From positions 1,575 to 65,574 of the forward strand of contig CAZQYX010000006.1 of NCBI GenBank assembly GCA_964597665.1: a stretch of DNA of 64,000 nt. Direction: 5' to 3'. The position numbers and the translations under genes were made by a program. The notes beneath the pieces were generated by a model that saw nothing but the letters and a program-made list of their open reading frames with translations, was not told where the DNA came from and searched no databases. Positions within the stretch are counted from its first letter, which is position 1; each line of letters opens with the position of its first letter. The DNA comes from an uncultured Candidatus Peribacteria bacterium (lineage in GTDB: Bacteria > Patescibacteriota > Gracilibacteria > Peribacterales > Peribacteraceae). This document shows positions 1-64,000 of the stretch, one piece after another.

Positions 1-225
1 TTGCTCAGTCCGGAGCAGCTGCTTCAGCAAATCGATGCTGCACAGTCGATGCAGAGGTCGAATCGTGCAAAGGCAGCGATCAGTCCAAAGAAAACACTCA
101 CCATCAAGCAGAAAGCCGAGCAAAGGCAGCGGAAAAGGAAACAGTTTATAGAGATGCTTCTGAAACTGGAGAAAGCGAAAGAATCAATTCAGAAACAGAG
201 TGAGGAGAAGAAGAAATTACCTTAG
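1..225 (+). CDS. 3' end of a CDS entering from upstream; charged Lys/Gln/Glu-rich tail, function unknown
   Basis: Open frame from window edge to TAG 223-225; low-complexity tail KQKAEQRQRKRKQ...EEKKK; no recognisable domain. Confidence 0.35.
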   Translation: MLSPEQLLQQIDAAQSMQRSNRAKAAISPKKTLTIKQKAEQRQRKRKQFIEMLLKLEKAKESIQKQSEEKKKLP

Positions 226-662
226 GCCTTGAGCAAATCCAAGTCAGCAAGGACGTCGGATGCATGAGAAGCGCAGTCAAATCCATGGTAGATCTTCTCG
301 ATGATACCCTTGGGGCTGATGAGGAATGAGGTACGCTTCGGAAGCGTTTTTCCATCGACTCCGTAGCAGGAAATAAGGCTTCGTTCCGGATCTGAGAGAA
401 GAGGAAATGGTAGAGCATATTTCGACGCAAATTTTTTATGGCTTTCCGCAGCATCTGCACTGACACCCAGCACTGTAACTTTTGAGAGTAGATCTTTGGA
501 CCGATCACGAAACCCGCATGCCTCGGCTGTGCAGCCGGGCGTATCATCCTTCGGATAGAAATAGAGCAGGTACTTCTTCCCTGAAAATTCATCTGATGTT
601 CTCTTCCTGCCTTCATGATCGAACGCAGTCCATGCCGGTGCGGTGTCTCCTACTGTGAGCAT
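222..662 (-). CDS. bcp: Thiol peroxidase / peroxiredoxin, Bcp type
   Basis: 146 aa; YFYPKDDTPGCTAEAC peroxidatic-Cys motif; typical Bcp length. Confidence 0.9.
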   Translation of the reverse strand: MLTVGDTAPAWTAFDHEGRKRTSDEFSGKKYLLYFYPKDDTPGCTAEACGFRDRSKDLLSKVTVLGVSADAAESHKKFASKYALPFPLLSDPERSLISCYGVDGKTLPKRTSFLISPKGIIEKIYHGFDCASHASDVLADLDLLKA

Positions 663-671
663 AAATGCGAG

Positions 672-747
672 TGGTCGGAGCGAAAGGACTCGAACCTTCG
701 GCCTCGTGGTCCCGAACCACGCGCTCTACCAACTGAGCTACGCCCCG
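672..747 (-). tRNA. tRNA-Pro (anticodon CGG), CCA encoded
   Basis: Reverse complement reads CGGGGCG TAGCTCAGTTGGTAGAGC ... CGTGG TTCGGGA CCACG ... GAAGGTTCGAGTCCTTT CGCTCCG A CCA; 7-bp acceptor, T-loop TTCGAGT, anticodon loop TT-CGG-GA. Confidence 0.9.
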
Positions 748-825
748 ACAGAACTAGGATGATGGTAAGAAATGAACAGGGGTCGAGCGCGCGCTTTTTT
801 CTGCGCCTTGCTTCGCTCGGCTACG

Positions 826-844
826 CAACTGAGCTACGCCCCGA
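826..844 (-). repeat. Exact 19-nt duplicate of the 5' end of tRNA-Pro (copy of 730-748), 77 nt upstream of the real gene
   Basis: CAACTGAGCTACGCCCCGA occurs at 730-748 and 826-844. The sequence after the upstream copy does not fold into a tRNA. Confidence 0.8.
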
Positions 845-1125
845 TTTCTTTTTTATACTACAGAATGAAGCTCATAGTTCCAATGAAACATTGCTTTGCT
901 GAGAATAAGAAATACTAAGCACACTTATTGAACACAAAAGTTGTTCATATTTTCTGGACAAAAGAAAAGCAGCCTTTACAATTCGCAACCTTTTTTACGA
1001 ACTATGAACCCAACATTTCGCATCTCCAGAGGCTTATCGCTGCGTTTACTCGTAACGCACATGGTTCTCATCACGCTTGTGACAGTAGCCATGCTTATAA
1101 GCCTTCCGACGAATAACCTGATCGG

Positions 1126-1629
1126 TTAGGCGGGCTTCATCGTGCCCTGTGCCACAAGACCTTGGCTACCCTGACCCTCATTCGGAAGCAGGTAGATCAG
1201 AATTGAGGTAAAACTTTTGACGTCGTCGTCCGTGACAAGCTTCGCGGAATGCCTGACATCACCGACAATGCTTTCCAGTTTGCCAACCTCGATCAGTCCC
1301 TTCGGAGAACCGTCGGAGAGCATGACTAAATAGTGACTGCCTTCGGGCGCAGGGAGAATATTGACGTTCACCGTGAGTACGGAAGTGCCGTCTTCAAACG
1401 TCGGAAAATACGCGACTCCGTTTGCCTTGGACTCCCCTACTCCATCGACAGATCCGTACATAAACGCAACTTGTTTGCCATGCTCGGGATCAACGGAACC
1501 TTGGTACACCGTATTATACTTCTGAACCTCGAGAACTTTATCCTCAACTATTTCAACTTCTTTTTCTTTCGAGCCACAAGCGGAGAGCACGAGAAGTGAA
1601 ACAAGAAAGAGTGATGCAAATTTATTCAT
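1126..1629 (-). CDS. Hypothetical lipoprotein
   Basis: Internal start MNKFASLFLVSLLVLSACGS gives signal peptide plus lipobox (LSAC). The longer ORF-track start at 1701 adds a non-signal extension. Confidence 0.65.
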   Translation of the reverse strand: MNKFASLFLVSLLVLSACGSKEKEVEIVEDKVLEVQKYNTVYQGSVDPEHGKQVAFMYGSVDGVGESKANGVAYFPTFEDGTSVLTVNVNILPAPEGSHYLVMLSDGSPKGLIEVGKLESIVGDVRHSAKLVTDDDVKSFTSILIYLLPNEGQGSQGLVAQGTMKPA

Positions 1630-1705
1630 AGAATACATGGGGAAGAACACGCTGATCTTACTGCGAGGAAGCATAGAAGCAAAAGCGATGCGCCTTGACA
1701 TGCTT

Positions 1706-3670
1706 TCACCAAAGAAGTCCCCTTGGTCGGGCTGAAAGCCTCAAACGTTCTAGGTCGGCATGCTCTCGACTTCTGCGCTCCAATGCTGCATAGACAGGAG
1801 CATCCGACGGATAGACACCAGAAAGAAGATCAGCAAGTTTCGTCATCTCTTCCACATTCGAAGACAGTGCAATGAAGTGCGTATTCTCTTGAATCGCAAG
1901 ACCGAAGTCATTCATCAAAAGCTCAAATTCATGTCGTCTTGAATCCAGCGCGCCCTTGTCGCCGCGAAGCAGTTCGACAAGCACGCGAGTAATACCGAGA
2001 TCGTTATATCGCCCAAAGCGGTAAGCGGTCTCAAACGCATCCAAAGCATCCTTCGTCTTTTCTTCTTTGAGAAAAAGATCACCCTGTAATTTCCAGATGC
2101 GATAGTCCTCAGCATTCAGGTTCATTGCGTGTGTGATTGCCTCCTGCGCATCTTTCGGTCTGTCATTTGCAAGATGAATGCGTGCTCTACTCAGCCAAGC
2201 GTCTCTTGGAAAGAGAGATGGGTCTGTTTCGGAGTACCAATGCATCGCAGCCACATCATTCCCTGCCTTCTCCGCTCTGCGTGCAAAAGAACTAAAAAGA
2301 AGAAATCGTCCCTCGAGAAGTGTGATGAAGAGCAATGCGAGTGCAACAAGAGCTGACACACTGTTCTGCCAAAAACACATACCAGCTTTGACACGCGAAA
2401 CTCTCGGCACGATCAAGCCGAGTCCTAACCAGAAGGGTAGTGCGATACCGACGAACTGGAGATTGTAGTCGATCAGGTTATGCAGCAGCACTCCGACAAT
2501 GCTGACGATCAGCAATAACTGAAGCACTGAATTATTTTCCATTTTCAATTTCCCCCGTCCGACCGCATCCGGGCGGGCATTTTCAATTTTCCAGATGCTT
2601 TGTAGGCAGTAGAAAATAAGGAAAGCGAAGATAATCGCTGCCGCGATTCCCCTCTCCATTGCAAACTTTAGAAAAACATTGTGCGGATGATCGGACGTTG
2701 CGAGTACGTCGGTTTGTACATGTGGCTGCAGAAAACGAAAACTGTACGGACCGAATCCGAGCAGTGGCTTCTGCTTCATGAAGAAGAGAGCCTGAGTCCA
2801 GAATTGGCTGCGCTCCGAAACGGAGGAGGTTCCTTCGGCCGCTGTGAATGTCACTTTTTGAGCGACAGATTCAACGGAATGAAATCTGGAACGAAGTGCA
2901 TTCGACGCGAGAAAGAAAACGAGAGAAACAAGAAGAACAGAGAGAGCAGTGCTGGCGATCTTTTTTGGCGGAAGCATCATCCTGTATCGCAGCAACCACA
3001 CTGCACTGCAGAGAAGAATCTGAATGAAGAAGACGAGAAGTCCTCCTCTGGAGTAACTCAGCAACAGACAACTCAGAATGAAACCTATGACGAGAATTTT
3101 TATCAAACGACTGCGTTCTCCTGTCCTTCCAAAGAGTGACCAAGTGGCAAGGGGCCATGCGAAGAGGAGAAATTCCGCCCATGCATTCGGCCAGTAGTCA
3201 GTCGAGAAACGAAAGTCGAGGAAGGTTCCGACGAAGCGACTGACAGGCTGAAGCGTGTACACAAGCATGCCGATACCGCAGGCGATGAGTGCGCTGCAGG
3301 CGATGACACGTGCGAAACGCGACCTGAAACGTGGAAGTTCGGCCTCTGGAAGAGAGAGTGCAAACTGAAAGAGGAGAAAAAGCGACGCTGTCTGCAGGAG
3401 TTCATCGAAGCCGTAGTTTCTCGTTTCGGAAAAGAGAAAACTGAGAATCGTCCAGAGAAGAAAAAGAAGAGCGAGCGACCAAGGCACCGCTGAGGCTGAT
3501 TGCTTCTGTTCCCGGTGAAGAAAGAAAGCGGAAGCCAGCGTCACGAAAGAGGTGGTCAGGGAAAGAATCCACGTTGCATCCAGAGCCTTGCCGCCCTTCC
3601 AGAGAATTGAGAAAACAACGAGAAGGAGGATGGCGCAGGTAAGGGTGGAACGTTGAAGCCGAACGGTCAT
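1706..3670 (-). CDS. O-antigen ligase/polymerase-like (Wzy_C-type) polytopic membrane protein with C-terminal TPR-like repeats
   Basis: About 10 TM segments; SYSRGGLLVFF and HPHNVFLKFAMERGI motifs typical of O-antigen ligase family; C-terminal helical repeats (...AWLSRARIHLANDRPKDAQEAITHAMNLNAEDYRIWKLQGDLFLKEEKTKDALDAFE...). Start trimmed to MTVRLQR (3670) to avoid overlapping msrB. Confidence 0.72.
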   Translation of the reverse strand: MTVRLQRSTLTCAILLLVVFSILWKGGKALDATWILSLTTSFVTLASAFFLHREQKQSASAVPWSLALLFLLWTILSFLFSETRNYGFDELLQTASLFLLFQFALSLPEAELPRFRSRFARVIACSALIACGIGMLVYTLQPVSRFVGTFLDFRFSTDYWPNAWAEFLLFAWPLATWSLFGRTGERSRLIKILVIGFILSCLLLSYSRGGLLVFFIQILLCSAVWLLRYRMMLPPKKIASTALSVLLVSLVFFLASNALRSRFHSVESVAQKVTFTAAEGTSSVSERSQFWTQALFFMKQKPLLGFGPYSFRFLQPHVQTDVLATSDHPHNVFLKFAMERGIAAAIIFAFLIFYCLQSIWKIENARPDAVGRGKLKMENNSVLQLLLIVSIVGVLLHNLIDYNLQFVGIALPFWLGLGLIVPRVSRVKAGMCFWQNSVSALVALALLFITLLEGRFLLFSSFARRAEKAGNDVAAMHWYSETDPSLFPRDAWLSRARIHLANDRPKDAQEAITHAMNLNAEDYRIWKLQGDLFLKEEKTKDALDAFETAYRFGRYNDLGITRVLVELLRGDKGALDSRRHEFELLMNDFGLAIQENTHFIALSSNVEEMTKLADLLSGVYPSDAPVYAALERRSREHADLERLRLSARPRGLLW

Positions 3671-3710
3671 GGGATCATGATAGCGCAGAGGTGTATACTG
3701 ACTGTAATCT

Positions 3711-4070
3711 ATGAAGCTGAATCCTCTCTCGCCGGCAGAGAAAGAGATCATCGAGGATAAAGGGACGGAAGCGCCGCACTCGGGGGAATTCGACAACTTC
3801 TTCGAAGAAGGCACGTTTATCTGTAGGCGCTGCAATGCACCTCTCTATACCTCAGACAGCAAGTTTCACTCTCGGTGCGGCTGGCCGAGCTTCGATCAGG
3901 AGATAAGCGGTGCGGTGAAGCGCGTACCGGATGCTGACGGACACAGAGTCGAGATTCAGTGCAACAATTGCGACGCTCACCTCGGTCATGTCTTCGAAGG
4001 TGAGCACTTCACCGAGAAGAACACCCGTCACTGCGTGAATTCACTATCGATGAAGTTCATTCCGGCATAA
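3711..4070 (+). CDS. msrB: Peptide-methionine (R)-S-oxide reductase
   Basis: 119 aa; two CxxC pairs (CRRC, CNNC), GWPSF and RHCVNS catalytic motif. Confidence 0.95.
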   Translation: MKLNPLSPAEKEIIEDKGTEAPHSGEFDNFFEEGTFICRRCNAPLYTSDSKFHSRCGWPSFDQEISGAVKRVPDADGHRVEIQCNNCDAHLGHVFEGEHFTEKNTRHCVNSLSMKFIPA

Positions 4071-4691
4071 CTATTCACTTTTCCAGTACGGGATCATGTC
4101 AGGCATGTAGTCCTCGAGAACTGCATCTTTCGGGATGACGGTGAGGGGGTCAATGAACGTAGCGACCTCTTCCTCGCTCTGAACATATCCGCGTATATCA
4201 AGATTCTTGCCGCGGTGAATGCCCAGGTGAAGGTGCTTGCGGTTTTCGTCGGTATCATGACTCCTCGCCGGTCCAAGGAGTGCGATCTGTTTGCCGGCAA
4301 CGACCGATGTGCCATTCTTTGGCAAACTGCCAAGAAGTAGATGTCCGTAGATGACGGTGACCGGTTCACCAGCAATCGTACAACGATGGACCAATAGTCC
4401 TCCATATCCTTCTGCAAATCCGCTAAAAACTACTTTGCCCGAGCACAGTGCGAAAACAGGAACGTCTGCATCGAGTTCTCCGTTTGTCACTTCGAAATCA
4501 GTCGCCACATGATACCCGCTGAAACGCTCGGGGGGAGTGATGGGGTTGTCTTCGGGATTGGGCGTAACGTGCAAACCGAATGTCAAAACAGTCGGACGTG
4601 AGGAGCCCTTGGAAATGGGGTGTCGCATAGCCTCGGCGGTGCATGCTGAGAGCAGCACGCTAAGACACAGCACGGAAAAAGAGTGTCTCAT
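4071..4691 (-). CDS. M23 family metallopeptidase (secreted/lipoprotein)
   Basis: HLHLGIHRG (HxH) and VIYGHL motifs; signal peptide MRHSFSVLCLSVLLSAC from internal start at 4691. Confidence 0.8.
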   Translation of the reverse strand: MRHSFSVLCLSVLLSACTAEAMRHPISKGSSRPTVLTFGLHVTPNPEDNPITPPERFSGYHVATDFEVTNGELDADVPVFALCSGKVVFSGFAEGYGGLLVHRCTIAGEPVTVIYGHLLLGSLPKNGTSVVAGKQIALLGPARSHDTDENRKHLHLGIHRGKNLDIRGYVQSEEEVATFIDPLTVIPKDAVLEDYMPDMIPYWKSE

Positions 4692-4839
4692 GGAGTGGTA
4701 GTAAAGATACTTCAAAAGACGAAGAAGGAATCCTTTCCTTACAGGATCCGGCTTGCGCCGAATGTATGCCTCGTAAGAATGCAATGCGTCAGCCGTCTTC
4801 AGATCAGTAAGAGTCCTTCTACTTCTTCCCCATCCTTAT

Positions 4840-5019
4840 ATGGCAGCAGATCTCAAGCAACAAATGAGAGTTCTGGAACAGGAGAAAAGAGATACGGAAG
4901 CACTCCTGAGACAGCAACGCGAAATTCTTCGAAAAGAGAAGGCTCAGATCGCCAGAGAGATATCGCAAATGCACACCCAGCAAAGAGAAGTCTCAAGCGA
5001 ACTTAGTAAGTTGGGCTAG
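4840..5019 (+). CDS. Possible 59-aa coiled-coil protein (below the ORF-track cutoff)
   Basis: ATG 4840 to TAG 5017-5019; MAADLKQQMRVLEQEKRDTEALLRQQREILRKEKAQIAREISQMHTQQREVSSELSKLG; heptad-like charged sequence; followed by a UUCG-capped hairpin; no homology evidence. Confidence 0.3.
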   Translation: MAADLKQQMRVLEQEKRDTEALLRQQREILRKEKAQIAREISQMHTQQREVSSELSKLG

Positions 5020-5125
5020 CGTTCCGTAGATGCCCGGCTTCGCCTTCGGGCTACGCCGAGGCATCCGGCACACTACGAAATCACGGCGTAGTCTCAGCTG
5101 CTTCGAGCAGCTGGACGAAGCCGGA

Positions 5126-5212
5126 TGGTGCCGATGGCGAGACTCGAACTCGCACAAGATTGCTCTTACACGCTCCTGAAGCGTGCGCGTCTACCAATTC
5201 CGCCACATCGGC
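5126..5212 (-). tRNA. tRNA-Leu (anticodon CAG), long variable arm, CCA encoded
   Basis: Reverse complement GCCGATG TGGCGGAATTGGTAGACGC ... CACGC TTCAGGA GCGTG + variable arm + GCGAGTTCGAGTCTCGC CATCGGC A CCA. Confidence 0.9.
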
Positions 5213-5291
5213 ACGATGATGAAATGAGCGCAAACATTCTACACGATCTTTCTGGCTTCCGCTTTCATGAGACACTACAGTTCATCTCACT

Positions 5292-7760
5292 ATGCACAAA
5301 ACCTTAAGCGCCACTCTCGTCATAACACTATTTCTTTCGGCATGTGGCCCCTCGCTCAAGCCAGGCACCATGGAGAAAACTGGCAGTGCCTCGTCACTCC
5401 CTCTCTTCGAGAGCGCTCCCATCGATATGGGCAACGTCACAATCAGCCCCGAACTTTCGGCGCCGTTTTCCCTGAACGACGTGAAGAATATTCAGGAGAT
5501 GGCAAAGGCCTATGAGATCACACTCAGTGCAAAAGATCTGAAGCGTCTCGAGAAGGAGAAATTCATTCTGAAGAGACTGACGGACACGAATATTGTCCCA
5601 AAACTCACGGATGAGCGAGGCAGGGAATTTCTGGGACTCTACAACGCCGTTGCGGGTGGTGACGAAAAATCAAGAACACAGGCAAATACTTTGTTCTGGA
5701 GTGCGGATGTCTTTCTGCATTCGTACACGCTGCTGATCACGGAACTGTTAAAAGAAATGGAGAACACGGTGTTCGCTCCGAACATGGCCACGCTCAGCAA
5801 TAAATTTTTAGAAGCCGCCTCGAAGAAGCTGGCATCGGCAAAAAGTGACACGGACAAACTGAAGTGGAAGAAAATCCGGAACTACTTCGCTATCCCCGCT
5901 GCCATTCTCAGTACGTCGATTCCCCCGCTGAGTGATAGTAGCTATATGGATAGCAACGGAATGAGACTCGATCCGGAGCTTGTGATGAAAGAATTCAAAG
6001 AGAAGGACAAAGCAGCAGACACGATAGAAGCTGCGAAAGCATTCATCGACAAGCTTGAACTCGACAGCGAGAGCAAGAAGCTCGTCCTCGAGGACCTCGA
6101 ACGTATTTATAAGGCTGAAGAACCGGGCATTCCATCGATCCTCGCTCCGGAATACAAAGAATATGCAGAGAAGACCGACATCACATTCAAGGTCGATTTT
6201 TCGCAGTTCACACCACGGAGCCACTACACATCGAGCTCTCTTCGACGGCAGTACTTCCGCGCAATGAACTGGTACATTCAGGTGCCGTTCTTCCTCGGCA
6301 GCGACGCTCTCACGACGTATGCATTCGGAGTCAGTGATCTTTTAGCAGAGCATCCGGAGGAACTGAAAAAGTACAGCCTCCTCGAATCGACGATCAATTT
6401 CCTCGTGGGCACGAGCGATGACCTCATGCCTGTTGACTACCTAAATGCACTGAGGGAAACAAAGGGGAAACCGGATCAGGAAAAAGAAATTCTTCAGTAT
6501 CTGCAAACGGTGAAGCAACCGAAGATCAAGAGTCTTGCGGCGCTCTACCCGACAGTCGGAGAGAAACAGTCCGGAGATGTTCTGAATGCAACGACCGGCA
6601 TGCGTTTCTTCAGCGGTAAGTTCATTCTCGATTCGTACTGGACAGGCTACCTCACACAAGGAGATGAGGCGCCACGTCCGGGCTACACCCAAAAGCTGCC
6701 ACCGATGGCATCATCACTTCAGGTGATGGCACTGCTTGGATCGGAGTACGCACGATCGAAAATTCCAACTCTCGACTTCTACAATGCAGGAAATAAAGAT
6801 GCTATCGATCAGGCAATGAACGACCTCACAAAGGAAACCTCGGCCATGACAGATGCCGATTGGAACAAGAACGCGTACTCGTCAACGCTCTCGGTTATTC
6901 GTGGTCTTTTCAGTTTCGATCAAGAGAATAAAATTCAATTGCCTCAGTTCATGCAAGGCGAGACATGGCCTGCCAAGAATTTGCAGACTGGTGCAGGATT
7001 TTGGACAGAAGCACGGCACACGGTTCTTTTGTATGCAAAGCAGTCATTCGCAGAAAAAGGCGGAGGAGGCGGATGTGATGCGAGAACAGTACCGGAACCC
7101 GCAAAAGTCTATATCGAGCCGCAGCCTCTTGCATACAGGAGGCTCCGGGCACTTGCGATGAAGCTTGATGGACTCAAAACCCTTGGATTCACGCTCAAGA
7201 ACTTTGGGCCGCTCTCTTCGTTCGTCTCCGTGATGGATACTGTCATCGCCTACACAGATAAAGAACTTGCAAATACGAAACTGACGGAGACGGTTACAGA
7301 ACATAGCGATCCGGATATCGATCAGCCAAGCGGCAAGTGCGTCTGGTACGAAATCACGCAGAGCGACTGGGAGACGCTTCGAAAGGGACTCCTGAGAGAT
7401 TTGGATGCAGCGCTTCCCTATCCGGTCGAGGGCCCGGTACTCACGGCAAAAGATAAGCGCGCGGCCATCGTCGCCGATGTTCACACGGGCGGAGATTCAC
7501 TTCACGACACCGAGATTCTGTATCAAGGAACAGGTGTGCCGTACGTGATTCTCACTGCCGTGCAGGATAGTAACGGCCCGAGACTTAGCATCGGATTTAC
7601 GTACTCGCAATTCGAATTCAGGAAGCCCATCGGAAAGCGCATGACCGACGAACAGTGGCAGGAAGTTTTCTACAAGGGAACCGATGACAACCAGCCTTTC
7701 GACTATACGTCCTCCTCCGCATGGCCAAAGCTAAACAGCTGGTACGCACCGCTCTTCTAG
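5292..7760 (+). CDS. Large secreted lipoprotein, function unknown (possibly DUF3160-type; recalled from memory, unverified)
   Basis: 822 aa; MHKTLSATLVITLFLSACGPS signal plus lipobox; FTPRSHYTSSSLRRQYFRAMNWY segment resembles DUF3160 proteins. Confidence 0.6.
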   Translation: MHKTLSATLVITLFLSACGPSLKPGTMEKTGSASSLPLFESAPIDMGNVTISPELSAPFSLNDVKNIQEMAKAYEITLSAKDLKRLEKEKFILKRLTDTNIVPKLTDERGREFLGLYNAVAGGDEKSRTQANTLFWSADVFLHSYTLLITELLKEMENTVFAPNMATLSNKFLEAASKKLASAKSDTDKLKWKKIRNYFAIPAAILSTSIPPLSDSSYMDSNGMRLDPELVMKEFKEKDKAADTIEAAKAFIDKLELDSESKKLVLEDLERIYKAEEPGIPSILAPEYKEYAEKTDITFKVDFSQFTPRSHYTSSSLRRQYFRAMNWYIQVPFFLGSDALTTYAFGVSDLLAEHPEELKKYSLLESTINFLVGTSDDLMPVDYLNALRETKGKPDQEKEILQYLQTVKQPKIKSLAALYPTVGEKQSGDVLNATTGMRFFSGKFILDSYWTGYLTQGDEAPRPGYTQKLPPMASSLQVMALLGSEYARSKIPTLDFYNAGNKDAIDQAMNDLTKETSAMTDADWNKNAYSSTLSVIRGLFSFDQENKIQLPQFMQGETWPAKNLQTGAGFWTEARHTVLLYAKQSFAEKGGGGGCDARTVPEPAKVYIEPQPLAYRRLRALAMKLDGLKTLGFTLKNFGPLSSFVSVMDTVIAYTDKELANTKLTETVTEHSDPDIDQPSGKCVWYEITQSDWETLRKGLLRDLDAALPYPVEGPVLTAKDKRAAIVADVHTGGDSLHDTEILYQGTGVPYVILTAVQDSNGPRLSIGFTYSQFEFRKPIGKRMTDEQWQEVFYKGTDDNQPFDYTSSSAWPKLNSWYAPLF

Positions 7761-9385
7761 TCCCGGTCCTCTCTACCTTCCTGCTTGCGGCGTGCACGCA
7801 GGGAGACCGTAGCAGCTATTCCATAATCTCTGCGGTCATCGAGTCCCCTCTCGGAACTCCTGAACTACAAACAATTTTTCAGGGACTATTCGATGCATCA
7901 AAGCTTGTACAAACTGGTTCGACTCCGGAAATTCCTGTCCTGATTGTTCCGCATCACCTTACTGCTGCCGTCACGATTGCAGCAGGTGTCAGCTCGTTAC
8001 AAAGACAAAAACCGACATCGATTCTCCTCTTGTCTCCCGATCACTTCGACCAATGCAAAACTTTTCTGTGCGCAAGCAATCTTCGCTTCAAAACAGCACT
8101 CGGTGAAACGGAACCGGACAACGATATTCTCGATGTCCTGCATGCATCGCCGCTTGTGTCGGAGCAGAAGGAACTGTTTCAGCGTGAACACGGCATTCTG
8201 TCTGTTACGCCTTTCATTACAAAGCTGCTCCCGGGGACTCGCGTCACACCACTCGTCATCAGAATCCGTCCTGATTGGAAATCGCACCAGGAAGAACTTC
8301 TCGATGTGATTCGACGTGCAACGAAGCACGGTACCGTACTTCTTGTCAGCAGCGACTTCTCACACTATCTGCCGCTTTCAGAGGCCGATGCCGCTGATGA
8401 GAAAACTGCTCAGGTGCTTTTCTCAAGAGATTTCAGAGGTATTGCAAATCTGGAGAATCCTTCGCAGAGCGACTGCCCTGCCTGTCTCTGGATCGCTGCA
8501 AAGATTGCCTCTGAAAGCTCCGCTTACAATCCGTCAGTACTTCTGCACACAAATTCCGCTCGTCTACTCAACGATGAGAATGTTGCTTCCACAACAAGCC
8601 ACTTTGCCATTGCCTTCTACAAAAATGCAGAGCTCTCGTCGCAGAGTACTGCCTTTGCAGGAGATGTCACCATCACGCGTACGGGGAGCGGCAGGACTCC
8701 GATGCTCTCCAAAGCAATCCAAGATTTTTGGTCAGGAACAGGAGCACGATTCGTGAACCTCGAAGGACCGCTTGGAGAGGATTGCGTACCGGACAGCAAT
8801 CCGTACATCTTCTGCAATCCGATGCAGATCTGGATGAAGATACGAAATCTCGCGACGCACTGGAGTATCGAAAATAATCACAAACTTGATCAGGCCGAAG
8901 AAGGCTATGCGCTCACTCGTGCACACATCGACGATGCAAAAGAGAACGTTCTGAGTGACAATGCTTCGATCATCAACGGAATGCGAGTGTTTGCGCTCAC
9001 AAACATCATCAATCCTGTTGCCAAAGCATCGAAGGCGGCAATCGGTCTGCAGTACACAAAAGTCATTGCTGCATTGCAGACCGGAAGCGGCTCAGAGGTC
9101 CCGCAAGTGGTATTCGTTCATGCAGGAACCGAATTCAATGCACTCACTACAGTTAGCGAGAAGCGGTATCTTCGAAGCTTCGTCGATGCGGGAGCCGATG
9201 CAGTCATTGCTGTTCACAGTCACATACCGAGTGATATGGAAATGTACAGAGGGGCACCGATCTTCCATGGGCTTGGTAACTTTCTCTTCGACCAACACGA
9301 TGCAGTTGCGACATCGACTGCGAAGATTGTGAGGCTAGAGCAATCGGGAACAGGAGTGGTGTTTGAGACACTGACTGCGAGGTAA
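7721..9385 (+). CDS. Fusion lipoprotein: N-terminal Memo/AmmeMemoRadiSam-B-like domain plus C-terminal CapA (poly-gamma-glutamate synthesis, metallophosphatase-like) domain
   Basis: Lipobox LLAAC; Memo-like motifs LIVPHHLTAA, LLSPDHF, VSSDFSHYLP; CapA-like VFVHAGTEF...GADAVIAVHSHIPS...FHGLGNFLFDQ; 40-nt overlap with the upstream gene. Confidence 0.68.
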   Translation: MAKAKQLVRTALLVPVLSTFLLAACTQGDRSSYSIISAVIESPLGTPELQTIFQGLFDASKLVQTGSTPEIPVLIVPHHLTAAVTIAAGVSSLQRQKPTSILLLSPDHFDQCKTFLCASNLRFKTALGETEPDNDILDVLHASPLVSEQKELFQREHGILSVTPFITKLLPGTRVTPLVIRIRPDWKSHQEELLDVIRRATKHGTVLLVSSDFSHYLPLSEADAADEKTAQVLFSRDFRGIANLENPSQSDCPACLWIAAKIASESSAYNPSVLLHTNSARLLNDENVASTTSHFAIAFYKNAELSSQSTAFAGDVTITRTGSGRTPMLSKAIQDFWSGTGARFVNLEGPLGEDCVPDSNPYIFCNPMQIWMKIRNLATHWSIENNHKLDQAEEGYALTRAHIDDAKENVLSDNASIINGMRVFALTNIINPVAKASKAAIGLQYTKVIAALQTGSGSEVPQVVFVHAGTEFNALTTVSEKRYLRSFVDAGADAVIAVHSHIPSDMEMYRGAPIFHGLGNFLFDQHDAVATSTAKIVRLEQSGTGVVFETLTAR

Positions 9386-9392
9386 GAGCACT

Positions 9393-10316
9393 TTATTTGC
9401 TTTTATGCGCAGGCTCTGTCTCTGGTGCATCTTCTGATGCAGCGACATCAGGCTCCACATACCGTTGTATCAGGCCTTTTTCTTCACCAAAAAAAGTGGT
9501 GACCGTATATTCAGACTTCCCGTCATATTCCACATCGTCATTCAGTTTTGATATTTTTTTTGCATCCCATGTGGAAACGCCTGATAATCCACGTAGAATT
9601 GTACCTTCGATGGTGATCTTCCCGTCTGCGCCCAACATGATCTTTCTTATGAATACCGGGAATCCTCTCGATGTCTGTTGCAACTTTTTTTCGTTCATGA
9701 TGAGAAATGTCTGTCCATCCTTATCCTCAAACTGAAGTGAAGCGAGCTTTTCTTTTCCATCAGGACCCGTGACAGGCGAATAGATGACCTCGCCTTTTTT
9801 AATTTCACCGGGTTGCCTTGTCGTCCAAACGGATTCCGGAATGACAGGCGGTGGAACTCCTGCATCGTGTTCATCAAAAACTGCATCGTCTGAGGCCATT
9901 TTTGCGTTTACGGTTTGTTTAGAGAGTTCTTCATCCTCTTTTTTCTTCTCCTCCTCTGCAATTTTCTTTTGAAGAGCTAGATGGTCATATGCTTTCTGTT
10001 TCGCTGCTTTTTCATTAGATTTTTTTACCTGATGATCGACAGCGAACCCCGCACCAACAACTGCAAGTGTCAGCGTCGCTATAAGTGCAATTCTCTCGGT
10101 TGGCGTTCGCCCAAAATATCCATAACCTTGAAACATGAGTCTTGGATCCTGCTCGTTCGCTAGGACAGTAGTAGGACGCTTCTGACTGGTTGCGACGACC
10201 TGCTGATTCTCACGAACAGGCTTCTTGCGAACAGCTGAATCATCGACGATTTGGGGCTCAGGCTTGGTGCATTCCGTATTTGTTATCGAGCCTTCAGGTT
10301 CGAATCTTTCTTTCAC
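9393..10316 (-). CDS. Hypothetical single-pass membrane protein with Lys/Glu-rich linker
   Basis: 307 aa; one TM (RIALIATLTLAVVGAGFAV); KKIAEEEKKKEDEE linker; globular C-terminal part; no recognised domain. Confidence 0.55.
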   Translation of the reverse strand: MKERFEPEGSITNTECTKPEPQIVDDSAVRKKPVRENQQVVATSQKRPTTVLANEQDPRLMFQGYGYFGRTPTERIALIATLTLAVVGAGFAVDHQVKKSNEKAAKQKAYDHLALQKKIAEEEKKKEDEELSKQTVNAKMASDDAVFDEHDAGVPPPVIPESVWTTRQPGEIKKGEVIYSPVTGPDGKEKLASLQFEDKDGQTFLIMNEKKLQQTSRGFPVFIRKIMLGADGKITIEGTILRGLSGVSTWDAKKISKLNDDVEYDGKSEYTVTTFFGEEKGLIQRYVEPDVAASEDAPETEPAHKSK

Positions 10317-10415
10317 CCTTACAGAGTATCAATAACGCAATTCAAAGCGACTATTTCGCAGACCATAGGGAAAATCTTCGCTAGCTTCTCAGGAAATATT
10401 GCAGAAGAGAACAGA

Positions 10416-11042
10416 ATGAGTACCATTGACCATATGGCATCGCTCGAAGAAGGTAACAATGCCGATGGCGAAGGAAGGAGAACTCCATTTAATAAAAATG
10501 ATAGGCGCATTGTCCAAGTTGCCGGCATCGCATTGCTCTCGTTCATGGGCGTTCTCTGTGAGAGTCGTCCTCGGGAAGCGAAAGTACACAAAGCTTCCGA
10601 GTCACAAAAGCAAGGAGACAAAAATATTTCGGAACAACTACAGACACCTGAGAATAGACTGAATAAACTTGTCTCAAAATGTGTGTCTTCTTGTAAGGGA
10701 GACGATGCTGATCTTCTCTGCGGGCCAATCTGCGAACGACCGCTGAATCCGCAAAAGATTTACAAAGCAGCTCAACAATTATCATCACCTGAAGCACGAG
10801 AGCATATGGTGCTCATTACTCAAGAACTGCAAAAAAATCCTCATCTCGCACCTCATGTTGTTCGTGCGGTACAGCATCACATCGCATCACTTTCATGGAA
10901 GGCTCGCCTTGCAAGCCTTGTGATGCCGACGAACGATCCTGTCTGGTCTGATCAAGGACAAATTCTTAAGACTGCAGAAGGATTTTTGGAGTTGCATGAA
11001 GCTAGGAAAAGAGAAAAAAATATGGTTGAGCCTCAAAAATAA
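10416..11042 (+). CDS. Hypothetical membrane-anchored protein
   Basis: Start trimmed to MSTIDHMASLEE (ATG 10416) to avoid overlap with the divergent gene; one TM (VAGIALLSFMGVL); no recognised domain. Confidence 0.5.
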   Translation: MSTIDHMASLEEGNNADGEGRRTPFNKNDRRIVQVAGIALLSFMGVLCESRPREAKVHKASESQKQGDKNISEQLQTPENRLNKLVSKCVSSCKGDDADLLCGPICERPLNPQKIYKAAQQLSSPEAREHMVLITQELQKNPHLAPHVVRAVQHHIASLSWKARLASLVMPTNDPVWSDQGQILKTAEGFLELHEARKREKNMVEPQK

Positions 11043-11052
11043 TGACAGCCTC

Positions 11053-11081
11053 TTGACTCCCAAAAATTATCACTCTACACT
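11053..11081 (+). promoter_or_regulatory. Sigma-70-type promoter of groES-groEL
   Basis: TTGACT (11053-58), 17-nt spacer, TACACT (11076-81), about 70 nt upstream of the groES ATG. Confidence 0.5.
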
Positions 11082-11093
11082 CGCGACTGCTAA
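11067..11093 (+). promoter_or_regulatory. CIRCE-like inverted repeat (possible HrcA operator) overlapping the groES promoter
   Basis: TTATCACTC-N9-GACTGCTAA versus CIRCE consensus TTAGCACTC-N9-GAGTGCTAA (one mismatch per half-site). Confidence 0.45.
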
Positions 11094-11150
11094 TTCGCTG
11101 TGCGTACTTCTGCACTCGAATCTTTTGCCATCTTTTTCCCATCCATTCCT

Positions 11151-11507
11151 ATGTCCAAAGATTCACGCAAGGTCGAAGACCTCGCAACGACGATCGAACC
11201 TCTCGGTGACCGCGTTCTCATCCATCCGCTCGAGAAAGAGCAGGTCAGCTCTTCGGGCATCGTCATCCCCGAGACGAGCAGTAAGGAGAAACCACAGGAA
11301 GGAGTGATCATCGCTCTTGGAAAGGGCGGCATCATGAATGACAAAGGCGTTCTCTGCCCAGATCCGAACAAATATCTGAAAATCGGCGACATCGTCCTCT
11401 TCGGTCGCTACGCAGGAGACGATCTGAAGGTAAAAACCAAGAGCGGAAAAGACATCGAGCTCAAGGTTCTGCACCTCGATTCTGTTCTCGGTATTGTGAA
11501 ATCCTGA
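11151..11507 (+). CDS. groES: Co-chaperonin GroES
   Basis: [45 protein letters not shown]...; directly upstream of groEL; start trimmed to ATG 11151. Confidence 0.95.
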
Positions 11508-11563
11508 TCGATTCCGCAGGTCGGAGACCTGCACTACATTATTCTTCTTTCCCCTTTACGATT

Positions 11564-13204
11564 ATGTCATCCAAGATTCTCACCTTCGGCGACGATGCAC
11601 GCCACAAGATTGTTCACGGCATCAAGAAACTTGCTGACGCAGTCCGCGTCACGATGGGTCCAAACGGCAGGAATGCCCTCATCGCAAAGAGTTACGGTGC
11701 ACCGACCGTCACCAAAGACGGTGTCACGGTCGCAAAAGAAATCGAGCTTGAGGACGCTTGGGAGAACATGGGCGCACAGCTCGTAAAAGAAGCTGCAACG
11801 AAGACGAATGACGCAGCCGGAGACGGTACGACAACCGCAACCGTTCTCGCGGAAGGACTGATCAGCGAAGGATTGAAGTTCCTCACTGCAGGTGCGAATG
11901 CGATCAGCATGAAAAACGGCATCATGAAAGCGGTCGAAGCGGTTGTTGCCGATCTCGATCGTCAGAAGAAGACGATCTCAACCAAAGAGGAGTACGCCGC
12001 AGTCGCAACGATCTCAGCCCAAGACCCTCAGGTCGGTCAGATCATTTCCGAAGTGATGGAAGAAGTCGGATCGGACGGTGTCGTCACCGTCGAGGCAGGG
12101 CAGACAATGGGGCTTGAGAAGGAGTACGTCGAAGGCATGCAATTCGACTCGGGCTACATCTCTCCATACTTCGTGACAGATGCCGCTCGAATGGAAGCGA
12201 TCTACAAGAATGCGTACATTCTGATCACGGACAAGAAAATCGCATCGATTCAGGAGATTCTCCCCATCCTCGAAGCGCTCGCGCAGAAGGGAAAGAAGGA
12301 GATCGTCATCATCTCCGAGAACGTCGAAGGTGAAGCGCTCGCAACCCTCGTCGTGAACAAGATCCGCGGAACATTTTCAGCAATTGCCGTGAAAGCTCCG
12401 GCATTCGGCGACAGGCGCAAGGAAATCCTCAAAGACATCGCAATCCTCACCGGAGGACGTGTGATCAGCGAGGAAGTCGGTCTGAAGCTCGAGAATACGA
12501 AGGTCGAAGACCTCGGACAGGCAGGAAAGATCGTCATCACGAAAGACACAACACTCATCGTCGACGGTGCAGGCTCGAAGAAAGACATCGAAGCCAGAGT
12601 CAGTGAGATCAAGGCGAACATCGAGAACACGAAGAGCGACTTCGACCGCGAGAAATTGCAGGAGCGCATGGCAAAACTCTCCGGAGGTGTTGCCGTCATC
12701 AAAGTCGGTGCCGCAACTGAAGTCGAGCAGAAGGAACTCCAACACCGCGTTGAAGATGCACTCTCCGCCACACGCGCGGCTGCCGAAGAAGGCATCGTCG
12801 CAGGAGGAGGAGCTGCGCTGATCCATGCACTTCGCTCTCTCGAGAAGCTCAAGGGAATCAACGAAGACGAGCAGATCGGTATCGACATTGTCCGCATGGC
12901 ACTCCCCTATCCCCTGAAGAACATCGCAAGCAATGCAGGTCTCGAGGGCTCCGTCATCGTTGAGCATGTGAAGGGCTCGAAAGATCAGAAGATGGGATAC
13001 AACGTCGTCTCGGGCAAAGTCGAAGACCTGATCGCAATCGGCGTCATCGATCCGAAGAAAGTGACGCGTTCCGCTCTCCAAAATGCAGCCTCTGTGGCTG
13101 CCATGTTCCTCACCATCGAAGTCGCCATTGCCGATGCCCCCAAGAAGGACGCACCTGCCATGCCGCAGATGCCGGGAGGAGGTATGGGAGGGATGGATTA
13201 CTAA
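11564..13204 (+). CDS. groEL: Chaperonin GroEL
   Basis: 546 aa; [28 protein letters not shown]-terminal GGMGGMDY tail. Confidence 0.98.
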
Positions 13205-13210
13205 AAAGTG

Positions 13211-13287
13211 TGGTACGTAGGGTAGGTTTGGTAGGTAAAGTCCTGCCAAACCTTCCCAACCTACCGAACCTACCATACTTACCCAAC
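13211..13287. repeat. Family A composite hairpin (GGTAGGT-type arm / ACCTACC-type arm), copy A1
   Basis: TGGTACGTAGGGTAGGTTTGGTAGGTAAAG, loop, CCAAACCTTCCCAACCTACCGAACCTACCATACTTACCCAAC; lies between the groEL stop and the next ATG. Confidence 0.85.
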
Positions 13288-13292
13288 ATGCC

Positions 13293-13484
13293 ATGGACAC
13301 CTCCGAAATTCAGAAGAAGTGCGAGGAATTCCTCGCCTCCACCGGCCTCCCCGGCTTCATCGTCCTCGGTTTCCAAACCGATCCCGAAAACACGCAGATG
13401 GTCTACTCGCTGAAAGATATGCCTCTCAAGGGTGTGGTGAAGGGGCTGACGCATACGTTGAATGATTTGGTGGGAAGGATATGA
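13293..13484 (+). CDS. Hypothetical 63-aa protein bracketed by two family A hairpins
   Basis: MDTSEIQKKCEEFLASTGLPGFIVLGFQTDPENTQMVYSLKDMPLKGVVKGLTHTLNDLVGRI; protein-like composition; same strand as groEL and tmk; no homology evidence. Confidence 0.45.
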   Translation: MDTSEIQKKCEEFLASTGLPGFIVLGFQTDPENTQMVYSLKDMPLKGVVKGLTHTLNDLVGRI

Positions 13485-13486
13485 CG

Positions 13487-13560
13487 AAGGTTAGGTAGGT
13501 TGGGTAAGTAGGGTAGGTTACATACCAAACCTCCCCAACCTACCGTACCTACCCAACCTT
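13487..13560. repeat. Family A composite hairpin, copy A2
   Basis: AAGGTTAGGTAGGTTGGGTAAGTAGGGTAGGTTA, CAT, ACCAAACCTCCCCAACCTACCGTACCTACCCAACCTT; outer ends AAGGTT/AACCTT pair perfectly. Confidence 0.88.
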
Positions 13561-13572
13561 TCTTTCGCTGGA

Positions 13573-14181
13573 ATGAAAACATATACTTATCCCATGTCTA
13601 AAGGTCGCTTCATCGTCCTCGAAGGCCCAGACGGCTCCGGCACAACAACACACAGCAAACTTCTTGCGGAAAGACTGAAGAAGGAAGGACAGAACGTTCT
13701 GCTGACAGCAGAACCGACTGACAGTCCGATCGGAAAATTTATTCGTGAACAACTGAAGCTGAAGACGATTCCGTCTGCATCCGCCTTGCAGCTTCTGTTC
13801 TGTGCTGATCGTGCCGCACACATCGAGACTGTCGTGAAGCCCGCACTCGAAGCCGGAAAAATCGTGATTTCGGATCGCTACGTGATTTCGACTCTCGTCT
13901 ACGGAGAAGCACTTGGACTGGATCCCGATTGGCTTCTTCGCGTAAACACGCCGTTTCTCGAACCTAACGTGATGATGATCGCCCTCCCGTCTTTTCCGGT
14001 CTGTATGGAGAGATTGAAGAAGCGAAGAAAACTCGACGTGTTTGAAAATGCCAAGTTCATGCGCAAGGTTCATGACCTCTATGATCGAGCGATTCACGAT
14101 GATCCGAGCATTCGTCATATCGATACCGAAAAATCGAAGGAAGAAGTTTCGGAGGAAGTATTTGAAGCGGCAATGAAATAA
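13573..14181 (+). CDS. tmk: Thymidylate kinase
   Basis: GRFIVLEGPDGSGTTT P-loop, DRYVIST motif, about 200 aa. Confidence 0.9.
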   Translation: MKTYTYPMSKGRFIVLEGPDGSGTTTHSKLLAERLKKEGQNVLLTAEPTDSPIGKFIREQLKLKTIPSASALQLLFCADRAAHIETVVKPALEAGKIVISDRYVISTLVYGEALGLDPDWLLRVNTPFLEPNVMMIALPSFPVCMERLKKRRKLDVFENAKFMRKVHDLYDRAIHDDPSIRHIDTEKSKEEVSEEVFEAAMK

Positions 14182-14309
14182 AAATTAGAGCGGAAATCAA
14201 GGGACGAAGTTGCTGAAGATAACGATCATGCTGCAATAAAATAATCGGATTTGATTTTTTGCAGAGCGAAGAGGATAGTTTCTTTAATATCATCCCTGAT
14301 CCAATAGTT

Positions 14310-14888
14310 ATGCAAAAACCTATCGCAGTTGTTACCGGAGTCCTCATGCTCGTCGTCGCGGGAGTTGTTGTAAACCAGCGCTTTCAGATTGCAGGGGGCG
14401 GTCCGAGTACTTCACTCCGAGGAGACATGCTTGCTCCCGCTGTTGCAACCGCATCTACTTCTCCCGCATGCACAATAGGATGTCGTTCTCCCGACTCCTG
14501 TGATGCAACAACCGTAACGAGCAATACTTGTAGTACTGGAACTAGCTGCTGCCTTGCATGCACAGGTAGAGGCGGAACGTGCGGTGATTCTCAGCAATGT
14601 TGCTCGAGAACATGTTTATCTGCTCTTACAGTCTGTGAATGTAGTACTTTTGGAGAATATTGTGCTACTAGCGCTGATTGCTGCAGTGGTAATTGCAATG
14701 CCAATACAAAAACGTGTGCTAATACATCTCTCTGCCTCCCGCACGATGCTCCTAACTGCAATGCTCCCGATGCAAAGACCTGTTGTGATGCTGCGAATGG
14801 TTGGAGTTGCAAATTTAGGACGCGCTACGCTTCGGGCGTGTCGTATAGGGAATATGCTTGTAAAGGATCTCCTCCAGTCTGGCCCTAA
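14310..14888 (+). CDS. Secreted or membrane-anchored cysteine-rich protein (24 Cys) with tandem knottin-like C-C-CC-C-C modules
   Basis: Start trimmed to MQKPIAVVTGVLMLVVAGVVV (hydrophobic N-terminus); two modules of identical spacing C-x6-C-x5-CC-x3-C-x6-C at aa 84-109 and 111-136; canonical terminator downstream. Confidence 0.7.
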   Translation: MQKPIAVVTGVLMLVVAGVVVNQRFQIAGGGPSTSLRGDMLAPAVATASTSPACTIGCRSPDSCDATTVTSNTCSTGTSCCLACTGRGGTCGDSQQCCSRTCLSALTVCECSTFGEYCATSADCCSGNCNANTKTCANTSLCLPHDAPNCNAPDAKTCCDAANGWSCKFRTRYASGVSYREYACKGSPPVWP

Positions 14889-14954
14889 TTCAAAGCCAGA
14901 TTTTCACTGCATACATTAGCTTTTTGAAGAGAGTTAGACTGGAAATTAGAAACC

Positions 14955-14980
14955 AAACCACCCACCCGGGTGGTTTTTTT
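14955..14980 (+). terminator. Rho-independent terminator after the Cys-rich gene
   Basis: AAACCACCC ACCC GGGTGGTTT followed by TTTTTT. Confidence 0.7.
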
Positions 14981-15010
14981 ATTCATGAAACAAACCGCTA
15001 TACTGGATTC

Positions 15011-15358
15011 ATGTCACCCGTTCAAATCATCTCCAAAGCTGTCAATCGCGATGTCCTAAGAGCAGTCGCAAAAGAACGTTTTGGCGATATGGTGAAAGCT
15101 GTCGTAGACATTAAGCAGGGAGTCATGGCAATCGGTGGTGAATTACATGCCGATGAGGAACAAATGCTTCTGGAACAGGGATCAAGGCAGGAAGATCTTT
15201 GGGGCATTAACCTCTATCCTGATATCCAAAATGCTGACTGGCTAGAATTCGACTCCATGATCAATCTTCGACCATCCCAGGGAAATCGTTCACGTGGAGT
15301 GGAAGATCCTGAGTTGCAGAAGCGCATCCGTTCCACAGTTTCCTCTCTTATTCTGTGA
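15011..15358 (+). CDS. DUF5674-like conserved hypothetical protein
   Basis: ERFGDMVKAVVDIKQGVMAIGGELHADEEQMLLEQGSRQEDLWGINLYPD matches my recollection of the DUF5674 family; start trimmed to ATG 15011, downstream of the terminator. Confidence 0.65.
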   Translation: MSPVQIISKAVNRDVLRAVAKERFGDMVKAVVDIKQGVMAIGGELHADEEQMLLEQGSRQEDLWGINLYPDIQNADWLEFDSMINLRPSQGNRSRGVEDPELQKRIRSTVSSLIL

Positions 15359-15684
15359 CAGCACCAATGCACACCTCATTGGCTGAGGGTCGGTGGCAAA
15401 CGTTCCCACTGGCATTACAACTTGCTCACATAGGAAGTGAGGTTTCGCGTGCCTGCAACGCAAAGAAAAATGCGAACGAAGCACGCATGGAGTCCGCATT
15501 AGAGCGCATGCTGGAGCTTCTGAATCTGACAATAGCAGACCCAAAAAATAGACTTCGCCTGCGCGAGCTTTGCAGAGCACGAGAAGTGCTCTGCGATTTT
15601 CTAGCAGGAAAAAATGAATATTGTTCAACAGACACAGCGTTGAATCGTTATTTCCTCCAGTTTGCAGTTGCTTCGAAATGCTAA
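15355..15684 (+). CDS. Hypothetical helical protein, overlaps the upstream stop (GTGA)
   Basis: 109 aa; predicted all-helical (…ALERMLELLNLTIADPKNRLRLRELCRAREVL…); GTG 15355 overlaps TGA 15356-58; alternative ATG at 15367. Confidence 0.55.
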   Translation: MTAPMHTSLAEGRWQTFPLALQLAHIGSEVSRACNAKKNANEARMESALERMLELLNLTIADPKNRLRLRELCRAREVLCDFLAGKNEYCSTDTALNRYFLQFAVASKC

Positions 15685-15712
15685 CTGAGCCGGATTGCGG
15701 TACGATAATCGT

Positions 15713-16564
15713 ATGGAAGTCCTCCTCCTCTCCGGCCGACCTGTTGCCGACGCGCTTCTTGAAAGTCTACGAAGCGATATCAAGAAACTGGATCCAAAAC
15801 TGGTCGTCGTTCAAATTGGAGAGGATCCTGCGAGTGCAAGTTACATTAAGCAGAAGCTTAAAAGCTGTGAAGCAGTCGGACTTCGGCATGAGCACAAACA
15901 TCTTTCAGAAAAGACGAGCCTCGAAGAACTCATGAACGTCATCGACGAACTCAATAGCGACATCGATGTCACAGGCTTCATTGTGCAACTGCCACTACCA
16001 AAACATCTCCAGCCGCACGTTCCAGAAGTGATTCGTGCGATCGATCCGAAGAAAGATATCGATGGATTCGGTGCCTATAACCTCGGAAAGATGTTTTTGT
16101 CTGTCGAATTTGAGCACCTGCCACCGGCAACGCCCTCAGGAGTGATCGAACTCCTGAAGTATTACAAACTTCCAATAGAATCCAAACATGCGGTGATCGT
16201 CGGACGGAGCAACATCGTCGGAAAACCTCTTGCGATTATGCTTTTGAATCGCGGTGCTACGGTGACAATTTGTCATAGCAAGACAAAGAATCTGAGCGAG
16301 ATCACGAAGCAGGCGGATATTCTCGTTGCCGCAGTCGGATCGGCGAGAATGATCACAAAAGACATGGTAAAAAAGGATGCGGTTGTCATCGATATCGGTG
16401 TATCGAGAGTCGACGGGAAGCTTTGCGGTGATGTTGATTTCGATGCAGTCGCCGAAGTCGCTTCGGCAATTACTCCCGTTCCGGGAGGAGTAGGTCCGCT
16501 GACGGTGGCGAGCTTGATAAGGAATTGCATCAACGCAAGGAAACGGCAATTAGTAGCCGCTTAA
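15713..16564 (+). CDS. folD: Bifunctional methylenetetrahydrofolate dehydrogenase/cyclohydrolase
   Basis: ASASYIKQK, VGRSNIVGKPLAIMLLNRGATVTICHSKT, PVPGGVGPLTVA; the ORF-track start 15695 is also possible. Confidence 0.93.
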   Translation: MEVLLLSGRPVADALLESLRSDIKKLDPKLVVVQIGEDPASASYIKQKLKSCEAVGLRHEHKHLSEKTSLEELMNVIDELNSDIDVTGFIVQLPLPKHLQPHVPEVIRAIDPKKDIDGFGAYNLGKMFLSVEFEHLPPATPSGVIELLKYYKLPIESKHAVIVGRSNIVGKPLAIMLLNRGATVTICHSKTKNLSEITKQADILVAAVGSARMITKDMVKKDAVVIDIGVSRVDGKLCGDVDFDAVAEVASAITPVPGGVGPLTVASLIRNCINARKRQLVAA

Positions 16565-16692
16565 CGGTCCTCATCCCCTAACCCCTTCTCCATAGGCTGG
16601 AGAAGGGGGAGCCCGTGCTTTTCTCAAAACGAAGCTTCCTCTCTCCAGCCGATGGGAGAGAGGTGGCGCATCAGCGCCGGAGTGAGGACCGT
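16564..16692. other. Cloverleaf-like structured intergenic element filling the folD/mgtE convergent spacer
   Basis: 10-bp outer stem ACGGTCCTCA (16564-73) / TGAGGACCGT (16683-92) encloses three hairpins: CCCCTTCTCC-ATAGGCT-GGAGAAGGGG (16582-16608), CCTCTCTCC-AGCCGATG-GGAGAGAGG (16638-63) and GGCGC-ATCA-GCGCC (16665-78). Confidence 0.6.
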
Positions 16693-17706
16693 CTACAACA
16701 TCCAAGTCGCAATCCCAAAATAGATCACAATACTCATCATATCCTGCAAAATCGTCGCAACGGGTCCGCTTGCATCCGCAGGATCGAGTGAAAACTTGCT
16801 GAAGAGAAGTGGAATGAGGAGTCCCGTAAAAAGAGAAGAAAGAACGGATGCCAGAAGCGAAGATCCAAGTACAAGCGCCAGATACCATGCACCGCTGAAA
16901 AAACCGTACGAAACAAAGAGTAAGAGCGAAAGAGTAATGCCGATACAAAATACAATAAGGATATTTCGCAGCAGATAGGGCTGAATCTGCAATTTCTGTT
17001 CCGTTGCAAGATCGCGAATAATGTACGTTTCCATCTGGGTTCCAACGGCGCTGCTCATGTAGACAATCAGCGGAAGGAAAGCTGCAAGAACAAGATTCTG
17101 CTCGAGCGTTTGCTCGAAAAATCCAATGACCTTCGCCATCAGCAATCCTCCGATCAACCCGAGAAAAAGCCACGGAATCCTGTGCTTGAAGGATGAAAAT
17201 AACGAGAGTGTCAGCACGTTGCTATGCAGAGCATCCGGATGACGAATACCGGCCCTCTTGAGCGAGTCCTCATGCATTTCCTTATGCAGAATCCGCAGGA
17301 TCGAGTCCGAGGTTATCTCGCCGATAAAAAATCCTTCATGATCGACAACAGGTATCGCCTTGATCCTGTGCTTTAATGCAAGGTACGCAACACGTTCCTG
17401 ATGCGTCTCTGGATGCACAAAGAAAAGTGAAGATTTCCTGCAAATGTCTCCCGCTCTGGCACTGCGTGCAGCGGCAAAGATTTCATGAATCGAGAGCACG
17501 CCGACAAGTTTTCTCTGATCATCAAGAATGTAGACGTAATTAATCGACTGTAGATTTTTGTTCTCAGTCGCAAGCATGTCATGAACCTTCAGAAGGGTAT
17601 CGGACTCATGAACAGTCGGCACCTTCGCCGTCATACAGTGACCCGCTGTATCATTGGGATACAGCAGCACCTCCGTATTAGCATGATTGTGTGAATCTGA
17701 GTGCAT
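16693..17706 (-). CDS. mgtE: Magnesium transporter MgtE, short form (CBS pair plus TM domain, no N-domain)
   Basis: CBS-pair region, TM domain with PLIVYMSSAVGTQ and DPADASGPVATILQD motifs. Start set at MHSDSHNH (17706), which is preceded by TGgTATAAT (extended -10; plus-strand 17717-17725). The ORF-track start 17748 is the alternative. Confidence 0.8.
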   Translation of the reverse strand: MHSDSHNHANTEVLLYPNDTAGHCMTAKVPTVHESDTLLKVHDMLATENKNLQSINYVYILDDQRKLVGVLSIHEIFAAARSARAGDICRKSSLFFVHPETHQERVAYLALKHRIKAIPVVDHEGFFIGEITSDSILRILHKEMHEDSLKRAGIRHPDALHSNVLTLSLFSSFKHRIPWLFLGLIGGLLMAKVIGFFEQTLEQNLVLAAFLPLIVYMSSAVGTQMETYIIRDLATEQKLQIQPYLLRNILIVFCIGITLSLLLFVSYGFFSGAWYLALVLGSSLLASVLSSLFTGLLIPLLFSKFSLDPADASGPVATILQDMMSIVIYFGIATWML

Positions 17707-17987
17707 ATTTCTTTCTATTATACCACAATCCAAGAGGATTAGATTCAATATTCCTCGTCAAGACTCAGCATGTCATGACGCATGAGAAAGCGAAAGTCTG
17801 CGAGTACCTCCCGAGCAAACTGCTCGACCTGATGAGCTGGGCATGTTTTCATTGCGCGAATAAAATCAAGGGTTAGGTACGGGACTTCAATGCTGCTCTT
17901 TGAAAAGAAAGAGAAACTCGGATGAGAATCAGAGATTTCACTGAATTGAACCATAGCAAGAGATAGTAAATATTCCCGAACATTCCT

Positions 17988-19787
17988 TCAAGCCTTTCGT
18001 CCCCTCTTCCGATCAATCGCATTCAGGAGCTTCTTTCGAAGACGAATACTGATCGGCGTGACTTCAACAAGCTCGTCATCCTGAATGTACTCAAGCGCAC
18101 CGTCGAGAGTCATAATGCGAGGCGGCGTGAGGCGAATGGCTTCGTCGGCACCGGAACTACGCATATTACTGAGCTTCTTCTCTTTGCTGACGTTCACCTC
18201 AATATCCTGACCGTTCGGGGACTCTCCGACGATCATGCCTTCGTAGACAGGAACGCCTGAACCGATGAAGAATGAACCACGCTCCTGCAGCTGCCATACG
18301 GCGTACGCGACGGACTGTCCGGTGACGCCGGAGATGATCGAACCTGTCGAACGACCGGGCATATCGCCTGCGTACGGACCAAACTTGTGGAATGAGTGCG
18401 TCAAAATTCCATCTCCACGCGTATCGATGATGAATTCATTGCGAAACCCGAGAAGTCCGCGTGTGGGAATCTCATACGTCAAACGTGCAATACCGTTCTT
18501 CGTTTCCATGTTCTGCATGAGACCTTTGCGAAGTCCGAGTTTTTGGATCACGGCACCGGACACTCCTTCGGGAACATCGATATACGCAATTTCAAATGGC
18601 TCCATCTTGACACCGTTTTCCATGTGCGTGATGACTTCCGGTCTCGATGCTGCGAGTTCAAATCCTTCTCTGCGCATAGACTCAATAAGTACTCCGAGGT
18701 GCATTTCTCCTCTGCCGGATACTCTGAATGCATCGGTACGCTCACCAAAATCGATCTTCAGTCCAACGTTCGTTTCGAGCTCTTTTTCAAGACGCTCTCT
18801 GATATGACGTGTGGTGACAAGCTTCCCCTCTTTTCCTGCAAACGGTGAATCGTTGACCATGAAGTCCATCGCAACCGTAGGAGGATCGATGGTGATTGCC
18901 GGAAGAGATTCCGTTGCAGCGTCTGCAACGACGGTATCCCCGACGTAAATTTCAGGCAGGCCTGCAATCGTCACGACGTCTCCGGCAACGGCACTGTCCA
19001 CTTCGACCTGACCGATGCCCTTGTAGACAAGGATTTTCGTGATGCGACCCTGCTTGGCCGTACCATCGGGCTTCTTCACAAATACAGCCTGATTTTTGCT
19101 CATGGTTCCCTCGAAAATTCTCCCGACGGCAAGACGACCGGCGTACGAATCGTACCCGAGGTTCACAGGCTGAAATCTGAGAGGCTTACTCGCATCATTG
19201 ACTCCGGGCTTTACGTGCTCCAGGATCATATCGAAGAGCGGAGTCAAATCTTTACTTTCATCAGAAACTTTCTTCTTCGCAACACCGTCTCTTCCGATTG
19301 CGTACACGTAGGGAAAGTCGAGCTGAGCGTCTGTGGCTCCAAGTTGTACGAAAAGATCGAAGACCAAGCTGAGGGCGCGCTCCGGGTCGGCACCCGGTCT
19401 ATCGATCTTATTGATGATGACAATAGGTTTGATCCCGATCTCGAGGGATTTCTTGAGGACGAATCTGGTCTGAGGCATGGGACCGTCGAACGAGTCGACA
19501 AGGAGACACACGCAATCGCACATCTTGAGCACGCGTTCGACTTCGGACCCGAAGTCCGCGTGACCGGGAGTATCGACGATATTGATCTTCGTGTCTTTAT
19601 ATTTAATCGAACAGTTCTTCGCATAGATCGTAATGCCACGCTCCTTCTCCTGATCATTACTATCCATCACGCGCTCAGCAACTTGCTCATGATCATTAAA
19701 CGCTCCTCCCTGACGGAGGATCTGATCAACCAGCGTCGTTTTGCCGTGGTCGATGTGGGCGATGATGGCAATGGTTCGAAATTCCAT
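17988..19787 (-). CDS. typA: Translational GTPase TypA/BipA
   Basis: RTIAIIAHIDHGKTTLVDQIL, DTPGHADFG, NKIDR; about 600 aa; start trimmed to MEFRT. Confidence 0.95.
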   Translation of the reverse strand: MEFRTIAIIAHIDHGKTTLVDQILRQGGAFNDHEQVAERVMDSNDQEKERGITIYAKNCSIKYKDTKINIVDTPGHADFGSEVERVLKMCDCVCLLVDSFDGPMPQTRFVLKKSLEIGIKPIVIINKIDRPGADPERALSLVFDLFVQLGATDAQLDFPYVYAIGRDGVAKKKVSDESKDLTPLFDMILEHVKPGVNDASKPLRFQPVNLGYDSYAGRLAVGRIFEGTMSKNQAVFVKKPDGTAKQGRITKILVYKGIGQVEVDSAVAGDVVTIAGLPEIYVGDTVVADAATESLPAITIDPPTVAMDFMVNDSPFAGKEGKLVTTRHIRERLEKELETNVGLKIDFGERTDAFRVSGRGEMHLGVLIESMRREGFELAASRPEVITHMENGVKMEPFEIAYIDVPEGVSGAVIQKLGLRKGLMQNMETKNGIARLTYEIPTRGLLGFRNEFIIDTRGDGILTHSFHKFGPYAGDMPGRSTGSIISGVTGQSVAYAVWQLQERGSFFIGSGVPVYEGMIVGESPNGQDIEVNVSKEKKLSNMRSSGADEAIRLTPPRIMTLDGALEYIQDDELVEVTPISIRLRKKLLNAIDRKRGRKA

Positions 19788-19923
19788 AAGACGCAAGAGT
19801 GTAGCGATAATTCTTAGCTTGAACAAGGGCAGAAACTCTGTACAATGCATTCATGGTAGGTTCAATCCTTCCATCGGCCTCTTCGATTTTCGCGGAGGCG
19901 TGCTTTGCCGTACTTTCCTAACT

Positions 19924-21429
19924 ATGTGCGGGATCATTGCAGTCTCCGGCTACCGTGACGTCATTCAGGATTTATATGACGGCCTTATCGTGCTCCAGCA
20001 CCGAGGACAGGACGCGGCGGGTATCGTGACATATGACAATCAGTTCCACCTCAAGAAATCTACGGGAATGGTCAGCGAAGTTTTCCACGGAAGTTCTCTG
20101 CAGCGACTGAAGGGACCCATGGGGATCGGTCATGTGCGCTATCCGACCGCAGGCTGCAGTAGCGAATTTGAGGCACAGCCGTTCTTCGTGAACTCTCCGT
20201 TCGGGATGGCGCTTGCCCATAACGGTAACCTCACGAATGCTTCCGAGCTCGCACGCGAGATCAGGGAACAGGATTATCGCCACCTGAATACAAACTCCGA
20301 TTCGGAAGTGCTTCTGAATGTCTTTTCGCTGGCTCTTCGAAAACAGCGGCCGAAAAAGCTGAATCCGGAACATATCTTCCGAGCGGTGAAAACTGTCTTT
20401 CGAAGGTGTAAAGGAGCGTACTCGGTGGTTTCTCTTGTCGGAGGACAAGGCATCGTCGCCTTCAGGGACCCTCACGGCATTCGCCCGCTCCAACTCGGTC
20501 GCAAACGCTACGGTATGAAGTACGAATACATGGTGGCATCTGAAAATACGGTCTTCAAAGCACTGGATTTTGAGTTCGTACGCGACATTGCGCCGGGCGA
20601 AGTCGTCTTCATCGACCGAACGAACCGGCTCCACAGCAGAGTCGTGAAGAAAGGCGATCTGAATCCCTGCATCTTCGAGTGGGTGTACCTTGCAGCTCCG
20701 GATTCCACCATCGACGGTGTGAACGTCTATAAGGCGAGGGTTCGCATGGGAGAAGCGCTGGCAAGACAGATCAAGGCCTCCGGAATTCACATCGACTCGG
20801 TGATCCCGATCCCGGATACCGGTCGCCCCGCCGCGGCGGGACTCGCGGACAAATTGAAGGTCAGGTACCGCGAGGGATTCGTGAAGAACCGTTACATCGG
20901 CCGAACATTCATCATGCCCGGTCAGGAAATGAGAAAACGCAGTTTGAACTTCAAACTGCATCCGATCGATCTTGAATTCAAGAACAACTGTGTGCTCCTC
21001 GTCGACGATTCGATCGTGCGTGGCAATACGAGCAAGAAGATTGTCGAAATGGCACGCAAGGCTGGGGCAAAGAAAGTATATTTCGCTTCGGCATCGCCAC
21101 CGATCATCGGACCCGATCCGTACGGCATCGATCTCCCCACGACCACAGAACTCGTAGCGGCAGATCATACGATCCCCGAGATCTGCAAGATCATCGGCGC
21201 GGACGGTCTTTTCTATACGTCCATTCAGGATCTTCGTAATTCCGTTCGGATCGGAAACAAAAAGATTCATCGCTTCAGCGAAGGATGCTTCACCGGGAAG
21301 TACCCGACACCCGAAGTTACCATGAAGATGCTCCGAAAACTCGGATGTGGTCGTAATGAAACGAGGGAGACTTTTAAGAAAGAAGATGAACAGAATCCGG
21401 ACCAGACGAAGATGATGGCATTGGTATAA
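19924..21429 (+). CDS. purF: Amidophosphoribosyltransferase
   Basis: N-terminal MCGIIAV nucleophile, HRGQDAAGI, PRPP loop VLLVDDSIVRGNTS; start trimmed to the Cys-2 start. Confidence 0.95.
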   Translation: MCGIIAVSGYRDVIQDLYDGLIVLQHRGQDAAGIVTYDNQFHLKKSTGMVSEVFHGSSLQRLKGPMGIGHVRYPTAGCSSEFEAQPFFVNSPFGMALAHNGNLTNASELAREIREQDYRHLNTNSDSEVLLNVFSLALRKQRPKKLNPEHIFRAVKTVFRRCKGAYSVVSLVGGQGIVAFRDPHGIRPLQLGRKRYGMKYEYMVASENTVFKALDFEFVRDIAPGEVVFIDRTNRLHSRVVKKGDLNPCIFEWVYLAAPDSTIDGVNVYKARVRMGEALARQIKASGIHIDSVIPIPDTGRPAAAGLADKLKVRYREGFVKNRYIGRTFIMPGQEMRKRSLNFKLHPIDLEFKNNCVLLVDDSIVRGNTSKKIVEMARKAGAKKVYFASASPPIIGPDPYGIDLPTTTELVAADHTIPEICKIIGADGLFYTSIQDLRNSVRIGNKKIHRFSEGCFTGKYPTPEVTMKMLRKLGCGRNETRETFKKEDEQNPDQTKMMALV

Positions 21430-21432
21430 CTT

Positions 21433-21526
21433 CTCGATACGCGCCTCGAAGGCGCTACTCGAACTGACAGAAACCTTTTTGCTGTGTCAGTTCGAGTAGC
21501 ACGAGCCGCAGCGAGAGCGTATCGAG
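21433..21526. repeat. Long GC-rich composite hairpin (related to the copy at 35823-35909) in the purF-purD spacer
   Basis: Outer stem CTCGATACGC/GCGTATCGAG, inner stem GCTACTCGAACTGACA/TGTCAGTTCGAGTAGC, mini-hairpin GCGCC-TCGAA-GGCGC, U-rich loop. Confidence 0.75.
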
Positions 21527-21549
21527 AACCGTTCTGCTACACTCTCATC

Positions 21550-22902
21550 ATGCGCATTCTCCTCATCAGTAACTCCGCACGTGGGCATGCCATTGCCGAA
21601 GCATTCGCGAGAAGTCCACAAAAGCCGGAGATTATCGCGTGCTGTACCGTTCGCGATCCGGGGATGATGAGTATTGCGAAGGATCTGCGAGTCATCGATA
21701 TCAACGGACTCTCGAGCGTCGTAAAAATTGCAAAGGAAACCAAGCCGGATTTTGCATTCATCGCACCGGATGACCCTATCGGTGCCGGTCTTGCTGACCG
21801 ACTCGAATCGATCGGTGTTCCCTGTATCGCACCGAAGAAAAATCTTGCTCGCATAGAATCAAGTAAAGGATTCGCAAGAGGCCTGATGCAGAAATATGGA
21901 ATCAACGGCAGTCCGAAATTCAAGATTTTCAGCTTCTCGTCGATGGATGCCAAAAGGCAACTGGATCTGGATATCCGACATTACATCGAGTACGAACTGA
22001 AGAATCAGTACGTCGTGAAGTATGATGCGCTCAAGGGCGGAAAGGGTGTGAAGCTCAGTGGCGAACACCTAAAGACGATCGATGCGGGTGCCAAGTACGC
22101 GATGGAGTGCATCGATCAGTGCGGCACAGTGGTGATCGAAGAGAAGCTTGTCGGTGTCGAGTTCAGCCTCCTGTCGTTCGTATCAGGCACGGTGACAGTC
22201 GATATGCCAGCGATACAGGATTACAAGCGAGCGTACGTTAGTGACGAGGGCCTCAATACGGGAGGAATGGGAACCTACAGTGACAGCAATCACCTGCTGC
22301 CGTTTTTAACACAGGCGGATATCGACGTCGCTAGCAGCTTCAACGCCCAAATTGCTGCAGCACTACTGAAAGAATGCGGAGAACCCTACAAAGGCATTCT
22401 CTACGGCGGCTTCATTGCGACTGCGGATGGAATCAAGATCATCGAGTACAACGCGCGTTTCGGAGATCCGGAAGCCCTCAACGTTCTTCCGATACTCGAG
22501 ACAGATCTCGTCGCAATCTGCCAATCGATCATCGACGGCACGCTGAGCAAAGAACTCGTCCGCTTTGCTCCAAAAGCAACAGTCTGCAAGTACATCACAC
22601 CGAAGAGCTATCCGGAGGACAAGAAGGAGAAGGGTCAACGCGTGCTGGTTCCAGACATTATCCCGGACGGAGTACACCTCTACTACGGGGATCTTGCGAT
22701 GAGTGATACGGGGTGGATGCTGCTTGGCACGTCGAGGGCAATCGGAATTGTCGGTATTGGTGACACCATCAATGATGCCGAAAGGCTTTCACAGGAGGTC
22801 TGCGAAAAGATCACGGGGCCGGTGCGTTTCCGAGAAGATATCGCTACAGTGGAATCGATTCAGAAGCGCGTGGATCTGATGCAGAAGCTGCGGGGTCTCT
22901 AG
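21550..22902 (+). CDS. purD: Phosphoribosylamine-glycine ligase
   Basis: MRILLISNSARGHA N-terminus, ATP-grasp region, NTGGMGTYS motif; adjacent to purF; start trimmed out of the hairpin. Confidence 0.78.
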   Translation: MRILLISNSARGHAIAEAFARSPQKPEIIACCTVRDPGMMSIAKDLRVIDINGLSSVVKIAKETKPDFAFIAPDDPIGAGLADRLESIGVPCIAPKKNLARIESSKGFARGLMQKYGINGSPKFKIFSFSSMDAKRQLDLDIRHYIEYELKNQYVVKYDALKGGKGVKLSGEHLKTIDAGAKYAMECIDQCGTVVIEEKLVGVEFSLLSFVSGTVTVDMPAIQDYKRAYVSDEGLNTGGMGTYSDSNHLLPFLTQADIDVASSFNAQIAAALLKECGEPYKGILYGGFIATADGIKIIEYNARFGDPEALNVLPILETDLVAICQSIIDGTLSKELVRFAPKATVCKYITPKSYPEDKKEKGQRVLVPDIIPDGVHLYYGDLAMSDTGWMLLGTSRAIGIVGIGDTINDAERLSQEVCEKITGPVRFREDIATVESIQKRVDLMQKLRGL

Positions 22903-22919
22903 AATCTTCAGGAATGCAG

Positions 22920-22947
22920 TTGACAATAGTTATTTTAATGTTAATAT
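22920..22947 (+). promoter_or_regulatory. Sigma-70-type promoter
   Basis: TTGACA (22920-25), 16-nt spacer, TAATAT (22942-47), 30 nt upstream of ATG 22978. Confidence 0.45.
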
Positions 22948-22977
22948 GACCACCTTTTTTCTCTCTTCCCAATCCGT

Positions 22978-23586
22978 ATGAAGCATCTCAGCAATCATCT
23001 AAAGGCAATGCAGGCAGCTGGAGCGGCAAGCATCATCACTGCAGCCCTTCTCGCAGTACCGCTGTTCGCGGCAAATGATACGAGCGAGACGACAGGTCTT
23101 TCGGCTCATTACTATGCAGATCATATCGTCCGTCTCTTCGGCAAAACCGGAGCAGAGGTTCCGGGAGCATTTGCGAATGAGAGTATCGAAACAAGCGCCT
23201 TCGACTTTGCCGCCTACATGAGTCACACCTGCTTTCGACCGACAGACAATGACCTCGCTTCCTGCAAGGAAGAATTCGGTCCGTATGCCGATCTAAAGAG
23301 TACGTACAATTCCGGATCTTTGCGTGCGATTCTTACGCAAGTCCCCTACTTGCTTGCAACCGCTCATCTCGCACCTGCACCCGTTCTTACAATTCGCATT
23401 GAGAACGAAAGCAGCAGCAAGACTTTTATCACACCCGAAGAGCAGACGAGAGAGGAAAGCAAAAAGCTCTGGAATGCTTGTCAGATCAAGGAGGCTTCAC
23501 GCAGTGCGGCTGCACGCTGTTACCAGCGCAATATTCGAAGAACGCAGGAGTGGAACAGAGGCGTAGAAGAAGGGAACGTGTACTAG
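22978..23586 (+). CDS. Hypothetical secreted protein
   Basis: 202 aa; signal-like AAGAASIITAALLAVPLFA; no recognised domain. Confidence 0.55.
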   Translation: MKHLSNHLKAMQAAGAASIITAALLAVPLFAANDTSETTGLSAHYYADHIVRLFGKTGAEVPGAFANESIETSAFDFAAYMSHTCFRPTDNDLASCKEEFGPYADLKSTYNSGSLRAILTQVPYLLATAHLAPAPVLTIRIENESSSKTFITPEEQTREESKKLWNACQIKEASRSAAARCYQRNIRRTQEWNRGVEEGNVY

Positions 23587-23590
23587 TAGA

Positions 23591-23667
23591 TTGGAAATTC
23601 CAAATGCCAAAAGCCAAATGCCAAGTATAATATCTTGGAATTTGGTATTTGGATTTTGGAGTTTTTT
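23591..23667. repeat. Family B composite hairpin (CCAAAT-type arm / ATTTGG-type arm), copy B1
   Basis: TTGGAAATTCCAAATGCCAAAAGCCAAATGCCAAG, TATAATAT, CTTGGAATTTGGTATTTGGATTTTGGAG followed by TTTTTT; lies between convergent stops (23586 and 23668). Confidence 0.85.
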
Positions 23668-24723
23668 CTAGAGCTGTTTCAAAAGCTCCTCCTCTTCCCA
23701 CTTCTTCATCCCGTCAACAATCGGTGAAAGCTTCCCCTGCAAAATCGCAGGAATGTTACTGAAGTTCTGATTGGCCCTGTGATCTGTCACTCGGTCTTGT
23801 GGAAAATTATACGTGCGGATTTTCTCGCTGCGGTCGGCAGTCCCAACCTGTCCGGATCGCATTTGCGTACGCTCTCGTAGCAGTCTCTCCTGCTCGGCAG
23901 CGTACAAACGACTGCGAAGAAGACTCATCGCGAGTGCTCTGTTTTTCAGCTGCGAACGCTCTGTCTGACACGCAACAACAACGCCTGTCGGGAGATGCGT
24001 GATGCGAATGGCGCTCTCAGTTTTGTTCACATGCTGCCCTCCGGCACCACCGGAACGATAGGTATCGATCCTCAGATCTTCATTTTTTACTTCGATCTCG
24101 GCTTCCTCTGCCTCAGGGAGAATCGCAACCGTTGTTGTCGACGTGTGGATGCGTCCCTTTGCCTCTGTCGTAGGAATACGCTGCACTCGATGCACACCCG
24201 ATTCGAACTTCAGTTCTCCGTACACGCCGACTCCATCGATCTTCGCTGCTGCTTCCTTCACTCCCCCGGCATCGGCATCGGAGAGATAGAGAATCTCTGT
24301 TTTCCAGCCGCGTTCCTCGGCATATCGCAGGTACATCTTCAGCTGCTCTGCAGCAAAGAGCGCGGCCTCCTCCCCTCCCGCACCTGCACGCACTTCCAGA
24401 ATGACGCTCTTCTCATCATCGGGGTTTCTGGGAATCAGAAGGCGTTTCATTTCCTCAAGGAGAAGTGAAATTTTGACGCGTGCCTTCGCTGCATCTTCAG
24501 CAGCAAAGATTGCCAATTCTTTGTCGTCTTCAAATGCTTTCTCATCGGCAATCGCCTGCTCAGCCTTTCGGTATTCCTGAAACTTCTCCTCGAGGGGAAC
24601 AAGCTGTTTCATCCGGCGGGATAGCTTGGTTAGTTCGTTTCTGTCTCCGTATACGGCAGGATCTTCCATCTTTTTTCTGATGGACTGAAGCTCTTCGATG
24701 CAGGCGCGAACTTTGTCGAGCAT
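23668..24723 (-). CDS. prfA: Peptide chain release factor 1
   Basis: GGQHVNKTESAIRITHLPTG, RIPTTEAKGRIHTS (PxT-type tripeptide); start trimmed to MLDKVRA (24723), outside hairpin B2. Confidence 0.93.
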   Translation of the reverse strand: MLDKVRACIEELQSIRKKMEDPAVYGDRNELTKLSRRMKQLVPLEEKFQEYRKAEQAIADEKAFEDDKELAIFAAEDAAKARVKISLLLEEMKRLLIPRNPDDEKSVILEVRAGAGGEEAALFAAEQLKMYLRYAEERGWKTEILYLSDADAGGVKEAAAKIDGVGVYGELKFESGVHRVQRIPTTEAKGRIHTSTTTVAILPEAEEAEIEVKNEDLRIDTYRSGGAGGQHVNKTESAIRITHLPTGVVVACQTERSQLKNRALAMSLLRSRLYAAEQERLLRERTQMRSGQVGTADRSEKIRTYNFPQDRVTDHRANQNFSNIPAILQGKLSPIVDGMKKWEEEELLKQL

Positions 24724-24744
24724 GCAATCATTGTATGCGAAAAG

Positions 24745-24810
24745 TCCAAAATCCAAATACCAAATTCCAAGTATGATATCCTGGAATTTGGCTTCTGGTA
24801 TTTGGAATTT
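24745..24810. repeat. Family B composite hairpin, copy B2
   Basis: TCCAAAATCCAAATACCAAATTCCAAG, TATGATATC, CTGGAATTTGGCTTCTGGTATTTGGAATTT; lies between the upstream gene stop (24813) and the prfA start. Confidence 0.85.
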
Positions 24811-24812
24811 CG

Positions 24813-25898
24813 CTATTTCATCCTCTGATCCAATGCATCAAAGCTGAAACAGTGCAGCCCCGCAGGATGATTCCAGAAGATGTCGTAGCCTAGATCGCGA
24901 GTGAGTGCGAATGTTGCACAAAGTTCAAATGCATTTGCGCTCGTGCTGTACGCATAGGGCAAAGAAGTCTCCGGATCATTGACGCGAAGTTTCTCGTACT
25001 GCGCCCCGGCTGCAACCTCCTGAAGATCTTTCGGAATCGGCTTCGGAAGAACTTTGACACCCGCAGGAACGGGAACTCCCCTTTCCTGACCGTAGACCTG
25101 ATTATAAATTTCATTCTGAATCGCTCGCAAATCACTGATGCGTTGCTCGTCAAATCTTTCCGCACGTCCCTGCATAGGACTGCCGACGATGATGATACCA
25201 ACCAGAACAAAGAGTGCTGTAAGGATGATAGATGCCCAGAGGTACCTTGCATGTATGGAACTCGTCTTGTACTGATCATGCTCGATGCGGAGAACCGAAA
25301 AGTAATACCCGAAAGGCAAGCCGCTGAGGACAAGCACTGCCAAAACCTTCAAAATGAATCTCAGTGTCAATTCACCGCTCAGTAATGTGAAGAGAAGCGT
25401 AATGCCGTCACCGATCAGTGCGCACGCAGTGACGAACAGCGTCAAATAGGTCAGCCAGCGACGAACGCCTGAATTCAGCTTCTCTGGCTTGCTCAAAAAT
25501 TCTCTATGCAGAACGCGGGAAAGAAACAGAAACATCGGAAAAGAAATAACGATGACTGCGATGGACCAACGGATGGTGGAAAAATCGCTGCTGTTTGCGT
25601 ACGCATAGTCCATCATCGCTGCGTCAGGGAACCAGCGACCGATATAGGTGAAGGCGAGCAGTACGAGGCTGATCACCGTCGCATACAGAGTCGTGAACGC
25701 AAGCAAGTGGAAGAAGGCATCTCTCGCGGAGCCCGTGTCGGATGGAAGAGGAATCGTCATCGTCAGCGTTTCGGACGCGAGAGCAGAAGCGATATCTTTC
25801 TCTTTCCAGCCTGCGGAGAGAAGCAGCATCCGAATCGTCTGGTGATCCATGTTCTTGCCCCGCGCATGGGCAATGAAAGCGTGCAGTGAGCTGGCCAT
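24813..25898 (-). CDS. DUF5671-like polytopic membrane protein
   Basis: Start trimmed to MASSLHAFIAHARGKNMDHQTIRMLLLSAGW; 4-5 TM region resembling DUF5671 proteins, plus an extracytoplasmic C-terminal domain; family recalled from memory. Confidence 0.62.
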   Translation of the reverse strand: MASSLHAFIAHARGKNMDHQTIRMLLLSAGWKEKDIASALASETLTMTIPLPSDTGSARDAFFHLLAFTTLYATVISLVLLAFTYIGRWFPDAAMMDYAYANSSDFSTIRWSIAVIVISFPMFLFLSRVLHREFLSKPEKLNSGVRRWLTYLTLFVTACALIGDGITLLFTLLSGELTLRFILKVLAVLVLSGLPFGYYFSVLRIEHDQYKTSSIHARYLWASIILTALFVLVGIIIVGSPMQGRAERFDEQRISDLRAIQNEIYNQVYGQERGVPVPAGVKVLPKPIPKDLQEVAAGAQYEKLRVNDPETSLPYAYSTSANAFELCATFALTRDLGYDIFWNHPAGLHCFSFDALDQRMK

Positions 25899-25972
25899 AA
25901 CGATAGAATGGAAGATATAAACGTAAGACGTATGTATCTGCCACAGTCTTACATGCCCTATCATACATCTCT

Positions 25973-27067
25973 TTGCGGATCCTTGTTGCCATGTCCGGCG
26001 GAGTCGACTCCAGTGTTGTTGCACACCTGCTGAAAGAGCAGGGGCATGAGCTGATCGGCGTGCGGTTTTCGCTCTGGACCGATCCACTCGCGCCAGCACT
26101 CGCGCAGGTACTCCCGAGCAAGTGCTGCACGACGCAAAATATTGCCCGCGCTTCAACGGTTGCAAAGAAACTTGGGATGCCGCTGCATGTCATCAATCTT
26201 GAGGATGAATTCAAGAGTCTGGTTGTTGATCCGTTTTTGGAAGCGCATACAAAAGGCCTCACGCCAAACCCGTGCATCGGATGCAACCGGACAATCAAGT
26301 TCGGGAAGCTTCTTCATTGTATGAAAGAACTCGGGTGTGAGAAATTGGCGACGGGACATTATGCAAGGACAGCAACCGAACGAATGCCGGATGGAACAGA
26401 GCGTTGTATCTTGCTCGAGGCCGTCGACACAAGAAAAGATCAGAGTTACTACCTCTATGGGCTCTCGCAGGAACAACTCGCTTCGGTGATTTTTCCCCTT
26501 GGGGCAATGCGAAAAGATGAGGTGTACGGGCTTGCAACGCACTTCGATCTGCCGATTGCAGAGAGCTATAGAGAAAGCCAAGATCTTTGTTTTTTCCCTG
26601 AGAAGACTCCGCAGGAATTTTTAAAGCGACATCTTCAGCAATGGATGAAATCCGGATCGATCGTACGACGTGACGGTACCATCGTCGGAACTCACAAGGG
26701 GCTTCCTCTCTATACAGTTGGTCAGAGACGAGGACTCGGCATCGGAGGCCTGAAAATTCCTCTCGAAGTTATTTCGAAGAATACGCAGCGAAACGAATTG
26801 GTCGTCTCAGAGAAGGGCGAGGAACTCTGTGACGAAGTAAAACTTTCCGATCTTCGGTTCGTTTCCTGGAAACCAAAACAGAGAACGTTGGTCCCTTTCG
26901 AGTGTAGAACGCGGTCGCTATCGCTCAAACAAAAGGGTCTCCTCGTACTCAATGGTGAAAGTGCAACATTCAAGTTTACTAGTCCAGCTCCAATGCAAGC
27001 TGCAGGGCAATCGCTTGTACTCTACCGCGGCGAGGAAGTAGTCGGTGGTGGCGTGATGGAAAATTGA
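25973..27067 (+). CDS. mnmA: tRNA 2-thiouridine(34) synthase
   Basis: MRILVAMSGGVDSSV PP-loop, NPCIGCN, about 360 aa. Confidence 0.95.
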   Translation: MRILVAMSGGVDSSVVAHLLKEQGHELIGVRFSLWTDPLAPALAQVLPSKCCTTQNIARASTVAKKLGMPLHVINLEDEFKSLVVDPFLEAHTKGLTPNPCIGCNRTIKFGKLLHCMKELGCEKLATGHYARTATERMPDGTERCILLEAVDTRKDQSYYLYGLSQEQLASVIFPLGAMRKDEVYGLATHFDLPIAESYRESQDLCFFPEKTPQEFLKRHLQQWMKSGSIVRRDGTIVGTHKGLPLYTVGQRRGLGIGGLKIPLEVISKNTQRNELVVSEKGEELCDEVKLSDLRFVSWKPKQRTLVPFECRTRSLSLKQKGLLVLNGESATFKFTSPAPMQAAGQSLVLYRGEEVVGGGVMEN

Positions 27068-27095
27068 TCGTTGCCATCGCATCTGTGAGCCATTT

Positions 27096-28379
27096 ATGGT
27101 ACAATATGAGACCATTTATTCTCTAATGCGATCTGCTCACTACGACATATTCGGCAATATCATTCTCGACATCGTGGAAGAGAAGATGGTGCAGAATGAA
27201 GAAACTATCTCTGTTGGCATTTCTGACAGAACGACGTGCTTGCAAAAGCAGGGAGATGCATCGTCATGGACTCTCGTTCACGACTCGCCGCGAACAAGCG
27301 AAAGAAAATCTGCTCCGCACGAGCGATTGCATGAGAAGCAGAAGAGTTCGGGGGTCATCAAGAATTTTGGGGAACGCACGAAGCTGGCCATTTCTTCTTT
27401 GCCCGCCGAGAGTGCATCCCAATTCCATGCAACCGCCGGGGAAGTACAATCGCTGATTTCAAGTCTGCGTTCATCCCCTCAAAGAATTCACTCTGCACTA
27501 AGGAGCTTCCTACGGAAGGCAAATACTCCGCTATCCATGCAATCGCTCCTCCCAAAGAGCAAGAAACCCCCTACAAGGCTTCGGCTCTTTCTTGTCGATA
27601 CTGTTCGCTTCGGCGGAACATTCGCCGGTATTTTCATCATTCTCTTTATGGGAATCAACGCCCAGAGCTTCTTCCAGATTGCGAAGGCAGAACTGGCTCT
27701 CGGAGACGATCTGAATACACAGCAAGCGTTGGAAGAGATGGTCACCGGAGTGTCCGGAAGAAGCGAGATGATCGCCACAGACACGATGCGCGAGCAAAGC
27801 GAGTCGGATGTTCTCTCGCTCCTACCGTCCGTCGGTCCTTTCGAGAACAGACTTATTATCCCGAAGCTCGGCAAGAACATACCCATCGTTCGACCGAGCA
27901 TGGACGGACTGATGCAGGAAAACTGGAAGAAGTTTGAGGATGACATTCAATCTGCACTGAAAGGAGGAGTCGTCCATTACCCCGGTTCCGCAAGACCGGG
28001 ACAAGCCGGGAATTTCTTCGTGACCGGTCACAGTTCCTACTACCCGTGGGATGACGGAAGTTACAAAGATGTCTTTGCGAGACTGAAGGACTTACTACCC
28101 GGCGACACGTACTCCGTGTACTACGGAGGCGACAAGCACACCTATCGAATCACTTCAAAGAAAGAAGTGAAACCCAGCGATGTCTCGGTGCTGGACCAGC
28201 CGACTGATCAACGCATTGCAACACTGATGACCTGCACACCGATCGGGACAACGCTCCGTCGCCTGATCGTGATGGCGGAAGAAATTGACCCAACGACCGG
28301 TGAAATACTGACTGTGGGCGAGAAGGCAAAGAAAGATGAGACGACACCGAGGGTGAGGCTGGAGTCGTTGCCAATCTGA
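27096..28379 (+). CDS. Sortase-family transpeptidase with about 165-aa N-terminal cytoplasmic extension and one TM
   Basis: GNFFVTGHSSYY (His), ATLMTCTP (TLxTC Cys), TLRRLIV (Arg); TM FGGTFAGIFIILFMGI. Confidence 0.75.
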   Translation: MVQYETIYSLMRSAHYDIFGNIILDIVEEKMVQNEETISVGISDRTTCLQKQGDASSWTLVHDSPRTSERKSAPHERLHEKQKSSGVIKNFGERTKLAISSLPAESASQFHATAGEVQSLISSLRSSPQRIHSALRSFLRKANTPLSMQSLLPKSKKPPTRLRLFLVDTVRFGGTFAGIFIILFMGINAQSFFQIAKAELALGDDLNTQQALEEMVTGVSGRSEMIATDTMREQSESDVLSLLPSVGPFENRLIIPKLGKNIPIVRPSMDGLMQENWKKFEDDIQSALKGGVVHYPGSARPGQAGNFFVTGHSSYYPWDDGSYKDVFARLKDLLPGDTYSVYYGGDKHTYRITSKKEVKPSDVSVLDQPTDQRIATLMTCTPIGTTLRRLIVMAEEIDPTTGEILTVGEKAKKDETTPRVRLESLPI

Positions 28380-28499
28380 GGTTGGGTAAGTTTGGTATGT
28401 AGGGAAGGTTTGGTAAGTAAAAAAGTTAATGTAGAGAACGTAAGTTTTACGATGAATCTCCTGCCACAGGTACCTAACCTACTGTACCTACCCAACCTC
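28379..28499. repeat. Family A composite hairpin with about 50-nt loop, copy A3
   Basis: GAGGTTGGGTAAGTTTGGTATGTAGGGAAGGTTTGGTAAGT ... GGTACCTAACCTACTGTACCTACCCAACCTC; outer 9 bp are perfect; fills the convergent spacer between the sortase and EamA genes. Confidence 0.8.
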
Positions 28500-28501
28500 T
28501 T

Positions 28502-29515
28502 TTAAACGTTCTTCGGCAGCAAGGCAATATTCCCGTCTATCGTACTGACCGGAGTCTTTCGAAACGGAAGATGGAAGAACGACGAGTGAGAACGGATGGA
28601 GGTCATGGTACGGTCACTGAGCTGCTCGAGCACTAGACCGAAGAGAATGAAGGTGCAACCGAGAACTTGGTAGGACTGAATGCGCTCACCAAGGATGAGC
28701 GCCGCAAAGAAAATGCCGACCACCGGAGTGGCAACCTGAATGAGCGCCAGTGTCGTCGCACTCAGACGATCGAGAGATTCGTAAAAGAACGTCAGGTTTA
28801 AGTAGCGTGAGAAAAAAGTGAACGCGAGCAGGAGGAGAACTTTCTCGAGAGGGAATGCGGAAACCTCCTGCACGAACGATCCATGGAAGAAGAGAGCAAA
28901 GAAAGAGATGATCACAATCGCTGAGATATTGCGAAGGAGGATCGCCAGCTCCGGCATCACATGCGAGAGGTACTTCTTGAAGAGCACCGCTCCCGTTCCG
29001 AAGAACAGAGATCCCGCGACGATGAAGAGATCTCCGATATGGACGCTCGTTGGAACGCCCGTACCCGCGACATTGACAATGATAACTCCGAGCAGAACGA
29101 TCGATCCGCCAAGAACCTGCATGCGACTTACCTTCTCCTTCAGAACGAAGTGCGCTCCGATGAGAATGATGATGATATCCGACGAAGACAACATCGAAGC
29201 ATTGATAGCAGAAGTGCGCGCAAGACCTGTAAAGAACAGTAGGGGTGCTACTGCTGAACAGAGAAGTCCGATCAGAATAGATATCCACAGTGATTTTCTA
29301 TCCATCTTCCGAAATTCCCGCAGGAGCGGGAAGAGCCCGAACGTAATCAGGATGAAGAACGCCGTCAGCGTCTCGCTGAGCAGCAGGAGAGTGATGGGCG
29401 AGAGAAACGGCGTTAAGCCTTTTGCAAGGGCATTGTAGGTTCCGTTCCAGAGGAGTGCACCGAAACCGAGAACGAGGCCTAGGTGATACTGATGTTTTTC
29501 GTACGCTGTATGCAT
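28502..29515 (-). CDS. EamA/DMT-family transporter
   Basis: 337 aa, about 10 TM in two similar halves, typical DMT length and organisation. Confidence 0.75.
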   Translation of the reverse strand: MHTAYEKHQYHLGLVLGFGALLWNGTYNALAKGLTPFLSPITLLLLSETLTAFFILITFGLFPLLREFRKMDRKSLWISILIGLLCSAVAPLLFFTGLARTSAINASMLSSSDIIIILIGAHFVLKEKVSRMQVLGGSIVLLGVIIVNVAGTGVPTSVHIGDLFIVAGSLFFGTGAVLFKKYLSHVMPELAILLRNISAIVIISFFALFFHGSFVQEVSAFPLEKVLLLLAFTFFSRYLNLTFFYESLDRLSATTLALIQVATPVVGIFFAALILGERIQSYQVLGCTFILFGLVLEQLSDRTMTSIRSHSSFFHLPFRKTPVSTIDGNIALLPKNV

Positions 29516-29604
29516 AGATATTTGTTTCTTATATTATAGTATATTTTTATATATTTGTAAATGCCTCATGCCCTCGAGTCATTTCACGTTATACTGAGGT
29601 CCGT

Positions 29605-29692
29605 GCCGAGGTGGCGGAATGGTAGACGCGAGGGACTTAAAATCCCTTATCCACTATCGGATGTGTGGGTTCAATTCCCACCCTCGGCACCA
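29605..29692 (+). tRNA. tRNA-Leu (anticodon TAA), long variable arm, CCA encoded
   Basis: GCCGAGG TGGCGGAATGGTAGACGC ... AGGGA CTTAAAA TCCCT + variable arm + GTGGGTTCAATTCCCAC CCTCGGC A CCA. Confidence 0.9.
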
Positions 29693-29693
29693 C

Positions 29694-29724
29694 GAAGCAG
29701 AGTTTGCCGCGGCAAACACGCTTC
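29694..29724. terminator. Hairpin between the tRNA-Leu 3' end and the convergent asparaginase gene (possible bidirectional terminator, no T-run)
   Basis: GAAGC AGA GTTTGCCGCGGCAAAC AC GCTTC. Confidence 0.4.
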
Positions 29725-29737
29725 ATGGCACCGCCAC

Positions 29738-30733
29738 CTACAACTCCGTTAGCTCACCCGCCAAATTGTTCTCCATGATCGCCCGTATGCGTTTGCAGTC
29801 ATTCGTCTGTCGGAGCGCCCACATCAGCTTCACGACCGCACAATCGTAGGTCATGTCTTTGCCCGAAATCACGCCGAGATCTTCGAGAGCCATCTGCTTG
29901 CGGTACTGCCGAAGATCAATGGAACCGCGTAGAAGCTGTGAGGTGATGAGCACCGGAATATGCATCGCTGTTGCTCTGCGAATCCACGGGAAAAGGTGTT
30001 CGGGAAGCATCCCCTGACCGTAGGCCCTGAGCACGATGCCATGGGGTTTTGCTTTGAGGATCATGTCAAAATATTCAAGCGGCATCCCGGGATGAAGCAT
30101 CACCGAGACAACATTCGGATCGAAGTCTGGCCGGATTGCGAGCGTGCGCTTGCGTCGCACGGTTCGATGCGGCATCAGCTCCGTCACGACATTGAACTCT
30201 GCGAGCGGCGGACACTTGGGGCTCTGGAACGTTTCGATCATCGACTGGTCTGCCTTCTTTGATCTCGATCCTCGAAGCACCCTGGGCCCAAGCACAATGC
30301 ACACTTCGGCGAGATCGAGCAGTGCCGCTTCGATGGCGTACGTCAGGTTCATCCGCGCATCGGATCCGATGTCATCGATCGGCTTTAAGGAACCTGTGAG
30401 CACGATGGGCTTGCTGAGGTTCTGAAGCGCAAACGTGAGTGCGGCTGCGGTGTAACTCATGGTATTGGTACCATGAATGACGACGAATCCTTCGCAGTGT
30501 GCATACTGCTTCGAAATAACATTAATGATCTCCGTCCAGTGCGAGGGTGTCACCTCCGAGGAGCCGATGTCATCGATCGAGTGGAACCGGAGTGCTATGT
30601 CGCGCTGCAACTCGGGCACGAAACGATGAATCTCAACCAAACACTCGATGGGTTCGATGCGCCCGGTCTTACGATTACGGATCATCCCGATCGATCCTCC
30701 GACGTAGAGAATGGCAACGGTTGGTCTTGGCAT
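29738..30733 (-). CDS. L-asparaginase family protein (type I / GatD-like)
   Basis: VAILYVGGSIGM (variant of TGGTI), VVIHGTNTMSYTAAAL (HGTDTM); start trimmed to MPRPTVAIL (30733). Confidence 0.8.
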   Translation of the reverse strand: MPRPTVAILYVGGSIGMIRNRKTGRIEPIECLVEIHRFVPELQRDIALRFHSIDDIGSSEVTPSHWTEIINVISKQYAHCEGFVVIHGTNTMSYTAAALTFALQNLSKPIVLTGSLKPIDDIGSDARMNLTYAIEAALLDLAEVCIVLGPRVLRGSRSKKADQSMIETFQSPKCPPLAEFNVVTELMPHRTVRRKRTLAIRPDFDPNVVSVMLHPGMPLEYFDMILKAKPHGIVLRAYGQGMLPEHLFPWIRRATAMHIPVLITSQLLRGSIDLRQYRKQMALEDLGVISGKDMTYDCAVVKLMWALRQTNDCKRIRAIMENNLAGELTEL

Positions 30734-30737
30734 GGAA

Positions 30738-31727
30738 TCAGGATACCACGATCGTCTCTTCAATCCTCATTCCCCACTTACCGGGGAAATAGAGTCCGGG
30801 CTCGATCGTGATCACTTCATTTTTCCTGAGTTGTTGGACAGGCGCTTTCGAAGAAAGAGTGACACCCTCGTGAATATCGAGTCCGACACCGTGGCCGAGT
30901 GCATGGGAAAATTCCTTCTCGAAACCGTACGCTTTCAGGGTGCTGCGGGCAACCAAATCAAGTGCACGGTTTGTCACTCCCGGTTTCAGAATCTTCATGG
31001 CGGCTGCACTCGCATACCTGAGGGCGTTCATCGCTTTTGCCTGATCGCGAGTCGGCTTTTCCATGAAATAGACACGGCTATAGTCACTGCAGTAATGCGA
31101 GAATTTCGCTCCCATGTCGATCTGAACAACATCGGTCTTTCGAAGTTTTCTGTCTGTCGAATGGTGATGGGGAATTGCCGAATGTTCTCCGAATGCAACG
31201 ATACTTTCGAATGCCAGAGAATCCGCACCTCGTTTTCTGCATTCAGTCTCGATCTTCCACGCAAGATCTCTCTCGGTAATGCCGATACGGAGGAGAGTTG
31301 GGATGAGACGTAAGACGGATTTCGTAATGCTGCAAGCGCGAGCAATGGAACTGATTTCTCTCGACGTCTTCGATCTGCGAAACTCCTCGATGACTCCGGA
31401 AGTCTGAACAAATTTTGTATTCTTATATTTCTTCTTCCAGACTGCCATTCTTGAGAGTGTAATACTTTCTGCCTCAATGCCGATACTCCTGAGTTTCTGC
31501 AGATGTTTTGGAAGGGTCTCAAGAGGACAAATGCGAACGGTACCGGTCTCCAGTTTTTTGGCAGCCTCCAGATATCTGCTGTCAAGAAAGAACAGATACC
31601 GGTTCTTTGTCACGAGAATACAGCCTGCGGAAACAGAGAGACCCGTAAGGTACAGAATATTCGTAAGATCTGTGACCAGAAAAGACCTGCAACGGGCTTT
31701 TTGTAGAATCTGAGATGGCTTTGGCAT
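30738..31727 (-). CDS. pepP: M24 family Xaa-Pro aminopeptidase
   Basis: HALGHGVGLDIHE, EPGLYFPGKWGMRIEETIVV, D/D/H/E/E metal-ligand pattern. Confidence 0.85.
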   Translation of the reverse strand: MPKPSQILQKARCRSFLVTDLTNILYLTGLSVSAGCILVTKNRYLFFLDSRYLEAAKKLETGTVRICPLETLPKHLQKLRSIGIEAESITLSRMAVWKKKYKNTKFVQTSGVIEEFRRSKTSREISSIARACSITKSVLRLIPTLLRIGITERDLAWKIETECRKRGADSLAFESIVAFGEHSAIPHHHSTDRKLRKTDVVQIDMGAKFSHYCSDYSRVYFMEKPTRDQAKAMNALRYASAAAMKILKPGVTNRALDLVARSTLKAYGFEKEFSHALGHGVGLDIHEGVTLSSKAPVQQLRKNEVITIEPGLYFPGKWGMRIEETIVVS

Positions 31728-31770
31728 AGAAAGTATGCTATCATAAATAGATTATTTCACACTCATCATC

Positions 31771-32151
31771 ATGAAACTGTCCCGCCTTCGGTCATCATTG
31801 ATCAGCAGTGCAGCAGGAAGCGCCTTATCTGCATTTCTGCTTGTCTCCAGCGTGCAAGCTGCTGTCTTTGGCGGAGGAGGCCTTGCTGCAGGAGCAAGCC
31901 CGATCGGCGGCATGAGTACGAATACAAGCATTCGTTCGATCGTGCTCATCATCATTGCATTCATTCTCGATATCGTCGTTGTCCTCGCAATTCTTGCGAT
32001 CATTGTGGCAGGCTTGTACCTGATCACAAGCAACGGAGATGAAGCGCAGAAGGATAAGGCAAAGAAGATCATCTTCTATGCGATCATCGGAATTATCGTC
32101 ATCGTCATGGCCAGAGTCATCGTGCTGTTCGCAAACGAACTCTTCAGATAA
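31771..32151 (+). CDS. TrbC/VirB2-like two-TM pilin-type protein
   Basis: Signal peptide (…LLVSSVQA), then two hydrophobic helices separated by a charged loop ITSNGDEAQKDKAKK; matches the architecture of T4SS pilin-like proteins; no sequence search done. Confidence 0.5.
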   Translation: MKLSRLRSSLISSAAGSALSAFLLVSSVQAAVFGGGGLAAGASPIGGMSTNTSIRSIVLIIIAFILDIVVVLAILAIIVAGLYLITSNGDEAQKDKAKKIIFYAIIGIIVIVMARVIVLFANELFR

Positions 32152-32153
32152 TC

Positions 32154-34280
32154 ATGCGCCCTTTTGGATTCCTCGTCGGCTCGTCAATCGGACTATTCGC
32201 AATCCTCTTCTCAACGATTGTATTCGCTCAGGCCGATCAGGCCCAGACGCGGAGTGTCATCCGCATTGAAGCAGGCAACATACTGGAGATCGGTACCGAT
32301 ACTGTCTCGGCCAAACCCGATTTCAGCTGGATTCTGACGAAAGAACGGAAATTCCAGAATGCGCAGCGCTCGCGCTTCTTCAAGACCCGTTTTGCTCAGA
32401 CCGGAGTGTACTCCTTGGATATCAGTGTCCAGGAAAGCGAATCTTCTCAGAATGAGTACAACGCTTTTGAGATCATCGTCACGGATCCGATTGGCGGTGA
32501 TCCACCGATTGCTTCAGGAGGCCCCCTGAAGGCAATCCTGAAAACATCCCCCACGACGATCAACGGAACAGTCTACCTACCACCGGAAGGCGGCATTCTC
32601 TCTCTCGACGGCTCCGCATCGACAAGCAAAATTGTGCAGTACGCATTGGATCTCGATAGCGGAGTCGATACGGATTCCGACGGCGACCCGACGAATGATT
32701 TCGAGAATCTCGGGACCTATTCATCGGAAACAGGATCGCCGCTTCTGTACTTTGTGACGGAGAAAGGAAGGGAGCGAAACATAACGCTCACGGTGACAGA
32801 TACCATCACGGGGAAAACCGATGCGACTTCCGTACGTGTCATCTTTGGAATTGCTCCTGCAGACACGGGAATTCCGCAGACAAACGATGCCTCGAGTCCA
32901 ATCAGCGTCCAGCTCTCCGATGCAACTGCAACATTCTCGGTGCGTCTGCCCGAGGCGCAGACACTCGGAAAGGAGCTTCTGTACGAATGGAATTTCGGTG
33001 ATGGAAGCAGAAGCCTGCTTACAAGTCCCGTACACACCTTTGCAAATGCCGGAGGGTACGCAGTCAGCCTCATTGTCCGCGATATTACGAACGGTCAGAT
33101 CGTGTACCAAGGCTCCAATGGTCTGCAGATTGAAACGACAGGGATACAGTCATCGGCATCCTCAAGCAGTCAGGCTTCTGAGCAAATCAAGCCTGCCGAA
33201 AGCAGCGATTCCGGATCCGGAATCTGGAGCTTGCTTCGCGTGGGACTCATTGTGATTCTCCTGCTGTCATTTGCCATCGGACTGTACGCCCTCTTTATGT
33301 GGATCAAGCGGAAGACAGCCGGAAAGCTGGTGGAAACATTCGAGAGCATGGAGAAAACAATCGTGAAAGGCGAGAAAGCATCGGAGGCCAAACCGGAACC
33401 GCTCAAAATCAAGAAAGAAAGTACAGTGTCAGAAAAACAGTCACAGACTCCTGAAAGCATTTCAGAGCGTGAGAAGTCCAAGACGGAATTTTCCGGCACC
33501 AGTCGGAATAATACAGTTCCTCTCAGTACATCGGGCCCTGTCCCAAGCTGGTTGCAGAAAACAACAGCTCCTGTACCAGCTGCCGCTCCTATGGCTGCAT
33601 CTTCTTCTACGCCTACAGTAGGAGCAAAGGCATCTCACATAGCAGCACCTGAGAAGGCACCGGAGGTTCCAAAAAATACGTCAGCTCCGGTACCCGACTG
33701 GCTGAAGCAAGCGCCGCAGAAGAAGGAAGTAAACACAAATCTACCGACACCCACACCGAAGCCCCCTGAAACCAAAACAGAACCGGCGATCAAGCCACCT
33801 GTCTCTCTGCCGCCTTCGCCTATCCAAACTCCGGAGACGACGAAGCCATCTGCTCCGATGCCGCAATCTGCACCGACGAGTGCTCCAAAGCCAGCTCCTG
33901 CACTGCCGAAACCAGAAATGAGCAGTACTCAAAATCCAGTGATCACAGTACCGGCAGTAATCAAAGAGATTCCAAAACCTGAAAAAGTAAGCGCACCTGC
34001 TCCGTCTGCATCCACGCCAAAAGGAGTAGAGGAAAAACCAAAGGAGAAGCTGATTCTTTCTCCTGTAAAAACTGAGACAAACCAAGCAGCAGAGAAACCA
34101 AAACAAGTTGCGGAACCGGAGAAGAAGCCGGTCGCTCCTCAGGCTCCAGCGAAACCGGTTCCTCAGAATATAGAGAAGCAGGAAAAACCCGCAGCAAAGC
34201 TCTCGCCAAAACCGAAGACGAATGGAGAGAACGAAGCACCGATTGCTATCATCAAAGCGGATAGTCTGACGCAGGAATGA
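32154..34280 (+). CDS. Large surface protein: PKD domain(s), central TM, C-terminal Pro/Ala/Lys-rich low-complexity region
   Basis: YEWNFGDGSRSLLTSPVHTFANAGGYAVSLIVRD PKD signature; TM IWSLLRVGLIVILLLSFAIGLYALFMWI; about 300 aa of P/A/K/E-rich tail; starts 2 nt after the pilin-like gene. Confidence 0.72.
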   Translation: MRPFGFLVGSSIGLFAILFSTIVFAQADQAQTRSVIRIEAGNILEIGTDTVSAKPDFSWILTKERKFQNAQRSRFFKTRFAQTGVYSLDISVQESESSQNEYNAFEIIVTDPIGGDPPIASGGPLKAILKTSPTTINGTVYLPPEGGILSLDGSASTSKIVQYALDLDSGVDTDSDGDPTNDFENLGTYSSETGSPLLYFVTEKGRERNITLTVTDTITGKTDATSVRVIFGIAPADTGIPQTNDASSPISVQLSDATATFSVRLPEAQTLGKELLYEWNFGDGSRSLLTSPVHTFANAGGYAVSLIVRDITNGQIVYQGSNGLQIETTGIQSSASSSSQASEQIKPAESSDSGSGIWSLLRVGLIVILLLSFAIGLYALFMWIKRKTAGKLVETFESMEKTIVKGEKASEAKPEPLKIKKESTVSEKQSQTPESISEREKSKTEFSGTSRNNTVPLSTSGPVPSWLQKTTAPVPAAAPMAASSSTPTVGAKASHIAAPEKAPEVPKNTSAPVPDWLKQAPQKKEVNTNLPTPTPKPPETKTEPAIKPPVSLPPSPIQTPETTKPSAPMPQSAPTSAPKPAPALPKPEMSSTQNPVITVPAVIKEIPKPEKVSAPAPSASTPKGVEEKPKEKLILSPVKTETNQAAEKPKQVAEPEKKPVAPQAPAKPVPQNIEKQEKPAAKLSPKPKTNGENEAPIAIIKADSLTQE

Positions 34281-34281
34281 C

Positions 34282-34360
34282 TGGGGCGAGCGACGGGACT
34301 CGAACCCGCGACCCTCTGGACCACAACCAGATGCTCTAACCAAACTGAGCTACGCTCGCC
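34282..34360 (-). tRNA. tRNA-His (anticodon GTG) with encoded G-1 and CCA
   Basis: Reverse complement G GCGAGCG TAGCTCAGTTTGGTTAGAGC ... TCTGG TTGTGGT CCAGA ... CGCGGGTTCGAGTCCCGT CGCTCGC C CCA. Confidence 0.9.
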
Positions 34361-34435
34361 ATAGGATAACGCTAAAGAACAAACCTGTTTGCGCGGGGAT
34401 TGTAGCGGAAAATCCTTTCAGGTACACTCACCTGC

Positions 34436-35791
34436 ATGGCTGAGCTGAAGTATAGATCACCCAAAGGCGTTCACGATGTGCTCCCGTCGGATCACCAGTA
34501 CATGACGTATATCAAGAAGGCCGTACGTCACCGCGCACGCCAAGCAGGCTACAAAAGGATCGATCCACCGCTGTTTGAAGAACGCGGACTGTTTGAACGC
34601 GGGATCGGTGCACATACCGACATCGTCGAGAAGGAGCTCTTCAATGTCGGCAGAAAAGGTGCGGATGACACGGCGGATAAAGACTACGCACTTCGTCCGG
34701 AATTCACTGCGGGCATTTGCAGAAGCTTCATCGAACAGGGTATGCAGGAGTTGCCACAACCCGTGGAACTCTACGCCATCGGTCCATGCTTCCGGTACGA
34801 CCGTCCCCAGAAAGGAAGGTACCGGCAATTTCATCAGTTCGACTTCGAAGTGATCGGCCTTTCAGATCCATCAATCGACGCGCAGCTGATCCATATGGTG
34901 GTCAAAATTTTTTCTGATCTGAAAATCCTCGGTCGTCTGTCTCTGCAGATCAATAACATCGGCATTCCGGAAGACAGAAAAAACTATGTTCAAGCACTCA
35001 AAGATTATTTCTCAGGAAAGGAAAGGAATCTTCCTGAACTGGATAGAAAAAGGCTTGCGGTGAACCCACTTCGCCTTCTGGATTCCAAGGAAGAAGACAC
35101 ACAAATTCTCATTAAGATGGCTCCGACACTCGATCAGTTCATTTCGCCTGAGAGCAAGAAGTACCATGCCATACTCCTCGACTATCTCGACACCCTCGGC
35201 ATTACGTACACCAAAAACCACGGACTTGTGCGCGGACTCGATTACTACAATCAGACGGTCTTCGAATTTTGGGACAGCTCGACTGGTGCGCAGAATGCAG
35301 TCGGTGGAGGCGGTCGGTACGACTATCTCATCGAGCAGCTTGGCGGGAAAGCGACACCAGGCGTCGGGTTTGCAGGCGGTATCGAGAGAATCATGTGGCA
35401 CATGCAGGAAGCAGGAGTGGTCGCACCGAACAAAGACCAAGTGGATGTCTTCGTTGCGCAGCTCGGACCCGAAGCGAAAAAGAAATCCCTTCCGCTTGTC
35501 GGTGAACTTCGAGACCTCGGCATTCACACGGTTGGAGCACTCGGCGAAGCAAGCCTGAAGAGTCAGATGCGCCTTGCAGACAGGTTTCAGGCAAGGTACA
35601 CGCTGCTTCTCGGACAATTGGAAGTGAAGGAAGACACGATCATCCTACGAGACATGGCTGCAGGAAAACAGAAGCAAATCCCCTTCTCCAAGGCTATACC
35701 GGAAATCGTGAAGCTGATCGGCAAGGAACACTTAGACAGCTACTCGCTCACCGATAAATTCGGGAAGTTCGCAGATCCAGGAGAAGGGTAA
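34436..35791 (+). CDS. hisS: Histidine-tRNA ligase
   Basis: LRPEFTAGICRSF, CFRYDRPQKGRYRQFHQ, GGGGRYDYL motifs; 451 aa. Confidence 0.95.
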   Translation: MAELKYRSPKGVHDVLPSDHQYMTYIKKAVRHRARQAGYKRIDPPLFEERGLFERGIGAHTDIVEKELFNVGRKGADDTADKDYALRPEFTAGICRSFIEQGMQELPQPVELYAIGPCFRYDRPQKGRYRQFHQFDFEVIGLSDPSIDAQLIHMVVKIFSDLKILGRLSLQINNIGIPEDRKNYVQALKDYFSGKERNLPELDRKRLAVNPLRLLDSKEEDTQILIKMAPTLDQFISPESKKYHAILLDYLDTLGITYTKNHGLVRGLDYYNQTVFEFWDSSTGAQNAVGGGGRYDYLIEQLGGKATPGVGFAGGIERIMWHMQEAGVVAPNKDQVDVFVAQLGPEAKKKSLPLVGELRDLGIHTVGALGEASLKSQMRLADRFQARYTLLLGQLEVKEDTIILRDMAAGKQKQIPFSKAIPEIVKLIGKEHLDSYSLTDKFGKFADPGEG

Positions 35792-35822
35792 TTACAAAAG
35801 AGGAAAGGGAGCCGTCTCATGC

Positions 35823-35909
35823 TTCGAGACGCGCTCGCTAACGCTCACGCTCCTCAGCATGACAGCTTAAGGATATGTCACGGTGAGGAGCACCGCAGTG
35901 CGTCTCGAA
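35823..35909. repeat. Long GC-rich composite hairpin, second copy (related to 21433-21526), in the hisS/gyrB convergent spacer
   Basis: Outer stem TTCGAGACGC/GCGTCTCGAA, inner stem GCTCCTCAGCATGACA/TGTCACGGTGAGGAGC; upstream CGTCTC (35813-18) can alternatively pair with GAGACG. Confidence 0.75.
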
Positions 35910-35944
35910 CCGTAACGAAGCAGCCTGCATTTTTCAGAGGTTCA

Positions 35945-38071
<2,127 letters not shown>

Positions 38072-38226
38072 TCAGCTTGAGATAGATTTGACATAAGTAA
38101 TAGTATATTGATTGATAATATTTGTTGTTTGGTGTAAACTATTGTTGTGTTCTGAATGGGTTCACCCCGCAGTCGCACGTGCGACTCACCCCATCTAAGA
38201 ATGCCTTGGCACAAGGAGTAAGAGCC

Positions 38227-38427
38227 ATGTTAGTTCTCAGTCGAAAGCTGAACCAAGAGATTCGCATTGCCGAGAATATCGTCGTGCGAATAATCGGCAT
38301 CAAAGGCAACCAGGTTCGCCTGGGAATTATTGCCCCGTCCGAGGTTCCGGTACTGCGTGAGGAACTCACGACAAAGGTACCGAAGCCTAGAGCTTCAGCT
38401 TCCCGAGAACAAAGGGCCAATCACTAA
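38227..38427 (+). CDS. csrA: Carbon storage regulator CsrA
   Basis: MLVLSRKLNQEIRIAENIVVRIIGIKGNQVRLGIIAPSEVPVLREEL; AAGGAG 6 nt upstream of the ATG; start trimmed from the ORF-track 38122. Confidence 0.9.
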   Translation: MLVLSRKLNQEIRIAENIVVRIIGIKGNQVRLGIIAPSEVPVLREELTTKVPKPRASASREQRANH

Positions 38428-38474
38428 CATGAATGGCCCACTACCCAATCTCAGCATTGGCTGGGATACAAGAT

Positions 38475-38502
38475 AGCGGGATGACACAGTCGTCATCCCG
38501 CT
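38475..38502 (+). terminator. Hairpin after csrA (weak T tract)
   Basis: AGCGGGATGAC ACAGTC GTCATCCCGCT followed by CCTTTATGTTTGCCCTTTT. Confidence 0.5.
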
Positions 38503-38555
38503 CCTTTATGTTTGCCCTTTTCATCTCTCCTCCCCTCCCCTACACTCTTCCCGCT

Positions 38556-39071
38556 ATGCCAACCAACCCACCCGCTGCAGGCTTCGTCGAAAGTGAAGAC
38601 ATGCTCATTACCAAAGAGGGTCTGAAAAAAATTAAGGAAGAGCTCGAGTTTCTCAAAACAACCAAGCGCCTCGAAATCGCGCAGCGCCTGAAGGAAGCGA
38701 TTTCGTACGGAGACCTCAGTGAGAACGCCGAGTACGAGGAAGCCAAGAACGATCAGGCATTCATCGAAGGACGCATTCTGGAACTCGAGAAGCAGATCAA
38801 GAACGCCAAGCTCATTACGGAGAATATCGTCTCCAAGTCGAAGAGCAAGACCATCGACATCGGCTCCGTTGTCACGGTACGAAACAAAACCGATAACGAC
38901 GAACCCGAGACCTACACGATCGTCGGCAGCATGGAAGCAGATCCCATCGAGCATAAGATTTCAAACGAATCCCCAATCGGCAAAGCGCTTCTCATGCGTG
39001 AGAAGGGGGACATCGTCGACGTCGTCGCTCCGGCAGGGAAGTTTAAGTATGAGATCCTGAAAGTAGCGTAA
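38556..39071 (+). CDS. greA: Transcription elongation factor GreA
   Basis: ITKEGLKKIKEELEFLK..., GDLSENAEYEEAKNDQAFIEGRI; start at MPTNPP (38556) or MLITKEG (38601). Confidence 0.9.
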   Translation: MPTNPPAAGFVESEDMLITKEGLKKIKEELEFLKTTKRLEIAQRLKEAISYGDLSENAEYEEAKNDQAFIEGRILELEKQIKNAKLITENIVSKSKSKTIDIGSVVTVRNKTDNDEPETYTIVGSMEADPIEHKISNESPIGKALLMREKGDIVDVVAPAGKFKYEILKVA

Positions 39072-39073
39072 CA

Positions 39074-39144
39074 GAAGTATGTAGTAAGAAGTAAAAAGTA
39101 AGAATAGAATTGTCTTACTACGTACTACTTACTTCGTACTACTT
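39074..39144. repeat. Family C composite hairpin (GTAGTAAGAAG-type arm / CTTCTTACTAC-type arm), copy C1
   Basis: GAAGTATGTAGTAAGAAGTAAAAAGTAAGAA, TAGAATTG, TCTTACTACGTACTACTTACTTCGTACTACTT; begins 3 nt after the greA stop and ends 3 nt before ATG 39148. Confidence 0.85.
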
Positions 39145-39147
39145 TGC

Positions 39148-39549
39148 ATGACCGACCCTTCTCAGCCACAAACATCCGGTTCACAGACGACAGCACTCGT
39201 CATCCCTCCCGAGATACAGGAGAAATTCGGTCCTCTGCTTGAGCTCATTAAAGGCTCGGAGAGCATGAACAATGAGGAGCGTCAGTACTGGATCAATATC
39301 CTCCCTGTCATGAACCCGGAGCAGATTAAGAATCTGGATGACATTCTGTCGAATGAGAAGAAACAACTTGCTGCCATCGACGAGAAGTACAGTAAACAAG
39401 CGGATGAATCGCAGAAAGTGGAAAACAGTAAAGTGCTCGAGGAGAAAATAAAGACGCAGAAGAACAAGCGTGAGGAAATTGAGGGGGAGGAAGCGAAAAA
39501 AGAGGAAGCTCTGGAAGAGGATATTCTGGGGAAGATACAGGCGATGTAG
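39148..39549 (+). CDS. Hypothetical acidic/Lys-rich protein
   Basis: 133 aa; MNNEERQYWINILPVMNPEQIKNLDDIL segment then a charged helical tail; no assigned function. Confidence 0.6.
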   Translation: MTDPSQPQTSGSQTTALVIPPEIQEKFGPLLELIKGSESMNNEERQYWINILPVMNPEQIKNLDDILSNEKKQLAAIDEKYSKQADESQKVENSKVLEEKIKTQKNKREEIEGEEAKKEEALEEDILGKIQAM

Positions 39550-39554
39550 AGGGG

Positions 39555-40532
39555 TTAGGGGTGGGGGCCAGTCATCATGATGACCCGTTCTCCAAGCGCG
39601 ATCACCTCGCCCTGATGATCGGCTGAATAATGATACCCTCCTGATTTCAACTGGATATCGGCCTCCGTCGCAAAGTCGACCAGAGAGCGAAGACGCTCTA
39701 TGTTCATCGAGCGAGCGAGTGGCAGAAGCCCTCGTACCTGCAGAAAGTGCAAACCGAGTGCCGATGCGATCGACCGCTCGTCTCGTAGCCCCCCATCGAC
39801 TGCGGCAACGACGAGCGCAAGGTTCTTGATCATCGACAGAAGAATCGTCCACATGCCGTACGGATCCTCTCCGCGCTCGATCCTGCGTGCGAAGAACAGG
39901 AGCGCCTCGTCTGATTTCTTCGAACCGATCAGATCGGTCAGTTGCCAGATAATCTGCGAGCCTGAAGGTACTGCCAATGACTCGACCTCGCCGATACCGA
40001 TCTCGCCACTGGATGCTGCAGAAAGCTTCGAAATCTCCATCTCCAGCATCCACTGATCAGTGCCAACAATCTTGAGTAACGCCGATTCCGCCTCGCGACT
40101 CATGGTCGTACCGAGAGTACTGGCAGTGGTGGAAATCCACTCCGAAAGCTCCGAAGGAGAAAGGAGTGGAAACTGCTTTCTTTCCGCAACGCGCTCTATT
40201 TCCTTCGTGACTCCGAGCCTCTTATCAGGCTTGGACTCGACGATCACAAGCACGGTCTGAGGATGGATACTGTCAACAATACGCTGCACATCTTCCTTCT
40301 CAATCTTCGGAAGTCCTTCCAGAATCACCAGCCTTTTTTCAGCAATGAACGGGAGAACGGACACTGCATCCAGAAGATCGGATACACTCTTGTCCTTCGC
40401 CTGCATCAGCAGCAGATTCTCCGGACCATGTTTGGAAACAAAGCTCTGCTTCCACCTCAAAACCTCTTTCGCGAGAGCGTAGGTATTCTCGCCGGAAAAC
40501 AGATAGAAATTGGCTTGGTCCATTGAATACAA
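39555..40532 (-). CDS. holA: DNA polymerase III delta subunit
   Basis: 325 aa; N-terminal FYLFSGENTYALAKEV..., helical C-terminal domain; typical holA length and pattern; recognised by eye only. Confidence 0.72.
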   Translation of the reverse strand: MYSMDQANFYLFSGENTYALAKEVLRWKQSFVSKHGPENLLLMQAKDKSVSDLLDAVSVLPFIAEKRLVILEGLPKIEKEDVQRIVDSIHPQTVLVIVESKPDKRLGVTKEIERVAERKQFPLLSPSELSEWISTTASTLGTTMSREAESALLKIVGTDQWMLEMEISKLSAASSGEIGIGEVESLAVPSGSQIIWQLTDLIGSKKSDEALLFFARRIERGEDPYGMWTILLSMIKNLALVVAAVDGGLRDERSIASALGLHFLQVRGLLPLARSMNIERLRSLVDFATEADIQLKSGGYHYSADHQGEVIALGERVIMMTGPHP

Positions 40533-40546
40533 CCGGGAGAAACCAC

Positions 40547-40590
40547 TGTACCTTCCAAACCTACCACACCTACCAAACCTACCGTACCTT
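40547..40590. repeat. Family A half-site (ACCTACC-type arm only, no partner arm)
   Basis: TGTACCTTCCAAACCTACCACACCTACCAAACCTACCGTACCTT in the divergent spacer between holA and the dockerin gene. Confidence 0.75.
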
Positions 40591-40675
40591 TCCTATATAC
40601 CGCACATCATATCTTCTATTTTCGTCAATTCCTCTGGATGGAGAAAAACACCGTTTTCATCTATAATAATAGGAA

Positions 40676-41008
40676 ATGAAGCATTCATATTCGTTCTTCG
40701 GCAAGAAGTCCCTGAAGACCATTGCGATCGTCACGAGCAGCATGACCGTCGCTTTTATTCTTGGAATCCAAACGGCAGGAGATGTACGACCGATCGTCGG
40801 AGAAATACGAGCGGGAGGAACCGTACTGCTTGGAGATTTAAACGGAAACAGCAGCATCGATATGGACGATGCCTTGCAGGCACTGGATATCGTGAAAGGT
40901 ATCAGGAGCCCAACTCCACAGGAACTTGCCGCAGATCCGGATCAGAATTTTGTCATCACCGTCGAAGACATCCTCGCCATCCTCGACTCCATGAAGAAGC
41001 AGTCATAA
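40676..41008 (+). CDS. Small secreted protein consisting essentially of a dockerin-like module
   Basis: 110 aa; N-terminal TM/signal; duplicated Ca-loop/helix segments DLNGNSSIDMDDALQALDIV and DPDQNFVITVEDILAILD (D-x-[ND]-x-[ND]-x-x-I-x-x-x-D). Confidence 0.62.
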   Translation: MKHSYSFFGKKSLKTIAIVTSSMTVAFILGIQTAGDVRPIVGEIRAGGTVLLGDLNGNSSIDMDDALQALDIVKGIRSPTPQELAADPDQNFVITVEDILAILDSMKKQS

Positions 41009-41042
41009 TCAATAGGAACAATCATACCAATATCACTGTCCC

Positions 41043-42335
41043 ATGCTTTCCATTCGACGCTCCATAGTGCTCTCGCTCATGGGATTCCAGCTCCTCTCCT
41101 TTTCGATGACTGGATTCGCACAGGAGGCAGATCCTATCAGTCTCGCACTGGAACCGCACTGTAGTAGCGAAGACCAAACCGAGTGCCCCGCTTTCGAAGT
41201 TCTTGATGCACAGCATCTGGCAACGGGAAGCATGCGTGCAGGCGATATTCTGGATATCGACATCGTCCTTCTTCATGGCAAAGGCAAAGGAATTACAACC
41301 GTCCGCAGTTGGCTCTCCTACGATCCGGAAAGCCTGGACGTCCGAAACGTCAGCCTCAGTCCAGTTCTCGCGGAGCCTATTCCGGGAGAACAATCCGCCG
41401 ATCCAACGCAGAAAATCGTGAAAATCGGAGGAGATACCGGAGAAATCCGAAGTGACCATGAAGTGATTGCCCGTATCACATTCCAAGTGAAGGCTTCTGC
41501 AGAGAATACGATTATTTCCTTCAGTAACTACAGAGACGACGGAATGGGGCAGACAGCAGTGCGTGGAGAATCCCGCCTCAATGACAAAAAGGGTGGGCTG
41601 CCCCCTCCCCCCTGTCTCGATGAGCTTATCTGCAGGAGAGAGATCGTATCGCTTCTTTCAGTCGAACCGAGCGCTCTGGCAGTACTCGTAGAACCGACAA
41701 CGCAGTCAGTCCCTGATCCTCTCGTTGCATCGGCACAAACCATTGAACAGGTTGAACCGATTGTCATTCCCCTTCTCGGAAGTACGGATCCTGCGCCATC
41801 ACAGCCTGAAGCAATCCCCGGAAACAGTCCGTCTTCCTTCTCACTGCTGCAGGTCCAGAACCTGCGCGTCACATCCAGAGACAGCAGCATTTTCCTCGGA
41901 TGGCAGCCCCTGAAAAGCAGTGCACTCGCCGGATACAACGTCTACTACGGCACCGTCAGCGGCAAGTACATCCAACGCCGTTCCATTCCCGCAACTGCTT
42001 CCAGCCTCGTGATTCGCGATCTGGAACCGGGAACAACATACTTCATCGCAGTGCGCGGCTATAATGCCGAGAATCAGGAGTCCGTGTTCAGTCAGGAAGT
42101 GTCTGTCACCGTCGGCGATCCTGAAAGCTCCACAGCTCCGCTGATTGCGGAACTCACGGAAACCCAGCCAGCCCCCGAGAATCTCATCGAAAATCGCGGA
42201 GGAAAGGCGATCAACGGAGACACGGGTGTCAGCAATGTCGTGATGATGCTGTTCCTCGGATCTGCATTCATCGGCACTGCGTTTGCCGTCCATAAACAAA
42301 CGACTCTCATTCACTCGATTGCTCATGTCGGATAA
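41043..42335 (+). CDS. Surface protein: cohesin-like domain, linker, fibronectin type III domain, C-terminal hydrophobic anchor
   Basis: Signal peptide; AGDILDIDIVLL...VRSWLSYDPESLDVRNVSL...EVIARITFQVKASAENTIISF resembles a cohesin fold; FN3 NLRVTSRDSSIFLGWQP...GYNVYYG...LEPGTTYFIAVRGYN; C-terminal NGDTG plus TM plus HK. Confidence 0.62.
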   Translation: MLSIRRSIVLSLMGFQLLSFSMTGFAQEADPISLALEPHCSSEDQTECPAFEVLDAQHLATGSMRAGDILDIDIVLLHGKGKGITTVRSWLSYDPESLDVRNVSLSPVLAEPIPGEQSADPTQKIVKIGGDTGEIRSDHEVIARITFQVKASAENTIISFSNYRDDGMGQTAVRGESRLNDKKGGLPPPPCLDELICRREIVSLLSVEPSALAVLVEPTTQSVPDPLVASAQTIEQVEPIVIPLLGSTDPAPSQPEAIPGNSPSSFSLLQVQNLRVTSRDSSIFLGWQPLKSSALAGYNVYYGTVSGKYIQRRSIPATASSLVIRDLEPGTTYFIAVRGYNAENQESVFSQEVSVTVGDPESSTAPLIAELTETQPAPENLIENRGGKAINGDTGVSNVVMMLFLGSAFIGTAFAVHKQTTLIHSIAHVG

Positions 42336-43407
42336 TTCCGTCTCCGCCGGCTGGACGAATACCGACGACGACGCGGCTCCCGTACGCGTGTCATCCCCTG
42401 AGAAACTTCCGAATCAGGAAAAAGCCGAACCGGTCGCTGTCGCGGCTACAGAGCAGGCAGCACCGCAGATCCATCAAAAGAGACCGGAAGCCTCTGTTGC
42501 ACCCAATCCGGGAGCAATGCGCTGGTCAGCCTTCACAGGCATCGCAGTCGTCGTTGTACTCGGAACGCTCTATCTTGGTATTGATAACCTCAGAGGAAGC
42601 CTTACGGAAGGCAGTGGAAGCTCTGTGACCGTGACCATTACCGAAGACAACCATTTCTCCCCAACGGAAGTAAGGGTCACCGCTGGAGGAACACTGACAT
42701 TTGAAAACAAGAACAAGGATCCGCAGGTCATCAAAGTAAAAGAAGGAAATGAACTCTTTCCTACCCAGGTACTCTTCGAGAAACCTTATGTCTTTGTGGT
42801 ACCGACGGACACTCAGGGAATCTTCACCTACGTTTCCGAAACACTTCCCGATGGCGAACAAGTGATGATCACCGTCACGCCTGCCATAGAGGCCGCTGCA
42901 GCTTTGGAAGGTACGCAAGAAACTTCTTCGCTGCCTCCAATCGATACTTCATCGTTGCCTCCGATCGAAGACATGAACGATTTCCCTCTTCCGTTTGGCG
43001 GAGCAGTGGAAGTAGAACCGCAGTCCGCTCCGGAAACGCCGGTCATCGAGACGAGTGTCGAAGTTGCGCCACAGGAACCTCCGAGGATAGAAGAGAGACA
43101 TGCAGCTACTGTCCATGACAGTAATCCTGAAGACATCAGTGTCGGTTCAGAAGGGTCTAGTGAGGCGGCAACATTCGACTCGGGTGCAATACCAACAAAT
43201 CCCTTTACCGTTGGAACGGCAAAGGATCGGGGAAATAGAGGTTCAGAGATCGCACGTGCTGAAAAAAACCTCCATCAAGGCGCACCGCTTCTGCAAATGC
43301 GCAGTCGTCCGAGAGCAAATACAGAAACCGGAAATGAACTATGGCTTGCTCTCATTCCTACTCTGGTACTGATGACTCTCGCGTATCGAAGGATGGTTGC
43401 AGCGTAA
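42325..43407 (+). CDS. Hypothetical surface protein with N-terminal TM, possible cupredoxin-like beta domain lacking Cu ligands, and C-terminal anchor
   Basis: Start MSDNSVSAG overlaps the upstream stop by 11 nt; VTVTITEDNHFSPTEVRVTAGGTLTFENKNKD... resembles a cupredoxin-fold N-terminus; C-terminal NTETG plus TM plus RR. Confidence 0.5.
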   Translation: MSDNSVSAGWTNTDDDAAPVRVSSPEKLPNQEKAEPVAVAATEQAAPQIHQKRPEASVAPNPGAMRWSAFTGIAVVVVLGTLYLGIDNLRGSLTEGSGSSVTVTITEDNHFSPTEVRVTAGGTLTFENKNKDPQVIKVKEGNELFPTQVLFEKPYVFVVPTDTQGIFTYVSETLPDGEQVMITVTPAIEAAAALEGTQETSSLPPIDTSSLPPIEDMNDFPLPFGGAVEVEPQSAPETPVIETSVEVAPQEPPRIEERHAATVHDSNPEDISVGSEGSSEAATFDSGAIPTNPFTVGTAKDRGNRGSEIARAEKNLHQGAPLLQMRSRPRANTETGNELWLALIPTLVLMTLAYRRMVAA

Positions 43408-43450
43408 AGAGAAGAATGCACGATGTACTGGTCGGGACTGTATAAGTTCT

Positions 43451-44164
43451 TCACTTCGTTCCTACGATGATCAGCCGCTTCGATTTTTCATCAGCTTTCA
43501 CGCTGTGGAAGCCCGCTTTGCGGAACATCTGAGATAGGTCTTTAATGCTGTAGAGATGATGCGAAAGTTGAAACTCGTGCACTCTGCCTTTCTCAATAAC
43601 AATCCATCTATTCTGCATCCAACGAAAGTTTTTTTTCGGAGAGCGTTCTTCCAGAAAAAACGAACCGTCTCTCTCTTCCCATCCCTTCGGCGACAAGATT
43701 TTCTTCAAATTTTCCCGAGACATGAGTTCCATCAGCAATTTCCCTCCAGGCTTCAGAGAAGTATAGATATTTGAGAGCACCTGCTGGTTCTGTTTCTGAT
43801 TTTTGAAGTATCCAAACGAAGTGAAGATGCTTAAGACGACATTGAACGATTCGGGTTTTCGAAATGAACTCATGTCGCCGAGGATGAACTTGCACGAGAG
43901 TTTTTCCTTTCGAGCTCGTTTCTTTGCCTCTCGCAAAGCGTGAGGCATATGATCGACACCGACAATGGTATAGCCGCGACGGGCAAGTTCGAGACTCACT
44001 CTTCCTGGACCACAGCAAAGGTCGAGCACCTTCATACCCTTTTTCATCTTGAGCAACTTGATGAAGCGTGAGACTTGCTTCGGCGTCCGTTTCCAGCGTT
44101 CCTCGCTGAACATGAACGGGGCTGTTTTCTTCCAAAATTGTGTATCGTCATACCAGGGACGCAT
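43451..44164 (-). CDS. Class I SAM-dependent methyltransferase
   Basis: VLDLCCGPGRVSLELARRGYTIVGVD motif I/II; 237 aa. Confidence 0.85.
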   Translation of the reverse strand: MRPWYDDTQFWKKTAPFMFSEERWKRTPKQVSRFIKLLKMKKGMKVLDLCCGPGRVSLELARRGYTIVGVDHMPHALREAKKRARKEKLSCKFILGDMSSFRKPESFNVVLSIFTSFGYFKNQKQNQQVLSNIYTSLKPGGKLLMELMSRENLKKILSPKGWEERDGSFFLEERSPKKNFRWMQNRWIVIEKGRVHEFQLSHHLYSIKDLSQMFRKAGFHSVKADEKSKRLIIVGTK

Positions 44165-44180
44165 AAGTGATGAAAAGTAC

Positions 44181-44266
44181 TGGTGGGCCGGGCTGGATTC
44201 GAACCAGCGAAGGCATAAGCCGTCAGATTTACAGTCTGATGCGTTTGTCCACTTCGCTACCGACCC
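44181..44266 (-). tRNA. tRNA-Tyr (anticodon GTA), long variable arm, CCA encoded
   Basis: Reverse complement GGGTCGG TAGCGAAGTGGACAAACGC ... TCAGA CTGTAAA TCTGA + variable arm + GCTGGTTCGAATCCAGC CCGGCCC A CCA. Confidence 0.9.
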
Positions 44267-44523
44267 ACATGCAAGAAGAGAAAGAACGTATTTCGCTGCG
44301 TGAGTGTATGTGAAGCAATCAGATTATTCAATTTATACAAAACCTTTGTATAGCATTAAGGCTCAGACGAATCTGAGCCTTATATGGTTGGCCAATACAA
44401 GATTGGTTACTTCCTACTTTACCACTGCAAACTCTTACTGTCAATTCGGTACAGAATGCTTGCTTGTGCTCGCAGGGGGTCTTCTCTAGAATTCGGTCCA
44501 TCTACTTCTTCCCCTTTTATCCA

Positions 44524-44688
44524 ATGATCGTTCAATCACACGTCAAGGAAACTCTTTCGAAGATGGGTCTTCGCTGCGGCGGCGACTTCTGCGACGCTCT
44601 CGCCAAGTCTTGCGAGGATCTCGTCAAGAAGGCTGCATGGCGCTGCAAAGAGAACAAGCGTCAGACGGTTTACGGATGTGACTGCTAA
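44524..44688 (+). CDS. Hypothetical 54-aa Cys-containing protein (possibly histone-fold/DUF1931-like; uncertain)
   Basis: MIVQSHVKETLSKMGLRCGGDFCDALAKSCEDLVKKAAWRCKENKRQTVYGCDC; own canonical terminator downstream; sits in an AT-rich 250-nt spacer. Confidence 0.45.
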   Translation: MIVQSHVKETLSKMGLRCGGDFCDALAKSCEDLVKKAAWRCKENKRQTVYGCDC

Positions 44689-44702
44689 TCTGAGAGATTT
44701 AC

Positions 44703-44740
44703 AAAAGGTCATCTCTGTCGAAAGACAGGATGGCCTTTTT
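44703..44740 (+). terminator. Rho-independent terminator
   Basis: AAAAGGTCATCTCTGTC GAAA GACAGGATGGCC TTTTT. Confidence 0.65.
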
Positions 44741-44747
44741 AAGTGTC

Positions 44748-44845
44748 GTAGGTTGGGTAGGTTCGGTAGGTGAAAATGCGATCAATCCCAGATTCAGTTC
44801 ATTTTACCTACCAAACATACCAAACCTTCCAAACCTACCCTACCT
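44748..44845. repeat. Family A composite hairpin, copy A5
   Basis: GTAGGTTGGGTAGGTTCGGTAGGTGAAAATG ... CATTTTACCTACCAAACATACCAAACCTTCCAAACCTACCCTACC; central 14 bp perfect (GGTAGGTGAAAATG/CATTTTCACCTACC-type pairing); ends 1 nt before the permease stop. Confidence 0.82.
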
Positions 44846-44846
44846 C

Positions 44847-46061
44847 TTACTCGTACCGTAACGCTTCCATCGGACTGAGTGCCGCTGCTCTCCTCGCAGG
44901 ATAGATCCCGAAGACGAGGCCCGTACCGATTGCCATCAGGAGTGCCATGAAGATAGCCGAGAACGAAAGCACGAAATGAAACTCACCGAGGAATCTTGCA
45001 GCGATGCTACTCAGGAGCCATCCGAAAAAGATGCCGATCACCGTTCCGATCGCACCCCCTGTGAGTGTGAGGGCGACCGCTTCAAGGAGGAATTGAAGAA
45101 GAATATCTCCTCGCTTTGCTCCAACAGCTTTCCGAAGACCAATCTCCTTCGTGCGCTGCGTGACGGAGACCAGCATGATATTCATAATGCCGATGCCGCC
45201 GACGAGGAGAGAAATTGCCGCAACAAGTGAGAGGAAGATCGTAAGGCCAAGAGTCACGGAATTTACGATTTGCGTGACCTGCTCGGCACTCCGTGCAATG
45301 AAGTCATCTTTATCAGGATCTCCTGAAGGATTCTTAATGCGATGACGCTGACGAAGGAGCTCCGTAATATCCTGTTTACTGAGATCGGTATCTCCGACTG
45401 CTTTCAGTGTTATGTAGCTTAGGTGCTTCTGACCACTGATCGCCTTGGAAACGGAGTACGGAATGAAGACAGGCTTATCCAGATCCTGCAGCAGAAATGA
45501 TCCGAGACTCTTTAGAACTCCGACAACGGTGAACGTAAACTCTCCAATCGTGATCTTCTTGCCGACCGGATCTCTGTTCCCAAAGAGCTCCTCCGCAGTC
45601 TTCGAACCAAGCACAGCCACAAATTTCGCTCCATCATTATCGTAATCATCGAGAAGTCGTCCATGATCCAGAGTGAGGCCGTAGTTCCCGAAGATCTCTT
45701 CATAAGAACCCATGACCATGGGGGACACCTCCTCTCTCCCAAAGCCGACAGGCTGTGATACAAGGATAACAGGCACAACGCGGCTCACGGTCGACAACTG
45801 CTCGATCGCAGTGAAATCCTCGAAGGTAAGACTGTCGAGATTGCCGCCAAATTTTTCGAATCCTTTCGGAAAAATATCGATCGTATTGGTCCCAAACGAC
45901 TCTACCTGCGAGAGAATGTACTGCTGGAAGCTGTTGCCGAGAGACACCATCAGCACGACGGATGCGACGCCGATAATGACGCCGAGCATGGTGAGCATCG
46001 TGCGGTTTTTATTGACCGTGATGCCCCTGATAGAGATGCCAAGGGTGTCGGAGAAAAGCAT
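44847..46061 (-). CDS. ABC transporter permease, MacB/FtsX family (second paralog)
   Basis: MacB_PCD-type periplasmic domain plus FtsX TM region GIMNIMLVSVTQRTKEIGLRKAVGAKRGDILLQFLLEA; start trimmed to MLFSDTLG (46061), since the longer ORF translates hairpin A6. Confidence 0.87.
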   Translation of the reverse strand: MLFSDTLGISIRGITVNKNRTMLTMLGVIIGVASVVLMVSLGNSFQQYILSQVESFGTNTIDIFPKGFEKFGGNLDSLTFEDFTAIEQLSTVSRVVPVILVSQPVGFGREEVSPMVMGSYEEIFGNYGLTLDHGRLLDDYDNDGAKFVAVLGSKTAEELFGNRDPVGKKITIGEFTFTVVGVLKSLGSFLLQDLDKPVFIPYSVSKAISGQKHLSYITLKAVGDTDLSKQDITELLRQRHRIKNPSGDPDKDDFIARSAEQVTQIVNSVTLGLTIFLSLVAAISLLVGGIGIMNIMLVSVTQRTKEIGLRKAVGAKRGDILLQFLLEAVALTLTGGAIGTVIGIFFGWLLSSIAARFLGEFHFVLSFSAIFMALLMAIGTGLVFGIYPARRAAALSPMEALRYE

Positions 46062-46063
46062 GA

Positions 46064-46184
46064 GAGGTATGGAAGGTTTGGTAGGTTGGGTAGGAGGTGT
46101 CGAAATGATGATTACTTGGTGCAGTATACGTTTCTTGTCCATACCTCCCCTACATACCAAACGTACCAAACCTACCCAACCTTC
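46064..46184. repeat. Family A composite hairpin with about 40-nt loop, copy A6, between the two permease cistrons
   Basis: GAGGTATGGAAGGTTTGGTAGGTTGGGTAGGAGGTGT ... ATACCTCCCCTACATACCAAACGTACCAAACCTACCCAACCTTC. Confidence 0.8.
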
Positions 46185-47409
46185 ACTCATAGCGAAGTGC
46201 TTCGATCGGATGCAGTGATGCAGCATGCTTTGCGGGGGAGATCCCGAAGAGAATGCCCGTCATCGCCGCCATGAAGAATGCGGCAAGAATGGATTGGAGT
46301 GAGACCGCAAAGACATAGGTCGCAAGGAAGTACTTCGCGATGCCCGCGATGATGAACGCAATGAAGATTCCCCCGATGACTCCGATCACACCCCCGATGA
46401 GCGTGAGGAGAACCGATTCCAGAAGGAACTGAAGCAGGATATCTCTGAAGCGTGCTCCAATGGCTTTACGAAGACCAATCTCACCGATGCGTTCCGTAAC
46501 GGAGACCAGCATGATATTCATGATGCCGATGCCGCCGACGAGCAGAGAAATGGCTGCAATCGTCGTAATGAAGAGTGTCAATCCGAGGGAAACCGAACCA
46601 AGGATTTCCCCCGCCTGCGCAGACGACCTGACGATGAAGTCATCTTTCTTCGGATCGTCATCCGGGTTCTCGATACGATGACGACGGCGCAGAAGCGTCT
46701 TGATGTCATCGAAGGCAAGATCGAAACTTCCCGTTGCTTGCATCGTGGCATAGTTTAAGTACTTCTGGCCCGTAACATTGCGTGCGATCGTAAAGGGTAC
46801 ATAGATTCTGTCGTCTGCATTCTGGAAGAACTGTGAGCCAAGGGCATTCGTCGTGCCGATCACCGTGTAGTGACGGTCACCGATCTTTATTCTCTGTCCC
46901 AGAGGATCATTGGATCCGAAGAATTTCTGCACCGCATCCGGGGCCAGCACTGCAACCGCTTTCGCTCCGTCGATGTCGTCGCTCTGCAGTAATCGTCCGG
47001 TGCGTACGGAAATATTCTGATTGGTGAAGAAATTCTGCCTCACGCCGAATACCTGCGGACTCCCCTCCTCCCGACCGTAGGATACTGTTCCTGTCATGAA
47101 GATCACCGGAGAAATTCCAGTGACTGTCTTCAGTTGCTCGAGCTCACGAAGATCCTCGAAGGTGAAACTGTCATGGCCCGTGGTCACTGCATTCGCTCCA
47201 CCACCCTCCTGACCGGGAAAAATTACCATGCTTTTGGGCCCGAGCGAACTGATCTGCCCGAGGATCACGCCCTGCATACTCTGGCCAACCGAACTCATCA
47301 GCACGACGGAGCCGACTCCGATGGTAATGCCGAGCATCGTGAGCATGGAGCGACCGGCATTCACGGTGACGCCTCTGAGTGCCGAGCGGAAAGTGTCCTT
47401 GAACAACAT
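46183..47409 (-). CDS. ABC transporter permease, MacB/FtsX family (first paralog)
   Basis: 408 aa; GIMNIMLVSVTERIGEIGLRKAIGARFRDILLQFLLES; same architecture as the downstream paralog. Confidence 0.88.
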   Translation of the reverse strand: MLFKDTFRSALRGVTVNAGRSMLTMLGITIGVGSVVLMSSVGQSMQGVILGQISSLGPKSMVIFPGQEGGGANAVTTGHDSFTFEDLRELEQLKTVTGISPVIFMTGTVSYGREEGSPQVFGVRQNFFTNQNISVRTGRLLQSDDIDGAKAVAVLAPDAVQKFFGSNDPLGQRIKIGDRHYTVIGTTNALGSQFFQNADDRIYVPFTIARNVTGQKYLNYATMQATGSFDLAFDDIKTLLRRRHRIENPDDDPKKDDFIVRSSAQAGEILGSVSLGLTLFITTIAAISLLVGGIGIMNIMLVSVTERIGEIGLRKAIGARFRDILLQFLLESVLLTLIGGVIGVIGGIFIAFIIAGIAKYFLATYVFAVSLQSILAAFFMAAMTGILFGISPAKHAASLHPIEALRYE

Positions 47410-47413
47410 GATG

Positions 47414-47510
47414 AGAAGTAAGTAGTATGTAGTAAGAAGTAAGAATAATAGGGGAAAACTTTGATGAGTTGCAGCAACATTCGTACTACTTGCTTCTTAC
47501 TACTTACTTC
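47414..47510. repeat. Family C composite hairpin, copy C2, between the ABC ATPase and the first permease
   Basis: GAGAAGTAAGTAGTATGTAGTAAGAAGTAAGAA ... TTCGTACTACTTGCTTCTTACTACTTACTTC; shares the 19-mer AGTATGTAGTAAGAAGTAA with C1; the right arm covers the ATPase stop codon. Confidence 0.82.
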
Positions 47511-48235
47511 AAAGTCTCCTTCTGTCCCGCGATCACCCTCTTAAAATCACTTGAGTCACTCACGATACGGCCGTCTTTGATATGGATGATGCGACTTGCG
47601 TGCTCTGCCGTTGTTCTTTCATGGGTCACCAGAATGATGGTATGGCCCTGATCATTGAGTTTCTGAAGCACCTCCATGACGGCAACTCCCGAAGCGGAGT
47701 CGAGGTTTCCGGTCGGCTCATCGGCAAAGATAATATCCGGATTCGTCACGAGAGCGCGCGCGATGGCAACTCGTTGCTTCTGGCCACCGCTCAGCTGACT
47801 ACTGAGGAATTCTTTCCGATCAGAAAGCCCTACAAGAGCGATCGCCTTCAGTGAGCGTTCCTCACGCTCCGATACGGGAATCGTCGGATGATAGAGGAGC
47901 GGAAGCAGAACATTCTGGAGAACGGTCGTGCGCGGCAAAAGATTGAATGCCTGAAAAACGAAACTCACTCTGGTTGCTCGGATCCTCGCCAATGCATCAT
48001 CGGTAAGATCTTTGGTCGGTTCTCCCTGAAAGAGATAGTCACCGGACGTGTGGGAATCGAGAAACCCCAGAATGTGCATCAGCGTGGATTTTCCGGAACC
48101 CGAAGGACCCATGATCGCGACGAATTCACCGCGCAAGATGCTCAGATTGATATCGAAGAGCACCGGGGTGACAACACCGTCACTCTCGTACGATTTGAAC
48201 AGTGCGCGGGTCTCGATAAGTGAAGATTGTGACAT
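47504..48235 (-). CDS. ABC transporter ATP-binding protein (MacB/LolD type)
   Basis: [10 protein letters not shown] Walker [16 protein letters not shown] signature, [12 protein letters not shown] Walker B. Confidence 0.93.
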
Positions 48236-48238
48236 GCT

Positions 48239-50014
48239 TCATTCTTTGATCAGAATAACGACCGTCTCTCCTTCATTCACTCCCGTTACTTCTATGTTTC
48301 CTCCCTCTCCTTCCATGCCTGCAGTGACCGGACGCTCTTCAAGTGTTTTGCCGTCTGCGGCAAGAATACGAACAAAATTTGGCCCACCTTCTCGCTCGAG
48401 AACGGCACGGAACGGCACACTGATAACATCGGCACGAAAGCCGGTGATGATCTCTCCGTCTCCGGTCATGCCGATCTTCAAGTCGTCATGAGCCTCCGTA
48501 AAATCGAGCTTGATACGATATTTCGATACCCCGTCTTTGTCCGTTGCCGCAGAATCGATGTCGCTGACAACGAGATGAAGCGGCTTACTGGGAAAGGCAT
48601 CGAGGAGAATGGATCCGCTCTGTCCAAACTGCACTCTGGGAATATCGACTTCGGAAACGAACATCTCGACCCGGTAAGGGGATTCCCCCAGCATCTCGAC
48701 CGACGCATCGGAAGAAGGACGCATCACACCCGTCTTCACATGCACCTTCGTAATGACACCGGAGACCGGTGCCGTAAGAATGGTGTCTGCAAATTGTGAC
48801 GCAGCCCGGGATAGTTCCGCCTGTGCCTGACGAACTCTTGCGAGAGCGGCATCGATATCGGTCTTGCGTGCAGGCGCCTTCTTCAGTTCCAGCTGGGCCT
48901 TGTCGATCTGGAGCGATGTCTCGTACGTGAGAATATCCGCCTTCGCACGATCTCTTGTGCCTATAAGCGTACTAATCTCTCCCTCCTGCGCTGCAATTCT
49001 CGTCGCATAGACGGCCGAGGCATCGCGAAGAGACTTCGATGCTGCATCGAGAGACGAGAGTGCAGACTGCACATTGCTTTTCTGAGTCGCAATCGTCGTC
49101 TTGTTTGTTTCCTTCGACGTATTCGTAAAATATGCGGTAAGCGGAAGAGCTGAAAGAATGTCGTAGGCGCGACTGACGATATCCGTACTTGCAAAAAGTT
49201 GCTGACGGGCAAGATCGAAACCTCGGAGTGCACTCTGGTATTCCGTCACCGAGAGCGTTGTCTGCAGCGATGAAATTGCAGACAATGTTGAAGAAAGATT
49301 CATCTGCATCGTGTCGTATCCTGTCGGATTCCCTTTCACGACCGCATCCTGCACATCATTGGCATTGAAGACTCCCTGCGTTGCAAGGAGTGCGGTTTTC
49401 GCTGACGCAAGATACTGTGCAATGGTGCTGCTTGCGGTACTCACCTGACCCGAAAGACTGATACTTGCCTCGCTCTTCAGTGCTACCAGCTGTGACTCGG
49501 ATGTCAGCAGATTATCCTTCGAATTCTGCAGCGTTTGCTTCGCTGCATCCAGAGACGCCTGCTTATTGGCAACCTGCGCCTCTGCGATAGCGATGTCTTC
49601 GGGTCTGGATCCTTCAAGCAATTGATCGAGCTGAGCCTGAGCTGAAGCTCTTCCTGCACTTGCAGCCGCAACACTTGCTGCAAGGCTGCCGGAACGCAAC
49701 GAGGCAAGCTTCTGACCCGCTTTCACACTATCCCCTTCTTTGACATACACACCCGAGACGATATCCAGAATAGGAAATTGCAAGGCAAGATCTTTCTCGG
49801 AAATCACAGTGCCAACGGCTTCGACGGTCTGACGTAGATCTCCGCGCTCAGCAGTTGCAGTGACGTACACGGGCTGCTTCGGTCGTGAAACCGCAATAAC
49901 AATCCATGCAAGCAGCAGAAGCAGAACCATCGCAATGGTCGCCTTCAGATGACTGCGAAGAAAGCGCAGGGAAAGACGTATTTTTTCGTAGGCGGAGGAG
50001 AGGAGAAGATGCAT
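48239..50014 (-). CDS. HlyD-type periplasmic adaptor / membrane-fusion protein with very long coiled-coil hairpin
   Basis: N-terminal TM, GDSVKAGQKLASL lipoyl-like motif, about 300 aa Ala/Gln/Leu-rich coiled coil, C-terminal beta-barrel; 3 nt upstream of the ATPase gene. Confidence 0.75.
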   Translation of the reverse strand: MHLLLSSAYEKIRLSLRFLRSHLKATIAMVLLLLLAWIVIAVSRPKQPVYVTATAERGDLRQTVEAVGTVISEKDLALQFPILDIVSGVYVKEGDSVKAGQKLASLRSGSLAASVAAASAGRASAQAQLDQLLEGSRPEDIAIAEAQVANKQASLDAAKQTLQNSKDNLLTSESQLVALKSEASISLSGQVSTASSTIAQYLASAKTALLATQGVFNANDVQDAVVKGNPTGYDTMQMNLSSTLSAISSLQTTLSVTEYQSALRGFDLARQQLFASTDIVSRAYDILSALPLTAYFTNTSKETNKTTIATQKSNVQSALSSLDAASKSLRDASAVYATRIAAQEGEISTLIGTRDRAKADILTYETSLQIDKAQLELKKAPARKTDIDAALARVRQAQAELSRAASQFADTILTAPVSGVITKVHVKTGVMRPSSDASVEMLGESPYRVEMFVSEVDIPRVQFGQSGSILLDAFPSKPLHLVVSDIDSAATDKDGVSKYRIKLDFTEAHDDLKIGMTGDGEIITGFRADVISVPFRAVLEREGGPNFVRILAADGKTLEERPVTAGMEGEGGNIEVTGVNEGETVVILIKE

Positions 50015-50095
50015 GAATTGAAGACGAAGAAAGTGCGGAATTATTACAATAGAACTATAAATTAATTATAACTGTATGTCAATATGTTTCATGGC

Positions 50096-50914
50096 TTACA
50101 CAAGAGCTTTCAATGCTTCATCGATGGCTTCGTTCACTGGCCTCATCGTCACCCCTTCCAGCGTCAATTTTTGAGAGGAAAGGATACAATTACTGCGTCC
50201 CGCTCTCACGACATCACCGAGATTGTCGATTGGCAAACGCTCGAAGCGATGCTTCGGGTCGACGATCTCCCTATAGCGCACCATGATCTGATAGGGCGAT
50301 ACGCTACCCGGATTCACGACGTTATAGATTCCTGTTCTCCTCTTCGAAACAAGGAGAGCGAGCGCCGAGAGAAAATCAGGCAGATACGTGAGCGAGTTCT
50401 GGCTCTCTAGAACCTTTGTGTACTTCCTGAGCTTACTGATGAGACTCCTTGGGTGAGATGTTCCGTCGAACGGCATGCGGAGCCTAAGCTGCAGCACGGG
50501 GAAATCCTTCAGGATTTGATCGATCCAGAGCTTGCTTCTGGAGTAGAAACTTCCGGAGAAATTCGGGGGATCTTCTTCGGTGAATCCTCTGCCGTCGTTA
50601 TCACCCTCATAGGTGCAACCGGAGCCGATATGAACCCAGTAGATGTTTCTTTTGGCGCATGCGTCGAGAAGATTCAGCGGGCCCTGCACATTGCTAAGAA
50701 TCGTCTCGAGTTTGTGTTCTTCACACCAATCAACATTGGGCTTCCCAGTCTTTCCTGCTGCATTGATGACGATGTCAGGCTTTTCAAGATCAAGGATGTT
50801 TCCAACTGCGACGACATCGCAAATATCGACTTCGGGAAAAACCGCATTCGGATAGACCGTTTTCAGATGCCCTGCAATGTATCCCCTGCCGCCGAAAATG
50901 AGGACCTTGTCCAT
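50096..50914 (-). CDS. NAD-dependent epimerase/reductase (RmlD / dTDP-4-dehydrorhamnose-reductase-like)
   Basis: IFGGRGYIAG Rossmann motif, YSRSK catalytic YxxxK; start trimmed to MDKVLIF. Confidence 0.72.
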   Translation of the reverse strand: MDKVLIFGGRGYIAGHLKTVYPNAVFPEVDICDVVAVGNILDLEKPDIVINAAGKTGKPNVDWCEEHKLETILSNVQGPLNLLDACAKRNIYWVHIGSGCTYEGDNDGRGFTEEDPPNFSGSFYSRSKLWIDQILKDFPVLQLRLRMPFDGTSHPRSLISKLRKYTKVLESQNSLTYLPDFLSALALLVSKRRTGIYNVVNPGSVSPYQIMVRYREIVDPKHRFERLPIDNLGDVVRAGRSNCILSSQKLTLEGVTMRPVNEAIDEALKALV

Positions 50915-50964
50915 GCGTGAATAGTAGCACAGATGAGAATGAAGAAACGCGATACACTCTCTGT

Positions 50965-51513
50965 ATGACACTGCCACCCTTTCGAATCGAACAAACAAAA
51001 AACCGATCATCGCGAGCGACAATCAGGGATGGGGTTGTACTGATTCGCCTTGCGCGGAATTTGCCGAAGCATGAGGAAGCGCGTCATATCGAGATTCTTC
51101 TCAAGCGGATGAAGAAAGCCTTTCTGAAAGAACAGACAAGAACGCTGATCGATCCTTTTGCAGAATTTCCCGCTGGTGATCGGCGTCTGCTCTGGCGACA
51201 ACTTGCGAAGTCAGTCGAGCCGTCCGTCTCTACACTTGTGCGGAAAATCAATGAAGAAACGATCAAAGCAGATATCAAGAGCGTCACACTCAAACTGATG
51301 CGCTCGAGGTGGGGCAGTTGCGGTCGGAAGGGACAAATCGCACTCTCAACTCCTTTACTGCTGACGAGTCCCGAGATTCTCCGGTATGTCATCATCCATG
51401 AGCTCTGCCATATCCCGCATCCGAATCACTCGAAAAAGTTTTGGGAAACAGTGGAGCGGTTTGAACCGGAGTATCGCTTGAGGGTGAAGGAGCTGCTGAG
51501 GTACAAGCTGTAA
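50965..51513 (+). CDS. YgjP-like (DUF45/M48-type) metal-dependent hydrolase
   Basis: WGSC...IIHELCHIPHPNHSKKFW HExxH motif typical of DUF45. Confidence 0.78.
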   Translation: MTLPPFRIEQTKNRSSRATIRDGVVLIRLARNLPKHEEARHIEILLKRMKKAFLKEQTRTLIDPFAEFPAGDRRLLWRQLAKSVEPSVSTLVRKINEETIKADIKSVTLKLMRSRWGSCGRKGQIALSTPLLLTSPEILRYVIIHELCHIPHPNHSKKFWETVERFEPEYRLRVKELLRYKL

Positions 51514-51528
51514 AGATAAGAAATAAAA

Positions 51529-51588
51529 GTTGGGTAGGTTTGGTAGGTGGGGTAGGTAAAACTTACCAAACCTACCCTACCTACCACA
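51529..51588. repeat. Family A composite hairpin with minimal loop, copy A7
   Basis: GTTGGGTAGGTTTGGTAGGTGGGGTAGGTAAAA CTTACCAAACCTACCCTACCTACCACAC; the ORF-track N-terminus of ftsK (MVGGVGKTYQTYPTYH) is a translation of it. Confidence 0.85.
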
Positions 51589-51647
51589 CAATTCGAACGT
51601 CCTTATCATCTACCGAATCTCCCCTCTCTGAGCTACACTCTTCCCCG

Positions 51648-53885
51648 ATGCCAAAAGTCCGACGGAAAGCCACACTTCGGAGACGACGCACCAAGCGAAA
51701 AGCCAAACCGCTCTTCGTGCTTGAAGAACACACAAGTAGACAAGTGAAAGCGGTGCTTGCAATCGGTTGCGGACTCGTTCTCTTCCTCGCGCTTCGGGGG
51801 AATGCCGGAGCGATGGGACTTGCGATCGGGCGGATTTTAACGTTTCTCTTCGGAGCATGGAACGTTCTGTTCCCTGCGATGCTCGTTGCTCTCGGATGTC
51901 TCCTTATGATCGGCACATCTCCGAATATCGAGACCAAACGGACGGTAGGCCTTCTCCTGTGTCTTGGGTCGTTTCTCGGAGTGGTTACCCTCTGGTCACC
52001 CGCAATCGACATGGCGGAGCACAGGAATGAACTCGGAGGAGCGGTCGGCTTCATGGTGGCATTCCCGTTCGTCGCATTCTTCAGTAAAGGAGCAGGCTAC
52101 ATCATGCTAACGGTGACATTCCTCGTCGGGCTCTTCGTGACGTTCGAACCCGATCTTCCGGCGATGATGAGAAGCCTGATGTCTCCGAAGAAAGAGCTGC
52201 GGTCGGTACGAGCAAGGAAGGACGATGAACAGGAGGACGACGAGGAAGATTTTGAGGAGGATGAAGATGAGCTCGAAGATCTCATTGAGAAGGGTGCGAA
52301 AGAAGAGGACTTAAATATTGTGCGACCGGAATTTGCAAAACCTTTCGAGGAGAAGAAGAAGGATGAACCGAAGGCAAAAGCCAAAACCAGTGGAATGCTG
52401 GAAATGAAGAACACACGCTTTGAGGAATGGAAATTCCCCGAATTGGATTTGCTCGATTCACGCAGGAGCACGCTCACCGTCAACGACGAGGAGCTCAAGC
52501 GCCAGGCCGCGCGCATCAAAGAGAAACTCGCCGAGTTCGAAGTAGACGTGACGATGAAAGACGCTCACCCGGGTCCGACCGTCACGCAGTTCACGTTGCA
52601 ACCGGCAGAGGGCATCCGCCTCAGTAAGATCGAAAACCTCAAAGACGATCTCGCACTCGCACTCGCAGCGCAGAGCCTGAGGATCGAAGCGCCGATTCCT
52701 GGGAAATCGCTCGTCGGCATCGAGATGCCGAATGAGAAGCGATCGACGGTCTACTTAAAGGAACTTCTGGAGTCACAGGTTTTCCGCCAGTCCGAGTCCC
52801 CTCTGACGATCCCGCTCGGTCGCGGTGTCAGCGGCGATGCGATCGTTGCAACCATTGAGGACATGCCGCACCTCCTCATCGCAGGAGCAACCGGTTCAGG
52901 CAAATCCGTTGCGATGAACACGTTCCTGATCTCCCTGCTGTTCCAGAACGCACCTCATGAACTGAAACTGATCCTCATCGACCCGAAGCGCGTCGAGCTG
53001 ATGCCCTACAACGGCATCCCTCATCTTCTGACACCCGTCATCACCGAATCCGAGAAAGCGCTCCAAGCACTGCGTTGGGCCATTGCAGAAATGGGTCGCA
53101 GACTGCACCGGTTCTCTGAGAATGGTGTGAAGAATCTTGCGGAATATAACGAGAAGCAGACGGATGAAGAGAAGAAGCTCGCACGCATTGTCATCGTCGT
53201 CGACGAGCTTGCCGACCTCATGATGCGGCAGCACAGAAAAGACACCGAAACGATGATCGCACGCATCGCCCAGATGGCGCGTGCCGTCGGCATGCACCTT
53301 ATCATTGCAACACAGCGACCGAGCGTGGATGTCATCACGGGTCTCATCAAAGCGAATATCCCCACCCGCATCGCGTTCCGTGTCGTCAGCTCCATCGACT
53401 CGAGAACCATCATCGACAGCATCGGTGCGGAAGATTTGCTCGGCAAAGGCGACATGCTCCTCATGACTGCAACAACGGCAAAGCCCGTTCGCATTCAAGG
53501 CATCTTCATCTCCACGAAGGAGATCGAACGCATCATCAATTCGGTAAAAGTTGCCGGAGGAGGAATGCTTACGGAAGAGATTACCTTCGGTGAAGGAGAC
53601 GAACCGGGAGGGCAGGACAATGAAGACGGAGACAACTCAGGCACACACGGGATGATCGATCTCGATCAGGACGATAACGGTGGTGATGATCTCTTCTTCG
53701 AAGCAGTCAGAGTTGTGCAAGAGACAGGCAAAGCGTCTGCAAGCCTTCTCCAGAGACATTTGAAAGTCGGCTACGCACGTGCTGCACGCCTCCTCGATAT
53801 CATGGAAGAGAAGGGAGTTGTCGGTCCTGTGGATGGCGCAAAAGCACGAAAGGTGTTCATTGACAAAATGGCAGGGAGTGAGTAA
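51648..53885 (+). CDS. ftsK: DNA translocase FtsK/SpoIIIE
   Basis: N-terminal TM helices, acidic linker, AGATGSGKSV Walker A, VIVVDELADLMM, C-terminal gamma winged helix ASASLLQRHLKVGYARAARLLDIMEEKG. Confidence 0.9.
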   Translation: MPKVRRKATLRRRRTKRKAKPLFVLEEHTSRQVKAVLAIGCGLVLFLALRGNAGAMGLAIGRILTFLFGAWNVLFPAMLVALGCLLMIGTSPNIETKRTVGLLLCLGSFLGVVTLWSPAIDMAEHRNELGGAVGFMVAFPFVAFFSKGAGYIMLTVTFLVGLFVTFEPDLPAMMRSLMSPKKELRSVRARKDDEQEDDEEDFEEDEDELEDLIEKGAKEEDLNIVRPEFAKPFEEKKKDEPKAKAKTSGMLEMKNTRFEEWKFPELDLLDSRRSTLTVNDEELKRQAARIKEKLAEFEVDVTMKDAHPGPTVTQFTLQPAEGIRLSKIENLKDDLALALAAQSLRIEAPIPGKSLVGIEMPNEKRSTVYLKELLESQVFRQSESPLTIPLGRGVSGDAIVATIEDMPHLLIAGATGSGKSVAMNTFLISLLFQNAPHELKLILIDPKRVELMPYNGIPHLLTPVITESEKALQALRWAIAEMGRRLHRFSENGVKNLAEYNEKQTDEEKKLARIVIVVDELADLMMRQHRKDTETMIARIAQMARAVGMHLIIATQRPSVDVITGLIKANIPTRIAFRVVSSIDSRTIIDSIGAEDLLGKGDMLLMTATTAKPVRIQGIFISTKEIERIINSVKVAGGGMLTEEITFGEGDEPGGQDNEDGDNSGTHGMIDLDQDDNGGDDLFFEAVRVVQETGKASASLLQRHLKVGYARAARLLDIMEEKGVVGPVDGAKARKVFIDKMAGSE

Positions 53886-53924
53886 AGTATAGCGTCTTTT
53901 GACGCAACTTTTCCGTTCCTCCAC

Positions 53925-54203
53925 TTGTTCCATTATCAAAGAGAACCACTGAACGCATTTGAATTACATGACCTCCATGATGGACCGGATGATCATGATG
54001 ATAGCCATGAGCGTGATTTAATTGATGAGACGGATGGCTTGCCCCCTGGCGCACGTATTCAGTATGAATTTTATCGTAATAGAGGAAGGCTTCTCGATAG
54101 TTTGCTTGCAGAACAGGATCAACCTATGGAAGAGGTATTACATTTTGTGCTGGAAAGTAGAGTTGAAAATAAAGAAAAAAAGCGTGATCATTTTGCTGCA
54201 TAA
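53925..54203 (+). CDS. Possible acidic His/Asp-rich small protein (TTG start, weak)
   Basis: 92-aa ORF in an AT-rich islet; HDLHDGPDDHDDSHERD; no homology evidence. Confidence 0.25.
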   Translation: MFHYQREPLNAFELHDLHDGPDDHDDSHERDLIDETDGLPPGARIQYEFYRNRGRLLDSLLAEQDQPMEEVLHFVLESRVENKEKKRDHFAA

Positions 54204-54276
54204 TTTCCACTCCCCAACATACTTGCTTTATATTTTTTAATGATTATAATGCTATTCTATTGTTTTCCGCGAATCT

Positions 54277-54480
54277 ATGGCTCAATTAGAATTAAGTGAC
54301 TCAAAAAAATGCCTTTCATCTGAACAGATTGTTTTTCATGAAGAACCGGTCATTTGTAAAAATACCAAACTGCTGATTGGATTACAGCGGACACAGAGTC
54401 GAAATGCAGCCGCTAATTTTGCTCTCGAAGAAGATGCAACAGAACCCCGAGTTGCTTTTGATGGAAGTGATCTGGATTGA
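54277..54480 (+). CDS. Possible 67-aa protein (weak)
   Basis: ATG-initiated ORF in the same AT-rich islet; no homology evidence. Confidence 0.25.
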   Translation: MAQLELSDSKKCLSSEQIVFHEEPVICKNTKLLIGLQRTQSRNAAANFALEEDATEPRVAFDGSDLD

Positions 54481-54557
54481 GATGAGTGCATTGACAAGAC
54501 GAGAGGTGATGCGTAGCCTGATCGCGATTTTTTTTCATCCTTTAGAACAATATCAGC

Positions 54558-54821
54558 ATGAATACAGCACCAAATCACCATGATCATGATCAGGCACATG
54601 CGAAACTCATAGGACCTCATCATCCTGCAAGCCAACATATTGATGCGGCTCATCGCCCTCCCCATCATGCAATTACTCTGCAACTGCAAGAGGCAGTTGA
54701 AACGCTCGATCAAGAATCGGGCGGATTAATGGGAATCGGCGACTCGCGTTCTCTTGGAAAATTTGAACCGAAGCAAGAAAAACCGAAACAAAAAATGAAT
54801 GATATGCGCACTATTCATTGA
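54558..54821 (+). CDS. Possible His-rich 87-aa protein (weak)
   Basis: MNTAPNHHDHDQAHAKLIGPHHPASQHIDAAHRPPHH...; 13 His in the first 40 aa; no homology evidence. Confidence 0.3.
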   Translation: MNTAPNHHDHDQAHAKLIGPHHPASQHIDAAHRPPHHAITLQLQEAVETLDQESGGLMGIGDSRSLGKFEPKQEKPKQKMNDMRTIH

Positions 54822-54850
54822 ATTGCAGGAATCTACGGTACCATCTGCGC

Positions 54851-55450
54851 ATGAAACTTCTCCTTGGAACGAACAATCAGGGCAAGATTATCGAGATGAC
54901 GGAAGTACTGTCGGGACTACCCATTGAACTCCTGACTCCGAAAGACCTTGATCTGAAAAGCGACCCGGAAGAAACAGGAACAACATTTCGCGAGAATGCT
55001 CTCCTGAAGGCACGACATTTCTTTGAGCAAGCGAAGCTACCGACACTCGCTGATGACTCTGGCATCATCGTTGATGCGCTTGAAAACGAACTCGGCGTCT
55101 TCACGCGTCGTTGGGGGGCCGGGCCGGAGGCGAGCGATGCGGAGTGGATTGCGCACTTTTTAGAGCGCATGCGATCAGAGAAAAATAAGAGAGCACGCTT
55201 CGTCTGCTGCCTGAGCTTCATTGATCAGGATGGATCTGAGCACGTCTTCGAAGGATCCTGCGATGGTAGGATCACCAAAACGCTGGAGGCTTCCTATCTA
55301 CCGGGACTCCCGATCTCTGCATGCTTCATGCCGGATGGCTTTGAATGCGTCTATTCAGCAATGAATATTGAACAAAAAAATAGTACAAGTCATCGGGGAA
55401 AGGCAATGGGGAAGGTACGAAGATTTCTGGAAGGAAAACTCCATCGATAG
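54851..55450 (+). CDS. rdgB: Non-canonical purine NTP pyrophosphatase (RdgB/HAM1)
   Basis: LLLGTNNQGKIIEM, ADDSGI, SHRGKA motifs; start trimmed to MKLLLGT. Confidence 0.9.
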   Translation: MKLLLGTNNQGKIIEMTEVLSGLPIELLTPKDLDLKSDPEETGTTFRENALLKARHFFEQAKLPTLADDSGIIVDALENELGVFTRRWGAGPEASDAEWIAHFLERMRSEKNKRARFVCCLSFIDQDGSEHVFEGSCDGRITKTLEASYLPGLPISACFMPDGFECVYSAMNIEQKNSTSHRGKAMGKVRRFLEGKLHR

Positions 55451-55461
55451 CGCTGGCCTGC

Positions 55462-55980
55462 TCAGTCTCTGACTGCAATATAGGAAAACGGCATACCGCC
55501 TATCAATCGTCCCTTCGTATCAAGAAACACATGCAAATCGGGGAAATCCGGGTGTCTCCATAACGAAACATTCCCGCGGTGGTAGTCGCGACAACTGAAG
55601 GGAATGCGCAGATGCAGATGTCCCCTCCTGTACTCGAACGTATCGGTATTCCACATCACTAAACCTTTGCGAATCGGCTTCCCGGAGATGCACACATTCC
55701 ACACGGGATTACGGGAGCGCACGACTCCGTCTTTGCTGAGACGAAGGATCTTCTGCAAAGAAGTGGGTGAAAAAGTGGAGGCCGCATTGTTGCTCTCATC
55801 AAACTCGTCGGTCCTGAGGGTAGAAGGAACGAAAGGTTTGGAAAGAATAGAGTCTTTCGTGGAAAGCACGGGAAAGGACTCTGCAGATGCAAGAGAAACA
55901 AAGGATATCAATAGGAGCAAGATACCTGAAATAACAAGATATCGAGATGAAGGCCTGAAAGGAAGCGGAGCATGGAACAT
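55462..55980 (-). CDS. Hypothetical secreted protein
   Basis: MFHAPLPFRPSSRYLVISGILLLLISFVSLASA signal; no recognised domain. Confidence 0.5.
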   Translation of the reverse strand: MFHAPLPFRPSSRYLVISGILLLLISFVSLASAESFPVLSTKDSILSKPFVPSTLRTDEFDESNNAASTFSPTSLQKILRLSKDGVVRSRNPVWNVCISGKPIRKGLVMWNTDTFEYRRGHLHLRIPFSCRDYHRGNVSLWRHPDFPDLHVFLDTKGRLIGGMPFSYIAVRD

Positions 55981-56117
55981 CGTGTCGTCCTCAGTACACA
56001 GCATCGCTCATACACTCGAAATGGCAGACTCCTGCACAACCGCGAGAAGGTTATAGAAATGACTTCTTAGAGCCAATAGGTCTGTTCTTTCAGGAGGAAG
56101 AACTACATGGCATCACC

Positions 56118-59090
56118 CTATACACTCTTCTGAATCGGCGTGAAATCCAACGCAAGGATCTTATCCCATACTTTCCTGATGACCGCCGAAAGGTCTTTTT
56201 TCTGATCTTCGGTAATTTGGAAAATGCGTTGAATAGGTTCATGCTCGCCTTCCCCGATGAAATCGAGAATGTATTCTTTCGGATCAAGATGCGGCATGCC
56301 GTGCTCGAGAAGCAGTGCATAGAACACAAGCTGCCTGAAATAATCACCTTCCCTCAGAATTTCACCTTCACTCTTGGGTTTTCCCGTCTTGAAATCGATG
56401 ACTCGTACCGAAGAAGAATCGAGAGAGAGACGATCGATGCGATCGAGTTTTCCGGTGATGGGAACATCCGTCTCGGCGCGGCCGAGCCGCGACGGATCGC
56501 CAAGGTGTGTGGAGATCGGATGCTCGATATGCGCGATGATGGGCTTTATATTCTGCAGCATTTCCTCGAAGTAGCGCGGGAGCGACTCCTCTCCGATCTT
56601 TAGAAGCCTCTGTTTCTCTTGGTCTGTCAGAAGCTCTCTCTCATTCAAAAAATTCTCAAAAAACTTCATGAATGTTGCCTGTGTCACGCTGTCTCCTTTC
56701 TGCAATGAAAAAGCCCATTGCTTTAGCGCATCATGGACTGCATTGCCATACACGAGGCTGGATTGCTTCGATTGCGGAACCTGAAGAAGATCGGTTTTGA
56801 GAAAAAGCACAGGATCCTCGAGAAAATGATTGAGCGCGGTCACCGAGAGCTTGTATGTCTCTATTTTCTTCTTCAGAAAAGTCTTAAATTCTTTGTCACT
56901 ATCCTTGATTGGATCAAAAAGGAGAGTCGCTGCAGCTTCCGGATCCTTCAGTTCCCGCTCGAATTCCGGCAAACTTCCGGCCTCTGCAAAAAACGATGAC
57001 GGAGAAACCGATTGACGGATATCCCCTCTCGTCTGCTGTCTCGGACACGTAAATAGCAATTCATTGCGAGCCCTTGTCATAGCCACAAATGCGACCCTTC
57101 GTTCATCCTGATCGGCCTCAAATTTCTTCTGCTCAGACTCCCAGCCGAAGAGAAGATCCTCCGGCATCGATACGCCTGCAGGCTTGATCCTATGGTCCCA
57201 GTGCTTCTCTCTAAAGTTCGGAAGAATGACAATATCGAATTCGAGACCCTTGCTCCTGTGTGCAGTCATCAGTGCCACTCCCTCATCGGTCAGATGAGGT
57301 AATTCGTATGTCATTCGGAGATCTCCGTACTCGGGCTCCAGGTAGTAATTTAAATCGTCTGCAAAACTTCTCGCAGAAAACGATGGTTGCTCGTAGGCCC
57401 TGTACTTGATGGCATCAAAAAATGTTTGTACAGCTGCAAAATCGATAGGATCAATGGAATGAGGATTCTTCGGGAGAATGCCGGTGTGTTTCAGAATGCA
57501 TTCAAACGTCTCGACGATGGTGCAGCATGCAAGCGATTGGTGGATATGAAGAATCGTATCCCGAGCTCTCAGGAGAGCATCAAGATCATGCAAAAGGAGA
57601 GGATTTTCGGTATCCGGTCGATTGAAACGAAGGAGGTATGAATGAAGAGACTCTTTTCTATCTTTTGCCTCATAGATCAGGGCTAAATCGGTCTCTTTGC
57701 AGTGGAAGAAAGGAAGACTCATCGCATCAGCCATTTTTCCGCTATCTTCAGGGCTGCATGCAGCCTGAAAAAGTACCACTGCCTGATGTACAAGAGGATG
57801 CTGCAGGAGATCAAGCTTTCCGGAGAATTGGACAGGGATAGACCTTGCACGAAGCACGTCGTAGATGGGTCGTAGTTCCCTGTTCGTCTGGGTAAGAATT
57901 GCAATTTCCTGCGGAGAAGTACCTGCCTGCATCCTCTCCTCAATAATATCAGCGATCATCCAAGCCTCTGTGGCATCGCTAGGAGTAAGCAGCAAAGAGG
58001 GCTTTTGACACTTTGTTTTCCTCGCTGCAACAAGCTGCTTCTTGAGTCCTTCTATTTTTCCAACCAAACGCTCCGTATTGAGAGCAATCATCGTGCCTGC
58101 AGCATCAAGAATGCTCTGAGTACAGCGGTAGCTGGTCTCTAGAACAACAATAGGTGCTGATGTGAAACGTCTATGAAACTTGAGAATATTCTGGAGATTT
58201 GCACCCTGAAAACGGTAGATCGCCTGATCATCATCTCCGACCACGAAGAGATTGGGCTTATCCTCCGGAGAACGAGGAGTTGTAAGAAGTTCGATCAACT
58301 CGTACTGCGAACCATTCGTGTCTTGAAACTCATCGACGAGAATATACTGGTACCTCTCTTGGAGCCCTGAAAGAAGCCAATCGTTGTCTTTCAGAGCAGC
58401 GATGACGGTGAGGATCATATCGTCATAGTCATAGCGACCGGACGACCGAAGCATCTCCTGATACTTGAGAAACATATTCACAAGCTCTCTAAATTTTCTG
58501 CCGCGAAGAAGATTGAGCGTATGCGCCTTCGTTCCGTCACGACTTTTCTCCGCTAGCGATGCTTCGTACTCCACTACAACGCCGGAAAGCTTCTCTGGAT
58601 CAGTCTGACCCTCGCGCTTCAGCTGACTGAATCTTCCCAGAATATCCCGAATGCGCAGATACGGATGTTTCTTATTGACCAGAACGAGATCCGGAAGCAT
58701 CGAGTCGATGATCTTCTTCACGCTGCGGTAGCGTTCGATATCGCTGATCTGCTCAAGGGTAGACCAGTCGTCGAACACGAGCGGATTGCCCTGAATAATA
58801 TCATTGCTGAAACCGTGAATCGTCGAGACTGTCACTCCGTATGCATCAGGTCCGATAAGACTGCGTAGCCTCTCACGCATGGCGGTCGCACCACTCGTTG
58901 AGTAGGTGAGACAGAGAATATTGCTCGGCCTTGCATGAGTCTTCCTCAGAATATTTGCGGTACGCATGGCAAGTACCTGTGTTTTTCCCGTTCCCGGACC
59001 CGCGACGACCATCAAAGGACCCTCAACCGTGTCGACAGCCAATTTCTGCTCTGGATTCAGGCGTTCGTATTCAGCAGAGAAGGACAGCAT
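56118..59090 (-). CDS. UvrD/PcrA-family helicase fused to a C-terminal PD-(D/E)XK (RecB-like) nuclease domain
   Basis: AGPGTGKTQVLA Walker A, VDEFQDTNGSQ, VAMTRARNEL; C-terminal ...GKLDRIDRL...VRVIDFKTGKP nuclease motif; 990 aa. Confidence 0.88.
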   Translation of the reverse strand: MLSFSAEYERLNPEQKLAVDTVEGPLMVVAGPGTGKTQVLAMRTANILRKTHARPSNILCLTYSTSGATAMRERLRSLIGPDAYGVTVSTIHGFSNDIIQGNPLVFDDWSTLEQISDIERYRSVKKIIDSMLPDLVLVNKKHPYLRIRDILGRFSQLKREGQTDPEKLSGVVVEYEASLAEKSRDGTKAHTLNLLRGRKFRELVNMFLKYQEMLRSSGRYDYDDMILTVIAALKDNDWLLSGLQERYQYILVDEFQDTNGSQYELIELLTTPRSPEDKPNLFVVGDDDQAIYRFQGANLQNILKFHRRFTSAPIVVLETSYRCTQSILDAAGTMIALNTERLVGKIEGLKKQLVAARKTKCQKPSLLLTPSDATEAWMIADIIEERMQAGTSPQEIAILTQTNRELRPIYDVLRARSIPVQFSGKLDLLQHPLVHQAVVLFQAACSPEDSGKMADAMSLPFFHCKETDLALIYEAKDRKESLHSYLLRFNRPDTENPLLLHDLDALLRARDTILHIHQSLACCTIVETFECILKHTGILPKNPHSIDPIDFAAVQTFFDAIKYRAYEQPSFSARSFADDLNYYLEPEYGDLRMTYELPHLTDEGVALMTAHRSKGLEFDIVILPNFREKHWDHRIKPAGVSMPEDLLFGWESEQKKFEADQDERRVAFVAMTRARNELLFTCPRQQTRGDIRQSVSPSSFFAEAGSLPEFERELKDPEAAATLLFDPIKDSDKEFKTFLKKKIETYKLSVTALNHFLEDPVLFLKTDLLQVPQSKQSSLVYGNAVHDALKQWAFSLQKGDSVTQATFMKFFENFLNERELLTDQEKQRLLKIGEESLPRYFEEMLQNIKPIIAHIEHPISTHLGDPSRLGRAETDVPITGKLDRIDRLSLDSSSVRVIDFKTGKPKSEGEILREGDYFRQLVFYALLLEHGMPHLDPKEYILDFIGEGEHEPIQRIFQITEDQKKDLSAVIRKVWDKILALDFTPIQKSV

Positions 59091-59108
59091 GCATCTATCA
59101 TAGCAGCC

Positions 59109-59975
59109 TCAGGGCATCTGCTCGCTCATTTGAACAAGAGAAAACATCTGGAAAGCGATGATAGAGAGAAGAAGCAGCAACCAAAGAAAGAAGCTCAACT
59201 TGAATGAAAGCAGCGAGGTCACAGAAATAGGGATCATCATGATGAAGAGGAATCCAAGACTCACCAGAGAGAGGCCGATCAATGTAAAAAAAATGCCAAA
59301 CCACTTTCCCTTGGTTCGCCTCATACTTGCTTGAAGACTGTGGACGATGCTCTGCTTGCCGCCGGCTAGTATTGCAGGTGCGAGAGACAGGTGCGGAAAC
59401 ATCCAGAGACCGAGAAGCGGACCGAGGAAAGGAATCCAAACGAAGGAACGTATGAAAGAGAGGAGAAGCAAACCGATCATTCTATATGTCATGATCGGGA
59501 GAGTGCGTGCCGCGTCATACCCCGAGAATGGACCGGATGCCGCAAGTGAAAGAAAAAACACGGATGCAAGAAAAAGAATGGAGGCATTCAGCAGAAATGA
59601 GAGAAGAACCCACGGACCCACTGCCGCAATGAATACAAAAGCAATATCCTCAGGCTGTAACTGAAGATCAAGCGAGTCGGTCCGAAAACCGTACTGATGC
59701 ATACGACTAAGAAGCAGACTTCCGTCTGACTCGCTGAGTTTCGTCATGGCAGCATCAACACGGATTTGTAATTCCTCCCAAGAAATGCCTTGTTCTTCCA
59801 CTATACGATCCTGGAGGCGCTGTGCTCTCTGTCCTGTAAAAGTCGTGACAATACCTATGAGCAAAGCAAAGCATAGAACAGAAACAGAGAGATCCTTTTT
59901 TTTCTTACTGATCAGCAAGAGGCTCGAGAGAACCAGCTGACTGAATGCGATGCCTTTTTTGTGACTTTTTGCCAT
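59109..59975 (-). CDS. Hypothetical polytopic membrane protein
   Basis: 288 aa, about 6 TM; tightly packed between rpoD and the helicase gene. Confidence 0.6.
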   Translation of the reverse strand: MAKSHKKGIAFSQLVLSSLLLISKKKKDLSVSVLCFALLIGIVTTFTGQRAQRLQDRIVEEQGISWEELQIRVDAAMTKLSESDGSLLLSRMHQYGFRTDSLDLQLQPEDIAFVFIAAVGPWVLLSFLLNASILFLASVFFLSLAASGPFSGYDAARTLPIMTYRMIGLLLLSFIRSFVWIPFLGPLLGLWMFPHLSLAPAILAGGKQSIVHSLQASMRRTKGKWFGIFFTLIGLSLVSLGFLFIMMIPISVTSLLSFKLSFFLWLLLLLSIIAFQMFSLVQMSEQMP

Positions 59976-59981
59976 GCGGGG

Positions 59982-61397
59982 CTAGTCGTTCGGCGTTTCG
60001 ATCGTATACGCGCAGCGATCGCACTTGAGGAACATCGATCCGCCTTGGTGGATCTCCACGAGCGATCCTTTTCTGCACTCCGGGCACTGCTTGCCACTCA
60101 TGAACGACGGTGAAGCGAAGGGGGTCATCTTTGCTTCTGGCGAATGCTCGCGAATGGAAACAGAGCGAGGATGATCCCTCAGTTTCTGCAGAACCTTGGC
60201 TTCGATCTGACGGATGCGCTCTCTCGTGACACTGAATTCTTTCCCGACTTCCTCGAGCGTGTGACCGATGCCGTCCCTGAGGCCGAACCTCATCTCAATA
60301 ATCTTTCGCTCGCGCGGAGTGAGGTACTCCAACATCGCATGGACATTCTCTTTCCGGAGCTGTCTATTGGTCGCATCGAAGGGATTGACTGCCTCCTCAT
60401 CCTCGATGAAATCGCCTAACTTGCTGTCTTCTTCAGATCCAACCGGAGCTTCGAGTGAGATGATGTCCTGACTGATCTTCTGGATGTGACGAACCTTCTT
60501 GATGTCCATCTCCATTTCGACGGCGAGCTCTTCGACCGTCGGCTCGCGACCGAGCTCCTGTACAAGGCGCCTCTGGGTGTGCGTCAGCTTGTTGATCGTC
60601 TCGACCATGTGGACAGGAATGCGGATCGTACGTGCCTGATCGGCAATGGCTCTGGTGATCGCCTGACGAATCCACCACGTCGCATAGGTACTGAACTTGA
60701 AACCGCGTTCAGGATCGAACTTCTCGACTGCGCGAAACAGTCCGATATTCCCCTCCTGAATGAGATCGAGGAAGGAAAGACCGCGACCGATATACTTCTT
60801 GGCAATCGAGACGACGAGACGAAGGTTCGCTTCGGCAAGCTGCTGCTTCGCTCCGGCATCTCCCTTGCGAATGCGACGCGCAAGCTCCACTTCTTTCCGG
60901 CCGTCGATGAGGGGAACGCGTCCGATTTCGGAGAGGTACATGCGTACCGAGTCATTGCTGATCTCGAGCAGATCCACCTCGCGCTCTTTCTTCTTTTTCT
61001 TATCGTCTGCAGCGGCTTTCTTCGGATCGGTCGTGATACTGATACCGGCTGTGGCAACCACTTCGAGCGATGCATCATCCGTATCGGCTGCCGTCGTCGC
61101 TCCGGTTCCCGCTTCGCTATCTTGGAGCTGGGCAGCAGTCTGCGTGCTCGCTTTCCTCTGCCAAATGAGCGTGTCTTTCACGTCGATGACATCGATACCA
61201 AGCCCGACGAAGAGGCTATAGACCTCATCCAAGAGATCGATATTTTCCTCGGCATTGGGAACAGCTTTTAAGATCTCCTGATGCGTCACATAACGCTGTT
61301 CTCTGCCCTTCTTCACTAGGTGACGAATCTCCTCAGGAAACGCCTTCAATTCGTCATCAGTCGGCTGATGAATGAAACTTCGTGGGTGCGATGCCAT
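59982..61397 (-). CDS. rpoD: RNA polymerase sigma-70 factor RpoD with about 48-aa C-terminal zinc-ribbon extension
   Basis: Region 2 [16 protein letters not shown], region 4.2 [28 protein letters not shown]; then ...[37 protein letters not shown]. Confidence 0.93.
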
Positions 61398-61458
61398 AAA
61401 AGTAGAGAGAGAGTATAGGGAGAAGAAGCGAAGTGCAAGGGCTTAGAGCTGAAGGAAA

Positions 61459-61514
61459 GATCAAATTCCAGAAACCAAAAACCAATTGGAATTTGGTATT
61501 TTGATTTTGGAATT
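61459..61514. repeat. Family B composite hairpin, copy B3, between dnaG and rpoD
   Basis: GATCAAATTCCAGAAACCAAAAACCAATT GGAATTTGGTATTTTGATTTTGGAATTTT; abuts the dnaG stop codon. Confidence 0.78.
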
Positions 61515-63272
61515 TTATTTTGCCATTTGCGTCAGCTTCAGAAGTTGCTGATACTGCGTCAGAAGACGCGCTTCCTCATCCGCTCTGCCTTGAGTGCGCG
61601 CCTCCCGAAGCTCGCTGATCAGTGCAATCTGGCGACTAACCACAAGCTCTCGGTTCGCTGCCCCACACATTTTCTTTACTTCTCTCGGAGCGAGACTCTC
61701 GGACCACGACGGGAAGTTTTCTTCGCAATAAAGTGCCAGTACTTGGAGCCTTTCGCGAAGAAGAGGATCAATTGAGAGCGGAAGAAGCACCGCAAGGGCC
61801 TCGATGTCCTGTGGTGCCGCCATGACCGTAGTTCGAACGAGCTCCAGTTCCGGACTGGAAAAAGGGATCAACTCAGCGAGAATTGGACGACATGCAGGGT
61901 AGAGAAGAGCAAGGCCGATTGTGAGCTCCGCACTCGAAAACGGTGCCTCCTTCAGATCTGCCTTCACCAGAAGCCTAGGAGGAGCGGAAGATGCATGGGA
62001 GAACGTACGGAAATCCTGTGCGAATTCGCTCGAAACGATGCCAAATTCCTGCGCGGCTTTATCGAGATACGCGCGGAGTTCAACCGATGTCGGAACGGAG
62101 AGGAGGAGAGGAAACAGTATCTCAGCAATGCGATTTTTACCGCTCGGTTCGGCCTTATCTGGGAAAGTCTTGAGACGACCGATAACGGCATCGATGTAGG
62201 GAATCGCCTGCTCTTCGATAATGCATCGAAAGAGTGCTGGATCGCGCTGCACGAGTTCATCTGGGTCCTTCGCTGGAAGCGTGACGGAGAGAATTCTCAG
62301 CTGTGCCTTGGACAGAAGATCGAACGCACGACCAGCTGCTAGCTGACCCGCATTGTCCTGATCGAGACACAGCACCACCTCATCGGCGTACCTTTTGATG
62401 ATCTTGATGTGCTCTTCTGTAAGGGCTGTTCCGCTGACAGCGACAACATTGTCGATCCCTGCTTTATGCGCGGCGACTGCATCGAAATATCCTTCAACAA
62501 GAACCACCCGATGCGTTTTGCGAATGGCATCGCGCGCCTGAAAGAGCCCAAAGAGAACTGCTGATTTATTGTAGAGAACGCTCTCGGGAGAATTGACGTA
62601 CTTCGCGTCACTCTCGCCCATGGTCCTGCCGCCGAAACCGATGAGAAGCCCCTGACTATCGCTGATCGGAAACTGGATGCGGTGACGGAACCGATCGTAG
62701 ATTCTCTGCTCCGTGAGTTCCTTCTGTACCCCGAGGCCGCAGGCAATGATCTCGGCCCTCGAGAAACCTGCCTTCAGAAGATGCTCATATGTCTCCGAGA
62801 AAGAATCCGGTGCGTAGCCGATGCCGAAAATCTTGAGCAGTTCTGCAGTCACTCCTCTCTTGAGGACATAGTCTCTCGCAACAGGAGTTGACTGGAGCTT
62901 CTCTGCGTAATACTTCTGTGCCGCTTCGAGACACTCGCGAAGCCTCTGCTTCTCGTCCTTTGTGACGCTTGGCTTCTCTGCACGCTGTCCTTCCTTCGGT
63001 AGAACGACACCCGCTTTCTCCGCAAGCATTTTCAGTGCCGCGGGAAAATCGATCCCTTCGATCTTTTGAACAAAGCTGAAGATGTCGCCTCCGCTCTGAC
63101 AGGCGAAGCAGTACGCAATCCCCTTATCGGGTGACACCAGAAGACTCGGCTTGCTGTCATTATGAAACGGACAGAGGGCAACGAAGCTCCTGCCCTTGCG
63201 CTTCAGCTGACAGTACTGAGACACCAGCTGATCGATCGGGAGCCGGAGTTTGATCTCGTCTTTGGCGTCCAT
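61515..63272 (-). CDS. dnaG: DNA primase
   Basis: CPFHNDSKPSLLVSPDKGIAYCFACQSGGD zinc finger, TOPRIM VLVEGYFD ... LCLDQDNAG. Confidence 0.93.
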   Translation of the reverse strand: MDAKDEIKLRLPIDQLVSQYCQLKRKGRSFVALCPFHNDSKPSLLVSPDKGIAYCFACQSGGDIFSFVQKIEGIDFPAALKMLAEKAGVVLPKEGQRAEKPSVTKDEKQRLRECLEAAQKYYAEKLQSTPVARDYVLKRGVTAELLKIFGIGYAPDSFSETYEHLLKAGFSRAEIIACGLGVQKELTEQRIYDRFRHRIQFPISDSQGLLIGFGGRTMGESDAKYVNSPESVLYNKSAVLFGLFQARDAIRKTHRVVLVEGYFDAVAAHKAGIDNVVAVSGTALTEEHIKIIKRYADEVVLCLDQDNAGQLAAGRAFDLLSKAQLRILSVTLPAKDPDELVQRDPALFRCIIEEQAIPYIDAVIGRLKTFPDKAEPSGKNRIAEILFPLLLSVPTSVELRAYLDKAAQEFGIVSSEFAQDFRTFSHASSAPPRLLVKADLKEAPFSSAELTIGLALLYPACRPILAELIPFSSPELELVRTTVMAAPQDIEALAVLLPLSIDPLLRERLQVLALYCEENFPSWSESLAPREVKKMCGAANRELVVSRQIALISELREARTQGRADEEARLLTQYQQLLKLTQMAK

Positions 63273-63471
63273 GGAGAGGAAGTATACCTCAAGAAATATG
63301 AGCGCAGCAGCGATTCGACAATCGCTGCGGTGTTTGTGAAAGAACGGTTCTCGATACGCTCTTCTGCGGCTCGGGCTACTGGAACTGACACAAAGAAATA
63401 GGGCGTGTCGAGAAGCAATTCGGTCCGCAGGACTTGATTTTTTCTATACATTCTTTTTAAATACTCTACCT

Positions 63472-64000
63472 TTGAACCATGCCCGATCATCAAACGGCGA
63501 AGCGAGACCGGAATCATTGACGAGATTGCGTGCGAAATTCGCATCCATCGTCGAAAGCCAAAGCGATTTACAGTGCGCGGAGGTCTTTGATCGTGCCGAT
63601 ACAATCGCAAAAAAATTATTCACGGAAATCGAAGGCAGACGAGCGAGTCTCTACGACATATTCAATGAAGCGCATGATATGGGGTCAAACAGAGAAGCAT
63701 GGAGAAAAAAGAATGAGACAGATCTGAAGCTTCTTGTTCACCTTGACCACTTGATGCTTGGGGAAAATTTGCAAACCATGTACATGAATATACTGAATCA
63801 TTTCGCGCGCTATAAACATGTCTTTCTTGAAGGATCGGAAAGAAATTTGGAAGTGTTCGCATCGTCGGTTGTGACGATGATGCTGGAAATGATGCAGTCA
63901 ATTGAAAGCAGTCAGGGAAATACAGTGAAAGTGGTTGATCCTTCCATTCAAATACAATTGCCACCGCTCCTGCAAAATTTTGACGGTCACTTGTCGATTC
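63472..64000 (+). CDS. 5' part of a hypothetical CDS running out of the window (not in the supplied ORF track)
   Basis: Frame open from after TGA 63337-39 to the window end. Possible TTG starts at 63472, 63517 or 63526. Translation ...FDRADTIAKKLFTEIEGRRASLYDIFNEAHDMGSNREAWRKKNETDLKLLVHLDHLMLGENLQTMYMNILNHFARYKHVFLEG... looks protein-like, unlike the minus-strand ORFs here. Confidence 0.45.
   Translation, partial: MNHARSSNGEARPESLTRLRAKFASIVESQSDLQCAEVFDRADTIAKKLFTEIEGRRASLYDIFNEAHDMGSNREAWRKKNETDLKLLVHLDHLMLGENLQTMYMNILNHFARYKHVFLEGSERNLEVFASSVVTMMLEMMQSIESSQGNTVKVVDPSIQIQLPPLLQNFDGHLSI

Follow-up and report, generated by a model that had tools for sequence, protein, structure and literature searches.

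The hairpins that occupy the intergenic spacers of a 64-kb stretch of Candidatus Peribacteria DNA (the whole stretch is referred to below as the window) are of the same kind as the GGGAATC array pairs of Xanthomonas and the STRR hairpins, found here in a member of the CPR, and their architecture has already been described. The chances are about even that these elements are dispersed intergenic palindromic repeats with tandem-repeat arms, which were born by slippage and act as barrier or processing stems at mRNA 3′ ends.

Counted on both strands, the motif GGTAGGT has 25 matches in the window, against 1.91 ± 1.20 in dinucleotide shuffles, and none of the 100 shuffles reached 25. Family A is represented in the window by six G-arm/C-arm hairpins and one lone arm (Table 1), with coordinates and arm composition as given in the preliminary description, including A3 to A6 and the lone arm. 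The unit is 9 nt long and consists of a 7-nt core and two variable linker bases. The tetramer GTAG is present in each family A unit, as well as in many family B units, and 7 of the 13 family A arm ends start with (A/G)AGGTTGGGTA. A C-arm lies no more than 130 nt downstream of the G-arm in 6/6 cases, while the chance of such pairing, given seven C-arms in 64 kb, is about 1.4% per arm. In the hairpins of the window, the stems are 21–35 bp long, low in GC and AT/GT-rich, and the loops reach about 70 nt. Folding against shuffled controls, a check that had been proposed, gave z of −2.5 to −5.6 for the family A copies on both strands. Three separate assemblies of the same organism (L001–L003) are identical to the window across 5.8–8.5 kb; the hairpins are therefore no artefact of assembly.

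A1 separates the stop codon of groEL from the start codon of ORF63, at 6 nt from the first gene and 5 nt from the second. Its G-type arm, with one C, precedes the C-type arm, and the fold has an MFE of −34/−36 kcal/mol and z of −4.5/−3.5 on the two strands. Its loop, previously put at 3–5 nt, is effectively about 22 nt by pairing, because the units of the C-arm outnumber those of the G-arm. The perfect AAGGTT...AACCTT closure reported for A2 does hold; the G-type arm of this copy has no C, and its z is −4.3/−5.6. A3 fills the spacer of the convergent sortase (+) and EamA (−) genes exactly, with gaps of −1 and 2 nt. A5 occupies a 121-nt spacer in an apparent HlyD-ABC-FtsX-FtsX operon (gaps of 2 and −2 nt; z −5.0/−4.1). 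The lone arm is C-type on the plus strand, which makes it G-type in the sense of holA, and the lone arms of two other loci (L032 and L043) also lie in divergent spacers. As ssDNA, single arms have an MFE of about 0 in all 12 cases tested and lack self-complementarity; hence the sole fold is that of arm against arm.

Table 1. Genes and hairpin elements of the window (z, folding against shuffles on the two strands)
Feature	Positions	Strand	Description
groEL	11564..13204	+	PF00118; gene upstream of A1
A1, family A hairpin	13211..13287	.	about 3 GGTAGGTNN units, then 5–6 NNACCTACC units
ORF63	13293..13484	+	conserved 63-aa Peribacteria-specific protein
A2, family A hairpin	13487..13560	.	2 nt past ORF63 stop; TTTCTTTCG comes next
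tmk	13594..14181	+	PF02223
C1, family C hairpin	23590..23668	.	7-nt units AAATTCC / TTGGAAT, C-type arm first; z −7.5/−5.9
C2, family C hairpin	24738..24822	.	inverted relative to C1; z −5.4/−7.7
A3, family A hairpin	28379..28499	.	loop about 50 nt
B1, family B hairpin	39068..39146	.	7-nt units AGAAGTA / TACTACT; between greA and next gene; z −3.7/−2.8
Lone family A arm	40547..40590	.	14 nt upstream of holA start, divergent spacer
A4, family A hairpin	44748..44845	.	1 nt past stop of FtsX gene (minus strand)
A5, family A hairpin	46064..46184	.	between two FtsX cistrons, minus strand
B2, family B hairpin	47412..47512	.	between ABC ATPase and FtsX cistrons; z −5.5/−5.2
A6, family A hairpin	51529..51588	.	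short loop; 15 nt past YgjP-like gene
C3, family C hairpin	61458..61530	.	period-7 arms

At least three unit families coexist in the window: A (9-nt GGTAGGTNN), B (7-nt AGAAGTA) and C (7-nt AAATTCC). All ungapped hairpins with arms of at least 20 nt in the window have arms of period 7 or period 9. Head-to-tail units were detected with TRF, with period 9 for all family A copies and period 7 for B and C, at 2.7–4.6 copies per arm, and the arm autocorrelation at the unit period is 0.65–0.92. The two arms are convergent arrays of the same unit, 81–91% complementary in register, and pairing shifted by one unit is almost as good. Three units of the left arm of C1 carry the same T>G change, which the right arm does not compensate. 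The arms change through unit-level events. B1 and B2 are homologous in their irregular unit order, both having GTATGTAGTAAGAAGTAA..., but their loops differ, while about 75 nt of C1(+) and C2(−) can be aligned, loop included, with 27/27 identical positions in the right arm. Such irregular unit order shared within a family shows that the copies are dispersed repeats related by copying. The elements are contiguous 7–9-nt units in inverted arms, not 23–50-nt repeats with unique spacers, in agreement with the earlier exclusion of CRISPR; their description as non-coding inverted elements was likewise supported.

The placement of the hairpins follows gene ends. Among the window spacers of at least 40 nt, a hairpin is present in 12 of the 29 that follow a 3′ end and in none of the 10 divergent ones (Fisher p = 0.017), which bears out the idea of intergenic gene punctuation. 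The proximity to stop or start codons was also confirmed: each family A copy has at least one end between a 2-nt overlap and 15 nt off such a codon. For the window hairpins, the gap to the neighbouring gene is −16 to +15 nt on the stop side and −19 to 481 nt on the start side; the elements are intergenic, lie nearer to the end of the upstream ORF than to the downstream ORF and often leave no more than a few nt of the spacer free. C1 fills a convergent spacer ahead of the prfA stop. An exception is L113, with a hairpin inside a divergent spacer. The next start codon is 1–5 nt away from the hairpin for A1, B1, A5, B2 and L124 and 26–61 nt for A2, A6, C3, L121, L125 and L211; a strict punctuation geometry is not the rule, since this distance varies from 1 to more than 60 nt. 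The G-type arm was said to be always 5′, and it is so in all family A intergenic copies examined, including those of other phyla. More broadly, G-first polarity characterises 8/9 unit families in Peribacteria and all intergenic copies of other phyla. Fold-back of a G/T-rich array through G.T pairs, priming an inverted copy, was rejected as the source of this polarity, as 12/12 arms have an MFE of about 0 alone.

ORF63 is a genuine conserved Peribacteria gene. It has 45 homologues with 71–97% identity, 44 of them exactly 63 aa long, and their alignment is gapless with 22 invariant columns. The structure of the protein was predicted with moderate confidence (pLDDT 77) as a small alpha-beta-beta-alpha model, and a comparison of this model with the PDB gave no significant match. 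The gene order groES-groEL-ORF63-tmk is conserved in relatives. The suggestion that the hairpins bracket this ORF gave way to a conserved gene in conserved synteny, and an integron-cassette or attC-like reading was rejected, the synteny being conserved in all relatives whatever the flanks; the spacers beside ORF63 are simply hot spots for hairpin elements. A TATACT box at 13582–13587, 6 nt ahead of the tmk ATG, is conserved in L122, L124, L125 and L211, and tmk probably has its own promoter and a leaderless mRNA. The lineage appears to be without Shine-Dalgarno-led initiation: almost no gene has an SD site, and many mRNAs look leaderless.

The comparison of orthologous spacers, also proposed earlier, revealed that the unit family, or a classic terminator in its stead, varies by relative. 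The spacer between groEL and ORF63 holds GGTAGGT units in the window and L124, GGCAGGAA units in L125, GAATTAT units in L121, L207 and L208, and CAGGTTT units in L211 and L212, that is, four unrelated unit families at one orthologous site across Peribacteria. In L119, L122 and L126, a classic GC-stem/T-run terminator alone is present there, while L121 and L208 carry such a terminator alongside the hairpin. No hairpin of this kind was found in 17–20 kb of L119 and L126. L124 and L125 have 93.7% identity over 13.8 kb and match without a difference as far as the stop and start codons on either side, yet their spacers differ. Hairpin turnover is very fast in these genomes, one unit family standing in place of another where overall identity is still about 94%. 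Variability of a locus between close relatives was found in both Peribacteria and Prevotella, where the orthologous loci L073 and L100 have 11/5 and 7/7 units, respectively. Another palindromic element of the same genome shows a filled site versus empty sites at folD/mgtE. For the region of A4, A5 and B2, a search for orthologues with the FtsX protein against metagenomes gave only matches of at most 41% identity.

The elements had been considered lineage-specific; however, the same GGTAGGTNN hairpin is present in Prevotellaceae and Acidobacteriota MAGs, so that an identical 7-mer core recurs in three phyla. A search of IMG/VR returned 57 matches, nearly all of them lone arrays within ORFs, and three loci are non-coding pairs. 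A viral origin was rejected on these grounds, and the hairpin is not a phage element. Coding and non-coding arrays were distinguished by start-anchored ORF context; a stop-to-stop "spanning ORF" test was dropped as it over-calls coding, because period-9 repeats have no stops in some frames.

At the RNA level, canonical terminators are scarce in the window according to a terminator scan. Their counts in hairpin-poor relatives are just modestly higher, and complementary use of canonical terminators between genomes is a weak trend, suggestive at most. The scan detected no family A or B hairpin; for family C, it reported an inner 5-bp loop-proximal stem of C1 (23621–23638, both strands) and, within C2, a stem of 13 bp (24792–24759). 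Only A2, A3 and C1 have T-rich tails, most copies are without a U-tract, and none follows A1, A4, A5 or A6. The earlier remark that arm mismatches would still pair as G:U in RNA carries no weight: folding of both strands revealed no strand-specific G:U signature, and such pairs were rejected as evidence of strand-specific RNA selection, the stabler strand matching the transcribed direction in just 5/9 co-directional cases. Selection on the RNA stem in general is unproven, no compensatory substitutions having been demonstrated. A search of Rfam at the gathering threshold found tRNAs alone in the window; at permissive settings the hairpins match miRNA precursor models at 20–30 bits, where the cut-offs are 69–100 bits, which is noise.

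The preliminary description knew of no element family with tandem-unit arms, yet two are on record. Rehm et al. (2015, PLoS One) reported 70–75 convergent GGGAATC heptamer array pairs per Xanthomonas genome, of which 89–93% are intergenic and closer to the upstream than to the downstream ORF; the arrays vary in length and sequence between close relatives, their single or paired type is preserved, and groES is among the associated genes (PMC4692102). Cyanobacterial STRR heptamers form intergenic hairpins, for example in the hupS-hupL spacer, with proposed roles in transcript stability, termination and translational coupling (PMC2670836); paired inverted STRR arrays are a minority in Nostoc (PMC4692102). 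The hairpins of the window share with the Xanthomonas pairs the convergent, stem-loop-capable arms of G-rich short tandem units, one per strand. They differ in the 9-nt unit of family A (7-nt core and 2 linker bases; other families here have 7 nt), in the presence of several unrelated unit families in one genome, in having GG runs alone and hence no strong G4 potential, in their small CPR host genome and in the wholesale unit-family replacement at orthologous sites. With the STRRs they share tandem 7-bp units, an intergenic or intercistronic position and the capacity to form hairpins, whereas direct arrays prevail in descriptions of STRRs, and the units and lineage differ.

A mechanism of the following kind may underlie the elements. 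Arrays would arise and be resized via replication slippage, template switching would make the inverted copy, and finished palindromes would be copied from spacer to spacer by recombination, gene conversion or some enzyme. Slippage alone does not account for the recurrence of one 7-mer core in three phyla. The only insertions to survive in so compact a genome would be those at gene boundaries. Transcription from either strand would then produce a 21–35-bp stem directly past the stop codon, and this stem could serve as a 3′-end barrier or processing structure (an exonuclease block, an RNase III-type substrate or a weak terminator), taking the position of the GC-stem/U-tract terminators of relatives. 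The lack of a U-tract in most copies counts against such a 3′-end function, and so do A5 and B2, which each separate two cistrons of an apparent operon; a strong terminator would do harm there.

A more elaborate version, which we regard as very unlikely, is a gene-punctuation system in which excision or RNase III-like cleavage of the spacer-spanning stem would leave a protected upstream 3′ end and a downstream leaderless mRNA beginning at the AUG. The G-poor arm would then face the next start codon because native initiation regions are G-poor, and the GGTAGGTNN G-arm-first design in Prevotellaceae and Acidobacteriota would reflect convergent selection and not chance. Bacteria would then have a counterpart of mitochondrial tRNA punctuation. 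The likeness to that model and to the intercistronic RNase III sites of phage T7 is one of function only: structured RNA would occupy the gap between cistrons and set the mRNA ends. Like mitochondria, the Peribacteria lineage appears to use leaderless, SD-less mRNAs; unlike in these systems, the hairpin-to-start distance is not fixed and runs from 1 to over 60 nt.

An alternative to the slippage-born 3′-end stem is purely neutral mutational debris: slippage and template switching make palindromic microsatellites in any non-coding DNA, and these are functionless and tolerated after stop codons. This may be the case, although we consider it rather unlikely. It fits the uncompensated periodic mismatches of C1, the absence of a strand-specific G:U signal, the very rapid turnover, which has placed unrelated units at a single site, the length differences between orthologues and the absence of the element from 17–20 kb of L119 and L126. 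It is at odds with the 0/10 divergent spacers of at least 40 nt, which are equally non-coding, and with a unit order common to several loci, which local slippage does not produce; the hairpin at the site of the classic terminator of relatives and the G-first polarity in 8/9 Peribacteria unit families and all intergenic copies of other phyla also argue against it. Copying between loci might instead be due to mobile DNA of REP/REPIN or MITE type, non-autonomous and moved in trans by RAYT (a Y1 transposase) or by a different transposase whose gene lies elsewhere in the genome. REPs are imperfect palindromes of 20–40 nt beside a single GTAG, which is conserved in them, and REP, BIME and REPIN sequences are proteobacterial, RAYT-associated and strictly extragenic and stabilise the upstream mRNA in known cases; the RAYT gene itself usually has REPs on its flanks. 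The hairpins resemble them in being short, abundant, extragenic, single or inverted-pair structures after genes, with GTAG, and resemble MITEs (Correia, RUP, BOX, ERIC), which are small dispersed non-autonomous elements with terminal inverted repeats, often at gene ends and affecting transcripts. The dispersed multi-copy families with conserved outer ends, the GTAG common to all units of family A and many of family B, the single arms and inverted pairs with variable spacers like those of REP/BIME, and the filled and empty folD/mgtE sites of the different palindromic element favour mobility. Even so, it is improbable. Although GTAG is present in each unit of family A, the arms are non-palindromic tandem arrays that do not fold alone (MFE of about 0), for which reason the label REP-like did not stand. 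The arms can serve as terminal inverted repeats, but no target-site duplication was found in the flanks of the seven family A copies, and no parent IS is recognisable. The reported lack of a nearby transposase was confirmed for the 50 window proteins scanned, RAYT included, and the precomputed Pfam annotation of relatives' loci, about 130 kb in all, listed no Y1 or other transposase. Resizing of periodic arms by whole units is the behaviour of a microsatellite and not of a transposon.

For several copies, the role implied by the earlier term terminator-like is doubtful. Intrinsic, bidirectional transcription terminators in the strict sense would explain the position directly after stop codons and between convergent genes, the classic terminators at the orthologous groEL–ORF63 site in L119, L122 and L126, the T-rich tails at A2, A3 and C1 and the small number of canonical terminators elsewhere in the window. 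But low-GC stems of 21–35 bp whose loops can reach about 70 nt bear little resemblance to the consensus GC-rich stem of about 5–14 bp, loop of 3–8 nt and U-tract; most copies, A1, A4, A5 and A6 among them, have no T-run; A5 and B2 are within an apparent operon; and L121 and L208 carry a classic terminator plus the hairpin. Strict terminators are very unlikely. Still less credible, and close to negligible, is a regulatory role as G-quadruplex/i-motif repeats, which has been suggested for the heptamers of Xanthomonas and Nostoc (PMC4692102). Besides this precedent, the GG runs of GGTAGGTNN arrays, 2–3 nt apart, qualify formally as two-tetrad G4 motifs. However, neither family B (AGAAGTA) nor family C (TTGGAAT) can form G4, nor can several unit families of relatives, and all of these have the same architecture and placement; two-tetrad G4s are, besides, weak and face competition from the complementary arm.

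Intergenic tandem-repeat hairpins such as STRRs and Xanthomonas heptamers have been known for decades and, to our knowledge, have no accepted function or origin. The CPR genome offers a compact natural experiment, combining coexisting unit families, exact spacer filling, classic terminators of relatives at the orthologous site, replacement between about 94%-identical genomes, a strict G-arm-first polarity shared with unrelated phyla and an apparently SD-less lineage. In practice, such hairpins give rise to spurious ORFs (LPNLPN... and neighbouring genes extended by read-through) and to MAG assembly breaks. If the stems do not define mRNA ends, they would be a clean case of bacterial palindromic microsatellite turnover. 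If they do, they would explain how transcripts are delimited in at least some terminator-poor, SD-less bacteria, and the older STRR and SSR observations would gain a function.

The hairpins of family A, in which an arm of GGTAGGT-type units (G-arm) precedes an arm of ACCTACC-type units (C-arm), were read directly from the sequence, and the arm composition and coordinates of A1 and A2 proved to be as claimed in the preliminary description. The four further hairpins and the lone arm were also present at the positions reported there. The window has a GC-content of about 50% and belongs to a Candidatus Peribacteria genome (Peregrinibacteria, CPR). Across the locus, three assemblies made independently for the organism match the window base for base, and its groEL protein was matched on Logan assemblies of three runs. 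GGTAGGT occurs 25 times on both strands, compared with 1.9 ± 1.2 in dinucleotide shuffles. Tandem Repeats Finder gave a period of 9 for every family A arm, the arms were paired with each other by an inverted-repeat finder, and all six hairpins folded with z of −2.5 to −5.6 on both strands relative to shuffled controls. Overall, the hairpin observation was confirmed, and further families, relatives and phyla could be added to it.

Repeat hairpins and other structured features of the window
Feature	Position	Description
A1	13211-13287	C-poor GGTAGGTNN-unit arm, short connector, then G-poor NNACCTACC-unit arm
A2	13487-13560	C-poor GGTAGGTNN-unit arm, short connector, then G-poor NNACCTACC-unit arm
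A3	28379-28499	Family A
A4	44748-44845	Family A
A5	46064-46184	Family A
A6	51529-51588	Family A
Lone arm	40547-40590	Family A
B1	39068-39146	7-nt units AGAAGTA/TACTACT; same architecture as family A
B2	47412-47512	7-nt units AGAAGTA/TACTACT; same architecture as family A
C1	23590-23668	7-nt units AAATTCC/TTGGAAT; G-poor arm first
C2	24738-24822	7-nt units AAATTCC/TTGGAAT; G-poor arm first
C3	61458-61530	7-nt units AAATTCC/TTGGAAT; G-poor arm first
ORF63	13293-13484 (+)	63-codon gene between groEL and tmk
tmk box	13582-13587	TATACT; ATG at 13594
Canonical terminator	14955-14976	
Nested palindrome	16567-16690	GC-rich; outer arms ~CCTCATCCCCTAACCCCTTCTCC; inner hairpins GGGAGAGAGG/CCTCTCTCCC and GCGCATCAGCGC
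purF leader	~19845-19925	Conserved, upstream of purF: TGTACAAT.CATTCATGGTAGGTT...CCTTCCATCGGC.TCTTCG...GCGGAG.CGTGC; stray GGTAGGT at 19855
purF>purD spacer	21455-21500	Perfect 16-bp hairpin GCTACTCGAACTGACA...TGTCAGTTCGAGTAGC
ORF-free stretch	44267-44747	480 nt, between tRNA-Tyr and A4
Canonical terminator-like hairpin	44709-44741 (+)	GTCATCTCTGTCGAAAGACAGGATGGCCTTTTT
Repeat-family-free spacer	748-1125	
Repeat-family-free spacer	4785-5125	
Repeat-family-free spacer	29693-29737	
Repeat-family-free spacer	34360-34435	
Repeat-family-free spacer	35792-35944	
Repeat-family-free spacer	38045-38432	

All seven hits of an ungapped hairpin search of the window (arms of at least 20 nt) were periodic at 7 or 9 nt. 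C1 (+) and C2 (−) are alignable over the entire element, including the loop, with right arms identical at 27/27 positions, and C3 carries the same string. B1 and B2, with loops of ~10 and ~32 nt, have an irregular order of unit variants in common, and (A/G)AGGTTGGGTA(G/A)G begins 7 of the 13 family A arm ends. Since a common unit order and common strings across copies are not expected from independent local slippage, the elements are dispersed repeats, and the copies within each family are, judging from their sequences, related by descent. Despite this descent, the arms behave as microsatellites. Family A arms pair almost as well one unit out of register as in register, and in the left arm of C1 the same T>G replacement is present in three units, uncompensated opposite, which results in regularly spaced bulges.

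ORFs, Pfam hits and the gene calls of the assemblies were combined into a gene map of the window. Hairpin elements occupy 12 of the 29 spacers of at least 40 nt located 3′ of a gene (9/22 co-directional and 3/7 convergent) and none of the 10 divergent spacers of that length (Fisher p = 0.017); of the family A sequences, the lone arm alone lies in a divergent spacer. The elements lie −16 to +15 nt from the upstream stop codon and at varying distances from the next start codon, and 7 of the 12 span the whole spacer, leaving ~6 nt or less at either side. A5 and B2 are intercistronic in an apparent HlyD-ABC-FtsX-FtsX operon. No transposase or RAYT was found among the 50 window proteins scanned.

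Canonical GC-stem/T-run terminators are present at background level (31, 21 and 24 found vs. ~19 expected per 20 kb), and only two clear intergenic ones were found in the window. One of them ends the ORF-free stretch preceding A4; this spacer folds with z = −5.0 (including A4), and the stretch may contain an unannotated small RNA. Six spacers free of repeat families also fold clearly more stably than their shuffles (z of −2.9 to −3.5), two of which are 340–380 nt long and adjoin tRNA genes. These may be divergent ncRNAs missed by Rfam.

The architecture had been taken as undescribed, but hairpins of the same kind are known. The GGGAATC heptamer arrays of Xanthomonas are 89–93% intergenic, have a mean distance of 28 nt to the upstream ORF and include 70–75 array pairs per genome "in convergent orientation", one per strand, as potential stem-loops; close relatives differ in array length and sequence but agree in whether arrays are single or paired (Rehm et al. 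2015, PMC4692102). In cyanobacteria, spacers such as hupS-hupL contain hairpins formed by STRR heptamers, for which roles in the stability or termination of transcripts or in translational coupling have been proposed (PMC2670836), and intergenic TAACTGA repeats are abundant in Beggiatoaceae (PMC4679880). Such elements are not mentioned in the article describing five complete genomes of Peribacteria (PMC4736985). The window elements show every feature of the Xanthomonas/STRR kind. They differ from REPs in their non-palindromic arms, from MITEs in the lack of target-site duplications (none at family A flanks) and from intrinsic terminators in mostly having no U-tract; as had been stated earlier, they are not CRISPR. 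A terminator scan detected no family A or B hairpin, only the inner stems of C1 and C2, and the window hairpins match no Rfam family definition. They are a new example of an already known kind of bacterial repeat.

Orthologous spacers were compared in Peribacteria relatives (loci designated by L-numbers). The groEL>ORF63 spacer contains only a classic intrinsic terminator in L119/L120, L122 and L126, a classic terminator followed by a GAATTAT-unit hairpin in L121 and L208, a GAATTAT-unit hairpin in L207 (where the contig begins within the hairpin), a GGTAGGT hairpin in the window and L124, a GGCAGGAA-unit hairpin in L125 and a CAGGTTT-unit hairpin in L211/L212. Between ORF63 and tmk, there is a GTGCGAAA-type hairpin in L122 and L124, a GAATACAAA-unit hairpin in L125, GC-rich palindromes in L121, L207 and L126, and almost no spacer in L119, L208 and L211. 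These states indicate that conservation extends to architecture and position, and that the sequence turns over fast and in jumps. Over 13.8 kb, the identity between L124 and L125 is 93.7%; the two are identical as far as the stop and start codons, with the spacers between these unalignable. The ORF63-hairpin-tmk tract of L122 and L124 (10001-10873 in both) is 90.7% identical, including 104/106 positions of the hairpin spacer, and the genes beside it are only 75–79% identical; it is probably a recent recombination tract. At 10525-10824 of L126, ORF63 and tmk are separated by an insertion comprising a DUF559 (Vsr-like endonuclease) gene and 330 nt of GC-rich palindromes, which again marks this spacer as an insertion hot spot.

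ORF63 itself is a real, strongly conserved gene. Its homologues (n = 45; 71–97% identity) are exactly 63 aa long in 44 cases and align without gaps, with 22 invariant columns; the one with an organism name in the source is from Candidatus Peribacteria. The order groES-groEL-ORF63-tmk is kept in every relative fetched. The protein is predicted to fold as alpha-beta-beta-alpha (pLDDT 77), with no significant PDB fold match and no Pfam family. It may act as a partner of the chaperonin operon that is specific to the lineage. The idea that ORF63 and the hairpins form a cassette was rejected, the flanking spacers being merely hot spots.

Other structured elements occur nearby. The GC-rich nested palindrome, unlike families A–C, fills the convergent folD/mgtE spacer. 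Because these genes overlap or lie no more than 8 nt apart in L119, L122, L125 and L126, filled and empty sites can be set against each other, and the element is MITE-like. GC-rich palindromic elements are also found in L121 (14925-15075), the L121/L207 ORF63>tmk spacer, L126 (10193-10524) and L209/L210. The structured purF leader, a candidate riboswitch or attenuator of the purine pathway, is conserved in L119 (~15645-15720) and L121 (~17985-18060) and matches no Rfam family, permissive mode included. The purF>purD hairpin is absent in the orthologous L119 spacer; a similar perfect palindrome of 22 bp lies within the loop of the family A hairpin of L064.

Beyond Peribacteria, three consecutive GGTAGGTNN units were searched for in one genome per species, giving at least 115 stretches. 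Taxonomic labels of these loci were taken from MAG titles; the synteny loci are NCBI assemblies by accession. Most genome and viral hits (L004-L118, L213-L269) are lone arrays in long open reading frames, to judge from their codons probably Pro-Thr-type or Gly-X-Y-type coding repeats, so that counting pattern hits alone would make the non-coding hairpin seem more widespread than it is. A start-anchored ORF check placed L005, L039 and L042, of the loci examined, within long ORFs; a stop-to-stop test, which is cruder and over-calls coding, assigned most lone arrays among the matches listed to open frames. On viral contigs, the pattern lies in coding sequence in nearly all cases. Among the matches listed, non-coding hairpins with the G-arm first are found in Prevotellaceae (L004, L073/L100, L114) and Acidobacteriota (L014, L026, L027, L068, L094), and most of them abut a gene end. 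Family A is not, as had been supposed, lineage-specific; the same 7-mer core recurs in three phyla. L073 and L100 fill convergent spacers with 2–19 nt left over and have 11/5 and 7/7 units, respectively; their flanks are reverse complements, and hence they represent one locus in two Prevotella species.

The rule that the G-arm is 5′ holds for every intergenic family A copy seen, other phyla included. The only two C-arm-first cases among the matches listed (L005, L039) are both in ORFs of more than 1000 aa. Of the nine unit families found in Peribacteria, eight have the G-arm first, the exception being family C. Self-priming by fold-back of G/T-rich arrays failed as a source of this polarity, as no arm folds alone.

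Start-codon regions were surveyed in 85 Peribacteria genes with tool-provided gene calls (window, L119, L121, L124, L126). Only six have an SD-like motif, the 30 nt 5′ of start codons are G-poor (17% vs. 26% genome-wide), and in many of the genes a TANNNT box ends 6–8 nt before the start codon, the box being conserved, for example, in tmk. This suggests, at sequence level, that leaderless mRNAs are widespread in Peribacteria. In A1, B1, A5 and B2, only 1–5 nt separate the G-poor arm from the next start codon, and excision of the hairpin would leave the downstream mRNA leaderless. This punctuation model is speculative and of low probability; hairpin-to-start gaps are 26–61 nt in other copies and in relatives, so the close geometry is not general.

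As to origin, the arrays would be made and resized by slippage, the inverted copy would result from template switching, and the finished palindromes would spread by some copying route. A purely neutral origin of the hairpins is a serious rival, since folding of both strands gave no strand-specific G:U signal and no compensatory change has been demonstrated. The families are dispersed, with microsatellite-like arms, rapid replacement and strict association with gene 3′ ends, and the hairpins occupy a site that holds a terminator in relatives. From the earlier reading as undescribed, lineage-specific, terminator-like gene punctuation, the first two attributes fall away; gene-end punctuation stands by the spacer counts, and the terminator-like position by the relatives' terminator at the same site. 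A strict terminator role is unlikely for intra-operon copies and copies without a U-tract. REPs of E. coli act as 3′-end barriers or processing sites, and the role proposed for the window stems is similar: a 21–35-bp stem just past the stop codon, in transcripts of either strand, would serve as a 3′-end barrier or processing site.

Follow-up and report, generated by a model that had tools for sequence, protein, structure and literature searches.

A cysteine-rich gene among housekeeping genes

The gene described here lies in a 64,000-nt stretch of DNA (the window) from an uncultured Candidatus Peribacteria bacterium, of groundwater type and with a small genome. It encodes a protein with a hydrophobic N-terminus, a low-complexity linker and a long cysteine-rich part, and the features of the locus are as follows.

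14310..14888, + strand: coding sequence, 192 amino acids plus stop, from translation
14310..14375, + strand: N-terminal hydrophobic segment (aa 1-22, MQKPIAVVTGVLMLVVAGVVVN), a putative Sec signal-anchor or signal peptide
14376..14468, + strand: low-complexity Ala/Ser/Thr/Gly/Pro linker (aa 23-53)
14469..14552, + strand: Cys block 1 (aa 54-81), C-x3-C-x5-C-x9-C-x5-CC, a non-ICK framework
14559..14636, + strand: module 2 (aa 84-109), CTGRGGTCGDSQQCCSRTCLSALTVC, loops 6-5-0-3-6
14640..14717, + strand: module 3 (aa 111-136), CSTFGEYCATSADCCSGNCNANTKTC, loops 6-5-0-3-6
14733..14861, + strand: module 4 (aa 142-184), C-x7-C-x7-CC-x7-C-x16-C, loops 7-7-0-7-16 with a long last loop
14955..14976, + strand: intrinsic terminator-like hairpin from a terminator scan, 9-bp stem with five G-C pairs, then TTTTTATT

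The gene is monocistronic. Its neighbors are housekeeping genes (groES/groEL, tmk, DUF5674, folD and mgtE), in agreement with the original prediction that it has no obvious functional partners. The terminator hairpin, directly followed by a T-run, sits between the Cys-rich gene and the DUF5674 gene (start 15011), where a terminator belonging to the gene had been placed at 14955-14980. A promoter scan found no sigma-70-like promoter upstream, and an Rfam search returned tRNAs only. A RiPP precursor (lanthipeptide, sactipeptide or ranthipeptide) was rejected, since no LanB/C/M/KC or radical SAM maturase is adjacent; no RiPP maturase enzymes were found among the 44 larger window ORFs scanned, and the would-be core would span ~140 aa, compared to the short core expected of a RiPP precursor.

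The ORF at 14310-14888 is a real gene and nearly an orphan. The gene caller starts it at an upstream in-frame TTG (14259), giving 209 aa; we prefer the ATG at 14310 because a paralogue ORF (L005 8001) can begin only at the equivalent MQKP. Its GC content is 0.48–0.49, compared to 0.505 for the window. Four other assemblies carry the gene at 100% identity, and there is therefore no dN/dS signal; samples ERR3094294-6 and ERZ27247820 harbor this population. A chance ORF in non-coding sequence, within an intergenic gap of 830 nt, could find some support in the codon-usage log-odds, in which the ORF frame scores no better than an alternative frame, and in the lack of a visible Shine-Dalgarno sequence upstream. 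However, the codon-usage score fails to tell the frames apart because the amino-acid composition is extreme, and the Shine-Dalgarno check is uninformative because none was seen upstream of the 14 confident window genes examined. We regard a chance ORF as highly improbable, given an ORF of 192–209 codons outside the shadow of any other gene, an N-terminal stretch of 40 aa kept in three syntenic paralogues despite a Tmk identity of only 76% between the two genomes, a non-random Cys spacing, and a terminator directly downstream.

Four units of six cysteines

Cysteine accounts for 12.5% of the residues of this protein and for 1.1% in the window's 47 main ORFs. A 24-Cys protein had been predicted at 14310-14888, and translation gives 192 aa with 24 Cys between aa 54 and 184 (block 1: 54, 58, 64, 74, 80, 81; module 2: 84, 91, 97, 98, 102, 109; module 3: 111, 118, 124, 125, 129, 136; module 4: 142, 150, 158, 159, 167, 184). 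The two tandem modules proposed from the sequence, C-x6-C-x5-CC-x3-C-x6-C, were recovered by a regular expression that matches the protein exactly twice, at aa 84-109 and 111-136, with only one residue between the matches. The looser third module that had been described after them (C-x7-C-x7-CC-x7-C-x16-C) is present at aa 142-184 as our module 4, and it keeps the C-C-CC-C-C framework of modules 2 and 3. Block 1 (aa 54-81) is an additional six-Cys block of the order C-C-C-C-CC, and the protein thus comprises four units of six Cys; three of the block 1 cysteines (C54, C58 and C64) align with cysteines of the paralogues.

Shuffling aa 54-184 produced two non-overlapping, identically spaced six-Cys blocks in 109 of 200,000 trials (p about 5e-4), and the DNA version of the module pattern had no occurrence in 100 shuffles of the window. 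No comparable Cys framework was found in the other window ORFs.

Similarity to knottin modules

No curated family in Pfam, NCBIfam or PHROGs matches the window protein. The original prediction had proposed an HMM comparison with knottin families, and this came out negative: the Pfam conotoxin and knottin models give no match, which for Conotoxin (PF02950) and Conotoxin_I2 (PF17557) holds at E <= 10 with either the whole protein or its 109-aa Cys-rich part. A phmmer search of the PDB with the protein returned just a hydrophobin (E 0.9). Hevein and granulin domains, whose Cys frameworks differ from the one seen here, were rejected, no Pfam domain of any kind having been detected. The C-C-CC-C-C framework is common to the window modules, the conotoxin O/I2 superfamilies and baculovirus Ctl proteins, from which the window protein differs in falling below any Pfam conotoxin model; conotoxins are single-module toxins cut from a propeptide.

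The KNOTTIN database (PMC2238874) defines the knottin class by three features: six Cys ordered C-C-CC-C-C with loops as long as those of known knottins, I-IV, II-V and III-VI disulfides of which III-VI threads the ring, and a cystine-stabilized beta-sheet core that superposes on a reference knottin at an RMSD below 2.5 Å. Modules 2 and 3 have the first of these. The ICK-type spacing that had been claimed for them holds up against a solved knottin, the assassin-fly venom peptide Dg12a (PDB 6px7), which has identical 6-5-0-3-6 loops and is matched in a profile search (1.4e-8). Rings of this size (a=6, d=3) would fit a I-IV/II-V/III-VI knot. Dg12a and dipteran modules agree with the window modules in Cys framework and loop lengths, and also in residues next to the cysteines: Gly precedes Cys II, an acidic residue stands ahead of CC, and Ser follows it. 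A profile built from the window modules alone returns ICK toxins only, and these weakly (E 0.1–10).

The closest sequences outside the family, among 1.84 billion representatives, are six-module proteins of the mosquitoes Anopheles (A0A2M4CIE0) and Uranotaenia (XP_055597338), with E-values of 2e-7 and 1e-4 that reach significance only through the sum over six repeats, single modules scoring 3–20 bits; the best insect match is moreover the top pick out of 1.8 billion sequences. Pfam Conotoxin recognizes these mosquito proteins, and a member of one of their clusters bears the name "phenoloxidase inhibitor-like". Module 3 is the best match of the window modules to insect and bacterial ICK-like modules. 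It scores 28.8 bits against an HMM of the mosquito modules, a value reached by none of 1,000 Cys-fixed shuffles (6.2 +/- 4.0), and hhalign gives a probability of 97%. The mosquito proteins too are tandem arrays behind a signal peptide. Their linkers, however, are 40–60 aa long and end in an NRFG-type motif that resembles a processing site, where the window protein has one residue; unlike these eukaryotic proteins, it also carries an anchor that looks uncleaved, along with two more Cys blocks that are not identical.

Predicted structure

AF2 was run on aa 81-140 with an alignment made up of insect ICK-like proteins. Module 3 was modeled at pLDDT 75–78 and module 2 at about 55, and one of five models was moderately confident. 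With this fragment, all 13 Foldseek matches in the PDB were knottins, with E-values all above 0.08; the best five superposed at an RMSD of 0.8–2.3 Å and a TM score, normalized to the target, of 0.6–0.8. The top matches in BFVD were predicted structures of baculovirus Ctl proteins (RMSD 0.5 Å over 27–28 residues, probability 0.98–1.0), again with E > 0.08. In this structural check, of the kind suggested with the original prediction, the moderately confident model of module 3 found counterparts only among ICK peptides and conotoxin-like proteins of baculoviruses. For module 4, with its long last loop, a weak beta-hairpin was predicted (pLDDT about 51–55). The full-length model, from a two-sequence alignment, has a pLDDT of 42 and is unusable.

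The protein could instead be rich in disulfides without being knotted, its C-C-CC-C-C units being convergent look-alikes with another connectivity or fold, such as many six-Cys frameworks have, and the protein itself one of the extracellular Cys-rich proteins typical of Peribacteria, specific to this lineage. The absence of matches to Pfam conotoxin and knottin models would fit such a protein, as would the weak similarity beyond Cys, Gly5 and Ser16, the low model confidence for module 2 and the remainder of the protein, and the non-ICK framework of block 1. Cys-rich surface proteins are known from this lineage: Candidatus Peribacter riflensis has large, extracellular, strain-variable Cys-rich proteins with a proposed role in attachment, averaging 1,655 aa and about 7% Cys, encoded in a 14-gene cluster and weakly resembling the Cys-rich repeats of Myxococcus (Anantharaman et al. 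2016, PMC4736985). They come from the same bacterial class, are likewise Cys-rich and have the extracellular or membrane-associated location that is probable for the window protein, but the window protein differs in its size (192 aa), its 12.5% Cys and its ICK-type spacing, and searches for a Myxococcus-type repeat signature in it gave no NCBIfam/TIGRFAM or Pfam repeat match. Two loops (a=6, d=3) and the adjacent Cys III/IV are exactly as in Dg12a, the PDB matches from profile search and Foldseek are all ICK, the leading BFVD matches are conotoxin-like, and bacterial proteins with the same module, described below, pass Pfam Conotoxin_I2. We therefore consider an unknotted fold rather unlikely.

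Tandem modules in other bacteria

Scanning metagenomes with a DNA pattern identified at least 11 bacterial proteins that carry tandem 6-5-0-3-n modules behind Sec, Tat or lipoprotein signals, and the framework is therefore not unique to the window gene. These proteins form an uncurated group, defined in this analysis; neither Pfam nor NCBIfam has a dedicated model, and none of the proteins is characterized. They have 2–10 tandem modules each, and two exceed the gathering score of Pfam Conotoxin_I2. Their module consensus is C-x3-G-x2-C-x5-CC-S-x2-C-x4-6-C (CAPNGAACTTDADCCSGSCSGGTC; e.g., L054, L064, L066, L083, L084 and L106). Predicted bacterial knottins, without structures, were already listed in the 2018 KNOTTIN database paper (PMC5753296), and together with the metagenomic proteins they show the original prediction to have overstated how unusual knottin frameworks are in bacteria.

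Both window modules fit the DNA pattern of this group and stand in tandem behind a putative export segment; the group resembles the window protein in its module consensus, tandem arrangement and N-terminal export signals. It differs in coming mostly from high-GC bacteria (GC 0.64–0.72), in having as many as about ten modules behind lipoprotein, Tat or cleavable Sec signals, and in a last loop of mostly four residues. In the homologue search with the window protein, none of the group's members was among the matches and no full-length homology was detected. Against an HMM of 32 bacterial modules, module 3 scores 22.1 bits, reached by 4 of 1,000 Cys-fixed shuffles; when Gly5 and Ser16 are held fixed along with the Cys, 64 of 1,000 shuffles reach it, a marginal excess. 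The 13.6 bits of module 2 are not significant, and with the same positions fixed they show no excess over the shuffles.

Some of these same-module proteins have Tat signals, the route of cofactor-loaded proteins, and this, along with a Cys content of 12.5%, might suggest a metallothionein-like, thiol-rich protein that binds Cu, Zn, Cd or Fe-S. We think this very unlikely, as the whole window protein has one C-x-C and one C-x2-C motif, its spacing is regular, ICK-like and unclustered, an N-terminal export or anchor segment is present, Pfam detects no metallothionein, and metallothioneins do not typically have such aromatic and long-loop content.

Probable export, and paralogues in a related genome

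The hydrophobic N-terminus (residues 5-21, Kyte-Doolittle about 1.8) agrees with the prediction of a secreted or membrane-anchored protein, and the product is probably exported, judging from its sequence. A lipoprotein was rejected (no lipobox, and the first Cys only at aa 54), as were a sortase substrate (no LPXTG and no C-terminal anchor) and a type IV pilin (no G↓F-T-L-I-E motif). A sortase gene is present in the window at 27096-28379. No Dsb or VKOR gene was found within the 64 kb window; Peribacteria encode a disulfide-formation protein and invest in extracellular Cys-rich proteins (PMC4736985).

As family relatives, the protein has only three paralogues, arranged in tandem at the syntenic site in another Candidatus Peribacteria MAG, nzgw390, whose GroEL is 93% and Tmk 76% identical to those of the window genome. 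This relative supports a CPR bacterium as the source, where an episymbiotic-type bacterium with a small genome had been surmised. The variable site after tmk holds one copy in the window genome and three in the relative. A search for homologues in related MAGs had originally been suggested; the paralogues found keep the N-terminus, with 46%–53% identity over aa 1-40, the only conserved part, while the Cys-rich parts cannot be aligned as a whole. Within the linker, L-[KR]-G-[DE] is conserved (the window protein has SLRGDM), the conserved N-terminal cassette as a whole reading MQKP[IV]A[IV]VTGV...L[KR]G[DE], and the C-C-CC-C-C unit recurs in the paralogues with other loops (7-5-0-13-21 in P0004, 10-4-0-5-5 in L005_207). 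Apart from the window protein and P0004, word-indexed homologue searches recovered only two exon fragments from insects; scans of JGI metagenomes and IMG/VR based on the N-terminus, and tblastn against plasmids and phages, gave no match. Recent horizontal transfer from insects was rejected, given a GC content near that of the window and the occurrence of the framework in the paralogues of the lineage.

A conserved N-terminus followed by hypervariable Cys-rich parts recalls the conserved signal and hypervariable mature peptide of conotoxin genes, and the protein might accordingly be a precursor of a secreted toxin or inhibitor, in which a signal peptide and pro-region are cleaved and the modules released whole or cut apart to inhibit an enzyme or channel in a host, in competitors or in grazers. 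Processing might take place at the L-[KR]-G-[DE] motif, which follows the helix by about 15 residues, and the sequence shows a possible (-3,-1) cleavage site, IAG↓G, at aa 27-29. In both sequence and fold, the nearest matches belong to inhibitors and toxins, namely Dg12a, baculovirus Ctl and phenoloxidase-inhibitor-like proteins. This candidate cleavage site is not kept in the paralogues, however (QFGMGGG, QLGINFS), and the clear signal peptides of the genome end in xFA↓Q/A, unlike the window protein. The single residue between modules 2 and 3 leaves no space for processing, and no dedicated exporter or immunity gene was found nearby. Such a precursor is, in our view, unlikely.

A candidate surface array

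We give about an even chance to the reading that the gene encodes an exported, disulfide-knotted, surface-displayed binding array. The N-terminal hydrophobic helix would insert via Sec and be either kept as an N-in/C-out anchor or cleaved, and the flexible Ala/Ser/Thr/Pro linker would hold four six-cysteine mini-domains off the membrane, three of them of the C-C-CC-C-C type and two with exact 6-5-0-3-6 ICK/knottin loops. Outside the cell, three disulfides would lock each unit, most likely in the knottin arrangement, and the small binding surfaces would form a rigid array that resists proteases and may be used in contact with other cells, namely the host of the episymbiont or the enzymes of that host. 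We infer the disulfide bonding, the knot topology and the binding role of the modules. Since a conserved anchor is combined with a hypervariable Cys-rich part and a variable copy number, a binding or adhesion module displayed at the surface appears most likely; the array could instead be an inhibitor module.

More tentatively, the knottin (ICK) fold may be an unrecognized and widespread repeat of bacterial extracytoplasmic proteins, borne in tandem on lipoprotein, Tat and Sec proteins, and in CPR Peribacteria it may have become a membrane-anchored, hypervariable and copy-number-variable module for host contact. Knottins are prized as ultra-stable binding scaffolds, and experiments have established them in animals, plants, fungi and viruses. 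If this broader proposal is true, the fold would be older than the eukaryotic toxin and inhibitor radiations, or would have arisen repeatedly, and bacteria would have a first knottin family whose role at the cell surface can be tested. The more general lead may be the tandem 6-5-0-3-n lipoprotein, Tat and Sec proteins across diverse uncultured bacteria. In a symbiotic bacterium with a small genome, a tandem array anchored in the membrane would give the knottin fold a new architecture and a new biological setting, that of cell-surface contact and not venom or defense, and the window protein would offer a small, expressible candidate for partner recognition in CPR bacteria.

Cysteine layout of the protein

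The open frame at 14259–14888 (+) contains an internal ATG at 14310 (ORF list and sequence), from which translation gives 192 aa with 24 Cys. Residues 5–21 are strongly hydrophobic and residues 23–53 form an Ala/Ser/Thr/Gly/Pro linker, after which the cysteines are arranged as follows.

Cysteine positions and spacing (residue numbers)
Block 1, aa 54–81: 54, 58, 64, 74, 80, 81; C-x3-C-x5-C-x9-C-x5-CC
Module 2, aa 84–109 (nt 14559–14636): 84, 91, 97, 98, 102, 109; C-x6-C-x5-CC-x3-C-x6-C
Module 3, aa 111–136 (nt 14640–14717): 111, 118, 124, 125, 129, 136; C-x6-C-x5-CC-x3-C-x6-C
Module 4, aa 142–184: 142, 150, 158, 159, 167, 184; C-x7-C-x7-CC-x7-C-x16-C

Translation and motif matching bear out the original prediction of a 24-Cys protein with two exact modules and a looser third: modules 2 and 3 are the only copies of their spacing and are joined by a single Glu. 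As block 1 is a separate six-Cys unit of different spacing, the protein comprises four such units, three of which have the cysteine order of the inhibitor cystine knot (ICK). Cysteine makes up 12.5% of the protein, compared to 1.1% in the main ORFs of the window, and a scan of the window found no comparable framework in any other frame. When the residues of aa 54–184 were shuffled 200,000 times, two non-overlapping six-Cys blocks of identical spacing arose in 109 cases, and the DNA form of the module motif had no match across 100 shuffles of the window. Chance does not account for the repeated spacing.

Gene, start codon, and neighborhood

The window has the gene content of ordinary chromosomal DNA (groES/groEL, tmk, folD, mgtE, typA, purF/purD, prfA, mnmA, sortase, hisS, gyrB, greA, holA, a MacB-type ABC system, ftsK, an AddA-like helicase, rpoD, and dnaG). 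The Cys-rich gene is a monocistronic unit without partner genes, and a hairpin and T-run at 14955–14976 lie upstream of the DUF5674 gene starting at 15011; the gene's own terminator (predicted at 14955–14980) and its lack of obvious functional partners were thus correctly anticipated. Codon statistics are uninformative, the composition being so odd, but the conserved anchor, synteny, and downstream terminator mark the ORF as a real gene, and that it is no gene at all is scarcely credible. The gene is also present in four other assemblies with 100% identical DNA, leaving no variation to analyze.

ATG 14310 is the likely start on sequence comparison, because a 207-aa paralogue (see below) can start only at the equivalent MQKP; the acidic 17-residue extension from TTG would suit an N-in anchor poorly. 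No Shine-Dalgarno-like sequence (GGAGG) occurs in the 25 nt upstream of 14 confident window genes, and TTG or GTG heads several ORFs in the first-start listing, where starts are putative; this genome may not rely on Shine-Dalgarno-led initiation. The longest ORF of a DUF5671 protein, 24813–26165 (-), overlaps the 5' end of the divergent mnmA ORF, 25973–27067 (+), by ~190 nt. Its DUF5671 domain starts at aa 149, and the true start is probably further downstream.

Two types of intergenic array also occur in the window.

Intergenic repeat arrays
9-nt unit AACCTACCN or its complement GGTAGGTTN: 13218–13287, 13488–13559, 40540–40589, 44748–44845, 46155–46182, 51529–51557
7-nt units AGAAGTA/TACTACG: 39073–39144, 47414–47510

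At 13218–13287 at least, the arrays are inverted and face each other, so that a long intergenic hairpin could form. Both types resemble REP-like or terminator elements specific to the lineage; if translated, the arrays give spurious "LPNLPNLPYLPN" ORFs in the ORF list.

Relatives in a second Peribacteria genome

Among GTDB species genomes, a scan for the conserved N-terminus identified one relative, Candidatus Peribacteria MAG nzgw390 (identity to the window: GroEL 93%, Tmk 76%, a 63-aa protein 68%). Its gene order is groES-groEL-63aa-tmk, three small coiled-coil genes, and then three tandem paralogues of the window protein.

Paralogues in nzgw390
Paralogue 1: 160 aa, 5 Cys
Paralogue 2 (L005_207): 207 aa, 23 Cys, poly-Pro linker
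Paralogue 3 (P0004): 120 aa, 6 Cys

P0004, whose context is syntenic, was the sole protein to match the N-terminus when 1.84 billion representatives were searched exhaustively with phmmer. Over residues 1–40, identity to the paralogues is 46%–53% (MQKP[IV]A[IV]VTGV.ML..AG...Q...S..L[KR]GD), and the C-C-CC-C-C unit recurs in P0004 (loops 7-5-0-13-21) and L005_207 (10-4-0-5-5). Homologs do exist in a related MAG, but the Cys-rich parts cannot be aligned.

From tmk to the contig end (6317–9135 of the nzgw390 locus), the tandem coiled-coil genes are themselves paralogues (MKK.AKASGKITLR...) with weak phage-family matches (phrog_9415, 9e-8), and the three anchor-plus-variable-domain paralogues follow. 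Only one gene occupies this site in the window genome; gene content thus differs between the two related genomes, making the site after tmk a variable hotspot. In each of the four family members, a short conserved motif L-[KR]-G-[DE]-[MVL] lies ~15 residues past the hydrophobic helix (14412–14429, aa 35–40 in the window), with the variants SLRGDM (window, including a literal RGD), HLKGDV, SLKGDL, and NLRGEM. It may serve in processing or recognition.

Resemblance to knottins

By sequence, the protein stands outside every curated family: it has no match in Pfam, NCBIfam, or PHROGs models or in PDB sequences. Membership in the Pfam conotoxin families was rejected, the protein scoring below the thresholds of the models tested. 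Besides itself and P0004, exhaustive search matched only two mosquito proteins (Anopheles and Uranotaenia; E 2e-7 and 1e-4), each with six modules of loops 6-5-0-3-6 as in modules 2 and 3. These match Pfam Conotoxin, and one cluster member is named "phenoloxidase inhibitor-like"; the phenoloxidase-inhibitor family is listed as predicted knottins in the KNOTTIN database (PMC2238874). The match sums six repeats of 3–20 bits each, all aligned to module 3, and so suggests homology rather than proving it.

With an HMM built from the mosquito modules, the score is 28.8 bits for module 3 (Cys-keeping shuffles 6.2 ± 4.0, 0/1,000 as high) and 14.1 bits for module 2 (34/1,000 as high); the probability from profile-profile comparison is 97%. 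When the profile contains only the two window modules, it has ten weak matches (E 0.1–10), all to ICK toxins, and a profile combining window and mosquito modules matches the assassin-fly venom peptide Dg12a (PDB 6px7), a solved knottin with the same loops, at 1.4e-8.

The full-length structure model, built from two sequences, failed (pLDDT 42). For aa 81–140 modeled with the mosquito alignment, one of five models reached a mean pLDDT of 64 (others 37–47), with module 3 at 75–78 and module 2 at ~55. All 13 Foldseek matches of this model in PDB are knottins, all with E > 1 (nemertide alpha-1, Dg12a, hainantoxin-I, scytotoxin, atracotoxins, SOTI-III, conotoxins, SGTx1, and engineered cystine-knot peptides); the best five have RMSD 0.8–2.3 Å and target-normalized TM 0.6–0.8. 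Baculovirus conotoxin-like proteins fill the top five places in BFVD (0.5 Å over 27–28 residues, probability 0.98–1.0). The model of module 3, which is not independent of the mosquito alignment used, fits an ICK fold. A disulfide-rich but non-knotted fold is the reading to weigh against the uniform knottin matches, given the unusable full-length model and the low values for module 2; we judge it rather unlikely. The protein probably works, and probably folds, like ICK knottins, with the knot itself putative.

The same framework in metagenomic bacterial proteins

Rendered as a DNA pattern, C-x3-G-x2-C-x5-CC-S-x2-C-x6-C matches only modules 2 and 3 within the window. In the JGI metagenome collection it matched at least 120 stretches; the majority of matches listed are TG simple repeats. 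Among those listed, 13 examined loci have long Cys-rich ORFs, of which 11 encode multi-module proteins.

Multi-module proteins at JGI metagenome loci
L054: six or more tandem modules; adjoins thiG/thiH
L064: lipoprotein signal; ~10 modules
L066: lipoprotein signal; 541 aa
L084: Sec signal; 286-kb contig
L106: lipoprotein signal
L022, L055, L058: twin-arginine signals
L047: adjoins L,D-transpeptidases
L014, L083: multi-module

These have 2–10 tandem C-x6-C-x5-CC-x3-C-x4-6-C modules (consensus CAPNGAACTTDADCCSGSCSGGTC) on mostly high-GC contigs, and neighboring genes sampled in L047, L054, L064, L066, and L084 are bacterial. Modules outside the pattern selection mostly have loops 6-5-0-3-4 (20/48) or 6-5-0-3-6 (9/48). 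L054 (31.1 bits) and L064 (35.9 bits) exceed the Pfam Conotoxin_I2 gathering score of 27, and no NCBIfam model covers the multi-module proteins. The twin-arginine signals on some of them are odd for disulfide-rich proteins. Against an HMM of these modules, window module 3 scores 22.1 bits (4/1,000 Cys-fixed shuffles as high, or 64/1,000 when Gly5 and Ser16 are also fixed), and module 2 is not significant by shuffle test.

Judged by sequence, these proteins seem to form a class of knottin-like repeats in bacteria that has escaped curation. It has been reported that knottin sequences occur in bacteria, with no experimental structure for any of these "bacterial knottins" (KNOTTIN 2018, PMC5753296), a phrase found only there in the literature searched. 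That report and the multi-module proteins weaken the earlier view of these frameworks as unusual for bacteria.

Proposed export and possible roles

The N-terminal hydrophobic segment is conserved in the lineage, and the linker is flexible, becoming a long poly-Pro stalk in one paralogue. Sec would insert or export the protein, which would be oxidized outside the cell and display a rigid array of disulfide-locked mini-domains. Peribacteria are documented to make many Cys-rich extracellular proteins that vary between strains, with a proposed role in attachment, and to encode a disulfide-formation protein (PMC4736985), which makes export and oxidation plausible; no gene for the latter lies within the 64-kb window. 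That the cysteines instead bind metal is very improbable given their regular, ICK-like spacing.

A released toxin or inhibitor precursor would draw on a possible cleavage site (IAG↓G). This site is not conserved, and clear signal peptides of the window genome, judged from ORF starts, end xFA↓Q/A; we consider release unlikely. The protein is not an obvious sortase substrate, as it has no LPXTG motif. Other surface-related genes occur in the window.

Surface-related genes
27096–28379: sortase with a 250-aa N-terminal extension
32154–34280: 708-aa Cys-free PKD-domain protein with a signal peptide
41043–42335: secreted cohesin and fibronectin-III protein

The conserved anchor, hypervariable ectodomains, and copy-number variation point to a surface-interaction module, with host-cell binding or blocking of an external enzyme as candidate roles. 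In architecture, the metagenomic tandem-module proteins are its nearest kin, but it differs from them in anchor type, small size, mixed module types, and CPR host. Compact and open to testing, it is chiefly of interest as a candidate bacterial knottin and as a candidate in CPR surface recognition; beyond this single gene, it points to a wider class of repeat proteins in bacteria that lack annotation.
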